Source: Octopus bimaculoides (taxonomy: Eukaryota). From it: DNA of 64,000 bases. Location of the stretch: the NCBI RefSeq assembly GCF_001194135.2, contig NC_069001.1, positions 36,977,754 through 37,041,753 on the forward strand, given 5' to 3'. A model generated the notes under the pieces. It did not search any database and was not told where the DNA came from. It saw only the letters and a program-made list of their open reading frames with translations. This document shows, one piece after another, positions 1 through 64,000 of this stretch (its first letter is position 1; each line of letters opens with the position of its first letter). Made by a program: the position numbers and the translations under genes.

Positions 1-434
1 GGCCTGCAAGAGCCCTGTGCCAGTGCCATGTAAAAAGCACCCAGCACACTCTGTAAATATGTTGACATTAGGAAGGGCATCCAGCCATAGAAACCATGCC
101 AAAAAGGACAATTGGGGCCTGGTGCAGCTCTGATCAAACCACCCAAACCATGCCAGCATGGAAAACAGACATTAAATGATGATGATGTAGCAAGATTCAA
201 AAGCAAGTCATCAAATTATGAAGTTATGACAAAACATAAAGTCATTACACAACAATGGTTTGTTCACCTGAGAGGCCAGTTTATCAGCCAAGCAACAGCC
301 AGACATCACATGATAGATCAATCTAGATCCTTCTGGAACTTTTCCCTACAAGCATTATAGTGCCAATTTAAACTCTCTGACACGAATATTTTGACACAGA
401 AAGCCCTAAATATAAGTCTTATAAATATGAAAGA

Positions 435-1300
435 AATCCTTGTATACAGTGCTCAGGTGCACTACACATAAGAAAAAGCAAAAAAAAAAAAGTATATATC
501 AGATGTACTGTTGGCGGATTTCAGGAAACATGGAAGTTTTGAAGGATGTAGTGTCTCGACAGTAGTATTAGTTTATTCCATGCTTCAACAATTCTGAGTG
601 GGAAAAAAATGTTTCCGAAAATCATGGGTGCTGTGTTGTTTTTTTTGATATTGTAAACATGTCCTCGGTTATTTGTCATATGGAATTCTAAAAGGTGCCC
701 GAGTTTATTGTTGGAAAGATGGTGGATAGTCTTGTGTGGGGTCTACCAAGTCAGTTGCCAGACGTCTGAGCTTCGATATGTCCCTGCCGAGGAAAGCAAG
801 ACGTTCAGAGTGTGGTAGATGTCTGACGGCGGGTATTCGTTTTGTTGCACGTTTCTGAACAATTTCCAGGAGATTTATATACCGAGTTAGACAGGGGTTC
901 TCGACTGGTGATGCAAATTCTAAGTTACTGACTGTCTCCCTCCCCAAAAATTTCGGGGCCTTCTGCCTAGAGTAGAAAAGAAAACAGATCTGGGGAGTAA
1001 CTGACGCTAGCTAGTGCAAGGGAAACAACTGTGTCGATATTGTTTGGTTAAACAAGATTATATAGTTGTTTTAATCCTGGTTGAGCTGACATTTTATCAA
1101 AGGCATCCCAGTCATGACCACCACTACATTGTCCATGATGTACTATCTTTCTCAAGGACAGCAGTATATGTTTTGAGGGAGATTTGGCTGTTATGACTAA
1201 GATAGTGGATGGTGGTTGTACAGAAGTCACACGTCGAAGGCCCAATCGTTAAATGGTTCTATCAAATTCAATGGAGATAACATCATGTCCAGCGAGTGAT
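435..1300 (-). mobile_element. CR1/L2-clade LINE, decayed 3' fragment
   Basis: Minus frames give LEFASPVENP...LLEIVQKRATKRIP...ERL...LRRL and, with frameshifts, KQHSTHDFRKHFF.LRIVEAWNKL, typical of the CR1 RT C-terminus; 3' UTR near 440. Confidence 0.8.
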
Positions 1301-1569
1301 TTATAGCTTATCTTAATTTTTTTATTTTAATTGTTCCAGTCATAAAACTGTGGCCATGCTGTGGCACCGCCTTGAATTTAAAAAAATTTTTTTTTTTTTT
1401 AAATTTTTTTTTTTAGTCAAATGAATTGATCCCATTTATTTTTTTATAAAGCCTACTACTTATACTATCAGTCTCTTTTTGCTGCGCCGCTAAGTTACAA
1501 GGATATAAATATATCAACATCAGTTGTCAAGCGGTGGGGTGACCAACACAGACACATCTGTGTGTGGTC

Positions 1570-1938
1570 GAGCATTGCAATGCTCGACCACATGTTTCAC
1601 TAATGACGCTCCAGAAGTTGAGGGGATTTGGCAACGAAGTTCTTCCCCACCCAGCTTATTCCCCAGACCTTTCTCCTACCAACTACCACTTTTTCAAGCA
1701 CCTTGATGGCTTCCTGCAAGAGAAGGAATTCAAAAATCAAACCGATGCTGAAAGTGCGTTCAAAGAGTTCATCAGTTCCAGAACTCCAGATTTTTATGTT
1801 ACCGGAATAAACAAACTTGTAACTTGTTGGCAAATATGTATTGATTGTAATGGTACTTATTTTGGTGAATAAAATTTCCACATTGTTGAAATATATTTCA
1901 TGTTTCAAAACATTGCTTACTTTTTACTCAGCCTGATA
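1570..1938 (+). mobile_element. Mariner transposon 3' fragment with right TIR
   Basis: HCNARPH...HPAYSPDLSPTNYHFF...GINKLVTCWQICIDCNGTYF; TIR end ...TTACTTTTTACTCAGCCTGATA followed by TA. Confidence 0.9.
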
Positions 1939-2049
1939 TATATCAGGCCACCAGTCTGATATATTCCGATTGGCATTCTTATTTTGGTGGTGAAAGTCAC
2001 AACAGTTCACCCATTTTACCAGTGGCATTCTTCAGGTGCTTACATTCAG

Positions 2050-2770
2050 TAGCATTCTTGGAATTTTGAGTGAAATCTTCTATTCAGTGCATAAGAGCAA
2101 GTTTACCCTTTGGGGACGTCTCTCCTGAAACAAAGCCACCATCAGAAGAGATCATAACTAAGAACTGATCTCTTTTGCGAGATTCATAGCAATATTAGCT
2201 GTGAGTTTCAAGTCCTAAAAAGCCTTGGATGAGATGGTGCATTTGTGGACTCATTCGACCAGGGCGTTTGGTGTTGCCAATATCTGTGCAGGAGAACAAG
2301 GGTTCAGGTGTTTAGGTGTCTGGTCTTCCCTGTCCTGCTCTATAGTTGTGAGACTTGAATACTGTTCAGGGCCCTTAGGAGCCTCTTGAATTCCTTTGGT
2401 ACCAGGATGCTTCATAGGATTATGGGGTTACCAGTGATTGGATTTTGTATCCAACCAATTCTGCCCAGAAACTTGGATGTGTTCTCTTACTTGAATGATT
2501 CTGGAGCATCAGCTCAGACTGTTTGACAATGTTTCTTGCTTTGCCAAGTTAGACCCTGCTTACTGTGTTCTGTTCACTGAGGATCTGACTGGGTTGACAG
2601 CTTGTGTTGGTCAACCAGATGCCACATGGTCATGACAGATGAGGAGGTATCTCATGGAGATGAGGACTGATTAGGACCCTTCTTGACAGGTTACCCAGCG
2701 GGGATCCAAGAATATACCAACAAATGGTAAATGCAGCAACGCACTGCAACAGTTGCATGACCTCCATCTG
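2050..2770 (+). mobile_element. RTE-clade LINE, decayed 3' fragment
   Basis: VFPVLLYSCET*IL...LNSFGTRMLHRIMG from about 2323; stops and frameshifts. Confidence 0.75.
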
Positions 2771-3553
2771 ACCTCACCTGATATCAAGAAGAAAAAAAAT
2801 AACTAAAAAAAAATCTTTTTTTTTTAAACAACTCATTCACTGTTCTCTTCCTGTGTATTATTCTATGTACTGTTCGTGCACTTTCACCTACTTTTTCTGA
2901 TGAGTTGTAGTGCATTGTATATAATAGGTTCGTTATTATTTTAATGAGAGAGAGATTGAGAGAGAGAGACTGTTTTTGGTACTGACACAGAACAAGAACA
3001 GTCTACTATTGTGAATGATTTGCTAACTGTATACTCTCAACCAGAGCTAACTTGAAGCTAAATAACAAAAATAACAACAGTTTTGAAACATATAGTTAGT
3101 TCCTTCTATGTTTTATATTATTATTGGATTGACAAGAAATTTTGTCAGTATTTAATTTACGACCCATCTACTGAAAATAACCAGCAAAACCTTCATGTCA
3201 GATCTATAACTTTGCCATTAAGAAACGTATGAATAATCTTATCCGGTTCGTTTATTATATTTATGAAGTTAACCAGAAATGTGGTTTCACTTTGGCTGTC
3301 TGCTATACAATAGTAACTAATAAAACTAGCAGTAATTTTTACTTAGTTTCGCATCATCTAAATATGATATAAAATAATTAAAGATTGAGAATAACAAAAA
3401 AATAAATATTTGAATATAAATTAAAATCACGATTATTTCTTGAAAATTTTCTTTTAATTTCGATGGAAAACAAAACGATAAAAGCAAAATAACAAAACCG
3501 AGGTGAACGGTGATTATAAAATATAAGCATCCGCTCTGTATAACCAGTTTAAC

Positions 3554-3805
3554 ATGGCGAACGTGAACGATGAGATCAAAAGCCTCACTTATTTTAACGT
3601 CCGACCAGTCATACTTCGAGGGTTTGTGGGGCCTTTCTTAATTCTGTACATCTGTTGGTTTTATCTCTGGATCGTGGTGTATGGAGTCGAAGAATATTTC
3701 GACGCTGGTATTATTGCCGTCGGTATAATCGTGTTTGTACACACCCTCACAGGCCTGTTTTGTGTTTGGTCCGTTCACGTCCAATGTGCACTCACTTGTA
3801 CTTCG
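3554..3805 (+). CDS. ATP13A1: ATP13A1 exon 1 (N-terminal TMa/TMb)
   Basis: ATG 3554; MANVNDEIK...[16 protein letters not shown]; donor gtaagt at 3806; phase 0. Confidence 0.9.
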
Positions 3806-3984
3806 GTAAGTTTTACACCTTCCCATACAAAAGGGGGGGGGGATATTTCTGTTGATCAATTAATCAATATTAATTCGCATGAATGATACTAAACTTTTGT
3901 CTTTTTATCGAACTTTTTACTCCATGTACATGTATTTATTGACTTACAGAAATTACAGAGGCAAAATCGAAAGATTACACATTA

Positions 3985-4020
<36 letters not shown>

Positions 4021-4517
4021 NNNNNNNNNNNNNNNNNNNNNNNNNNNNNNNNNNNNNNNNNNNNNNNNNNNNNNNNNNNNNNNNNNNNNNNNNNNNNNNN
4101 NNNNNNNNNNNNNNNNNNNNNNNNNNNNNNNNNNNNNNNNNNNNNNNNNNNNNNNNNNNNNNNNNNNNNNNNNNNNNNNNNNNNNNNNNNNNNNNNNNNN
4201 NNNNNNNNNNNNNNNNNNNNNNNNNNNNNNNNNNNNNNNNNNNNNNNNNNNNNNNNNNNNNNNNNNNNNNNNNNNNNNNNNNNNNNNNNNNNNNNNNNNN
4301 NNNNNNNNNNNNNNNNNNNNNNNNNNNNNNNNNNNNNNNNNNNNNNNNNNNNNNNNNNNNNNNNNNNNNNNNNNNNNNNNNNNNNNNNNNNNNNNNNNNN
4401 NNNNNNNNNNNNNNNNNNNNNNNNTCTGGTGCTGCACCGGTTCTTTCTCATCTTATCCACACCCACGACAATGAGAGAAGTCGAACTCAGCTGGTTTTGA
4501 AATCCTATAACACACAT

Positions 4518-4554
<37 letters not shown>

Positions 4555-5083
4555 TATATATACGCACGCACGCACACACACGGTCAAATAAGTACTTATA
4601 TATCAGCGTTTTTATAACAACGTGGTGGCCTCTTCCAGCTTTGCCAATAAACAGCACAAAAGAACGATGGCACTGTTATTCCATAATTACTTAGAGAATG
4701 TAGAATGTTTTCTAAAATGAACCATATGGTTCGTCGCATTTTTCTTAACTCGCTGACCATCATCTTGGATTCGTTTTCTGTTTTATTTGAGCTTTCTTTC
4801 TTATTTGAGCTTTCTTTCTTCGTTTACTCATAATTGTTCGGTCTTTAATTAACCGGCTCCCTCTCATTCATAGCTTACGTTACATATATACAGCATTTTA
4901 ACTTAAGCTTGTTTTTGTTTATTATTCTATAAATGTTTTCAATATCAATAGTATATTTGTTTTCACAAGAAGCTTTTTGCTGTGCGAAATAATTTTCTAA
5001 ATTTTTTTCTTGGAAGATCTCATGTTTAGGGTTTCATTTTCACTTTGCACGTATCCACATTGTGCTCTCTGTCTGTCTGTCTC

Positions 5084-5119
<36 letters not shown>

Positions 5120-8100
5120 CACACACATCTATGTGTGTGTCTCAAGTACATCTTAACATTACAATCCCTTAAAATTAATTGCTTGTTTGCCTTTTGTTTC
5201 TATTGAGCTAACCGACTTTTCAACCTGCTTAATTTTTCCTCCGCAAATTTTCTTTATTTTATTTTATTTTCATTTTTTTCTAAAAATCTGTTAAATTTTA
5301 TTCGATATTACGTCCAGATTTTACATGTAAGAAAATAAATTTTGAATTGTGCCGTCGCGTTTATTTTCCGACTTGAAAACTGAAACAAAATTTATATTAA
5401 ATGCCGAAGAGGGGGGAGGGAACTAAATAGATAAATGCGACTATTAGAATTTAAATTTTATAAAGGTTTTCTTTCTTTTGTTTTTAATTTGCTTTTATTT
5501 CAATATATTTCAAGGTCGTATTATATGAAGCGCAGTGGCCGAGAGGATAAGTTAAACAAAGAAATCTTAACTTCCGTGAACATGATTTCGTGTTCGGCTT
5601 ATACCGACCATGCGATTGATGTTCAAGCAAGATGTTTCTTTAAGCATTAATTGTTTTATATATTTGGAGAAAAAAAATGTATAAAGCTACTGTGTAATAA
5701 TGTGCCATTTTCGACTCGGCAAATCCTATAAGCAACAATATCTGTTGCTTATAACTATCCCAACTTTCTTTTTCATGTGCATCGTAACTCATGACAACCA
5801 TTTAGGTAATCATTGACAATCAATCGGTATTGGCCTCAATAATGTGAAACCATTTTTTTCGATTGGTTGCCGACATAGCTGTTATTTCTAGCTAGCCGAG
5901 CGACAACATATAGCAATATTTGTCAAGGTGGGACGCACCACGCCTCCATCGGCGGAACGTGGGTCACTTCAAAATGGGGTGTAAGTAACAAATGGATAAA
6001 ACTTGTGTTTGCGCGCGCGCTGGGGCATGAGGTAAAAAGGGTTGAGACACGGTTGTAGAGGATCCTTCGTTACCTTTAATGGCTACAATGAGGATAGTTG
6101 TCTTGCTCTGGGTCAGCCCCTCAATGAGCACACCTATGATCCAAGGCGTTCCAGCCGTAACCTTCCAATCTTTGTTTCAAATTAACGAAAACATGAATGT
6201 AGTGCCCTTTTATATAGTCTGCAATGCCAGTTGTTGTTTGGTGCCGCTTCTCTCGCACTTCTGAATTTACATTCAAAATCTAGTTATTGTATGTCTCAGC
6301 AGTTTTCTAGATTATTCCCCACCATCACCACCACCACCTCCTGGATCGAGGTGACCAGGCAGTGAAACATGAAATGAGACTTCACTCTGACACCGTATCA
6401 CCTCCGTCTTTATCTTTCCATCTACTGCCATGCACCCTCATATAATCCAGGATAGCCATGCATACTTATCCATCTATCGTATATGAGCCTCTCAACGCCT
6501 GGCATAAAGTTATCTCCCCTTCTCTCAACTACTCCTACTCGGTCGAGGGTGCTTTTTCATTTCTTGTCTTGCAAGTTACTAACTGACCTCAATAGTACAG
6601 GTGTCATGATAAAAACACCCAGAACACAATGTCAAGTGGTTGTTAAGAAGGATGCCATAGAAACCATGCCAAATGTGACACTGAAGCTCAGCCCAGGCCT
6701 ACAGCTGGTCGGATCCTGTCAAATAGTCCAACCCATGCCAGCAAGGGAAACGGACATCAAATGGTGATAAATGTAGATTAGCAGCTGTTTTGTCATGCAG
6801 GCTTGCCAGATTCAGCTCCCAGTTGTAAAGTATGCTACTTTTCAGGACTCCATACTTGTTTTTAATTTGTCCTAATTACTGCTTTAAAATTATAATTTCT
6901 GAAGGCAACATTCCTTTTAATTATCATTAAATTATCAAAATAAAACTGACATAAAGGCAATCTTGTATTTTCTTTCAATTTACTTGCACTTTCAATTAAC
7001 TAGTTTTAAGTTAATTTCTCTCAGATTCCCCTAATTTTTGAGCTAATGTTTTTATGAAATTGAACAGTTGAACCTTGCTGCTGTGGCCTGTGGCTCAGCC
7101 TGTTTGCATGTGATCACTTATTTCTGGCTAAAGAATAAAAACCAGGCAGTGATTCAGTGGGGTCCTTCCATGGGTGAATGCTCCCCACAGGTTTGTTAAA
7201 GTTTTTTACTGATGTATAGAAAGGCCTTATCACTGTTGAGTCAAGTGCTATTAGATGGCAGTGAAACATGGACCCTGACAAAGAAATTATCAAATGGGCT
7301 GAATGGCTGTTGCATAAGGATGCTACTAATGGCCCTAAATGTGAAATGGCAGCAACATATGACAAACAAGTGCTTTCGTGGAGACCTGCTGGAAGTTAAC
7401 AAGAAGATCAGGCAAAGACAGCTGCAACTCTCTGGTCACTGTGTCCACCACTCTGAACTAGAAGCATCTAAATTAGTTTTGTGGAGCCCACTTCATGGTG
7501 ATGTAAGAAGAAGAAAATGTTTTCACCTTTACATCAACAACTTGATTGCAGCCACTGGCCTGGAACGTAATCAGGACCTTGAGACAATGATGTTGGACCG
7601 AGAGGTGTCCAGGTAGACTTTGTTGCTGCAGCCTGGATTGGAACCTGGCCATTGATAAAAATCTTTTAAAAAGCATCATTGTTTTAATGGAGGAATTACG
7701 TGCCTTGCCCAAGGACTGAACATGCCATCTGGTCGTAATGTTTGAACCTACAAACATTATGATCGCAAACCCAACATTCTAACTGTAATTAAGGGCACAA
7801 TTTATCTTACATTTTGTTTGACCAATCTCCTAAGTACACGTATAGAAACATGTACACATATATTTATGTATTATGACAGCAAGTTTGATTTATGTCCACA
7901 GTTAAATAACATTTTATGTTTTATCACCATCACTCTATATCACTGTGTTTTTGAGTCATCTTCGTTAATTTTCTGTTAGTGGTTTCATTAATTCACAACA
8001 GCTGCTGCTTCTGACATACCTTGCCATTTTAGCATTTAAATAAGTCATATCCAGCTCAAAAACTTCACCTGTTTTATTTTCAAATGGTCCAGATCATGGT

Positions 8101-11100
8101 AAAAAGCACCCCTTACTGGCTCCTGTGCTGTGTCATGCAAAAAGCACCGACTACACTCTCAGAGTGGTTGGTGTTAGGAAGGGCATCCAGCTGTAGAAAC
8201 ATTGCCAGATCAGATTGGAGCCTGGTGCAGCTGCTAGCTCTCCAGACCTCAGTCAAACCATCCAACCCATGCCAGCATGGAAAACGGACGTTAAACGATG
8301 ATGATGATGAGGATTTTAACTAATCTAAAGTTTGTTTATTTCTCATCTTAGCGCTGATGCTTCTGTATCAGTTCTGACCAGGCAGTCTGCAAGTGCAACC
8401 CAGTCACTGATAGTAGAAGACATTTGCCCAAGGTGCCATGCAGTGAGACTGAACCCGGACCCATGTGGTTGGTAAGCAAGCTACTTACCACACAGCCACT
8501 CCTGTATATTTATAACAGCTTATATACATGGGCAGTTGAATTTACTGTTTTTTTAATATATCATTTGCTGAGAAATTTGAAAATGCCTCTTAAATTTCTG
8601 CTGACTGTTGTTATTATTGTTATTATTATTATTATTATCATTATTATTATTATTATTATTATTTGATTACTTTCAGGTGTCTGATCCTTTTAAAGCTTCT
8701 CTTGTAAAGGTCGTGCCAACTCCTAATAATGGTTCAACAGAACTAGTGACATTAAATCATGTAACGGTGAGTATGAATTTAGCTTCTGATGACCAACTTT
8801 CATTTAGGGCATCCAGCTGTAGAAATTGTGCCAAAGAAGACATTGGAACTTAGTGTAGTCCTCTGGCTCGATGGCTCCTGTCAAATCATCCAACCCAGGC
8901 CAGAATGGAAAACAAATGTTAAAACCCTTTAGCATTCACATTACTTTATCAAATGTAATGTTTATTTATTCAAATTGTTTGGAATTAATCATACATTTTA
9001 CTTGTAGCTCCAAGATTTCAATGTCGTGATTGTTTATTTTTAGAATGACATTATAGGGTTGGTGTGAGAGGTTGGATATGGCCAATTTATGAATAAAACG
9101 GGGAGAATATTTGGGCTAGATATGACTCATTAGAATGCTAGACAATTAAATGCTGATGATAATAATGATGTAAATTGTAGGCAGCTTTCATTCCCAAGTT
9201 TTTGTGACTTTCTGGTTGCAGATGACCATACAGGGGTATCAAACACCAAAATCTCATGGTTGCAAAGCAAACTTCTTAACAATATAGCCATGCCGGCACC
9301 CACAATAATCATCATCATCATCATCCATTTCCGATACTAACATCGATTAGACAGTTTAACAGGAGCTGGCAAGCTAGAGAGCTTCTCCAGGATTCAATTT
9401 GTCTGTTTTGGCACAGTTTCTGAGGCGAGATGCTTTATATGTGACACCAGCAGAGGTGCTTTCCCCACGTCATGCTAGCATGGGTGCCAGACAAAAATAT
9501 ACAAGAATGAAGAATCCTGTTCTTTTTTTATTGTACATCTTTATACCATTTAGAAAGCACATTGGCACTGAGGTTGCAGTGCTGTTCTACCAGAAAATAA
9601 GACAACAGACTTTGAAAAACATTTAAGGTTTTATTAAAGGAAGGGTATATGATTCAACAAAGTGTTGTTGAACTCCTGCCAGTTTAGAGAAATCAGACCT
9701 AAAAATAATAACTATGGTGAACATGTGATGAAATATGATTCTATTGATGTATACTTGACAATACATTTCTGGTAGTGATATTTCACGGATGTTATCCCAC
9801 TAATGTTGGTTATTGATTTACATGACTCTACCAAAATAGGAGTTTCTCTTCACTCATAAAGACTTATGTGTTTCTTTACAGTTATTACCGTCTGGTCAGC
9901 CTCTGGACCCAAATTCTAGTGAAGCTTCCCAGGAAAATCTTAAACAGGTTACTACAATTTATGTTGTTTTTTTTTTATTCTATTTCTTTTTTTTTCTATC
10001 ATTTGACCCCCTTAACCATTTAATTTCTTCTTATTTGGGAAGAGATTTATTTTACTTCTTCTTCTCTCACACACACTTTGGCAGAAACGTTAGCACGCCA
10101 GGTGAAATGCTTAGGGGTATTTCGTCTGCCGCTACGTTCTGAGTTCAAATTCCGCCGAGGTCGACTTTGCCTTTCATCCTTTCGGGGTCAATTAAATAAG
10201 TACCAGTTATGCACTGGGGTCGGTATTATCGACTTAATCCGTTTGTCTGTCCTTGTTTGTCCCCTCTGTGTGTAGCCCCTAGTGGGCAGTAAAGAAATAA
10301 CACACTTTGGTGTGATCAAATTCATGAAGTGTTTATTTGAATGTAATGCAGATAATATAATAAATGGATATAAATTATATATAGATATTATATAGGTGTA
10401 GGCATGTGTGGTTATCTTCACTTCCTAACCATATAGTTCCAGGTTCAGTCCTACTACATGGCATCTTGGGCAAGTTTCTTCTATTATAGCCCTGGGCCAA
10501 CCAAAGCCTTTTGAGTGGATTTGGTAAACAGACACAGGAAGAAGCCTATCATGTATACATAGGTGTGTCTGTCAGTCTCTGTATGTTGACGGAGGTTATG
10601 CTTCCGTGTCTTGATATTGTTTGATAGTTGTAACGGTGATTCACTGTTATACAAGCAGTGTCACTAATTCCCAATCTTCCATGAAACCATGTCTTGCCAT
10701 GGGGAAAATATTACCTTAAAAACAGATGATTGTTGGCAACTGGAAGAGCATCAGACAGTAGAAAATCTGCTTCAATGAATTCCATTTGACTCATGCAGTC
10801 CTTGAAAAATAGATGTTAAAATCATAATGACATACATTCAGTGTAATAAGTTTTGTTTCTTTTGTCTTTTAGGCTAGTTTAAAAAAAGAGGCTTGGTTCT
10901 GGTTTCAAAAAACCAAGTATGTCTACAGTGCAGATGAGAAGAAACAGTTTCTACCTCTCAACTTCCCTGTCGATTTGAGTATTAAACAGTTTTTGGAATG
11001 GAAGGGTTATCCTGACGAAGTTGAAATTAAAGCAGCTGAATACAAGTATGGAAAGAACACGTAAGTAATTACTCAATTAATGAAATGAGGAGGGTGTACT

Positions 11101-13401
11101 CATCTGCATATTTAACGATGTCACTTTCTCCATGCTGGCATGGGTTGGACAAAACTACACATCTTTTATCTTTTACTTGTTTCAGTCATTAGACAGCAGC
11201 CATGTAGATAAATAGTTATTTTGCTGTTTCTAACTCAACCTTCTCTTTTCTTTATTTTCACATTGTAGCATGGAAATGATTGTCCCTAAATTCATGGAAT
11301 TATTTCAAGAAAGAGCTACAGCACCGTTCTTCATCTTCCAAGTGTTTGGAGTTGCTCTGTGGAGTTTGGAAGAATACTGGTATTACAGTCTTTTCACTTT
11401 AATCATGTTGGTTGCGTTTGAAGCGACTCTCGTACAACAACAACTCCGCAACATGACTGAAATACGGAAAATGGGTAACAAACCTTACATCATTCAGGTA
11501 AATTGATTCAGTTGTTTTGTTTTTTTTCTCTTTTTAACTGTGAAGAATGAAACTTAAAAACATAATTGTCCAAAGAAAAGGAAATTATTGATAAAACAAG
11601 TATGAATTCACCCTCACTCACCCCATCCCACAAAAAATAATTATATAAATCCTTAAACAGTTTAAATTAATAAAGTCAAATTTCAAATTAGGATATATGT
11701 ATGTATACTGTATATTGTGCATGTGTGCTGGTACTATGTAAAAAGCGCTGTGCTGGCACCAAGTAAAAAGTTCCCATGCTGGTGCCACATAAAAAGCACC
11801 CAGTACACACTCTAAAGTGGTTGGCATTATTAGGAAGGGCATCCAACCATAGAAACCATGACAAAACAGACAATTAGAGTCTGATGCAGTTCTCCAGCAT
11901 GCCACCTCCTGTCAGACCGTCCAACCCATGCCTGCATGGAAAACAGACATTAAATGATGATGTGTGTATATGTTTGTCTGTTTTTTTTACATTTGTCACT
12001 GCTGGAAAAGATGGTATTTGTGCCCTGTGACTTACTGGTACAGTAAATAGAAATCATCAAATTAAATACTAAGCGTAAAAAAGAAATAAGCTGCCCCAGC
12101 ATGGCCGCAATCTAATGAGTGAACCAAGTACAAAAGTATTACCAAAGATGACACTCACTCCTCACAACATTCTATTTTGCATTAATTGAAGTTGTGGAAT
12201 TGTCTTCCCTTCCTTTTTTCTTTTAACCAAAATATGTATTTGAGATAATTTTTTCAACTCATTATAAATAGAATTTGACTTGATAAGAATCTCTCAGTTT
12301 CCCACGTTATATTAACAGTCAATTTACTAATTACCATTTAATAATCTCTCACAATTTATTACCATTTGTCTTTGTCATTGATAAAAGTTCTGTTATTCTT
12401 TGGTAGGTTTACCGAAATAGGCGCTGGCGTGGAATTTACAGTGATGAACTTCTTCCTGGAGACATCGTGTCCATAGGTGTGTTATTTGTAGTGTAGTTTT
12501 CGTGTATGCCATTGTTTTTGTATAGTTGCAGATCATCTTTGATTTGACTTCCCCCATTGTTTTGTCATGTATGTGTATATGTGTATATAGCATGTCCATG
12601 CATGTATAATATATATATATATATATGTATGTATGTAAGCAAGCATGTATGTATGTACAGTGTACATATGTTTATACATAGAGCTACATGTGCATATACA
12701 TTGTGCNNNNNNNNNNNNNNNNNNNNNNNNNATATATATATATATAATGTAAATGCAGGTGTGATTATATAATTGAGAAGCTTGCTTCCCAGCCATGTGG
12801 TTTGGGATTCAGTCCCACTGTGCAGCACCTTAGACAAGTGTATTCTACAATAACCCCAGGCTAACCAAAGCCTTGTAAGTGGATTTGGTAGACAGAAACT
12901 GAAAGAAGCCCTGTTGTATGTATGTCTACTTTTGTCTTGATGTCAAGTGATGGTTGTATGTGCCCATTACCTCATATAAGCAGTACTTGCTTCTAATCTT
13001 CTGTGAAAAACATGTCTCTCCATAAAAAAATATCATGTTACCTGGAAACAATTGAGGACTAGTAACAGGCAAGGAATTCCATCAGATCATGCGAGCATGG
13101 AAATGTAGACATTAAAGACAATGATGATAATGTATGTATGTGTGTATATATTAGTCTCTTGTATTCAGCAGAGAGTATACCTTTATGAACTAGCAAGTCA
13201 ACAGTTCAACTAGGACTCATTTTCTTTTGTTTTGTTCTTTTTCTTAGGGCGTACTCAAGATGAAAAACTTGTGCCTTGTGATTTACTGCTGTTACGTGGA
13301 CCTTGTATTGTTGATGAGTCCATGTTAACTGGGGAGTCAGTACCAGTCATGAAAGTGAGTAATCTAATGATTCTCTGCTGTTTTCTTTACAATTACTAAA
13401 C

Positions 13402-13444
<43 letters not shown>

Positions 13445-16400
13445 CTCTGGATTGACAAAGAAGAGAAAAATATTAAATGCATCTTGTAAAGTTTATTCAT
13501 TTTTGGAAGCAGAGGTTTCACTCAGTCAGTATTCTGTGTTTAGTGGGAGACTCAGTAACGGAGTGAAATCCCAACCTTCAAATATATGACTATATATCAA
13601 TGTTCTTATTTACTCTTTTATTTTTTTTTTATTCCTTTCTAGGAACCTGTTGAAAACTTGACTGACCACACTCATGTTTTCAACATTGAAACAGATGGTC
13701 AGCTGCATGTTTTGTATGGAGGGACAAAGGTTGTACAGCATTCAGCACCAAGTAAAACAGCAGCTGGGCTAAAATGTACGTATCGTTTCAATAAATTATA
13801 TATTGAGCTTTTATATAAATTAATGTTAGCCTCATTTCAGTGGAGTATGAGGCGTTTTGGCTCAGCCATTTTGGTGCCACCAATTCAATGCTGACTTATT
13901 TGGCATCAGATGTTCTAATTTTTCTCTCATTCTCTATCTTTCCCTCTCCCCGCTTCTCTCTCTCTCATGTGGTCGGCACCATGAAAAGGCATCCATGCCA
14001 GAGCCATGTAAAAAGGCACCTGTGCCAATGTCACATAAAAAGCACCCAGTACATTCTGTAAAGTGGTTAGCATTAATAGAAACCATACCAAAATATACTA
14101 TTGGTGCGTGGTGAAGGCCTCTGGCTTACCAGTTCCTGTCAAGCTGTTAAACCCATGTCAACATGGAAAACAAACTTTAAATGATGATGTATATTTGTGT
14201 AAGTGTTTATGTCAATTGTGTTCAATTGATAAATTGTAACATCTCTCTCTCCCCCTCTTGATCTCAACCTCTCTCTCTCCCTTTCACTCCCTGTCTGTGT
14301 GTGTGTATATTTTTGTGTACATCTATATTTGTGTATGTGTGTGTGTGTGATTACCACCAGTGCCAAAAACTACTGTTGCCCAAATCAGATTGAATGTCCA
14401 GTGAACCATGCTACATCAACATCCAAACAGCCACCCACCCAATTGTCTCATTTTGCATTTCAATTAATTACAAACATAGTTTTTAAATAACTTCATTTAT
14501 TTTTTCTTTCCATTTTTTTCCCCCCAAAATTACAAAGACATATAGGGCTGGTGTCTATGTATATCATGTTACGTAACAGTATGAGAGTTCCAATTATGTC
14601 CTCAAATATAGCTCTCATTGCTTACCCTTGTTTCACTTTACAAAGTAACAGATTTCTCCATGTTCTATTGTTTCAGGTGACAATATGTGCATCGCCTATG
14701 TGCTACACCACAGCTTTAACACCTCTCAGGGTAAACTTCTCCGAACCATCTTATACGGCACCAAGCATTTAACTGCAAATAACTTAGAAACCTTTTTCTT
14801 CATCCTCTTTTTGCTGTTCTTTGCAATCATAGCTGCTGCTTATGTATGGGTTTATGGTAAAAAAAACAATTTAATACATTTCTCTTTTTTCTTTCTTTCT
14901 TTCTTTTTTCTATTTCATGTATTGAGCATGGTTCCAAGTTCAATTCCACCATTTGGCACCTTGGGCAAGTCCATTACTTAACTTTGTAGCCAATTATACT
15001 TTTTTGTGCCCCAAAAATCTAAAGAGAATCAAACATTATTTCTACCAAATAAAATATTTCTCACTTTCTTTCTCTTCTTATCTTTCTCTCTTTCCTTTTC
15101 TGTCTCTCTCATCTTGCCTCTCTTTCATGTTCTTTTATAGGAACAATGGATCCTGATAGAAACAGATACAAGTTATTCTTGGAATGTGCAATAATCTTGA
15201 CTTCGGTCGTTCCACCAGAACTACCAATAGAATTATCTCTTGCAGTCAACACCTCACTGTTGGCTCTTATTAAATTCAGTAAGTTGTTTTATAGTTGTAA
15301 TTTTTAAAAATTTAATTTACTTTTTATATAACTAATGGTAAATATTGATTTCTTAACATAGACAGGCATGGCTACATGGTTAAAATGTTCACTTTGCAAT
15401 CATGGGATTTCAAGTTCTGTCCCACTGTGCAGCACCTTGGGCAATTGGCTTCTAGTATAGTCCTGGGCTGGCTAATGCTTTGTGAGTGGATTTGTCAGTA
15501 GATAAAAACTGTAAAAAGCCTGTTGCATGTGTTTGTGAAAGTGTGTGTCTTCCTTTTGTCTTGAATTCAGTTAACTGAAGGCAAACTCACCTTCATACAA
15601 AGAGTCATTTGTTTGTAATCTTCTATGAAAACATGTCTACACATTGAGCTGTTTGTTGTTCAAGGGATTGGGGGGAAATATTACCTTACTTGGAAACAGG
15701 TGAGGTTTGGCAACAGGAAAAGCTTTTGGCAATTAAAAACCTATTTCAAGTTCTATCTAACTCATGCAAGCATGGAAAAGTGGATATTAAAACGATAATA
15801 CACAAGACATTGTTTTTGTGTATTGGATCTAGTGGATTACCAAACTAGTACTTAACCCTGGAAAGATAAGACAAAGCTGACCTCCATTGGAGTTGAACTC
15901 AGAATGTAACAGGTCGTAAACTAAATACAACATTGCATTTTTTGTCCAACACACCAACAATCCACACCTAAAAAGGCCTTCTCCTCACCCCCCTCTCTCT
16001 CTCTCCCATTACAAACCTCATTATTAAAAATATCTCCAAGAATGTCTTCATGAATTTTATTTCTTGCCTCTTCCCAGATATATATTGTACAGAACCTTTC
16101 CGAATTCCATCTGCTGGGAAACTGGACATCTGCTGTTTCGACAAAACTGGGACACTGACCAGCGATTGTTTAGTTGTTGAAGGAGTGGCTGGACTAAAGT
16201 AAGATTCCTTTTTCTTCTTTTTTTACCTTTTTAATATGATTATTTTCAGAGTTGAAGGCACATGACTCAGTGGTTAGAGCATTGAACTTACGACCATGAG
16301 GTTGTGAGTTCGATTCCCAGATCAGGCTGCGTGTTGTGTTCTTGAGCAAGACACTTTATTTCACATTGCTCCTGTTCACTCAGCTGTAGAAATGAGTTGC

Positions 16401-16668
16401 GATGTCACTGGTGCCAAGCAGTATCTTTTTAAAATGTTCGTATTTAAGTTAAATTCTTCCATCATAATTACATTTCTATTTTCAGTTATGTTTCAAATGC
16501 CTGAATTTAAATTATCCAACTAAATCCTCAAATTCTTGATCATTTTCAAACCTGAGATCCAAGCAGTCATTATGAAATACCAATATTGCATCACTGTTAC
16601 TGTTTAACTGGTTGAAACATGTATTTATCAGTTTCCACTTGAAATCTTTCATTTTCATCTGACCTCAA

Positions 16669-16761
<93 letters not shown>

Positions 16762-19700
16762 TAGATAGATAACTGAAGCATGCATATATACATATATATT
16801 TTTGATTGTCATATTTGTTGCTATAACAACAAAAACTATATGCATGCCCTAACTACACAAATTATTTCAGTCATTGCTTTTCATAATGATGAATTTATCC
16901 GTTTTTTTTATTTTTTATCTCTTTTGCATTGAAGTGGTAAAAAGTTAGTTCCGACTCTTTCATCACCAATAACAACCAACCAGGTTCTGGCTACGTGCCA
17001 CTCTCTGGTTCAAATGGAAGACGAACTTATTGGGGATCCTCTGGAAAAAGCTACTCTCTCTGCCGTTGAGTGGAAATTAACAAGGAGTGAGTTACAGATT
17101 TCTTTATATGACCCCCTAAAACTGTTTGAATCTTTCTTTAGAGCATTTGTAATTAACCCTTTAGCATTCAGTTAACGATGTCAAATGTAATGCTTATTTA
17201 TTCACATTGTTTTGAATCAATCAGACATCATTTCATAGCTTTGAGATTTCATTGATGTGATTCTTTATCTTTAGAATGACATTGTTGGGTAGGTGTGATA
17301 GGCTGGATCTGGGTTGAACATAAAGCAGGTAGAATATATGGGCTGGATGTAGCCAGTTTAAATGCTAAGGGTAAAAGGAAATGTGGGGAATTTTATTCAA
17401 GCTATGTGCAATTATTTGAAAATAACCTACAGATTGATATTACTGCTGTTTAGTTCACATCTGTTGGTTAAGAAGCTCACTTTGAAACCATGTGGTTTTG
17501 GGTTCGGTCCCACTGTGTGGCATCTTGGGCTAGTGTCTTTTACTTCTGCTCCAGATCAACCGATGCCTTGTGAGTGAATTTGGTAGATGAAACTGTGTGG
17601 AAGCCGGCCATGTGTGTGTATTTGCCCCAGTCCCTGACCCCCAGTGTTTGTTTATGCATTTGTAACTTAGCAGCTCAACAAAAGAGACTGATAGAACAAG
17701 TACCGGACTTTAGAAAATAAGTTTTGGGTCAATTTGTTCAACTAACATCCTTCGAGGTATTGCCTCAGGATGACCATTGTCCAGTGAGAGAAACAAGATA
17801 AACCACACACACACAGTGATGAGTGATTTATTATAGCTATAAATGTTGTTCAAATCAGGTATATTAGGACGCATATGATATATGTAAACATGGTGAATCA
17901 TGTCTTTACAGATGATGCTGTAATACCAACGAAAATAAAAACCCATGGATTGAAGATCTTCCAGCGTTTCCATTTCTCCAGTGCACTGAAAAGAATGTCT
18001 GTGATAGCCGGTTACTCTGCCACTGCTGGTGAGACGGAATACATTGCCACTGTCAAAGGAGCACCAGAAACCCTTAAAGCTATGGTAAGTGAATAAGATT
18101 AGTAGTTGAAAATGCATCCAATACACTCCGTAATGTGGTCAGTGAATGAGTGGAGACACCATGGACTCCAGAGAACCCTAGTCTCATCTTAAAAGAATGT
18201 GATATTTGAGGGGTGAGTTATGTTTGCAAGCAGCAGGGGCATCAGAGCATCCAGTATGATGCCTTGTGGTATTTGAGCTGAGCCTTTCTGTTCTCAATTC
18301 AAGTCCTGTCAATATCGACTTTGCTATTCATCCTTTTGAAGTTAATAAAAAAAATGTATATATTAGTCCAGAACACTGGATTGGTGGCATTTTATGTATG
18401 TTGAACCATATGCCTTGAAGTTCTGAGTTCAAACCCAGCCATGGATCTTAAATTTAATTGAGATTTATGTGGCTCTAGGCAGGTTGGTACCAGAAGGATT
18501 ATTCTCCCTGAAAAGGTTCTAGCCCAGGCCCTGCACATGTACAGAGCCTCCTCAGAAGTCTTTTTCTTTTTACATTTTTTTTTTGTAATGACTCAAGTTG
18601 GTGTTTATAATGTTTAATATCACTCAATATTGTATCATGCTATTTTATTTTTATTTTCAGTTTCAAAATCCACCAAAAGACTATGATGAAGTTTATTTGG
18701 CTATGGCTAGAAGAGGAGCTCGAGTTTTGGCTTTGGGCCACAAGACTATTGGGGTTCTGACTCACCAACAGGTATATGTTACCCTTTGTAGTGTTATTCT
18801 TACATTTCTTTGATGTTACAATAATATATATAGCAAAATCGATATATATATATGTATTCATCTGTATGATATTGATGTACTATTGCCATACCTCCATCTT
18901 CGCTAAGGCGGAGGTAATGATGACATCATTGGAATTTCAAAGCTAAGACATAATGCATGTTTAATTCAAAACCATGGGAATAAATAAGCATTGCATTTGA
19001 CCGAGTAATCTGAATGCTAAAGGGTTAAGGGAATAAATATTGTTGCTTTATGTTTCTTGTAGCTTTGTGACTATTGTTTGTTTGTTGTTTCTTTCTTGAA
19101 AAGGTGCGAGAACTGACCCGAGAGGCTGCAGAATGCAATTTAGAGTTTGCTGGATTTGTCATCATTTCCTGCCCACTGAAGACTGACTCTCATGCGGTTA
19201 TCAAAGAAATTCAACAGTCATCTCATCATGTACGTGTTGTCATCATCGTCTTTTATCTTTTACTTGTTTCAGTCATTGAACTACACCTGTGCTGGATTAC
19301 TGCCCTGAAAGGTTCCTTTCTAGTGGAACAAATCTACGTAAAGTCTGGTATTTATTCTATCAGTTTCTTTTGCTGAACTGCTAAGTTACAAGAACATAAA
19401 CAAAACGGTGCTGGTTGTCAAACAATGTGAGGGACGAACAGACACACACACACATACAATGAGCTTCCACACGTTTTCCATCTACCAAATTCACTCTCAA
19501 GGTATTGGACAGCTCAAAGATTTAATGGAAGACACTTGCCTTTTGAACTTGATGGGATCTGGTTCCCTCTGAGTGCCTTTCATCCTTTTGTGGTGGGTTG
19601 ACAGAATTAAGGACCACTCTTGGACAGGAAGTGGAGTGATTAGTGTTAGATAGGATGCTTTATGGTGTTTGTTTGTTTGTTTGTTTTTTGTGTGTTCAAA

Positions 19701-21686
19701 CTTTGCCAGGCCTACATGTTGGGTACACTTAATGTGTCACCCAGTTTAATACCACCACCACCTGGTCCCTGGGTATCTTTACAGGCCTGCTCGCTTGTAA
19801 ATAGTCAGACCAAGCATTCTGTTGAAGGATAACTCTCTCCTGTCTTCTTGCTGGTCTCAGAGACCCTTAAAAAGAGTCATGAGCTCTGCTTTTCCCTGTT
19901 GACTCAGCGATAAAATACAAAAAAGAAGTACCTTGCAGTTTTGAGTTACAGCCTTTACATTCTAAGTTCAAATCCTGCTTAGGTCAACTTTATCCTTCAT
20001 CCATCTTGAACAATCGATAATATAAAGTACCAGTCAAACACTAATGGTCAGTTTAAATGACTTTCTCATTCCCACCAAAATTTCCAGCCTCATACATATA
20101 CACACACATATGCACAATCATCATCATCATGTCCACTCTTCCATGCTAGTATGGGTCAGATGGAATTTATTGAGGCAGATTTTCAATGGCCAATGCTCAC
20201 CTTTCTCCAAGTGAGATAATATTTCCCCATGGCTAGACATATTGTCTTGAGAGTGTGTGGGAGATTGGAAATAAATGACACCACTTGCATGACTGTGACA
20301 CTTGTTTACAACTATTCCTAAACACATTGCCACAGGCGTGTGTGTGTGTGTGTGTGTGTTTATATGTATGAAGGGCTGCTGCTAAGATCCTGGCTTTGGC
20401 TAAGAGAAAATACAGGAGGATTTTATTCAACATATCCCCCTCTCGGGTTTAAAAACTTATTGCAGCAGTCTTTCAGTTTTTCTAAGCCCTGTAAAAGAAC
20501 CAGGCCTTTTGTGATATCCTTAAAGCCAGGAACTTTACAAATCCACTCAAAAGACTTTGATCAATCTGTGGCTGTAAAACACACTTGCCCACTGTGCCAT
20601 GCAGTGGGACTGAACCAGGACCCATGTGGTTGGAAAGCAAACTTCTTAACCACATATCCACATCTGCACTTATCACGCACAGTATGATTTTTCAAACAAC
20701 TAAATACATTGAGCAATTTTTTTTTATTTTCTTTTATGTATTCATAATGAAATATCATCTTCTTTTCCAAAGTTCTCTTTTTCTCTCTGTTGTGTCCATC
20801 TTCTGTAGGTGGTTATGATTACTGGGGACAACCCATTAACAGCTTGCCACGTCGCTCAAGAGTTGAGAATCACTCAAAGTGAACACACACTCGTACTACA
20901 ACCTCCCAACGTTCACTGTAAGTTGTTTTTTGGTTTGGAGGATTTTTCATCTCAAAATGTTTGGGGGGTTTTTTTGTTTGTTTTTTTTTCTGTAGGGATG
21001 GGTGATTAAACTAAATTTACAATTTTTTTTTCAGTAATTGTTTTTAATAACGGGTCATCCCAATTAGGCTAGCAATTACTAATTGAATATAAAGTAATTA
21101 AGAATAGCAATTTTATTATTTTTAAATATATTTGTCTTCATTACATTTCAATCAGTTTGGTCTGATTGTCACAAGGAGTTCTGTTCCTGAATAAATAATG
21201 TATATATATATATATATATGTATATATCATCATCATCATCGTTTAACATCCATTTTCCATGCTGGCATGGGTTGAACGGTTTCACTGAAGTCTGGAGAGA
21301 CAGCGGCTGTACCAGGATCCAATCTGATCTGGCAATGTTTCTACAGCTGGATGCCCTTCCTAACACCAACCATTCCAAGAGTGTAGTGGGTGTTTTTTAC
21401 ATGCCACCAGCACAGGAGCCAGTTCGGATAGTGCTTTTTACGTTCTGCTGGCATGGGGGCCAGTCAGGGGGTACTGGCATCGGCCACATTTGGATGGTGC
21501 TTTTTACATGCCACCGGTACAGGAGCCAGTCAGGCAGACCTGTCATTGGCCACATTCGGATGGTGCTTTTTACATACCACCAGCGCGGGAGCCAGTCAGT
21601 GGGCACTGACCACAGCTACAATATTGGTTTTACTTCTCAAGCATATCATTTCGCACAATGCATCAGGGGTATTCTTAACTGGACTG

Positions 21687-21733
<47 letters not shown>

Positions 21734-24700
21734 TCCCAGACTGGGTTTTAATTGATAACCTTTATTTCTAAATTTAGGGTAATTATGTTACCCACTTGAC
21801 CAGCAGTTCCCTAACTTATATTTGGCATGTAACCATCATCATTGTTAAGCATTCATCTTCGCAAAACTCATTGAAACATTTTAGAAAATCACTTTGTGAT
21901 GTTCAGGAATCACCTAACTTTTACCTTCTCTTTTCTTTTTACTCTTTTACAGCTGATGTATGGCACTGGCAGTCGATTGATGATACTTTGATTTTTAATT
22001 TAGGAATGGAAAACTTGCGGAAACTGATAAAGGAGTATGATTTGTGTATTACTGGTCAGGTAATGTTGTTTCATGTGAGGCCTTGCCTGCTCAGCATTTT
22101 ATGTTGTCAGACCCTTGGGGAAATGTTACTGGAACTATTGACCAGCTAATTATTATGACTGAACTGTTCACCTGCTGGTTATTATTACAGGACTGATGGC
22201 TGTCTCTCAAGTCTGAGAAAGATGGTTCTGCAATTTTTTGCTGAACCACCTGCACAGATGATTTGTTAATATTGATCAAATGTTAAGGCACCTGGCAGAA
22301 TCATTTCAATGCTGGACACAATGCTTAGCGCTGTTTTCGTCCATCTTTATGATCTCAAATTCTGCCAAAGTCGATTTCGACTTTCATCCTTTTGGGGGTC
22401 AATAAAATAAGTATCAACTGAACGCTGGGGTCAGTGGAATTGACTTTACTCCTGCCATTAAATGTAAGTTGGCAAACTGGCAGAACCGTTACCATGCCAG
22501 ACAAAATGCTTAGCAGCATTTCTTCTGAGTTCAAATGCTGCCATAGTCTGCTTTTTCTTTCATCCTTCTGGGGTCAATAAAATAAATCCCAGTTGAGTGC
22601 TGGGGTTGGTGGAATCGAACAACCCCCTACCCCCGAAATTGCTGGCCTTGTGCAAAAATTGGAAACCAGTGTTGATCAAATCTTTGTGCTGTTTCCTTCA
22701 TCATATTGACATTACCTGTACAGGTATACAGTGTGCTGCTCACCAGGTGTCAAAATGATCACAGAACAACATGAGATGAAGTATTTTGCGCAACCAATGC
22801 ACCACCTGGTCCAGTAATCAGACTCATGATCTCGTGATTGTGAGTGGAGCACTCTTACCGCTGGGCCACGTACCCTCACTGGACTATTGACTTATGTATA
22901 TGTAAATATATCCTCATATATAAATATATTTCATTTTATATTTTACTCTCTCTCTCTCTTTCATTTACAGAGTATATCTCATCTCCAAACTTTAGATCCT
23001 ATTCTCATGAAAACCCTACTTCCTAATGTGAAAGTTTTTGCTCGGGTTGCACCGAAACAGAAGGTAAATTATTCATTTCTTACATCAACAAAATGGAACC
23101 AGACATAGAATGGTATGGGGAGTGGTGGAGGATTTTGATTTGGTTGTCATCATCATCATTTAATGTTTGGACAGTTTGACATGAAGCTGGCCAACCAGAG
23201 AGCTGTCCAGACTCCAATTATCTCTTGTGGCATGGTTTCTACAGCTGGATGCCCTTCCTATCACCAGCCACTTTACAGAGTGTACTGGGTGGTTTATACA
23301 TGCTGCCAGCACAGGTGAATTTACACAGCACTGGCACGAGTACATTTTATGAGGAACTGGCACCCATAAAGGGCAAGCATGTATGTATGGGTGACAACAA
23401 TTTTACTTAGCTTGGCACATCTCTTGCATTATTTTGTCAGTTTCCTCCCAGAAGAATATGAAAAACAACATTACCAACCACAGGATATGAACTCAGAATA
23501 TAAAGGGTTAGGGACTCTACAAGAGTGTAGGCTTGGAAGCACTCAACTGTAGAGATACTCTACTGGAGTGTAACATTGAAGTGTAGGCTCATAAAGACAT
23601 TTTGCTGAAGTGTAAGATCAGCATGGCATTCTGTTGGAGTGATCCTGCCATCTCCGTGAATGCTAAAATGAGGGGACATTCGTTTGGAACTATCATATGA
23701 AGCCGAGACAGGGAGACACAAGCATTTTCATACATACCTACCAAATCCACTCACAAAGCTTTGGTTGGCCCAAGGCTATAGTAAAAGACATTTGCCCAAG
23801 GTGCTGCACAGTGGGACTGAACCCATAAACTACATGGGGGGGAAACAAATATCTTTGCCACATACCCATGTCTGCACCTATGATCAAAGAAAAATAATCT
23901 TAATTTGAATAATTCAATATATTATTTTTATTAACTTTATTCTTTTTTTTACCCTTTGAATTTTTTGAATTTTTTTTTTATTTCAGGAATTTGTAATTAC
24001 ACTATTCAAAGATGTTGGTTTTATTACACTCATGTGTGGAGATGGAACAAATGATGTTGGAGCTTTGAAACATGCAGATGTTGGTGAGGAAAATTTCATA
24101 TAATTTCTTGATTTTTTTTTTGATTTTTTTTGATTTTATTTTATTTTATTTTATTTTATTTCCAGATAGCCTCCTAAATCACTTTGTTCATTTCTCAGTT
24201 TTCCTCTCAGTTCATTTGTGCTTCACCATCCATGCACACCAACATTACACATCATGCAGAGACTAAACTGCAAAACATGGTACCCTACAATTTTGTTTTG
24301 GTTTTTTAACTATCTTATTCATTCAATATTTTCTCACTGTAGGTGTGGCACTTGTCGCAAATGGCCCTGAAAGATTTCCAGAAAAATTAGACAAAAAAAG
24401 AAGTAAAAAATCTGAGGTAAGTAACTGTAATTAGTAATTTGGCTGAGATTTATAATTACTGTGAGAAAAATTGCTTCGTCAGATTCATCAACCTTCACCA
24501 AGTACTATGTATTGGATGGACTTAATTGTGTTAGAGCAGTGAAAATACCAGAAGCATGATTAGGTGCAGACATAGCTATGAGTCCCAACCATGTTGTCTT
24601 TGGTTTAGTCGCACTGTTTTGGGCAAGTATCTTCTACTACACATTTGATGACCGAATCCCTGTGGGTGGATTCGGTTGAAGGAAATTGAAAGAAACCCGT

Positions 24701-27700
24701 CGTATATGCATTTACGTCTATGTATGTATATGTGTTTGTGTGTGCGCGCGTGTATGTATTTTAGGTTCCTATGTAATCGCTATTGGTACTGAGGTGGGGG
24801 GGGGTTACATGGAGTTATCTCCCTTCACTTGACTTCCAAAATGCACTCCTAGTATTTATTTATCATATATTAATTAGAATTATAATACTATTAAAGATCT
24901 TTAAAGACCATAAAATGAAACATTCATTACTATTAATAAATAATTAGCAAACAATTCCTATACTACTTGTCTAGCGAGAATGTAATTTCCTTCAGTTCCT
25001 CATATCATACTTTTGAGCATTACTCCCCAGGTACTTAGCAACATCCGTCAGTTCAGTGGTTCCCAACCCTTTTTTTATGCCCTGCACCCATAAAAACTTT
25101 TAATATGTTCTCACACCCCTTAAAGTAATAATATATATAAGAATAAAGGTGCCTGGGGCAATTGCCCTCTTTGACCCACTATAAATCTGGCCCTGCTCGC
25201 ACCCCCTGGAATGGAGGGTATATCAGCCGAAACGTGTTAACAACAAACAAGATGAGGACAAATATCCATCAAATGTAAATAATGTATATTCGTAACAGTT
25301 AGTAGCACAAGATATTCATAATAGTTTAGTACAAGCCATTCATAATAGTAATATAAGAGATATATCTTATGATACCGACTCATATAAAGAGAATTACCTT
25401 TTAACATTGGATTATTCATTTGCTTTAATTGTGTACAGATGGGGTGAGATGGAGGGCACACAGCACAGTCCTGCTTGTATTATTGTTAGTCTGCTATCTT
25501 TTGTCATTAGCTAATTTTGTTCTAATTTTGAATTTCACACAGAACATTAATACAGATGGTACTTCTACTGACCGAGTACAGGTACCACAGACGAGAGGGA
25601 AGTGTACAAGTAGAATTGCCAAACAGAGAGCAATTAATCGGGGAGAAAATCTTGCATACCCTGAGGTAAGTGCAGTGAAATAATTGTTGAACGAGTGTGT
25701 GGTTAACCAGTAGAATCTTTAGCTATGCTCCATCTATTGGTTGAAACTTCAATTATAAATTGATTGATTAGTTATATTCCATCATATCAGATATTGATTA
25801 GAATGATTGAGTTGACTGTGTTCCACCAAACAGTGGAAACAACTGTGATTGATTGATTAACTATGATCTGCTTTATCAACCAAAACATCCACAGTGCTCT
25901 TTCTTACAGCTAGGAACTACATTACACTCCTTTAGTACTTAACGTCCAGTTTGGTGGACAGGATAATTGAGAATTAAATGTCTACTTGATCATGGGGACA
26001 CAGAGTAGACATAAGTTCAACTATAAGGACACTGATATTGAGCTGTTCAATCAAATGCCAATAGCTTGATTTCTGCTACAGGTATCACATTGTATTTCTT
26101 GGTAGAACACTATTCTACATTTCCCCATGGGTCACAAACCTATTAATGCCAGTCGTTTGTGGATAGTTAACATATATCTGGTAATCTTACCAGTCATAGA
26201 CCAGTTGTCCTAGAGGAGAAAGCTCATTGATCTGCTTCACAAAATAGGAACTAACTCCTTAAAAGTTGTGTGTGATGGCAAAGCAAACTTAACCACATAG
26301 AAATTTTTTTTCTTTTACTGATTTTGTATTTACTTGGTCAGCAGGTGAGGTGTGTCTGCTGTCAAGAGTTGTCCCCATAAAATTTACCTGACTTGATGTA
26401 ACTGAAACGTTTGATAGGTGGGGATCATACGGAGATCCTTTCCCAATTTTTGTTAACTCTGTGGCCACTAAAAGGCACTAACATCCATCTAGGTTTTTTT
26501 CTCCTTTAGGATTTTGGGAATATTCAGATGTTTTGGTGGTTCCCCCCCTCCCTAAGTCATTGAGTCATCATGATTAATTTACTGTGCTGATTCTGGTAAA
26601 TGTGTTTTGCTTAATGACAAAAATCTTCTAATCTATTATTTAGAAAAAAATAGCAAACATCTTGAAACAAATGGAAGAAGAAGAAAAAGCTCAGGTTGTT
26701 CGATTAGGGGATGCGAGTATTGCAGCTCCATTTAGCTCCAAAGTGTCTTCTGCTATGTCTGGTAAGTAAATTCTGGTAACTAAACACTGCCAAGTCTTTC
26801 TAGGTTTTTGTGTCTCTTGTTCATTGTTTTGTATCCATTTTAAGTCATTCACACACATGCACACAATGAAAACAAAATATCCAGAAAGTCAGGTATTTAT
26901 TTTAACACTCTCTAATTGTTGAATGCTAAGTTACAATTCCTATTACCAACACCTACAGATTTATATAAGTTTAGATGGAGGCTTGACTGAATGGTTAAGA
27001 AGTTTGCTTCCCAGCCACATGTTTGTAGGTTCAGCTCCACTACATGGCACCTGAGACAAGTGTCTACTACTATAACCCCTAACCAATCAAAGCCTTGTGA
27101 GTGGATTTGATTGATAGAAACTAAAAGAAGTCTGTTGTGTATGTATTTATATGTGTATTTATGTTTCTGTCATGCCATCGCATGATGGTTGTAAATTGAA
27201 CATCACTGTATTACAAACAATATCATTCATTTGCAGTCTTCTGTGAAAAACATGTCTGGCCTCAGGAAGGACATTGGGCCATTGAAAATGTGCCTCAAGA
27301 AACTGACTCATCCAACACATCAGTCAAACTAGGGCTGTGGTAGAAGACACTTGCCCCAAGTGCCATGCTTTGGGATAAAATTCAGAGCTATATACTGGTT
27401 GCAAAACAAACCTTTTTACATAGCCGACAGCCATGTCTGAGCTTTGTCATCGTTCATTCATACAACTGAAATCTCTTTCATCTTTTACTTGTCTCAGTCA
27501 TTGGACTGTGGCCATGCTGCGGCACCACCTTGAAGGATTTAGTCAAACAAATCAACCCCAGTACTTATTTATTTTTAAGTCTGGTACTTATTCCCTCAGT
27601 CTCTTTTGCTGAACTACTAAGTTACAAGGACATAAACCCACCAACACATGTTGCCAAGATCTGGGATGTATACAATGACACGCACGCACAACAGTTTCCA

Positions 27701-29768
27701 TCTTCCAAATTCACTCACTCGGTATTAGTCACTCAGGGCTAGAATGGAAAAACACTTTCCTAAGGTGCCATGTGGTGGCACTGAACCCAGAACCATTGTG
27801 GTTGCAAACTTCTTAACTACACAGCAATGCAGCTTTCTGTTTTAGTCAGCAGTTCTTCCACATTGTCTAAAACTGCTCATGTTTTTATGTAAGGATTGAA
27901 TAATTTCTGGGGGGTTTTTTTTTTCTTTTTTCCCCTTAGTTTGCCATATCATCAAACAAGGGCGTTGCACTTTGGTTACAACATTGCAGATGTTCAAGAT
28001 TTTAGCCCTTAGTGCTTTGATATTGGCCTACAGCCAGAGTGTGCTATACCTGGATGGTGTGAAATTCAGTGACAGTCAACAAACAATACAAGGACTATTA
28101 TTAGCTGGTTGTTTTCTCTTTAATTCCAGGTCGAAGGTAAGTCTGTTTGTTGCGTTTCCGAGATATATATATATCCTTTCGTTTTACAGTAGTTGGTTAT
28201 TTGCCTGGCTTTTAGTAGGCAAAGATCTTTTTTGGAGGATTGTCTCTGTAAATATCATACAAGGATTGATTCAGATCTTTTATGGTATTCGTACATTTAT
28301 CAAAACTATCATCTGTGATGGTAAAGTGAAACAGTTGCAACTGGAAATTGAAACCTGAACATTTCTCTTTTGTATGTGGTATATATGATCAGATTGGAGC
28401 CTGGTGCAGCCATCCGGTTCACCAGTCCTCAGTCAAATCGTCCAACCCATGCTAGCATGGAAAGTGGACATTAAACGATGATGATGATGATATATAATGT
28501 GTTTATTATCAGCTCTTCCTCTTCCCCACCCCCCATGTGTCATGCCAACAGGCATTGGCAATCATGATTTTTCTTGGGAAAGACACAAGGTCATCTTACC
28601 TTCTGCCAGTTTATTTGCACTTAACTCTGTTAATCTCTTCTTCTCTTACACTTAACCTTGAGGCACAGAGCTTATTTGACACTTAGAGGGAACTGGTTCA
28701 CATGCCCCCCCCCCCCCGGGCATGTACACACATCAAAGGGCTTGTTTAGCCCATATCTAGGAGCCAGTTTTTCTTCTAGACCTATTTTCCTTAATCACAG
28801 GACCATCTTCTGCTATTAGCTCCATAACAGGGGTCCTTGACAGATACTCCTGTCCCGGATCAGAACAGACCTGGAAATAGTAATGACTAAGGGCTGGTTC
28901 CATATTACCCCCAAACTCCCAAACCAAAGCCTCACCACTGACTGTAGTTTAATGTCTTCTCCAAGACATTGTTAACTTGGTTTCAAATTTTGGTACAAGG
29001 CTAGCAAGTTCCAGTCATGAGAGTTAGTCAATTACACCAACCTCAGCGCTCAACTGGTACTTATTTTATCAACCCCAAAAGGATGAAAGGCAAATTCAAC
29101 TGCACGAGGAATTTGAACTTGGAACATGAAGACAGGTGAAATGCCGCTAAGCATTTTTCCCAGCATGCTAACCATTCTGCCAGTGCGTCCCCTTAAATAT
29201 TGTTACTATTGACTGTTATTAATATCATGTTTCTTTTCTTTGGTCTCTCTTTTTAACCTTTTGCTCTCTCCGTCTCTTTGCCAGCCTTTACGTACATTAT
29301 CAAAAGAACGGCCTTTACCTAATATATTCAATATTTACACCATCTTAACGGTGCTGGGACAGTTTGTAGTCCATTTTACAAGTTTGGTATACTTGGTTAG
29401 AGACGCCAGAGTTCGCTCAGGATACGAGTAAGTAGTTCTTGTTTTTGTTTGTTTATTTGTTTATGTTTTAGCTTTTTGGTACCAACCTACTTGAGACTGA
29501 TTCCTGGTTCTTTGATACAAACTTCATGTTTTAAAGCAATCTAAAGTAAATCCTTCCGCCAAAATTTCATTTCTAAGTTATGTTCCAAACATCTGTTTGA
29601 CCCTTTAGCATTCAGATTGTTCTGTCAAATGTAATGTTTATATAATCAAATTGTTTTGAATTAATCATGCATTACATTGTAGCATTAAAATTTCAATGAT
29701 GTCATTGTTTATTCTTGTCAAGCCATCTAATCTGTGCTAGCATGGAAAACAAATGTTAAATGATGATG

Positions 29769-29804
<36 letters not shown>

Positions 29805-30214
29805 GCTCTGCCAAGCTTCATTGAAGAAGCTTGTATCATCCCAAAGCTATTGTAGGCAACATTTACTTTTGGTTTTATAATAATTATATCAGCCCCATTA
29901 CTACTTACCTGAATATTCATTTAATTACTCGCTTTTTATCAAATTGTCACAGACAGATGCCCAAGATTCCACACATTGGAATCAAACCCATGCCTACACT
30001 ATATATAATGTTTTACCAAATTCTTAACACCATGTCTATGTTATATCTGTACATGATATATTTACCTTTTTATCTCCTTACATTTTCAGTGAGTATCGGA
30101 AAGTTGACCTTGAAGCTAAATTTGAACCCAATTTGCTCAACACCACAGTTTATATTATTTCTGTGACACTTCAAGTTTCTACATTCTTTGTAAATTACAC
30201 TGTAAGTGCTACTG

Positions 30215-30269
<55 letters not shown>

Positions 30270-30368
30270 NNNNNNNNNNNNNNNNNNNNNNNNNNNNNNN
30301 NNNNNNNNNNNNNNNNNNNNNNNNNNNNNNNNNNNNNNNNNNNNNNNNNNNNNNNNNNNNNNNNNNNN

Positions 30369-30413
<45 letters not shown>

Positions 30414-31092
30414 TGTCAATTATTACAATTGTTATAAAATATTTAGCAAAAGGTAATCCTAATCTCCGACCTAACATGGACATTGTGTTATTTACCAGGA
30501 GTAGAATTTTGGTCCTCTGCCATTACAGCATTCACTCCACTTTCTTTCAAATGAACTCATTTCAGATATGCTCTCACAATGATATTTCAAGCATAGATCT
30601 TTCTACAGTCCTTTGCATTGTAGTCAATTGATGTTCCACAGCAGCCCACATCTCACTTGCATTTAAGTGTGCAGATAAGACAGCACTATTGAAGAGAGTG
30701 ACACCTAGGATCTTGTCCAGAATACATATATATATACACATACAAAGCAGGGTTGGACTGAGAGTATTAAGGGCCCTTAGGCATAACTGTTTACCAGGCC
30801 ACTTTGTGTGTTTTGGTAGAGTTAACATGTAGAGTGCGGGGCCCCTCAGAGCTCCAGGCCCTCTGGCAGTGCCTGATTGACCAACGGCTCAGTCCGCCCC
30901 TGATACAAAGCAAACGCATAATATTGTTTTCCTTCTCTTCTTCACCAGGGCGAACCATTTATGGAAGGCTTAAAAGACAACAAACCCCTATTGTATAGTT
31001 TATTAATATCTGGCTCTACAGTGTTGCTATTAGCTTCTGGAATCTTCCCACAGATGCTGGATATGTTTCAACTTGTAGAACTTCCAAGTGAT
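3554..31092 (+). CDS. ATP13A1: P5A-type ATPase (ER transmembrane-helix dislocase, ATP13A1/Spf1 orthologue); 26 coding exons located, terminal exon missing
   Basis: GT-AG exons 3554-3805, 8677-8766, 9882-9947 (candidate cassette), 10873-11060, 11269-11497, 12407-12476, 13248-13354, 13643-13775, 14677-14856, 15141-15278, 16078-16198, 16935-17086, 17912-18084, 18661-18771, 19104-19229, 20809-20917, 21953-22059, 22971-23063, 23987-24083, 24343-24416, 25543-25665, 26644-26761, 27940-28136, 29285-29427, 30090-30201, 30949-31092. Phases are mutually consistent and total 3453 nt (1151 codons) with no stop. P5A signature PPELP in M4; phosphorylation motif DKTGT at 16140-16154. Confidence 0.95.
7100..7620 (+). 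mobile_element. RTE-clade LINE fragment in ATP13A1 intron 1
   Basis: [14 protein letters not shown]...[12 protein letters not shown]...MLDRE, RTE C-terminal signature. Confidence 0.82.
8095..8310 (+). mobile_element. Meta-like SINE with (GAT)n tail
   Basis: AAAAAGCACC units, GTGGTTGGTGTTAGGAAGGGCATCCAGCTGTAGAAAC, CCATGCCAGCATGGAAAACGGACGTTAAACGATGATG; other copies at 1-188, 11720-11965, 13960-14190, 21225-21620 (-), 23150-23390 (-) and 32225-32449. Confidence 0.8.
8608..8662. repeat. (ATT)n microsatellite abutting the exon 2 acceptor
   Basis: Directly visible. Confidence 0.95.
8677..8766 (+). CDS. ATP13A1: ATP13A1 exon 2
   Basis: tttcag|[30 protein letters not shown]|gtgagt. Confidence 0.93.
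9882..9947 (+). CDS. ATP13A1: ATP13A1 candidate 66-nt cassette exon 3
   Basis: tttctttacag|[22 protein letters not shown]|gttact; phase 0-0, no stop, weak donor; no homology support. Confidence 0.55.
10078..10300 (+). mobile_element. Nin/Deu-like SINE, well-preserved copy
   Basis: GAGTTCAAATTCCGCC box followed by GGTCGACTTTGCCTTTCATCCTTTCGGGGTC...AAATAAGTACCAG; other copies at 22285-22670 (x2), 28960-29195 (-), 42660-43050 (-, x2), 52490-52690 (-) and 56724-57150 (x2). Confidence 0.8.
10396..10832 (+). mobile_element. Composite tRNA-derived SINE (CORE-like 5' module plus Meta-like 3' module)
   Basis: GGTTCAGTCC B-box-like head, CTTGGGCAAG core, ACCAAAGCC...GGATTTGGT hairpin, GGAAG(G)GCATC module, GAT tail; sister copies at about 12755-13130, 15362-15800 and 26975-27320. 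Confidence 0.75.
10873..11060 (+). CDS. ATP13A1: ATP13A1 exon 4
   Basis: ttttag|[16 protein letters not shown]...[10 protein letters not shown]|gtaagt; phase 2. Confidence 0.93.
11269..11497 (+). CDS. ATP13A1: ATP13A1 exon 5 (M1-M2)
   Basis: [26 protein letters not shown]...[11 protein letters not shown]|gtaaat. Confidence 0.95.
12407..12476 (+). CDS. ATP13A1: ATP13A1 exon 6
   Basis: ggtag|[23 protein letters not shown]|gtgtgt; phase 1. Confidence 0.93.
13248..13354 (+). CDS. ATP13A1: ATP13A1 exon 7 (A-domain TGES)
   Basis: [36 protein letters not shown]|gtgagt. Confidence 0.96.
13643..13775 (+). CDS. ATP13A1: ATP13A1 exon 8
   Basis: [13 protein letters not shown]...[24 protein letters not shown]|gtacgt; phase 1. 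Confidence 0.94.
14677..14856 (+). CDS. ATP13A1: ATP13A1 exon 9 (M3)
   Basis: [60 protein letters not shown]|gtaaaa. Confidence 0.93.
15141..15278 (+). CDS. ATP13A1: ATP13A1 exon 10 (M4, PPELP)
   Basis: [46 protein letters not shown]|gtaagt. Confidence 0.96.
16078..16198 (+). CDS. ATP13A1: ATP13A1 exon 11 (DKTGT)
   Basis: [40 protein letters not shown]|gtaaga; phase 2. Confidence 0.96.
16255..16420 (+). mobile_element. tRNA-derived SINE with V/CORE-like core
   Basis: A-box TGACTCAGTGG, B-box GAGTTCGATTCC, core GTTCTTGAGCAAGACACTT; related copy at about 34130-34450 (-). Confidence 0.7.
16671..16756. repeat. Compound (TA)n(GA)n microsatellite
   Basis: Directly visible. Confidence 0.95.
16935..17086 (+). 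CDS. ATP13A1: ATP13A1 exon 12
   Basis: AAG acceptor; [10 protein letters not shown]...[30 protein letters not shown]|gtgagt. Confidence 0.92.
17157..17371. mobile_element. piggyBac-type MITE (about 215 bp)
   Basis: TTAA|CCCTTTAGCATT...AATGCTAAGGG|TAAA; further copies at about 8924-9140, 18915-19024, 29600-29715 and 54110-54310. Confidence 0.8.
17912..18084 (+). CDS. ATP13A1: ATP13A1 exon 13 (N-domain KGAPE)
   Basis: [30 protein letters not shown]...[11 protein letters not shown]|gtaagt. Confidence 0.96.
18661..18771 (+). CDS. ATP13A1: ATP13A1 exon 14
   Basis: [37 protein letters not shown]|gtatat. Confidence 0.95.
19104..19229 (+). CDS. ATP13A1: ATP13A1 exon 15
   Basis: [42 protein letters not shown]|gtacgt. 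Confidence 0.95.
20367..20548. mobile_element. Tc1/mariner-type MITE
   Basis: Decayed TIR pair AAGATCCTGGCTTT / AAAGCCAGGAACTTTAC. A better-preserved left end, TACGAGAGGTGCTGTAAAGTTCCTGGCTTT, starts at 49535 and runs into the gap. Confidence 0.7.
20809..20917 (+). CDS. ATP13A1: ATP13A1 exon 16 (TGDN)
   Basis: [36 protein letters not shown]|gtaagt. Confidence 0.96.
21953..22059 (+). CDS. ATP13A1: ATP13A1 exon 17
   Basis: [35 protein letters not shown]|gtaatg. Confidence 0.93.
22971..23063 (+). CDS. ATP13A1: ATP13A1 exon 18
   Basis: [31 protein letters not shown]|gtaaat. Confidence 0.95.
23987..24083 (+). CDS. ATP13A1: ATP13A1 exon 19 (GDGTND)
   Basis: [32 protein letters not shown]|gtgagg. 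Confidence 0.96.
24343..24416 (+). CDS. ATP13A1: ATP13A1 exon 20
   Basis: [25 protein letters not shown]|gtaagt. Confidence 0.92.
25543..25665 (+). CDS. ATP13A1: ATP13A1 exon 21 (P5A-specific insertion)
   Basis: [41 protein letters not shown]|gtaagt; TSRxAKQR recalls the human protein. Confidence 0.87.
26644..26761 (+). CDS. ATP13A1: ATP13A1 exon 22
   Basis: [39 protein letters not shown]|gtaagt. Confidence 0.95.
27940..28136 (+). CDS. ATP13A1: ATP13A1 exon 23 (M5-M6)
   Basis: [24 protein letters not shown]...[14 protein letters not shown]|gtaagt. Confidence 0.96.
29285..29427 (+). CDS. ATP13A1: ATP13A1 exon 24 (M7)
   Basis: [31 protein letters not shown]...RVRSGY|gtaagt; phase 2. Confidence 0.95.
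30090..30201 (+). CDS. ATP13A1: ATP13A1 exon 25 (M8)
   Basis: [37 protein letters not shown]|gtaagt. Confidence 0.95.
30748..30902. mobile_element. hAT-type MITE (155 bp) with 8-bp TSD
   Basis: TIR CAGGGTTGGACTGAG / CTCAGTCCGCCCCTG (13/15); exact TSD ATACAAAG at 30740-30747 and 30903-30910. Confidence 0.9.
30949..31092 (+). CDS. ATP13A1: ATP13A1 exon 26 (M9)
   Basis: [22 protein letters not shown]...[10 protein letters not shown]|gtaagt; donor present, so at least one more exon is expected. Confidence 0.95.
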
Positions 31093-32045
31093 GTAAGTAT
31101 TGCCTGCAAGACATTGCGGTTTCTTCTTTCTATATTCTTGAAAAATAAAAATTTCTGTGTCATATGAACACCAACTTCTCCACATGGCCTCAGGGACACA
31201 GTGTTCAGTTTTTAGCCACACAGATTTGAGTTCCGTCTCACTGCATGGCTCCTTGGTTCAGTGTCTTCTATTATAGTCTCTGGCTGACCAATGGAATTGG
31301 TTGATGGAAACTGTGTGGAAGCCTAGTACTTTAAGTCTGGTACTTATTCTATCAGTCTCTTTCACCAAACTGCTAAGTCAGGAGCACACACACACTTTTC
31401 ACTCAGTGCACTTACCACCTTTTCCACTCTTTTGTCCTATTTTGTGTTATATTCATGTTGTACCTGGACCTCATGTTTCTCTCTTTCTCTGTCCTCCTCA
31501 GCAAGACAACTGCTCCTCTCCCTCTATCACAGTTTCTTATTCCTCCAGTCTATACCCTGCTCAGTTGGAAGGTACTTGGCAACCTCACCTGTGCCTCTTA
31601 AAAAGCACCTAGTCCTCTCTGTGAAGTGGTTGAAATTATGAAGGGTAACTGGCTATAGAAACCTTGCCAAGGCAGACATGGAACCTGGCAGAGCCCTCTG
31701 GCTCATCTCTTCTAGTCAAATCATCCAACTCATTATCAACATCAAGCAGACATTAAAAGATAAGATGATGACATAAACATACAACTGGCTTCCACACAGT
31801 TTCCATCGACCATATTCATTCACAAGGCATTAATCACCCCTGGGCTAGAGTGGAAGACATTTGTTCAAAGTGCCATGCAGTGGAACTGAACCTGAAATCA
31901 CATGACTACAAAGCAAGCTTCTCAATCGCACAGGCATGATGACATCTCCTAAAAATAAAACACAAAATTTTATCATTTTAAAACAAAAGACTTTTTGTTC
32001 CCATGATATTTCCATATAAATAATTGACCCAGCCAAGCTCTAATT

Positions 32046-32165
32046 GTGGAGGGTGTCTGTGGAAAGGGTAGACCCAGGAAGACGTGGGAGGGAGTGGTGA
32101 GAAAGGATCTTGAAATGCTGGGCCTCACTGGGGAAATGATAAGGGACCGGGGGTGGTTATGGTGA
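32046..32165 (+). mobile_element. RTE-clade LINE extreme C-terminal fragment
   Basis: VEGVCGKGRPRKTWEGVVRKDLEMLGLTGEMIRDRGWLW*. Confidence 0.8.
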
Positions 32166-32449
32166 TTTACTGTACTTGAGAAGAGGCATCAAGCCAAGTA
32201 AAATTGCTGTCATCCATACATACAGGCTTGTCCTTTACAGGTGCCAGTGCCACATAAAATGCAGTTGTGCTGGTGCTGCATAAAAGCACCTGTGCTGGTG
32301 GCACATGAAAGTCAATTAGCACACCCCACAAAGTGGTTGGCATTAGGAAGGGCATCCAGTTGTAGAAACCATGCCAGAACAGACAATTGGAGTCTGGACA
32401 GCTCCTGTCAAACCATCCAGCTCATGGCAGCATGGAAAATGGATGTTAA

Positions 32450-32941
32450 NNNNNNNNNNNNNNNNNNNNNNNNNNNNNNNNNNNNNNNNNNNNNNNNNNN
32501 NNNNNNNNNNNNNNNNNNNNNNNNNNNNNNNNNNNNNNNNNNNNNNNNNNNNNNNNNNNNNNNNNNNNNNNNNNNNNNNNNNNNNNNNNNNNNNNNNNNN
32601 NNNNNNNNNNNNNNNNNNNNNNNNNNNNNNNNNNNNNNNNNNNNNNNNNNNNNNNNNNNNNNNNNNNNNNNNNNNNNNNNNNNNNNNNNNNNNNNNNNNN
32701 NNNNNNNNNNNNNNNNNNNNNNNNNNNNNNNNNNNNNNNNNNNNNNNNNNNNNNNNNNNNNNNNNNNNNNNNNNNNNNNNNNNNNNNNNNNNNNNNNNNN
32801 NNNNNNNNNNNNNNNNNNNNNNNNNNNNNNNNNNNNNNNNNNNNNNNNNNNNNNNNNNNNNNNNNNNNNNNNNNNNNNNNNNNNNNNNNNNNNNNNNNNN
32901 NNNNNNNNNNNNNNNNNNNNNNNNNNNNNNNNNNNNNNNNN
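32450..32941. other. Assembly gap, probably hiding the ATP13A1 terminal exon
   Basis: N run. Other gaps: 4021-4424, 12707-12731, 30270-30368, 35460-35558, 37431-38069, 49617-50589, 51458-51660, 53172-53800, 55462-56426. Confidence 0.6.
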
Positions 32942-35425
32942 TGATCTTTTTTTCTCTTTCTCTCTCTCTCTCTCTCACTCTCATCACATCTGATCTCATG
33001 TATTCCAATCATTGATTTGAAAACTGTTGGCGCTGCCAGCCACCATTCTTTTCTTGTCATTCTTACTTATTCCAAAAACATTGACATTAATTCTAAAGAA
33101 AAAAAAAAGAAAAAAGAGACAATCCTGCAGTAAATGCATACAAACGCTGCATGTACAAAAAAAATGTGAAAACGGGGGGGTTCTGTTCTTACATAGTTCT
33201 TTTTTTTTTTTTCCATACTGTATATTAAAAAAAAAAAATTGTTTTTTCACTCAAAATTTCTACTACAACCAAACCTTTTAAATATTTCTTTCAACTTAAA
33301 GATATTGAAAAGCAAAAAAAGAAACAAAAATAGCAAAAAATATTTCTTGAATATTTATTTCTTTTAATTTAACAATTTTTATGGCGAAGAAAAAAATTTT
33401 CATTTTATTTTTTAAAAAAGTCCTAATTTTATTAATTTTTCTTCTGCAAACATAATAATAACTTTAGATTTAAATTTAAAAGTTAATAACAGTTTAAATA
33501 TTTATATAAAGTTAATTTTGAATTTCTATTAATGCATTTTTCTAGACAGTCACAGAAGTGAAAAAATATATATATAATTCACTATTAAGGTTGTTGATAA
33601 TGGGATAAATAATTCATTAATCTATAACGAAGATTAAAAAAGAAAAAAGATCGGAATGGTTTGCTTATATGTATATATATATATGTATGTATGTATGTAT
33701 GTACATCTATATATATATACAAGTATATACATACATGCCATTTCCTCACCTCCCTCCCCAAATATGAGATGATACCTTTTTAAATATTATTTTTTTAAAA
33801 TTTTTAAACTATTCCCATGATGATAATTAATTGTACAACTGTGAACTAGCTGCTCCAAAGAGACATATCTGAACTTGTTGTACCTAACCAGTAAACGCAG
33901 ACCATTTTCCTGAAGTAGTAACCTGATGACTTCTTGTTAGAATCTCTTCAATAAAATGATCGTTGCCAAATTGATTGGAACTGGATGTATGTGTTTTTGT
34001 TGTTTGTATTTTGATTTTCTTTTAACTCCATGTTGAAGAATTATTTAAATGGTATCTTAAAAAGGAATATTTATTAATTATATATACACACATACACACA
34101 CCTACATTTATCCTACATAATTGGCCCTCCATCAGTTATAACGATGAGTGTTCCAGCTGATTCAATCAATGAAACAGCCTGCTTATGAAATTAATGTGCA
34201 AGTGGCTGAGTACTCCACAGACACATCTACCCTTCATGTAGTTCTCAAGGAGATTCAGCTTAATGCAGAACGTTGATGCAGCTGGCCCCTTTGAATTACA
34301 GGTACAACTCAATTTTTTCCAGCTGAGTGAACTAGAGCAACTTGAGATAAAAAGCCTTGCTCAAGGGCACAACACACTAGCGGGGAACCTAACTCATGAC
34401 ATTACAATTGTTCGCTGAATGCCCTAACCATTAAGCCACTCACCTTCACTATATCATACACACTAAAGTGGTTGATGTTAGGAAGGGCATCCAGACATAG
34501 AAACAGGCCAAATTAGACTGAAACCTGGTACAGCTCTCTCCTGCTTGACAACTCTGGTCAAATCAACTTACTCATGCCTGCATGGAAAACAGACGGTCAA
34601 GGATGATGATAACAATGACCACACATATAAACACTTCTATTTGCTTTGGCAAGTGGGCTGTGGACATGCTGGGGTAAAATAAATCTCAAAATTATATATT
34701 CATTTTTACAGCTGCCCCAGGAGCATTTTTCAGTGCTCTTTATATTTTGTTTTTCAGTGATTCTATAGGATAGCCAGAAATTATTTAGTTTGTCAAAAAC
34801 TATCATTTCTTTAGGTTTGTATGATTTCAACACTGGAGATCACAATCATACATAAATTCATTTTTTTCTTCAAAATTTGAATTGAAAAATATTTTTGGGA
34901 TTTAATTCATCTTTCTTTCCATAACTTTGCATTTTAATTTGTTTGAAGCTTCACATTTTTTTAAACGTGACAGATTGAAAAATTATGCAACAATAAAATT
35001 TTCACAAATAGTTTTGTTTCAAAATTTCTTTTTTATGGAAGTGAGTGGAAGCAGGGGTTAAAATTTTGGAAAAAAATTTTATTTATTTTTACAGAATTGT
35101 AATCTCTGATGTTTAAAAATATATAAATATAAAAAAAAGTACAATGGTTGGCAAATTAAATAATTTCCTACTCTATTGTTTAAGATTACCCCTGTTTTCT
35201 ACCTCTTAGTATAACAGAAGAGCTGGGTAAGCTGAAAAAATAATCCCTTTTTTTTTTCAACTATTTTTCCAAAGAATTTTAACATGTAGCCCAGAAATTT
35301 CATTCCAAAGAAATCTGTAATAGATCTATAACCGTATATACATATATATATTACATGTATGAGTGTGTATATTGCGTATATTGCGTGTATATATATATAT
35401 ATAAAATGTATGTATGTGTGTGTGC

Positions 35426-35459
<34 letters not shown>

Positions 35460-37377
35460 NNNNNNNNNNNNNNNNNNNNNNNNNNNNNNNNNNNNNNNNN
35501 NNNNNNNNNNNNNNNNNNNNNNNNNNNNNNNNNNNNNNNNNNNNNNNNNNNNNNNNNNTTTTTTTTTTTTTTTTTTTTTTTTTTTTGATTTCTAAAAAAA
35601 TTATTTTCATTCAAAACAAAGTTGGGTGAAATAATACAGAAAAATATAGTTTTTATTTATTTTTTATAAGGGGATTTACCAATGGATAAAACTGAAATAG
35701 AGATACAGTTAATATTTGCTGCACTCAAAGACAAGCTGTTATGTCAGTGTTAGGAATAAAGCTCATCTTAAATACCATTCCATCAAAATCGTTCTGATTT
35801 TAGGGTTTTGTTTTGTTTTGTAATTTTTTGTTTGTTTTTTCTATTTTTAATTGAAAGAAGGTGGGAGTCTTTTCTTTATCTTAATGTATTTTGGTTTCTA
35901 CTCATTAAAAAGACAACTTGGTTTCATTGTTGTGTTTAATTTTTACTTAAGATTAAATTAAACCATTCATAAAATGGCTTTGTAATACACTAACAGTATG
36001 AAACATCAAGAGGAAACAGGTTTGGTAAGAAGTTCACTTCCCAACCGCATGGTTCTGGGTTCAGTCTTAATGCATGGCACTTTGGGCACATTTCTTCTAT
36101 AACCTCAGGCTGACCAAAGCCTTGTGAGTGGATTTGGCAGATGGAAAATGAAAGAAGTCCATCATGTTTGTGTGTATCTGTGCTTGTCCTCCATCATTGC
36201 TTGTTAACTGGTGTTGGTGTGTTTTTGTCCCCATAACTTAGCAGTTCAGCGAAACAGACTGATTCAATAAGTACCAGACTTAAGGGGTCGATTTATTCAA
36301 CTAAAAATCCGTCAAGGCAGTGCCCCAGCTTAGCGTCCATGCTACAAGTGCAAAAGATTGTTTTAAATGGTACGTCACACATATTGAAAAGAGCATTGTC
36401 TATGTGATTTGGTTGTTGTTTCTAGCTGGTCGAGTGACCTCAAAAGGCTTCCTCGTTAAGAGAGGCTTTTGTCTCCACGAGTTAGACTTGTAGGGAATTA
36501 AGAAACGTAAGGTTGTGACATTCATGCCATTCTCAAAGCATATCAGGACATAAGTGAAACGAATTCTCATTACGCTGAGAATCGAATCCATAATTGCTAA
36601 TTAATGATGCACCACCACCACCTCCACCAAGTTTTATTACGAACTTTTATTTTATTGCAGTCTCACAAGAAATAAAAAAAAAAAAGAAATATGATTCTTA
36701 AAACAAAAACATATATTTGAAGTTGTGACGTTCATACATTTTCCAAACAGCATTAGGACGTAAGTGAAATGAATCCGCATTCCACCAAGAACTGAAACTG
36801 CAGCGTCAACACCAACACCAATTATGAATTCATGTTATTGCATTTCGCAATTAACAAGATATTATTGGGGAAAATAAAGTAAAATGATTTTATCCGAGAA
36901 TCGAAATCGGGTCTGTCAACATTACAATGAGAAAAAAAAAAAGGCGGTGACTCACTAAATTAAATTTTCGCGCCTGTTCGACTTGTCACTACCCAATATT
37001 AACTGTGTCTGTGTGTTCGTTCCATAAAATATTTCAGTCACTTGATACTAACAGCTTGACTTACATATTTCACTAAACAGAATTAGTTCATCCGTTTTGG
37101 CGCTAATTTTGATTTTTAAACTATTTTTAGAGATGACATCTTGGCAGGCGGACAGACTCGCCTGTGGGGGGAAATTTGTTTTTTTTAGGGTGACATTAAT
37201 TATTATTATTATAATTAATTAAATATGGCACTAGCTAGTTATAATTTAAAGTGTATTTTATATTTGTCTCTTAAAATCAAAAAGAAAGAACTTAGGGAGA
37301 ATTATAGGGTATATATATATATATGTGTGTGTATATATCTCTCTCTCTCTATATATATATATATGTATGTATATATG

Positions 37378-37430
<53 letters not shown>

Positions 37431-38069
37431 NNNNNNNNNNNNNNNNNNNNNNNNNNNNNNNNNNNNNNNNNNNNNNNNNNNNNNNNNNNNNNNNNNNNNN
37501 NNNNNNNNNNNNNNNNNNNNNNNNNNNNNNNNNNNNNNNNNNNNNNNNNNNNNNNNNNNNNNNNNNNNNNNNNNNNNNNNNNNNNNNNNNNNNNNNNNNN
37601 NNNNNNNNNNNNNNNNNNNNNNNNNNNNNNNNNNNNNNNNNNNNNNNNNNNNNNNNNNNNNNNNNNNNNNNNNNNNNNNNNNNNNNNNNNNNNNNNNNNN
37701 NNNNNNNNNNNNNNNNNNNNNNNNNNNNNNNNNNNNNNNNNNNNNNNNNNNNNNNNNNNNNNNNNNNNNNNNNNNNNNNNNNNNNNNNNNNNNNNNNNNN
37801 NNNNNNNNNNNNNNNNNNNNNNNNNNNNNNNNNNNNNNNNNNNNNNNNNNNNNNNNNNNNNNNNNNNNNNNNNNNNNNNNNNNNNNNNNNNNNNNNNNNN
37901 NNNNNNNNNNNNNNNNNNNNNNNNNNNNNNNNNNNNNNNNNNNNNNNNNNNNNNNNNNNNNNNNNNNNNNNNNNNNNNNNNNNNNNNNNNNNNNNNNNNN
38001 NNNNNNNNNNNNNNNNNNNNNNNNNNNNNNNNNNNNNNNNNNNNNNNNNNNNNNNNNNNNNNNNNNNNN

Positions 38070-38118
<49 letters not shown>

Positions 38119-38765
38119 TATATATGTATGTATGCACACATACACACATACTCTAGCAATGGACCCCGGCGTTGCCTGGGTATTATGTCCGACAGCTACT
38201 TTATGAACATATCTTTCGGTTATTTCCTCATGAACAACGCTGCAGTTTCCGTCGACTAAATTCAGTCACAAGTCTGTGGTTGGCCTAGGGCTATAGTAGA
38301 AAACACTTGCCCAAGGTACCATGCAGAGGTACTGAACGTAGAACCATGTGGTTGAGAAGCAAACTTCTCAACCACACAGTCATTCTTGCACCTAATACGT
38401 GTGTATGTGTTTACTTTTGTTGTTAAATCGAGTATTGTGTCCCACTGTATCTCAAAGTTAGCAGTTCATCAAGCGGTGATCTATAAAATAAATGCCAGAT
38501 TGAAATACGTACTGAGGTTAGTATGATCAATTAAAATCTTTGAAGGTAGTACCCCATCATGGCGACAGTCGAAAGACTAAACCCAGTAAAATAATGTTTA
38601 AAGACTAAATGGCTTCTAATTTCTAGCATCAGTTAAGAGTTTTATGGGATATAAAACTTTATTTTACCTAATATAGTTTTAGAGTTTTACTGTAAGCTAT
38701 TTTAACCTTGACAACAAAGCGGCGAGCTGATAATGTTGCTCACACAACATCTTCAGAAGGAAGAA

Positions 38766-40330
38766 ATGGAGGTACAGGCGCAGCAGCCCAGAGAAGACAT
38801 GGAAGCTTTGAGAAGGTTGATTCAAGTTCAAATTTCCGAAAAGTATTCTAGTCCAAGTTCCCGTCTTACAACTTCTTCAACTGCTATCCTACCATTTGCT
38901 GCTCTTGATTAAACATCAGAATTGTGGCCTGATTGCTGGTCAAGATTCTGCATTTATGTTGAGACCAACACCAAGCCTGACCAGCTCAAAGCTCAAGTTT
39001 TCGTGACGAATCAAACCGCTGACTGGCGAATCTGGCAACGCAATAGAGTCCGCCCAAGGATATTAATGAGTTGATGATGGAGGAAATTGTCAACTTTATG
39101 AAAGAACAATTCGACCCCAAACGTTTCGTTGTGCGAGAACGTTTCAAGTTCTGGAGTAACAGGCAACGGAAGCCAGGCAAAACACTCCAGTAACTGGAAG
39201 CGCATACGTCAAGACGCTGCTACCTGTGACTTTCCTTCGATCACAGACCCTCAAGATGAAGCTCATAGACAGAGATTCATGTATTATGTCAACAATAAAG
39301 CTGTTTTGAAGGCTCTTTTCAAGATCAAGGACACAGAGCTGAACATTGCCCTTGCTGTCCAAGTCGTAATTGAGACCAAAGACACGGCGAAGGCTGCCAA
39401 GGAAACTGTTTACGGTTCCAGGCCTGTCATCAAGATCAAGCAGAGACAGAACAAGGGTCAACGAAAAACCACCAACAGTCTAATTCTACAGACCCTGAAT
39501 TGAAGTGTTACAGATGTGGAAAGGCCCATAAAGTGGCAGACTGCCCCTACAAAGAAGTCAAATGCCACTTTTGTGACAAGAAAGGACATTTGAAAGCTGT
39601 TTGTAAGAAGAAGCAACGGGAACATCGTTCTCAACCTTCCGCAAAAAGAATCATGAAAGCAGAACTCGTGAAAACAATGCTCGGCGAAGTTCCCGACGAT
39701 ACTTTTAGAGTAGTTGCGCCAATCACAATCCAGGACCGACAGCTCACGATGGAACTGAACACTGCAACTATGGGAAATTTGGTTTCTTTGCTGGTCCAGA
39801 AACAATTAGGAAAACCGAAGCTGGATAATGTCAGACTTCGCTACAAGTCTGCCAGCAAGCATGACCTACCCGTGCTGGGAACTTTTATGGGCCAAACCAA
39901 GACGCTGAGAATCTCCGTGGATAATGCTCTTGAACTGAGATGCATAGAGAGTCGAGACAAGTGTAAAGGTGTAAGAACATTGCGTCCTAAGACCTCTAAC
40001 CAGCCTTATGCTTCCCTCAGCACTCAGTACCCCTGCAGCAACGACTCCCATTTAGAATTAAGTTAGCACCTGGTTATTTCCAGGAGATTATGGAAATCCT
40101 AACCAGTGATCTGCCTGGGGTTGCCGTCTTCCAAGACGATATGCTCGTCAGCGGGCAAGACACCAATGACCACTTGAGCAACCCGAGGCGTTTGCTCTCT
40201 CGTCTAAACGACAAAGGACTCAGATGCCGTCGTGAAAAGTGTTTAGGAAAGAGTCTAGATAAGATCCAGTGATAACTAAAGTGATGCGTTCTGTCTGCGA
40301 AGGGTGAAGTACACTGAGACCAACGATGAA
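38766..40330 (+). mobile_element. Gypsy (Mag-like) LTR retrotransposon, internally deleted and degenerate
   Basis: gag with two knuckles CYRCGKAHKVADC and CHFCDKKGHLKAVC; protease-like ELNTA; RT GVAVFQDDMLVSG (FQDD 40129-40140); frameshifts. Confidence 0.88.
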
Positions 40331-40539
40331 GTAATGCGACGAGTCTGTTACATTAGAGGCAACTCTGGGCGAAACAACTCGAGGTTATTTTTGTTGTAAA
40401 AAAGTGTTGTGCAAAAATACATACTTTATTTGGGAGCCAAAAGATTACTGAATCTTTTGATACCTGATACGTCAAAATTGGCAACCCAGTTTTCAAATCC
40501 ATAAGGAACATATGCACACATACACACACATTCTTTTAT

Positions 40540-40935
40540 TCTTTTCTTTTACTTGTTTCAGTCAGTTGACTGCAGTCATGCTGGAGCACCGCCTTGAAGG
40601 GTTTTAGTCGAACAAATCAATCCCCAGGACTTATTTTTTAAGTCTAGTACTATTCTGTCATACTCTTTTGTCGAACCACTAAGTTACGGGGATTACGGGG
40701 ACGTAAACACACGAACACCAGTTGTTAACCGGTGATGGCAAGAAAGGAGGGCGCAAAAACATACACAAAAACACACAGAGGTATATACAAGTGTATATAC
40801 GACGGGCTTCTTTCAGTTTCCGTCCACCAAATCCACTCACAACGTTTTGGTTGGCTCAAGGCTTTTGTAAAAGATACTTGCCTAAGGTGTCACACAGTGG
40901 GACTGAACCTGGAACCATGTGGATGGGAAGCAAGC
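40540..40935 (-). mobile_element. Composite SINE (CORE-like 5' module plus Nin/Deu-like tail)
   Basis: Same head and core, but a different tail ending in ...TGACTGAAACAAGTAAAAG; sister copies at about 17440-17810 (+), 27480-27830 (-) and 36020-36350 (+). Confidence 0.7.
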
Positions 40936-41762
40936 CACACACACACACACACACACATATATAATCAGTTGTAGTTGACTGGTCCAGGTGATGACGTAGG
41001 CACATCTGTTGACGTGTGGATTATTGCGACCGTTGACTGATAAAGACGTAGTCACGTCTATTCACGCCTGGATGGATGAACGACTGTTGCACCAATTGAC
41101 TGTTAACAAAAGGTAAGGACGGAGGCTACTCAATGTATGCTTTTCTGTCTGGCGTCAGACGGTTGTTGACAAAAGAAAATAAACAGCCAATATGCAGATT
41201 AATGTTTTATGCCTCTGGTGCACAACGACTACAACAAATGGCAGATATTCGCTCCATTAGCTTTATGGAAGTCTTTGGATCTTTTCGATTGGCTGCGTCT
41301 GTTTGCCTTATTTAAACTGGAAGCAGGTTTACTTCAGCTGGCGTTTATATTTTACCCACAAATATAATTTCTCTGTTTTAGTTATTTCTTGAAGACAAAG
41401 ACTACAAATCTGTTTTTGTTTCATTCAGTCTGTCAATATTGGTTTTTCTGTCTTTGTAGCGAATATTTAAGGTTTCGAAGACAAACGTTGATGAAACTTA
41501 TGTGTCTTCAGACTTCTTCACAAAGTGTTATGAATGTAGGTGCAAGCAAGGCTGATGGTTAAGACGTTCTATTTGAAATCACTTGGTTTTTGCCCTTTGT
41601 TCTTGTTTTGAGAAGAAACCTAATTTCGAGCAACTTTACAGATCAATTTTTCGACACTATTTTCTCTAAACCTGGCAAAGTATGTGTAGGGATTTCAAAT
41701 TTTCATTTTGCATCTGCTAAAAATTTTAGCGGGTGCTCTCGCACCCTCTGTTCCCGAGCCAT

Positions 41763-41850
<88 letters not shown>

Positions 41851-41851
41851 A

Positions 41852-41885
<34 letters not shown>
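41763..41885. repeat. (TG)n(TA)n microsatellite
   Basis: Directly visible. Confidence 0.95.
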
Positions 41886-41888
<3 letters not shown>

Positions 41889-43329
41889 CAAGTTCAAAAA
41901 AAGGAAAAAACAAAAAAACAACAACAAAAAACCGCAATAAAAATGGCCATTTTAAAGTTTAAATACATCACAAACATATTGGAACCGATTTAGAAGCTTA
42001 TATATCATTTTAATATTATTACACAGGCCTTCTTATTTTATTCTGAAATCACAGGTATATATATCATTCTAGATATTCCCGTTTGTGGTGCTTCTGAAAA
42101 ATAAACAAGCATTGGCATCAGTTTAAAATCTCTTGAATCACTTATTGTCCAAGCACGAGAGTCAAACAGTCTTTTCCGGTCTTGAATACAGAAGCATTTT
42201 TAAAAAGTATTTTCGGAAGTAAAATGTGCAAGATAACATACTTTTGCAGAAAATGCATTTCATCTACTCTGAATATAATTTAATGGGAAAGGAGGAACAG
42301 CTGCCCGCATGATCATAGTCTTAAGAACCAGGAGAAATTTCTTAATGGCCTGGGTGTTTGCACACGCAGTTTCACTAGACGTACGGAGCCATGTAGGTAG
42401 GTTATTAAACCGTCGTTTGAATGTACAAAACAAACTACAACTAGCTGTGAATGTTTGGTAGTTTTCTCATAACTCTTGTGTTTGAAGATGCTTCTGGTTC
42501 TTGCTTTTTCCATTGCAGTAAGTTGACAATAACAGGTTGCATTTCGTTTCCTAGTTCATTCACTTATATAGGAAGTATAATTTCTATATTTGTGGTTCCC
42601 CACGAAAATTTACCCTTTGAACGAGTCACCTTTGTTGAAAAGCAATTATTTCTAATTTAGGCACAAGACTAGCAAGTTTGATACTATCGACCTAAGTATT
42701 TGACTTGTACTTTATTTTATTGAATCCGAGGGATAAAAAACAGGGTCGACCTCGATGAAATTTGAACTCAGACCGTTAAAAGTCAGAAGAAATGACCAAG
42801 GACGCTTGTCCGAAACGTTAATGATACTGCTAATCCAACGTCCTTAAAAGTTTTCATACAAATATCTCGCCATTATGCGTTCTCATAATATACTGTATAA
42901 TGGTTCCAAGTATTGGGAGAAGGCCAGTAATTTTAAGGTGAAGTGTTTCGTCAATTACACCGACCCCACTGCTCAACTGGCACTTTATTTTATCGACCCG
43001 GCTAAGGTGAAAAGCAAAGCTAACCTCAGAACGTAAAGAGCCAGTATATACTATATAATCACCACAACAGATGTGATATGAAGTATGTGGCATTAGTTAT
43101 TAGGGCAAAGCAACGAGTTGGCAGAAGTCGGGGAAGAAGAAAAAATGCCTTGCGGCTTTTCACGTTTTGAGTTCAGATTTTTCTGAATTTAACTCCGTTT
43201 TTCATCCCTCCTGGGTCGATTAGATAAAGTATCGAGGTCGATGTGATCACACCTCTTCCCTTCAAATTGCTGTCCCCTTGGGATTATTTCAAATACACTG
43301 TTACTATAAGTATAGCCATCAATACTGCT

Positions 43330-43580
43330 TTTTCTACTACTTCGCCATCGCCGACATTACTAACTACTAATATTGCTAACGACTACTATTAAAGCCACCA
43401 TTACCACCGCATCTTCTGCTGCCTATTAATACTGCTAAGTCCACCACCACCACCATCACTACTACTATACTAGTGCTACCACCATCATCACCACTTCTAC
43501 TAACACGACCGCTATCACCACCACTTCTAACCATTCATACTGCCACTACTATAGTCACTTACCACTCCTACTACTACTCA
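43330..43580. repeat. ACT/ACC trinucleotide low-complexity tract
   Basis: Degenerate (ACT)n/(ACC)n, directly visible. Confidence 0.85.
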
Positions 43581-46500
43581 GGAAAAATGTAATATTTTGA
43601 GGAGTGTTAATCTGAAATCGATTTCAAATTATCAGCAGTTAAGGTTGTGGCGGGAATAATTTGAAATTGGCTCCCTCGAACACTGGTGGTTTGCAGAGAG
43701 ATGGTGCTCCAGCGTGGTCACAATTCAAATATAAACATGCACGCATTTACAGAGAGAATCTACAGTAACAGTTCAAAGCGAAGCAATGTAATAAGCGGGT
43801 TTTTGTTAGATATTAGATGAAGCGGGTCACAGTATTAAAAGAATATTTAACGAATATCTAGGCGCAGGCGTGGGCGTGTAGTTAAGTAGCTTACTTCCCA
43901 ACCATTGTATTTGTTCCTCACCACCGCTGGACTTACTGGCTTGTTTACGTCCCCGCAACTTAGCGGATCGGCAAAAAAAAACATCAGTAGAATCACTACC
44001 AAGCTTTAAAAATAAGCAATGGGGTCAATTTGTTCGAGTACACCAGTGTTTCTGAACCATTTTTTTAACTGGAGACCCGTTTTATTCTGGTAGACATCCC
44101 GTTGCCATATGGTGTTTAAAAACTAGTCTTATAGTTAATTCTTTCAAAATTCCTATTTTGTTTATCGCACATTAACGTGTATAGAGAAAGAAACTTGGCT
44201 GTTTCTCGCAATACATACATCTGTAGCAAATTTTCTTCATCAGCCCTTAAAATAATACTGTAGATCCAATTTACTAATGCTTGCGTGGACCTCACCACCA
44301 CCACCACCAAATCTTATACTGGCTCAAGTTGAAAATCACTAGACTAAACCTTCTCAAGGCTGTGCTCCAGCTTGACCGCAGTTCATTGACAAACAGATAA
44401 AATATAAAAGATCTACGTATGTAGCACAGGCACAGCATAGCCGAATTAGTTAAGCAGTTTGCTTTGCAGCCATAAGCCACACGGCACCATCCCTCTGCGT
44501 GATATTTTGTGTCGTCTGTCTTTATAGCAGAGACGACAGAACAGTTTTCTAGATAACAAGAAAAATTATCTTGCATTTTTTTTGGTGCGACCCGCTTGAT
44601 AACTGATCATACTTCATGCGACCCACTTCTCGAAAAAAGTTGCCCTTGCCTGCGGGAGAGTGTGATTTAAGGACACACGCCTGCTATTTCTAACAAGGCG
44701 AACGAACTGGTAGAGGTTACTTTGAATGGTGGTGGTGATAGTAGTTGTACCAGTGATAGGTGATCGAAGGATAATGATGGTGGTGGTGGTGGTAGTGATG
44801 TGTCAGTGACCTGACCTCACTCTGACCCCATCCGAAAAAATTTTTATTGCGGCACCTGAAGATCCACCACTTCAGATATCTCACATTAAACTTCGTCACC
44901 CTACCAAAGTCAGGTCAAGTATTACACTCAACAAACAATAATAATTTCATCGACAGAAAGATTTAAGTAAATGAGAGAGATGAAATTTAATCAGATAACG
45001 AGTCGGACCTCAAGATTATCTTATATACATATATACAATAAACAATGTTTTCAGTCATTCGAATATTCGTTCCATCAAAAATATTCAACAGTAACTTGTT
45101 AATATTCAATACCCCCTTTTACTCATTACAAACAGGTAGGTTCACTCCATACTTGTGACCATATTTTAATACTGCCTGCTTATTTCTCTTAAAAATTCCA
45201 AATGCTAATAAAATCTAGGGGGCATCCCGTACAGGCGTGTCGAGCGGCAAAATCTCTTTGTTCAGCATCAGGTGTTCACAATTCAAGTGTTTAAAAAACA
45301 AAAAAAACGTTCTACCTGGTACACTCGAGCTGCTAGGTAAATAAATCTTCCCTAAAAATGCCATGCCCTGTTCTCTTTATTTCCAGATATATTATTAGGC
45401 TGAAGAAAAAGGTCGTGCGCCCTGCTAAAAATAATGCTTTTTTAAATATTTCTAAGGTTTGTGTGTTCATTCTGTCCATTATTTTAACACAGCGCACTTA
45501 CTTTTTCCTCAACCTAGTAATACTGAAAGAAACAAAAAATGACGAGAATCACTATGGTAAGGGGTCTGCGAGATAAGGTTTTTTAATAGAAATTTGTTAA
45601 CTGCCATTAAAAAAAAATAGGGCTTATATATATTAACCAATCTTCACTCTAAAGACGATCCTTTCTTATTTCAATTAAGGCGATGGAAATTAGCTGTAAA
45701 ATTAAGATTCAGGCATAGCTTGGCGGTAACTAGTTCAGTGCCACTATGCGGCACCTCGGGCAAGTACTGCATAGCTCTGGGCTGATGAATGCCTTGTAAG
45801 TGAATTTGGCAGACGGAAACTATGTGGAAGGCTTTCGTATGTTAGTTATCATCACTGTCTGACAGCCACGATCGGTTTGCTTACGTCCCTGTAAAAGAGA
45901 CCAATAATAGAATAAGGACTGAGGCGGATTCGTTCGACTGTATGCTTACCCTATATAGCAGGTAAAATGGGCGAAACAAATAAAAACTACTTCGGCGATT
46001 TGAAAAACCGGCTTCCGCGCTAAAAACTCTGGGAACGGTTACCTGCTGCATGAGAGCGTAACAAAGCTACAAGCAGGAAACGTGTTGCTTAGAGAGAAGC
46101 AGCTGTTTACTTAAAACCCAGGACACCCTATAGGAAACCGTCCCGCCTTTTCTTTTTCGAATTACATTGGCGGTTAGAATATGTGGGAGAATGAACATAT
46201 TCCCGGTTATTTCTAGCAGGTTATTAGTATGGTATGTCACATAAATAAAGTTATCTCCAGTTGTAGTCGGCTTCATTAATTAAAGTGGCGGACACCCGCA
46301 GGTTAAGCCGAGCAGCTAAAAAACTTACAATACAAAGTGGGCGGACACAGCTAATCCGACTGTTACACATGAAACGCATTAAGGATTTGTATAGTGAATG
46401 CAGTCTATAGGGGTCTGCTTTTAGCCGCGTAAAATAAATTTCAGATAAACGATGGATTTAGGAGTGTAATAAAAATTGACACCTCATGAAATAAATTTTA

Positions 46501-47524
46501 ATTTAACAGCAATATATTTTTTATAATGATTGATTCAAGGAAATATGAAATTCGGAATAGCATTCCCATCCCACATGGAAAACCGAAAAAGGGTGGGGCT
46601 TTTCCCTTTATTTTGCAGAGTTGTGGTAGGCAATAAATACTTCTGTTCTCGATCTCCGAACTTTTTCGACCCCAAAAGGTGTATGGGACTTCGGAACAAC
46701 CTGCCTGTCTAAATACCAAGAGTTATGGAACAGACTTTCAGGATGGAAAATACTTAATAACGGCATTGTTTATCTAGTTAATTGATGGGTTAAATTACCC
46801 ATCTTCACAAAAGCTGTTAAGAAAAACCGGGTTGTACCGAACCATCTTTAGTCTGAAGGTTTTTCAAATAAAGAGACTTCAGACGGTTAACAAGCGACGT
46901 TTAGCTGTTACCGCCAGTTGACAGAGCCCAAATAGCCGTACTAGACATAGCAGCCTAATGTTACCGCAATTCCATAGCACCTAAAATTTTCGTTGACAAA
47001 GATATTACTTAACCCAGTAATATACATAGATCTTAGCATGGCGACGCAAATTAGATGGACTAGGCTATCACTGCCTTATGAAGGGACACGGCATTAGCTA
47101 AATCTTGGTGCGAAATATCCCATCACGACAAACGATTCACTAATAAATCATGTAAGTGGTAAAAATCTGCCTAAGTGCCAGGGCTGCATTTGCCCCTAAG
47201 TGCCAACTAGGTATGACCGAAAACTTGTTCACAAGACCTGAAATATTAAGATTGGGAGGTGGACAAAAGCCAGGAAGGAGAACACGAAATCGCATGCGAA
47301 AACCTGACTCAACATCGAAAGATAAACGACATTGGTAAACAGGAGACAAATAAATTAGATGCAAACAAACAGAAAACTAGTAATGGGGGGAATAGAAAAC
47401 GAACGAATAATGACCGAAGCTAACGAGGTAGACAAATAAAAATGAAGAAATTGTGAAAGAAAACTCTTGCGAGGGAGAAAGGCATATCGTGACCGCCCTA
47501 AAATGACTATCAAGAGGGAATAAT

Positions 47525-47540
47525 GGCCCTAAAAAGGGCC
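47525..47540 (-). terminator. Histone 3' stem-loop of H1-a
   Basis: Minus strand CTCAAA-GGCCCT-TTTT-AGGGCC-ATTA, 35 nt after the stop; 6-bp stem, 4-nt loop. Confidence 0.95.
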
Positions 47541-47575
47541 TTTGAGTTATGGAAAATAAAAATGCTTGGGTCAAT

Positions 47576-48118
47576 TTACTTCTTAGCAGCGGATTTCTTG
47601 GCAGGTTTGGTTTTCTTAACTGCAGACTTCTTTGCGGCAGCTTTCTTGACAGGCTTCTTCTTAGCTGGTGCTTTCTTAACTACTGGCTTCTTTTTAGCTG
47701 GCGACTTGGTACCCTTGGGTTTTGCGGGTTTTTTAGCGGCACTACTTTTCTTTTTAGCGGCACCAGTTTTCTTGGTAGCGGTTGTCTTCTTCTTGGGAGC
47801 GGACTTCTTCTTAGCACCTCCCTTGGGCTTCCCAACTTTCTTAACCTTGTCGGATTTAGCTAACTTGAAAGAACCAGAAGCTCCGGAGCCTTTAGTCTGG
47901 ACCAGGGAACCGCTCTGAACACCGTGTTTCAACGAAAGCCTCAAGTTGCTCAGGAACTGAGTGTTATTTTCGACGTTGTTGTTTGTCAGTATGTACTTTG
48001 CAATAGCGGCTCTCGAGCTACCGTTCCTCTCCTTAAGACTTGTTATGGCTGCTTTAATCATCTCCTTGAATTTGGGATGTTTAGCTGGTGATCTCTTCTT
48101 AGCAACTTTCTCAGTCAT
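47576..48118 (-). CDS. Linker histone H1 (here H1-a), 180 aa, intronless
   Basis: Winged-helix globular domain HPKFKEMIKAAI...GSSRAAIAKYI...QTKGSGASGSFKL, then a K/A/P-rich tail; upstream TATA and downstream histone stem-loop. Confidence 0.97.
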   Translation of the reverse strand: MTEKVAKKRSPAKHPKFKEMIKAAITSLKERNGSSRAAIAKYILTNNNVENNTQFLSNLRLSLKHGVQSGSLVQTKGSGASGSFKLAKSDKVKKVGKPKGGAKKKSAPKKKTTATKKTGAAKKKSSAAKKPAKPKGTKSPAKKKPVVKKAPAKKKPVKKAAAKKSAVKKTKPAKKSAAKK

Positions 48119-48210
48119 TGTGGCAGATTGTGGTTTACAGAGAAAAAAGCGATTATATTTACTGAGCGAATGTCAAAAGTGGAATATGAATGGGCAGAGT
48201 ACGGCTGGCA

Positions 48211-48305
48211 ATTTATAGCAAACGCGCCGACGTAGTAGAAGTCACCCGGTCGCTGTTGATATGCACAACGTTAACAGTGAACGTTTTCAATGAGATGTGT
48301 TTACC
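48211..48305 (-). promoter_or_regulatory. H1-a core promoter: H1-box, conserved proximal element, TATA
   Basis: Minus strand GGTAAACACAT (48305-48295), TCTACTACGTCGG (48239-48227), TATAAAT (48217-48211). Confidence 0.85.
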
Positions 48306-50608
48306 AGCCTTACAAAATTAACAAGTTCGGAAATTAAAATGTATCTTTATTCGGCAATTTTTTGACAAAATAAAAGAAAACACTTTGTTCTATCATTCTA
48401 TGTGTTTTCCCAAGTTTTTATAAGACGAATTATAGTTAGAAAGCATTTTATATGTTGACAACTCATACTGTACACAACATGATTACTTGTAAAATTTTAA
48501 ATAAAATTCCATAATTTATTCAAAAGTATACATTTTTCATGTCCAGAAATTAAGATGACATCCTATTCTAAATATTCGTAATATAATTTTGAAAAAATAA
48601 GTTTTTTTTTAGATGATATCGGCGTTTGTATTTGAGCAGGTAACACACGTCAAAGTTACGGTTGCAGCCATCAACAATCGTAAGCAACATATTGGAAAGT
48701 TTTGTTTGGATGTAAATAAAAATAAAATATTATTGCCAAATAATACAATATATATTGTAAATCGAATCATTGTCATAGTTGTGTTTTGATTTTAGTGTTT
48801 AATTATTAGATTAATTTATATAAGTTTATTTTGCCGCGTTTTCGGCAGGTAGTTTAACTCGCATAATCTTTCTTTCAGTCAAGAAATTAATTGCTAACTG
48901 AATACTTAAGAAGGCACATCAAAATATTAATTAAAAGCTAATAAATTAATTATTGAACAATTTAATTAAGAATTCGCTAACTTCGTGTTGCGAAGATAAG
49001 AGGGCTAGCAATATAAATACTGTTCTTTTTAATGAGTTAATTGAAATAAAATATTTAACAACAAAATATCATAATCTAATTTACAATTATGAAACAGCAT
49101 AAAACATCGAAAATATTAAAATATCAAACATAAAGGCGAAATGTTAAAAACTTTATTGCATTAATTATTAACTTGACTCCTATTTGGTAATTTAAAATAC
49201 TTTTTTAAAATAAAAGATTCTTAAGATATAATTATATATTTTAAGACCGATTTTCTTGAAACTGTTGAAAACTTTTTGCCAATTTAATCTTTTCACATTT
49301 ATGGAGAGATATACCATTTTTACTATAATTATTAGTGAAAATATATTTTCAATATAGCTACAAACGAAAATATTTTAATTGTACATGAAAAATCCATCAC
49401 AATAAAAGTTTTTTTAGATTAGTAATACTATGCTTATGAATTTACACGTATGCATGTGTAGGAGTGCGTGCGTGTATGCATGTATGTATGTATGTATGTA
49501 TGTATGTATGTATGTATGTATGTATGTATGTATGTACGAGAGGTGCTGTAAAGTTCCTGGCTTTGGGTAAAAGAAAATACAGGAGGATCAGTTAATTATG
49601 ATTTTATTTAGCATATNNNNNNNNNNNNNNNNNNNNNNNNNNNNNNNNNNNNNNNNNNNNNNNNNNNNNNNNNNNNNNNNNNNNNNNNNNNNNNNNNNNN
49701 NNNNNNNNNNNNNNNNNNNNNNNNNNNNNNNNNNNNNNNNNNNNNNNNNNNNNNNNNNNNNNNNNNNNNNNNNNNNNNNNNNNNNNNNNNNNNNNNNNNN
49801 NNNNNNNNNNNNNNNNNNNNNNNNNNNNNNNNNNNNNNNNNNNNNNNNNNNNNNNNNNNNNNNNNNNNNNNNNNNNNNNNNNNNNNNNNNNNNNNNNNNN
49901 NNNNNNNNNNNNNNNNNNNNNNNNNNNNNNNNNNNNNNNNNNNNNNNNNNNNNNNNNNNNNNNNNNNNNNNNNNNNNNNNNNNNNNNNNNNNNNNNNNNN
50001 NNNNNNNNNNNNNNNNNNNNNNNNNNNNNNNNNNNNNNNNNNNNNNNNNNNNNNNNNNNNNNNNNNNNNNNNNNNNNNNNNNNNNNNNNNNNNNNNNNNN
50101 NNNNNNNNNNNNNNNNNNNNNNNNNNNNNNNNNNNNNNNNNNNNNNNNNNNNNNNNNNNNNNNNNNNNNNNNNNNNNNNNNNNNNNNNNNNNNNNNNNNN
50201 NNNNNNNNNNNNNNNNNNNNNNNNNNNNNNNNNNNNNNNNNNNNNNNNNNNNNNNNNNNNNNNNNNNNNNNNNNNNNNNNNNNNNNNNNNNNNNNNNNNN
50301 NNNNNNNNNNNNNNNNNNNNNNNNNNNNNNNNNNNNNNNNNNNNNNNNNNNNNNNNNNNNNNNNNNNNNNNNNNNNNNNNNNNNNNNNNNNNNNNNNNNN
50401 NNNNNNNNNNNNNNNNNNNNNNNNNNNNNNNNNNNNNNNNNNNNNNNNNNNNNNNNNNNNNNNNNNNNNNNNNNNNNNNNNNNNNNNNNNNNNNNNNNNN
50501 NNNNNNNNNNNNNNNNNNNNNNNNNNNNNNNNNNNNNNNNNNNNNNNNNNNNNNNNNNNNNNNNNNNNNNNNNNNNNNNNNNNNNNNNNTATATATATAT
50601 ATATATAT

Positions 50609-51447
50609 CAGGGCTGGCCTTAAACCAATTGGATCGATTGATCCTAATCGGGCCCCGCGCCCAAAGGGGCTCCGTGCTCAAAGAGGCCACATCCTACACT
50701 GCGACATTTCATGAAGGTGGTCTCCGTGAAATTTCAAAAAAAATCTACGTAAAAATGCCCTTAAAAAAAAAGAAAAGAAGCAAAAACATACTTTCTACAC
50801 AAGATACCAAAAGATAAACCTATTCATCCCAAATTGCTTGGGTCAGCCTTGCTTGTATTTTTAGTGTGGGAGTTAATTGAATGCATGTGTGTATGTGAAT
50901 GTTTGAGAGTGTTTGGGTAAAATATTTGTGTATATGAGAGTATGTATGCGGTTGTTTAAGTGTGTAGTGAATTGTATGTATATATGTGTGCGTGTGTGTA
51001 TGTGTGTGTATGTATGTGTGTGTGTGATTTGCTATAAATATACTTTGTAAATGTTTAATTTTGGAGAAAAATTCTAATTATTAATCTGCATTTTATGTAT
51101 ATCTCTTTTAGCGCAACACCATGCAACAGATATAAGTTTCTTTGGGATCTTGTTAAATTTCTTTCCAATTTTTACCAGGATATTTTTGAAAAGCGTAATT
51201 TAGATGTAATTTCGTTTACTATTAGTGAAATTTTTTGGTAAGTTTATAGTTTAGCATCCAACTCGATTTCGGTGGGAAATAATGTTTTTCCTCATTTTTT
51301 TTCTTGTGCTGTTAACTAACCTCATCTCCTAATATGCCGCAAATTACTTTTTCCACGGAAATCGGAGGGGAAGGGGCAGGGTGGGCCCTCAGAAATTCTC
51401 CCCTCACCTCATCCAATTGGGCCCCGCACTTCCGAAGGCCAGCCCTG
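50609..51447. mobile_element. Non-autonomous hAT-like DNA element (839 bp) in a (TA)n tract
   Basis: Perfect 13-bp TIR CAGGGCTGGCCTT / AAGGCCAGCCCTG; subterminal GGGCCCCGC motifs; TATATATA flanks. Confidence 0.85.
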
Positions 51448-52199
51448 ATATATATATNNNNNNNNNNNNNNNNNNNNNNNNNNNNNNNNNNNNNNNNNNN
51501 NNNNNNNNNNNNNNNNNNNNNNNNNNNNNNNNNNNNNNNNNNNNNNNNNNNNNNNNNNNNNNNNNNNNNNNNNNNNNNNNNNNNNNNNNNNNNNNNNNNN
51601 NNNNNNNNNNNNNNNNNNNNNNNNNNNNNNNNNNNNNNNNNNNNNNNNNNNNNNNNNNNNTTCTGTGTGCCAGTGTATCACACTTTGACCCACTCTCTCA
51701 CTACTCAATGACACTTCCGCGTGCTGGGATGAGAGTAATAGTAGGCATAGAGACGGTGAGGGCGGTGGCGAAGACAGAGAGAGGGGGTGGAAAGAAAGAA
51801 AAAGAGAGGGAGAGAAAGAGAGACAAGGAAATTTAGGGAGATGATGATGCTTTAGTAAATGGGAATAATAATAATAATAATGAGAGAGAGAGAGAGAGAG
51901 GGGGGGGTATGTGAGAGATAGAGGGAGATGATGTACAACTTTCCTGGACAAATTCCTGTGGCCAGCATACTGAACCACCTACTGAACACTATCATTTTTG
52001 TTTTGTTTTTTTGCTTTCTTTAATACACACATATGTGTGTGTGTGTACATATATACATTTACGTGTACCCCCACCACCCATATATATATATATATAAAAT
52101 ACACTTTAATTGAAATACAGTTTCCCCAAAATTAAACATATCTAATACAATAATATGAATGTCAGTGTGTCACACTTTTTCAACTTTATTCCTAGACGC

Positions 52200-52440
52200 C
52201 GTAGCCCAACATATCATACCATTTTGGAATCAGGATGACTCCTTGAGTAAATTAAAAACATTCAGGGCCGAATCCGGACCTGCAATCCTGCAATTTTAGA
52301 TCTCAATGTTTTCATTACTGGGGTTCTTTTCGGCGATGTTTCTACATGAATTTTTTGCGACGAATATGATCATCGTTGGAATACGACTCTGGAGGAAGCA
52401 ATTGCAACAAATTCTGTGAGCCCAATAGGGCGGCTTTTAA
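52200..52440 (+). mobile_element. Possible Helitron Rep/helicase fragment
   Basis: DEYDHRWNTTLEEAIATNSVSPIGRLL resembles the Helitron D..W..TLEEA...P..R.LF region; short and degenerate. Confidence 0.35.
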
Positions 52441-55121
52441 TATATATATAGTTATATGTATGTACTATGTACGTATGTATGTATATTTCTTTGTTGCCCA
52501 CAGGGGGCTAAACATAGAGGGGACAAACAAGGACAGGCAAAGAGATTAGGTCGATTACATGAACTCCAGTGCGTAACTGGTACTTATTTAATCGACCCCG
52601 AAAGGATGAAAGGCATAGTCAACCTCAGCGGAATTTGAACTCAGACGAAATACCGCTAAGCATGTCGCCCGACATGCTAAGTACGTATGCATGTACACAA
52701 ACTCGCACACACATACGTACACACGTATGCTTAGCAGGTATGCAAATCCGTAAATTTTATGCGGATTGCTAATCGTGCAAAAAATAAACATTTATTCTAT
52801 TGTGCTTTCAATTTTCAATCATTTTTTTACTTTTCGTTTGAAAAGGAAGGTGTGGCTGGAGAAGAGATGTCTGTCGGAGTGTACGTTCCAAAAGAGATGG
52901 ACGCATGTTGCACGAGTGTTGTGCGTGCAAGGAACCGTGTGAATAGACGGGGGTAAAAAAGAGAACATAAAAGATACCAGCGATAGATCGGGGCTTGTGG
53001 GGTCGAAGCGTGGCCTGATCATCGCTTCATTTGTATTGTTAATTTCATTCGATTTAATTTCTAAAAGTCATATTTTATGTAAAATCATATTGATTTACTG
53101 ATCCCCTCAGTTGTTTTGTCCATTTCTATGTTTAGCCCCTGGTGGGCAATAAAGAAATTGGTATTTCGACTNNNNNNNNNNNNNNNNNNNNNNNNNNNNN
53201 NNNNNNNNNNNNNNNNNNNNNNNNNNNNNNNNNNNNNNNNNNNNNNNNNNNNNNNNNNNNNNNNNNNNNNNNNNNNNNNNNNNNNNNNNNNNNNNNNNNN
53301 NNNNNNNNNNNNNNNNNNNNNNNNNNNNNNNNNNNNNNNNNNNNNNNNNNNNNNNNNNNNNNNNNNNNNNNNNNNNNNNNNNNNNNNNNNNNNNNNNNNN
53401 NNNNNNNNNNNNNNNNNNNNNNNNNNNNNNNNNNNNNNNNNNNNNNNNNNNNNNNNNNNNNNNNNNNNNNNNNNNNNNNNNNNNNNNNNNNNNNNNNNNN
53501 NNNNNNNNNNNNNNNNNNNNNNNNNNNNNNNNNNNNNNNNNNNNNNNNNNNNNNNNNNNNNNNNNNNNNNNNNNNNNNNNNNNNNNNNNNNNNNNNNNNN
53601 NNNNNNNNNNNNNNNNNNNNNNNNNNNNNNNNNNNNNNNNNNNNNNNNNNNNNNNNNNNNNNNNNNNNNNNNNNNNNNNNNNNNNNNNNNNNNNNNNNNN
53701 NNNNNNNNNNNNNNNNNNNNNNNNNNNNNNNNNNNNNNNNNNNNNNNNNNNNNNNNNNNNNNNNNNNNNNNNNNNNNNNNNNNNNNNNNNNNNNNNNNNN
53801 AAAAAAAAAAAAAAAAAAAAAAAATAGATAGGAAAAAATGGGTGGGTGTGCACACACATACTTACTAAAATATGGGTATGGATATATGCATATAATTATA
53901 TATTATTTATGTTATGATATGATCGAACGCCACGCATTGCCTCCAAGTAAGTTGTCTTTCTATCTGCATGTCTATCTGTCTATCTACCTACCTACCTGTC
54001 TGTATGTATCTCTAACTATCTATCTGTCTGTCTGCATGTGTGTCTATCTATCTATCTATCTATCTATCATCATCATTATCGTTTCACGTCCGTTTTCCAT
54101 GCTGGCATGTTATTAATTTTAAAGTAAAGCATGTTTATTCACACGTTTTTGAATCCATCTTGCATTGTTTTGTAACTTTGAGATTTTGATGAATTAACTG
54201 TTTCTTTTTTAGAATGATATTGTATGGTTTGTGTGCAAAACCAGATCTGACCAGTTTGAACATAAAACAGGTAGAATATTTTGGCTGGATATGGCCAGTT
54301 TAAATGAGCAGTAGATTCATATGGATGGTTTCTCATATTCTGTAGTATATTATAATCCACCACTGGACAGGATGCCAGTCTGTCGTAGGAAGTAACTTGC
54401 CTACATGTTCATCACATATGTACCAGCATCCACACATACCCATACATAGACAAAAACACAAACACACACATGCACACACATATAAATATAATGTATAAAA
54501 TATATAATGTTTGTGTGTGTGAATAGGTAAGTACATATAAAGATAGACAGACAGACAGACAATATATATATCTAGCTATTAAAATGCTATTCGATTTGAC
54601 TGAAAAATGTCCGTAAGTGGAATTAGTATGAAAAGCAGTCATAAAGAGATTTCATTGGACATTAAATTTCACAAAGTTTTGATGTGGGGAAAAAAAACCC
54701 AAGCATATTGTAAAAACGTCTACTGTGGGAACAATTTATGATAAAATTAGATTCAGCATACAAGCAATTACTCTGTTAACTGTATAGACTTTATTTTTTG
54801 CATAGATCCAATGTGATCTTTAAAATGAACGAAACACCCATGTTTACAGGGATGAATTATTGAAACCCCAAATAATTTCTCTCAACACATGGCTATGATG
54901 CTTCCCCACTACTTCTGCTTATGATCAGAGATGCACATATTGTCATGCACTAAGGTACATGCTCAACCAGTTATGGTCAAGTAAGTCACAAGCAAATCCG
55001 TGGTATTGAGCAGAAAATTTGCTGTATCCTGTATTTTGTACCGAGAGAAAACACGAACATGTGAACGCTTCCAATCACTCAGAAGCCATGAGAGGGATGG
55101 CCTTGTATTGCATCAGGTCAT

Positions 55122-56684
55122 TTATTATTATTATTATTATTCAGTAGTTTTATTTTTATAACGTGCTTTCACTTCACTACCGAGCGCAGCTCTGTGCGCC
55201 TTGGGTATGTGCTGTGGTTTGCTGTGGTGCTCTTATGTTTACTGTATTGAAAGTGTTTTGCGTAGAATGTGTGCAGTACCCAGTAGTGCAATTTTCTGTA
55301 TGTTATATATATTTGTAAGTCCTGGTGTTTTTGTTATGTATTTGTCTGAATATTTTTTTATTATACCTAAGGCACCTACTATGATAGGAATTGTTTCTGT
55401 TTTTAGATTCCACATTCGAGTTATCTCTATTTCCAGGTCTTTGTATTTTGAAAGTTTTTCCNNNNNNNNNNNNNNNNNNNNNNNNNNNNNNNNNNNNNNN
55501 NNNNNNNNNNNNNNNNNNNNNNNNNNNNNNNNNNNNNNNNNNNNNNNNNNNNNNNNNNNNNNNNNNNNNNNNNNNNNNNNNNNNNNNNNNNNNNNNNNNN
55601 NNNNNNNNNNNNNNNNNNNNNNNNNNNNNNNNNNNNNNNNNNNNNNNNNNNNNNNNNNNNNNNNNNNNNNNNNNNNNNNNNNNNNNNNNNNNNNNNNNNN
55701 NNNNNNNNNNNNNNNNNNNNNNNNNNNNNNNNNNNNNNNNNNNNNNNNNNNNNNNNNNNNNNNNNNNNNNNNNNNNNNNNNNNNNNNNNNNNNNNNNNNN
55801 NNNNNNNNNNNNNNNNNNNNNNNNNNNNNNNNNNNNNNNNNNNNNNNNNNNNNNNNNNNNNNNNNNNNNNNNNNNNNNNNNNNNNNNNNNNNNNNNNNNN
55901 NNNNNNNNNNNNNNNNNNNNNNNNNNNNNNNNNNNNNNNNNNNNNNNNNNNNNNNNNNNNNNNNNNNNNNNNNNNNNNNNNNNNNNNNNNNNNNNNNNNN
56001 NNNNNNNNNNNNNNNNNNNNNNNNNNNNNNNNNNNNNNNNNNNNNNNNNNNNNNNNNNNNNNNNNNNNNNNNNNNNNNNNNNNNNNNNNNNNNNNNNNNN
56101 NNNNNNNNNNNNNNNNNNNNNNNNNNNNNNNNNNNNNNNNNNNNNNNNNNNNNNNNNNNNNNNNNNNNNNNNNNNNNNNNNNNNNNNNNNNNNNNNNNNN
56201 NNNNNNNNNNNNNNNNNNNNNNNNNNNNNNNNNNNNNNNNNNNNNNNNNNNNNNNNNNNNNNNNNNNNNNNNNNNNNNNNNNNNNNNNNNNNNNNNNNNN
56301 NNNNNNNNNNNNNNNNNNNNNNNNNNNNNNNNNNNNNNNNNNNNNNNNNNNNNNNNNNNNNNNNNNNNNNNNNNNNNNNNNNNNNNNNNNNNNNNNNNNN
56401 NNNNNNNNNNNNNNNNNNNNNNNNNNTTATTTTTCTTGTTTTCCTGTCTATTTTACATAGTTCGTTTAGTGTCCAGTTAAGGATGTTGTAGCTGTAGCTT
56501 ATAACTGGGACAGCTAAAGTGTTGATACCCATTATCTTGTTTTTAGCATTGAGCTCTGTTTTTAGTATTGATCTAACTCGTCTATAGTACTCTTTCTTTA
56601 TTTTTTCTTTCATTTGTATATGTTGTATCCTATCTAGTTCATTGACTCCTAAATACTTATATGGTTGGCTTTCGTCTAGTTCTC

Positions 56685-56690
<6 letters not shown>
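55122..56690 (-). mobile_element. R4/Dong-clade non-LTR retrotransposon, 5'-truncated, middle in a gap
   Basis: Open frames EIRELDESQPYKYLG...KKEYYRRVRSILKTELNAKNKIMGINTLAVPV and EKLSKYKDLEIEITRMW...IIVGALG...QKIALLGTAHILRKTLSIQ* (stop 55239-55241); (TAA)n tail. Confidence 0.88.
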
Positions 56691-56725
<35 letters not shown>

Positions 56726-57799
56726 GGTGGCGTGCTGGCAGAATCGTTAGTTTGCTCAAATTCTGCCAAGGTCAACTTTGCCTTTCATCCTTTCAGGGGT
56801 TGATAAATTAAGTACCAGAGAAACACTGGGGTTGACGTAATCGACTTATCTCCTACTCCCAAAACTGGCTGCCCTTGTGGAAAAATTTGAAATCATTATT
56901 ATTATTTATTAAGGCAGCGAGCTGGCAGTATCGCTAGCACGCTAGATGAAATGCTTAGCGGTATTTCATCCAACACTATGTTCTGAGTTCAAATCGCGCC
57001 GAGGTCGACTTTACCTTTCATCCTTTCAGGGTCGATAAATTAAGTCCCAGTTGATTACTGGGGGTCGATGTAATCGACGGTCTCCATGCCCCAATTCCAG
57101 GCCTTGTGTCTATTGTAGAAAGGACTATCATCATCATCATCATCATTATTTACAGAGCAGAATATTGTGTCTCTCTTCTTCCCTGTGACTCCCATGGCAC
57201 AACCACCTATCCCACAGCAGCAAACATCGTTTGATTATCGCTTTATGAAGTAAAATTAATCGAACATATTGTAAGCTTAAGGTACTAATAATATTTAATA
57301 TATATTACAGGATTTGTATCGATTACGGAATGAAAAAATATATGTTTATATTACATTTCTAATGTCGTTTGATATTTTTTAAAAATAATTTAAAATAAGT
57401 TTCTAATTTAAGCACAAAGGCAGAAACTTTTGAGGGGAGGGGATACTCAATATCATTGATTGCAGTGATTAACTAATAATTTATTTTATCAACCCGCAAA
57501 GGTGATAATAAAACACCTTCGCCAATTCTTGGGACTTGAAATTTTTAGTTCATATAGGTGAGTTAGAGTTACCTCCCCTATACCGTTTTCGTTTTCTCTT
57601 TGGAATGCTTTTCACGTAACATTCAAAGTTGTTAGGATGTAGGAGATCTCCAGTTTTGTATAGGGATTTTAAAAATAAATGTTATACTACAAAATGAAAG
57701 AAAGACAGAAAGGTAGATGCACTAGAATAGTTATATACCAGTCTTACACCTATTATGTTTGAGAGTACGGAGAATCTTGATTCTCACAATATAGAAACA

Positions 57800-58250
57800 T
57801 TTCTCATTGGCACAAGCTGACAAAATGGAAAAGTCGTTGCCCCGGATGAGAGAGAGGGAGGTGCGCTGAAACAGCCATTCTGAATTGCGGGGCACGCATT
57901 TACGGACAGCAATCTCTGCCTCTATAGTAGTGAACAGAGATATGGTCCAGGGACCAAGATCGTCGGAGGTCTCAACTGTTATAGGTTCAACCATAAACCT
58001 GTGAGAGAGAGAGCGACCGATACTTTGGCATTTTTTTTTCTCAGCTTGACTAGCAGAAGAACACGGGCTGGTGCCTGACAACACTAAGTTGCGGCTGGAG
58101 AACGTGTCACAGCATGTGGCCTCGCAGATAAGAAGGGAACGGAATGGGAAAATTGTCATACCGTCCAGCCGTCACTCATTGTAGCCCTGCTGCCTCGAGT
58201 TGAGATGGGAAGCTTGCAGTGTGTAGGCGAGGTGTTAGATACTGACCAAA
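57800..58250 (-). mobile_element. CRE-like (restriction-like endonuclease) non-LTR retrotransposon 3' fragment
   Basis: RLDGMTIFP...EATCCDTF...AEKKK...PITVETSDDLGP...EWLFQRTSLSLIRGND, matching the RPDG...WDATC.DT...VET.G.LGP...LFQR.S.A..RGN pattern. Confidence 0.72.
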
Positions 58251-58552
58251 ACGGTAGCACTTATTTTCTTCCTTTTCCTTTCAGCTCACTGACTTGCGAA
58301 CTTTATTAAAGAAGACTTCTGTTACAGCATTGCTTTAATCATAATGACTAAAACAGAACGCTGGTTTTGCATTTAAATTTAAACTCTTGAGTCAGTTTTA
58401 GGGTTGTTAAGGATATTTGATTTGTGAGATTATGTGTTCAACTATTTCAGGTTAGAAAATTGACAGGACGTTTTATAGTTATTGAAAAGTGAGAAAAAAG
58501 TTACAATTAAAAGGGAGAAATATAAATGTAAAAATAATACTTTCGCTTATAT

Positions 58553-59670
58553 ATGGGCCCCAACTATGCGAACCTGTTCGTTGGCTACGTTGAGGCCCAA
58601 ATATTCTCAATTTCATTGATCCCACTCCCGAACTATATGGTCGTTATGTTGACGACTGTATCGGTGAGACTTCACTCTCCCGCGAACATCTAGACTCCTT
58701 CCTCTCTTTTGTCAAATCTTTCCATCCTGCCCTCCACTTCTCCTGCACTATTTCCTACACTTCAGTCGCCTTTCTCAACATTTCGGTCAGCATTCATCAC
58801 TCCACTCTCACCACCCCTATCCACTACAAACACACACACTCACACCTCAACTTCTCCTCCCTCCCACCCTAAACACACCAAGCTCTCCATCCCCTATTCC
58901 CAATTCCTCTGTCTACACAGGCTCTGCAGTGACAACCATGACTTTGAGACAGTCTCAAATCATGACTCGCCACTTCATCCTACGTGAATATCTCCTCACC
59001 ACCATCCATACCACCCTTGCCAGAGCACTTCCGTGGTCCGTGCATCTGCTCTCTCCCCCCAGCACCCGCCCCGCCGTCACCCATCTCCCGTTTCCCCTCA
59101 CCTACCTACCCACCACCCTACCTCTCCAACGCACAATTCTCCGAGTCTTCCGGCGACTCCAGTCCGACCCCTCCACTTCGCACATCTTCCCAAACCGACC
59201 CCTCCTCTTCTTCAAACGAGCCCACAACTTACGAGACCTCTTGGTCCACAGCTTCTTTCCTAATCCAACCTCCGAACCCGGCTCGTTCCCCTGCTCCCGC
59301 CCACGCTGCCGCACTTGCCCCTACCTCTCCAACACCACCCTTCTCACAGGTACCCATCATCGACCCTATCATATCACTGACTCCTTCACCTGCATTTTTA
59401 ACAACGTCATCTACTGCATCTCCTGCTCTCTCTGTCCTTTTCTATACATCGGTCAAATGGGACGCCACTTGGCTGACTGGTTCGTAGAAGACCTCCGAGA
59501 TAATAGACTCGGCAACGACACCCCGGTCTCGTGCCATTTCCGCTCTACCAGTTTTTCTTTACAACTTGCACGGGGGCCATCCGGACTCCCGTCTTCGCCG
59601 TGAACAGGGATTAGTCTTCTCTCTTCGCTCTTTTGCCACATGGGCTCAACTCTCCTTCCCTTTTCATCTA
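58553..59670 (+). mobile_element. Penelope-like element (RT plus GIY-YIG), degenerate
   Basis: MGPNYANLFVGYVE...GRYVDDC; linker CSRPRCRTC; NVIYCISCSLCPFLYIGQ.GR. Confidence 0.9.
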
Positions 59671-60359
59671 ACCCTCCCCCTCTCTTCCTATCACACCTAC
59701 TTCCTCCCACCCACCTCTCCTCCCTTGCCTTGACACCTACTTCACCTCTTCACTCCTACCCACCCTGTAGACACCAATCCTCTCCCTGCCTCACCCGACA
59801 CGGAAGAAATGAGCACATGCACACAGGAGCCCCAAATTTCTCAACCCCTGCCCTGTAAGGGAAGAAAAGGGAAAAAGTACATCGTTCTTTACGATGAAGC
59901 AAATACCAAACTATTTAATGAAATTCCTTGTTCGGACAAGCCAATATATGTGAGCCCGTATCTTTGCGAGAAAGTGTCCCAGAATCTGGGTTGTATCATA
60001 GTCGACCCTATGCATGAGGAGAGCATTAAATACGCGGAAAATAATTTCGATACCAGTGAGATGCCTACAACAGTGAATCCATTCAAATTGAAACAAGACT
60101 TTAATATTGACATTTTACAATGTTTAACTTCAAACATTTTTTTGACAAAAAAGAAAAAAAGTATGATTGTATAGGTTAAATGAAGGCGCCCGCCCGGATG
60201 TGGGGTCGAATGTCATTATTTCATTACTCATTTTATTTTATTTTTATCTATCTTTTCATTCGTTTTTTGTGTCCCCACTTTCATTGTACCGTTCTGTTTG
60301 TTTATATATTGTCCCCTCTATGTTTAGTCGTCTACGGGTAATAAAGAAAAAAGTTGTTA

Positions 60360-60670
60360 CAATCATCTGAAATTGTGATGATATTCGATATTCAAGCAAT
60401 TTTGCAATTCAACTTCAAAAAAGGACGTAAAGCAGCTGAAACTGCTGGCGATATCAACGAAACGTTTGGTGAGGAAATGACCAGCGAGTGGTCAGCTCGG
60501 AAATGGTTTAAACGATTTCGCAGTGGAGACCTGAGCCTTGAAGATCGTGAGCGCAGTGGACGTTCATCTGTCATCGATGGCGATCAATTGAAGACCGTCA
60601 TTGAGAAAGATCCACGTAAAACCACTCGAGAACTGGAACTAGAACTTCAAGTTAGCCAGAAAAAATTGGC
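60360..60670 (+). mobile_element. Mariner transposase N-terminal (HTH) fragment
   Basis: ILQFNFKKGRKAAETAGDINETFG...RKWFKRFRSGDLSLEDRERSGR...IEKDPRKTTREL. Confidence 0.9.
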
Positions 60671-61108
60671 TATTGCAGTTAGGGTTAGCGTTAGGACTCC
60701 GAGAACAATAGAAACCAACTTAATCCTTCAGTAAGCCAGAAATAGCACTCAAATCTCTCTTCAAATACCCTACAGAGATTATTAAAAAGGGGAGGAAGGA
60801 CACAAATAATGTAACACTAGATACCTGTAAAAAGAGGTACGTTCACAGTGGAGTTGACCTACAGCTGAACATCATCTGAATGGAACTTAGCCTTTCCTTA
60901 TGACGCTCCGAGACGATTATTTTTAAAACACATGGTTAAGGGAATTTTTAAAAATTAAATACTCCCTGTTTACTTCATTTGAATATATCAACCGAATTTT
61001 AAAGTTTTTTTTAATGAAAAAAAGATATTTCAGAGTCTCTGTCCTAAAAACACCTGAATTTCTAATATTCTGTCAAAATTGTTGTACAGTACTATACAAA
61101 AGTTTTCT

Positions 61109-61392
61109 GGGCCTGTTAGGGTCATCTCCATACTTCATCATTATATTTTGTAGTAGGGGTTCTGAATGAGAGGGTAAGGTGAGAGACGACCACCAAAAGT
61201 AGCCGTGTAAAATTTTCGGCCACCTCACATGAACTAATCAAGATATAGTGTTTTAAAACAGAAAAATTTCAATAATGAAAAATTATTTCATAATGTCCAC
61301 TTCAAGAAGTTACGTCTCACATCCTCCCCTCTCATTCAGAACCCCTACAACAAAATATAATGATTAGGCATGGAAGTGACTCCAGCAGGGCC
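61109..61392. mobile_element. Fold-back element / MITE with about 80-bp inverted arms
   Basis: 61109-61188 pairs with 61313-61392; inner part CATTATATTTTGT(A/T)GTAGGGGTTCTGAATGAGAGGG nearly perfect. Confidence 0.8.
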
Positions 61393-62056
61393 AATGTTTC
61401 ATCGGTAAAAAACGCAATGCGTAACTATACTTATAAGTTGGTAATTAGTAGAAATTTACAATAGTTTAAAATAACCGAAGACTTTTGCACAGTATTATGC
61501 TTAACTTAGCAAGTTTTCAACTAAAAATATTTTAAAACATTATTTCAAATTACAGCTTCATAAACAATAAAAATAAAATAAAGATATTGAATTCCTGTTG
61601 AAAAATTATGTTGAATGATTAGTTTTTGTAATCTGACATTAAAAAAAAACCTTATTTTTCTCTCCGTGCAGTGTTTCAATGACAACTAAATAAACGAATT
61701 CACCATTGCTTCTGTGTGTTATAGGAGGCAAAGTGAACAGGCTTTTTAGAAGTGAAATTACAATAATTTACATATCTTTTCCGGCTATATAGCAAGATGT
61801 AAAGTTATTCTTGTTTATTCATTGCAAAAATATTCATCTTTATTCTTGAAAATAAACAAAGAATGAATTTTCCTGACAATACCCCATCAGGAAAGTAAGT
61901 GATAGGTCGAAAGAGAAAGCTTTAAAATAATAGCGAATCGGTTTAGATGGCAAATCAGACTGAAATAATTGAGAGAAATGTGTACTGTTAAATTCGTGAT
62001 AAAGAACATCGTGTCAGTTATCGTAAATTTTAAGAAAATCAAATTTATTCGAGATG

Positions 62057-62151
62057 GGTAAACACATAAAATATGAGAAAATCAAAGCGGTTAGTGTCCC
62101 TGGTTTGTGAAATGAGTGTCGTCTACTACGTCGGTGCCTCCGCTATAAATA
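62057..62151 (+). promoter_or_regulatory. H1-b core promoter: H1-box, conserved proximal element, TATA
   Basis: GGTAAACACAT 62057-62067, TCTACTACGTCGG 62122-62134, TATAAATA 62144-62151. Confidence 0.85.
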
Positions 62152-62240
62152 CGGCTGACTTCTCTCGAAGCAGGCACACCAGTGTTGTTGATACAAGTCA
62201 TTTTACTGCTGTTGTTATCAATTTATTTTCTTTAATCATC

Positions 62241-62768
62241 ATGAGCGACTCTACTAAAAGCAAGTCTACTAAGCCTAAGGCTCCTCCTAGCCATCCCAAA
62301 TACAGCGAGATGGTTGCCAGCGCTATCAAATCCCTGAATCAAAAAGGTGGTTCGTCTAAAGCTGCTATCATGAAGTACATTACCGCCAATTACAAAGTTG
62401 GAAACAATACTCCCCGGGTCAACGGTAACGTCAAACTTACTCTGAGACAAGGTGTCCTGAAGCACATTCTTGCCCAAACAAAAGGTGTTGGTGCCACCGG
62501 TTCTTTCAAACTCCGCAAGACTGCAGCCAAAGGCGAGAAGAAACAGAAGAAGGTGAAGAGGCCCGCCAAGGTCGGCAAAAAACCTGTTACTAAGAAGAAC
62601 AAATCTGCGAAACCTAAGAAACTAGCACCAAAGTCTGCCAAATCTCCTAAATCCGCTAAATCCAGGGTAGTTAAACCCCAAAAGGTTGCCGCCAAGAAGT
62701 CAGCGAAGAAAGTGACGAAGAAGAAAGCTGTTAAGAAACCAACTACAAAGAAAGCTACCAAAAAGTAA
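62241..62768 (+). CDS. Linker histone H1 (here H1-b), 175 aa, intronless
   Basis: MSDSTKSK...HPKYSEMVASAIKSL...GSSKAAIMKYITANYKVGNN...QTKGVGATGSFKL, then a K-rich tail. Start placed at 62241 rather than 62073 because the TATA box lies at 62144. Confidence 0.96.
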   Translation: MSDSTKSKSTKPKAPPSHPKYSEMVASAIKSLNQKGGSSKAAIMKYITANYKVGNNTPRVNGNVKLTLRQGVLKHILAQTKGVGATGSFKLRKTAAKGEKKQKKVKRPAKVGKKPVTKKNKSAKPKKLAPKSAKSPKSAKSRVVKPQKVAAKKSAKKVTKKKAVKKPTTKKATKK

Positions 62769-62795
62769 ATTATTAATTTTGAAAAGCTTTCAAAG

Positions 62796-62811
62796 GGCCC
62801 TTTTTAGGGCC
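62796..62811 (+). terminator. Histone 3' stem-loop of H1-b
   Basis: CAAAG-GGCCCT-TTTT-AGGGCC-ACCAA, 27 nt after the stop; the 16-mer is identical to that of H1-a. Confidence 0.95.
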
Positions 62812-64000
62812 ACCAACAGGTTTCGATTGTGTATGAATCGACTTCAATACGCGATTTTGTGTGGGTTCGTTTTTTAGATCCTTCTTCCGTAATGTCTTGG
62901 ATAATCGTTAGCTATAACGGTTTTGTGGAGAAATGGCGGCAAGGGCCATTGAAACTTTTCGTTGGTCATCCCTAAGGTTTGCAAGATTTTTTTGTTTAGT
63001 ACCTTGTATTTGAGTTTGGAAGGCTAGATGAAAGAAGTCCCCAATTTAGTTTTACTCTTATAATATGAAAATCGATAGTTTCATGACTGAATACATATGC
63101 GATGGCTATGAGCAAGTTATGGCGCTAGGACTGAAAAAAGATTAGATTTTATCAACATAATCGCTATCTATACGCTGGAAAACGTATTTTTGCTAAATTC
63201 TATTTAAGGCCTTGGCAATAACTGCATTTAGATGCATCAGTATGTTTGCCGCTTAATTTGAAACGTTTTCCATGTAGATTTTTTTAAAAATTGCAAGGAG
63301 TTTCGAACCGTCTTTTTATTACCATTTTCCGTAAATTTAGCACTTCCTTGTTTTTTGGAGATCTTTGTAAGATAACTGTTCGATTATTTTCATAATTTGC
63401 ATGTGCAATAAGTTACTGAATGGGTGAGAGGGTAGGGATTTATTTTTTCTAAGTTGTTAATGGTTCAATAAATTCATACAACCCCGATCGGTGGGTAACA
63501 TTCCTTCATTTTTTATACACTTGACGTATTCGCAAGGTGCCAGTGTTGTTTACATGATTGAATACTTGTGCACAAAAGGAAAAATTCATCAACGCCTTCG
63601 AAATATTTGCTATTTTATTTAAAAACTGCTTTATTAAAAGCCTGTTAACCTGCCACTGGGTCTGCTAGAAACAGCAGCACAACTTCCTTCAAATTACTAA
63701 CAATTTTACCTACATTCGATGGTCATGGCTAAGATAGGTTTGACCAATGAGGTTGATCTAAACAAGTCTTGCAGTTTCATTTGTCGTGAGTGAATTTTCT
63801 ATTTTCAATAAACTAATAATCCTGATCTGCAAGGCAGCCGACATTACTACAAATCTAGGAATGTCGCCCGCCTTTTTCGACACTGGTTACCGATCGCAAA
63901 CAAATTCCGGCTGTTGCTGGCGGATTTGTATTTTAAGCGGGCAATGGGCCTCTTAGATGTTATTTTTTTTTAATGAAATTTTGCTGAAGTACGTTTCCAA

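Follow-up and report, generated by a model that had tools for sequence, protein, structure and literature searches.

A promoter element shared by two divergent octopus linker-histone genes is probably an octopod form of the H4 box

Two linker-histone genes of Octopus bimaculoides share a short promoter sequence that is very probably a homologue of the histone H4 box. We consider it likely that this sequence belongs, as the octopod representative, to the known H4-box family and that no new cephalopod-specific element is present. The genes lie in a window of 64,000 nucleotides, the whole stretch of DNA analysed here (CM046621.1, assembly GCA_001194135.2, around 37.0 Mb). Each has a standard promoter of H1-box, H4-box and TATA box, and therefore no new regulatory element is needed. 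The original prediction was of an unnamed cephalopod- or mollusc-specific element bound by an unknown factor. This was not supported, as the element matches the H4-box slot, the register of a chiton H4 box and a matrix built from non-cephalopod promoters, and so corresponds to a histone element that had already been described. What led the prediction astray was its reliance on the pentamer GGTCC to define the H4 box.

The two genes, H1-a on the minus strand and H1-b on the plus strand, are solitary, divergent and 14 kb apart. The coding sequence of H1-a spans 47576..48118 (-; 180 aa) and that of H1-b, which has PF00538 relatives, 62241..62768 (+; 175 aa, ATG at 62241). Their globular domains are 54% identical, close to the ~55% originally estimated. 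Histone 3′ stem-loops (Rfam RF00032) follow both genes, at 47500..47545 (-) for H1-a (27.6 bits, E 3.5e-6) and at 62791..62835 (+) for H1-b (27.4 bits, E 4.2e-6), the hairpin of the latter, GGCCCTTTTTAGGGCC, occupying 62796-62811 (+). These matches, at ~27 bits and a local E of ~4e-6, lie below the gathering score of 34; Rfam gave no match in the window at the gathering threshold and the stem-loops surface only at the E-value threshold. As both genes end in a histone stem-loop, they are replication-dependent by 3′ end type. The window holds neither a core histone gene nor a remnant of a third H1, and core histone genes were also absent within 10 kb of the octopod H1 genes in the loci that were fetched. 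Assembly gaps account for 4,528 N bases of the window and are mostly bordered by (TA)n/(TATG)n-type microsatellites (for example 4000-4430, 32450-32950, 37430-38080, 49620-50600, 53170-53800 and 55460-56440); both H1 genes and their promoters are untouched by them.

The shared module begins with an H1-box, GGTAAACACAT, which is exact in both genes (62057..62067, + in H1-b; 48295..48305, - in H1-a). Its AAACACA heptamer (62060-62066 in H1-b) precedes the TATA box by 84 nt in H1-b and by 85 nt in H1-a, within the range of ~80-100 nt expected of an H1-box. The TATA box reads TATAAAT in both promoters (62144..62150, +; 48211..48217, -), with TAT..A conserved in the octopod alignment, and lies 97 and 99 nt from the ATG, respectively. 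Between the two is the H4-box-like element, GTCTACTACGTCGGTGCCT in H1-b (62121..62139, +; core CGTCGG at 62129-62134) and TTCTACTACGTCGGCGCGT in H1-a (48222..48240, -; core CGTCGG at 48232-48227 on the minus strand). The distance from the start of the core to the TATA box is 15 nt in both genes, and that from AAACACA to the core is 69-70 nt.

Alignment of 62116-62150 (H1-b) with 48245-48211 on the minus strand (H1-a) gives 29 identities in 35 positions without gaps, including an exact 13-mer, TCTACTACGTCGG, at 62122-62134 (+) and 48227-48239 (-). None of 1000 shuffles reached this identity (mean 21.2, maximum 26). The 13-mer was found with two or fewer mismatches at 3 sites in 64 kb, where 0.19 were expected. 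The third site, at 43333, was dismissed as a chance match, since the DNA around it is of low complexity, rich in ACT/ACC, and shows no trace of an H1 gene. All sequences, coordinates and spacings of the original prediction, including the upstream H1-box common to both genes, were correct on direct reading. Its statement that the interval between H1-box and TATA box holds neither CCAAT nor an H4 box was right in its first part, since CCAAT and ATTGG are absent from both genes here (62068-62143 and 48218-48294), but probably wrong in its second, as a likely counterpart of the H4 box occupies the slot. A further H1-box-like sequence, GGAAAACACAT, is present at 48400-48410 (-), 105 nt upstream of the H1-box of H1-a; its counterpart is kept as GGAAAAACACAT in O. 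sinensis (L008) and is degraded in Argonauta (L009).

The element is conserved in octopods. Eight promoters were compared: H1-a, H1-b and H1-c of O. bimaculoides, H1-a of O. sinensis, H1-a, H1-b and an H1-delta-like gene of Argonauta, and H1-b of an octopod from Logan. CT[AG]CTACGT[CT][CG]G was found in 8/8, separated from the TATA box by 7-9 nt, with flanks that could not be aligned, and an AAACACA-type H1-box lay further upstream in each. Invariant columns of the alignment fell in two blocks only, AA.CACAT and CT.CTACGT..G followed by TAT..A. The site reads TCTACTACGTCGGCGCG in O. sinensis H1-a (L008), identical to the window, CTGCTACGTCGGTGCG in H1-a of Argonauta hians (L009), CTGCTACGTTCGCAC in Argonauta H1-b (L004), CTGCTACGTCGGCGCG in H1-c, which lies on another O. 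bimaculoides chromosome (L007), and ACTACTACGTCCGCAC in two copies of the Argonauta H1-delta-like gene (L014, L015). In the Logan octopod (L005) it is TCTACTACGTCCGCGTC, where the site orthologous to that of window H1-b reads TCTACTACGTCCGCG. The H1-box of H1-a is likewise present in the O. sinensis and Argonauta orthologues, and an H1-box is conserved in chiton and scallop too.

Moreover, when 174.6 kb of octopod DNA were searched on both strands, every copy of CTACGT[CT][CG]G was at an H1 promoter and in the sense orientation (10/10), where composition alone predicts ~2.6 copies anywhere in that DNA. The element is thus not a member of a repeat family in this DNA. The second copy in L007 (16958) arose when the whole promoter was recently duplicated in tandem and is therefore not independent. 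This duplicate (L007:16760-17780) lies ~7 kb beyond the third H1 gene of O. bimaculoides, on its downstream side. It comprises promoter and 5′ UTR (H1-box, ACTACTACGTCGGTGCG, TATTTATAG), is broken by transposon-derived sequence and gives way to a remnant of an H1 C-terminal tail, a disrupted H1 pseudogene.

With H1-a and H1-b divergent neighbours only 14 kb apart, their shared block might be thought a non-functional remnant, left when one promoter was duplicated from the other or converted by it. However, a MAFFT alignment of the ~390 nt upstream regions showed no further conserved block, the UTRs do not align, and little more than half of the globular-domain residues are identical. Furthermore, Argonauta keeps the block, and so does the third paralog, which lies on another chromosome. 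A remnant is thus extremely improbable, and is already refuted by the conservation across species and paralogs. The original view that the block is under selection was borne out: it persists across three paralog lineages in Octopus and Argonauta whilst the surrounding DNA diverges.

An O. sinensis gene taken as an H1-b orthologue that lacks the motif (L003) was considered as counter-evidence and rejected, its similarity to H1-b being confined to the transcribed region. L003:9944-10574 (CM016862.1), annotated as histone H1-delta-like (P0002, 158 aa), is 86% identical to window 62175-62823, the match beginning ~31 nt past the TATA box of H1-b and ending just beyond the 3′ stem-loop; the DNA upstream is unrelated, and the gene lies on a different chromosome record from that of the O. 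sinensis H1-a orthologue. These features suggest that an H1-b mRNA was retrocopied to give a processed gene whose ORF is intact. The start of its similarity indirectly places the transcription start of H1-b near 62175 and so would give a 5′ UTR of 62175..62240 (+). Four other loci (L010-L013; Logan SRR23998829, SRR32993527 and others) encode an animal H1 (P0122) that is 63% identical to the globular domain of H1-a. Their promoter has AAACACA and CTTGTACGTCCGCAAACG, with no clear TATA box and TTCTAAAG in its place.

The probable identity of the element became apparent outside the cephalopods. In the chiton Liolophura sinensis (L016), an H1-H3 repeat carries two H1 genes, whose promoter contains AAACACA followed by TTTCTACGCGGTCCGCGCTCGCGGTATGTA, including a classical H4 box with a GGTCC core, TCTACGCGGTCCGCG. 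This chiton sequence and the octopod TCTACTACGTCCGCGTCTCCACTATAAAA have TCTAC, GTCCGCG and a 7-nt gap to the TATA box in common, such that chiton TCTACGCGGTCCGCG pairs in register with octopod TCTACTACGTCCGCG, and chiton GGTCCGCG with octopod CGTCCGCG. In the scallop Pecten maximus the H4-box slot holds GACGACGTTCGAGC, which scores poorly with the matrix described below (3.8 bits) and is therefore only a probable homologue.

An independent sample was drawn from 80 H1-encoding metagenome loci (L018-L097), giving 64 promoters after deduplication; many of these loci are complete histone clusters (H2A, H2B, H3, H4 and H1). The core [CG]GTCCG was found in the sense orientation at -160 to -60 from the ATG in 42/64 promoters, as CGTCCG in 34 and as GGTCCG in 8. 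Shuffled sequences gave a mean of 2.6 promoters and a maximum of 8, and the antisense orientation 2. Most promoters without the core have one-base variants in place (AGTCCG, GGGCCG, GGTTCG). The consensus for these invertebrate promoters is TCaATcACGTCCGCGCG, then 8-10 nt, then the TATA box. The core lies 41-79 nt from the H1-box (mode 59) and 15-23 nt from the TATA box (mode 19), with two exceptions at 35 and 37 nt. As GGTCCG makes up only 8/42 of the cores and CGTCCG 34/42, the pentamer defines the family poorly, and it is literally absent from both window elements. We also found no H4-box sequence printed in the articles that mention the H4 box.

A matrix of 19 columns was built from the 42 non-cephalopod H1 sites, selected on their core. 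Of 118,548 window positions it ranked the H1-a element first (16.1 bits, the next best scoring 8.9) and the H1-b element 12th (6.4 bits), a score lower than that of any training site (minimum 9.3). One base of the Octopus core CGTCGG conflicts with a matrix column in which the training sites never vary, although this uniformity exists by construction because those sites were selected on the core. The 5′ half of the element also differs, being TCTACTAC in the window and TCAATCAC in the general consensus.

These differences bear on the possibility that the sequence is, after all, a new cephalopod- or mollusc-specific H1 element unrelated to the H4 box and read by a lineage-specific factor of unknown identity. 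Its 5′ half, CT[AG]CTAC, is invariant in the eight octopod promoters, unlike the general TCAATCAC; the CGTCGG core is present in all three O. bimaculoides paralogs, as it is in O. sinensis H1-a and Argonauta H1-a; and the general matrix gives H1-b its low score. Set against this, the chiton H4 box is in register with identical TATA spacing, and a matrix made without cephalopods puts H1-a first in 64 kb. Moreover, the other octopod H1 genes have CGTCCG or CGTTCG, and the three cores interchange between close relatives and between paralogs and occur outside the named cephalopod genomes. The Octopus-type ACGTCGGCGCG, for instance, was found in the metagenome in an H4 promoter (L053) and in an H1 promoter (L046, reading CCACGTCGGCGCGC). 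Such interchange makes the variants look like tolerated variation at one site. A new element is therefore unlikely and the idea is already largely refuted.

We next consider the H4-box reading by promoter class. In the same metagenome clusters, under a stricter re-extraction, the core was present in 40/57 H1 promoters (70%) and 9/27 H4 promoters (33%), and in 0/26 H3 and 0/14 H2B promoters; one H2A promoter was recovered. It is from such a restriction that the H4 box takes its name. The sharing between H1 and H4 is thus seen in organisms other than octopus. Examples from H4 promoters are TTTCTATCAGGTCCGAT (L059), CAGACACGTCCGCGTG (L072) and TCAGTCACGTCGGCGCG (L053, with the Octopus-type core), the first of which we take to be very like the human H4 site II. 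The closest known system is the H4 box of the H1.0/H5 genes and invertebrate 'orphon' H1 genes, an element resembling histone H4 site II. The window elements agree with it in lying between H1-box and TATA box, with 15 nt from core start to TATA box and in the sense orientation only, in having a GC-rich 3′ flank, GCGCG, and in aligning in register with chiton GGTCCGCG. They differ from it in their core (CGTCGG against GGTCC) and in their 5′ half (TCTACTAC against a TCAATC-like sequence).

An H4 box may act in more than one way. It might work through an HBP1-like HMG-box protein and mark differentiation-type, replication-independent H1 genes, since HBP1 was isolated as the protein binding the H4 box of H1.0 and the vertebrate H4 box has been called unique to differentiation-dependent H1 genes (PMC6027317). 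For the H1.0 H4 box that review names HBP1 and not HINFP (see below), which speaks against HINFP as the factor. The octopod H1 genes are indeed solitary, with core histones absent within 10 kb. However, both window genes have the stem-loop of the replication-dependent 3′ end type, the element is common in metagenome H1 genes that sit inside H2A/H2B/H3/H4 clusters, and the TCAAT-like 5′ half, a possible target for an HMG box, is no longer present in octopods. This makes a role of that kind very unlikely. Vertebrate H1.0 is polyadenylated and in this respect, too, unlike the window genes with their stem-loop ends.

The vertebrate replication-dependent H1 promoter consists of an H1-box, a GC box, a CCAAT box and a TATA box. 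The window genes resemble it in their stem-loop 3′ end and in the distance of ~85 nt by which AAACACA precedes the TATA box, but differ in that the CCAAT slot is filled by the H4-box-like element. The 5′ half of the invertebrate consensus, TCAATCAC, presumably resembles the vertebrate H1-specific CCAAT box, CCAATCACAGCGCGC, and a single composite element may have diverged into the CCAAT box of vertebrates and the H4 box of invertebrates. An older idea holds that the H4 box is the ancestral proximal H1 element and that vertebrate replication-dependent H1 genes swapped in CCAAT. The prevalence of the H4 box in the metagenome sample, where it is the rule (~70%) among H1 genes that include members of five-histone clusters, fits this idea. 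The prevalent invertebrate core is CGTCCG, presumably the optimum for the zinc-finger protein HINFP, and not the textbook GGTCC; a scan for GGTCC alone misses most H4 boxes. This comparative result is of some interest to specialists in histone genes.

The H4 box was defined by its similarity to H4 site II (PMC6027317), and Drosophila Hinfp is cited as keeping up Histone1 expression (Nirala et al. 2021, as cited in PMC10513339). The prevalence of CGTCCG would fit a conserved link from HINFP to H1 of the kind reported in Drosophila. HINFP (HiNF-P/MIZF, 'histone H4 transcription factor') is the factor that acts at H4 site II. We assume its recognition site to be GCGGACGTT, with reverse complement AACGTCCGC (JASPAR MA0131). 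Against this presumed AACGTCCGC, the invertebrate CACGTCCGC matches at 8/9 positions, the octopod TACGTCCGC (L005, L014) at 8/9 and the window TACGTCGGC at 7/9; the L010 site also matches at 8/9. The window elements have a C-to-G change inside the core. Searches of the literature text for GCGGACGTT, CGGACGTT and AACGTCCGC returned primers only. Full-length HINFP orthologues, with 45-51% identity over the whole zinc-finger region, were found in bivalves (Saccostrea), gastropods (Littorina, Aplysia, Physella, Candidula), a brachiopod (Lingula), annelids, nemerteans, echinoderms and arthropods. No cephalopod entry was present among the 30 named clusters, and a word-indexed search listed vertebrates only; the octopus factor is thus inferred. 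On this basis we lean slightly towards HINFP as the factor on the octopus element.

In the mechanism we propose, the basal invertebrate H1 promoter would comprise an H1-box (AAACACA), ~60-70 nt, an H4-box, 7-10 nt and the TATA box, and the 13-mer TCTACTACGTCGG would be the octopod H4 box, an element resembling site II of histone H4. In octopods the 5′ half would have changed to CT[A/G]CTAC, and the core of Octopus is one base off, with CGTCGG for CGTCCG. The octopus orthologue of HINFP would bind this element beside TATA-bound TFIID and together with an H1-box-binding factor, and H1 transcription would be tied to S phase by HINFP and its NPAT-type co-activator. The change of core from CGTCCG to CGTCGG, together with the octopod-wide change of TCAATCAC to CT[A/G]CTAC, raises the prospect, an unlikely one, that an octopod HINFP, or a replacement for it, shifted its DNA specificity and that unlinked H1 promoters tracked it in concerted cis-trans co-evolution.

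A zinc-finger protein is not the only kind of factor that could be envisaged. The invariant octopod block contains TACGT, and the CACGTC of the general consensus is close to a half E-box/G-box or CRE, as if an ACGT-core site were read by a bZIP (CRE/ATF-like) or bHLH-type factor instead. However, conservation runs well 3′ of ACGT, through CCGCGCG, and the orientation is strict (42 sense against 2 antisense), unlike that of palindromic bZIP/bHLH sites. Moreover, the GGTCCG variants (8/42 and the chiton) contain no ACGT, and TGACG and CACGTG are absent from both window elements. A bZIP or bHLH site is therefore quite improbable.

Strong matrix matches in Argonauta L014 proved to be the heads of a SINE-like repeat and were rejected as promoters. 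The head reads (CAT)n-CTGTTTAACGTCCGCGTTCCAyGCCAGC... and is a perfect match to what we take to be the HINFP consensus. Copies are found at L014:15021-15180, at least 12 other places in L014, where the repeat is very dense, and L007:14278-14428. Since this octopod repeat carries a better HINFP match, TTTAACGTCCGCG, the core alone cannot give specificity, and the bare ACGTCCGCG core is not unique to octopod histone promoters. The window has two copies, at 69-187 (-) and 21226-21362 (+), which are old and CpG-decayed (TTTAATGTCTG, TTTAACATCCA).

Lastly, other features of the window were noted. A first exon of a P5A-type ATPase (ATP13A1-like) lies at 3554-3886 (+; Pfam PF23143, 2TM_P5A-ATPase, E 1.3e-26), and ORFs near 19074-19376 and 27972-28358 are, by eye, likely further exons of this gene, without a Pfam match. 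A Mos1/mariner-type transposase HTH domain (PF17906, E 5.5e-16) is found at 60354-60734 (+), ~1.3 kb upstream of the H1-box of H1-b, and further retroelement-like ORFs are at 39129-40066 (with a gag-like zinc knuckle, by eye) and 58929-59603.
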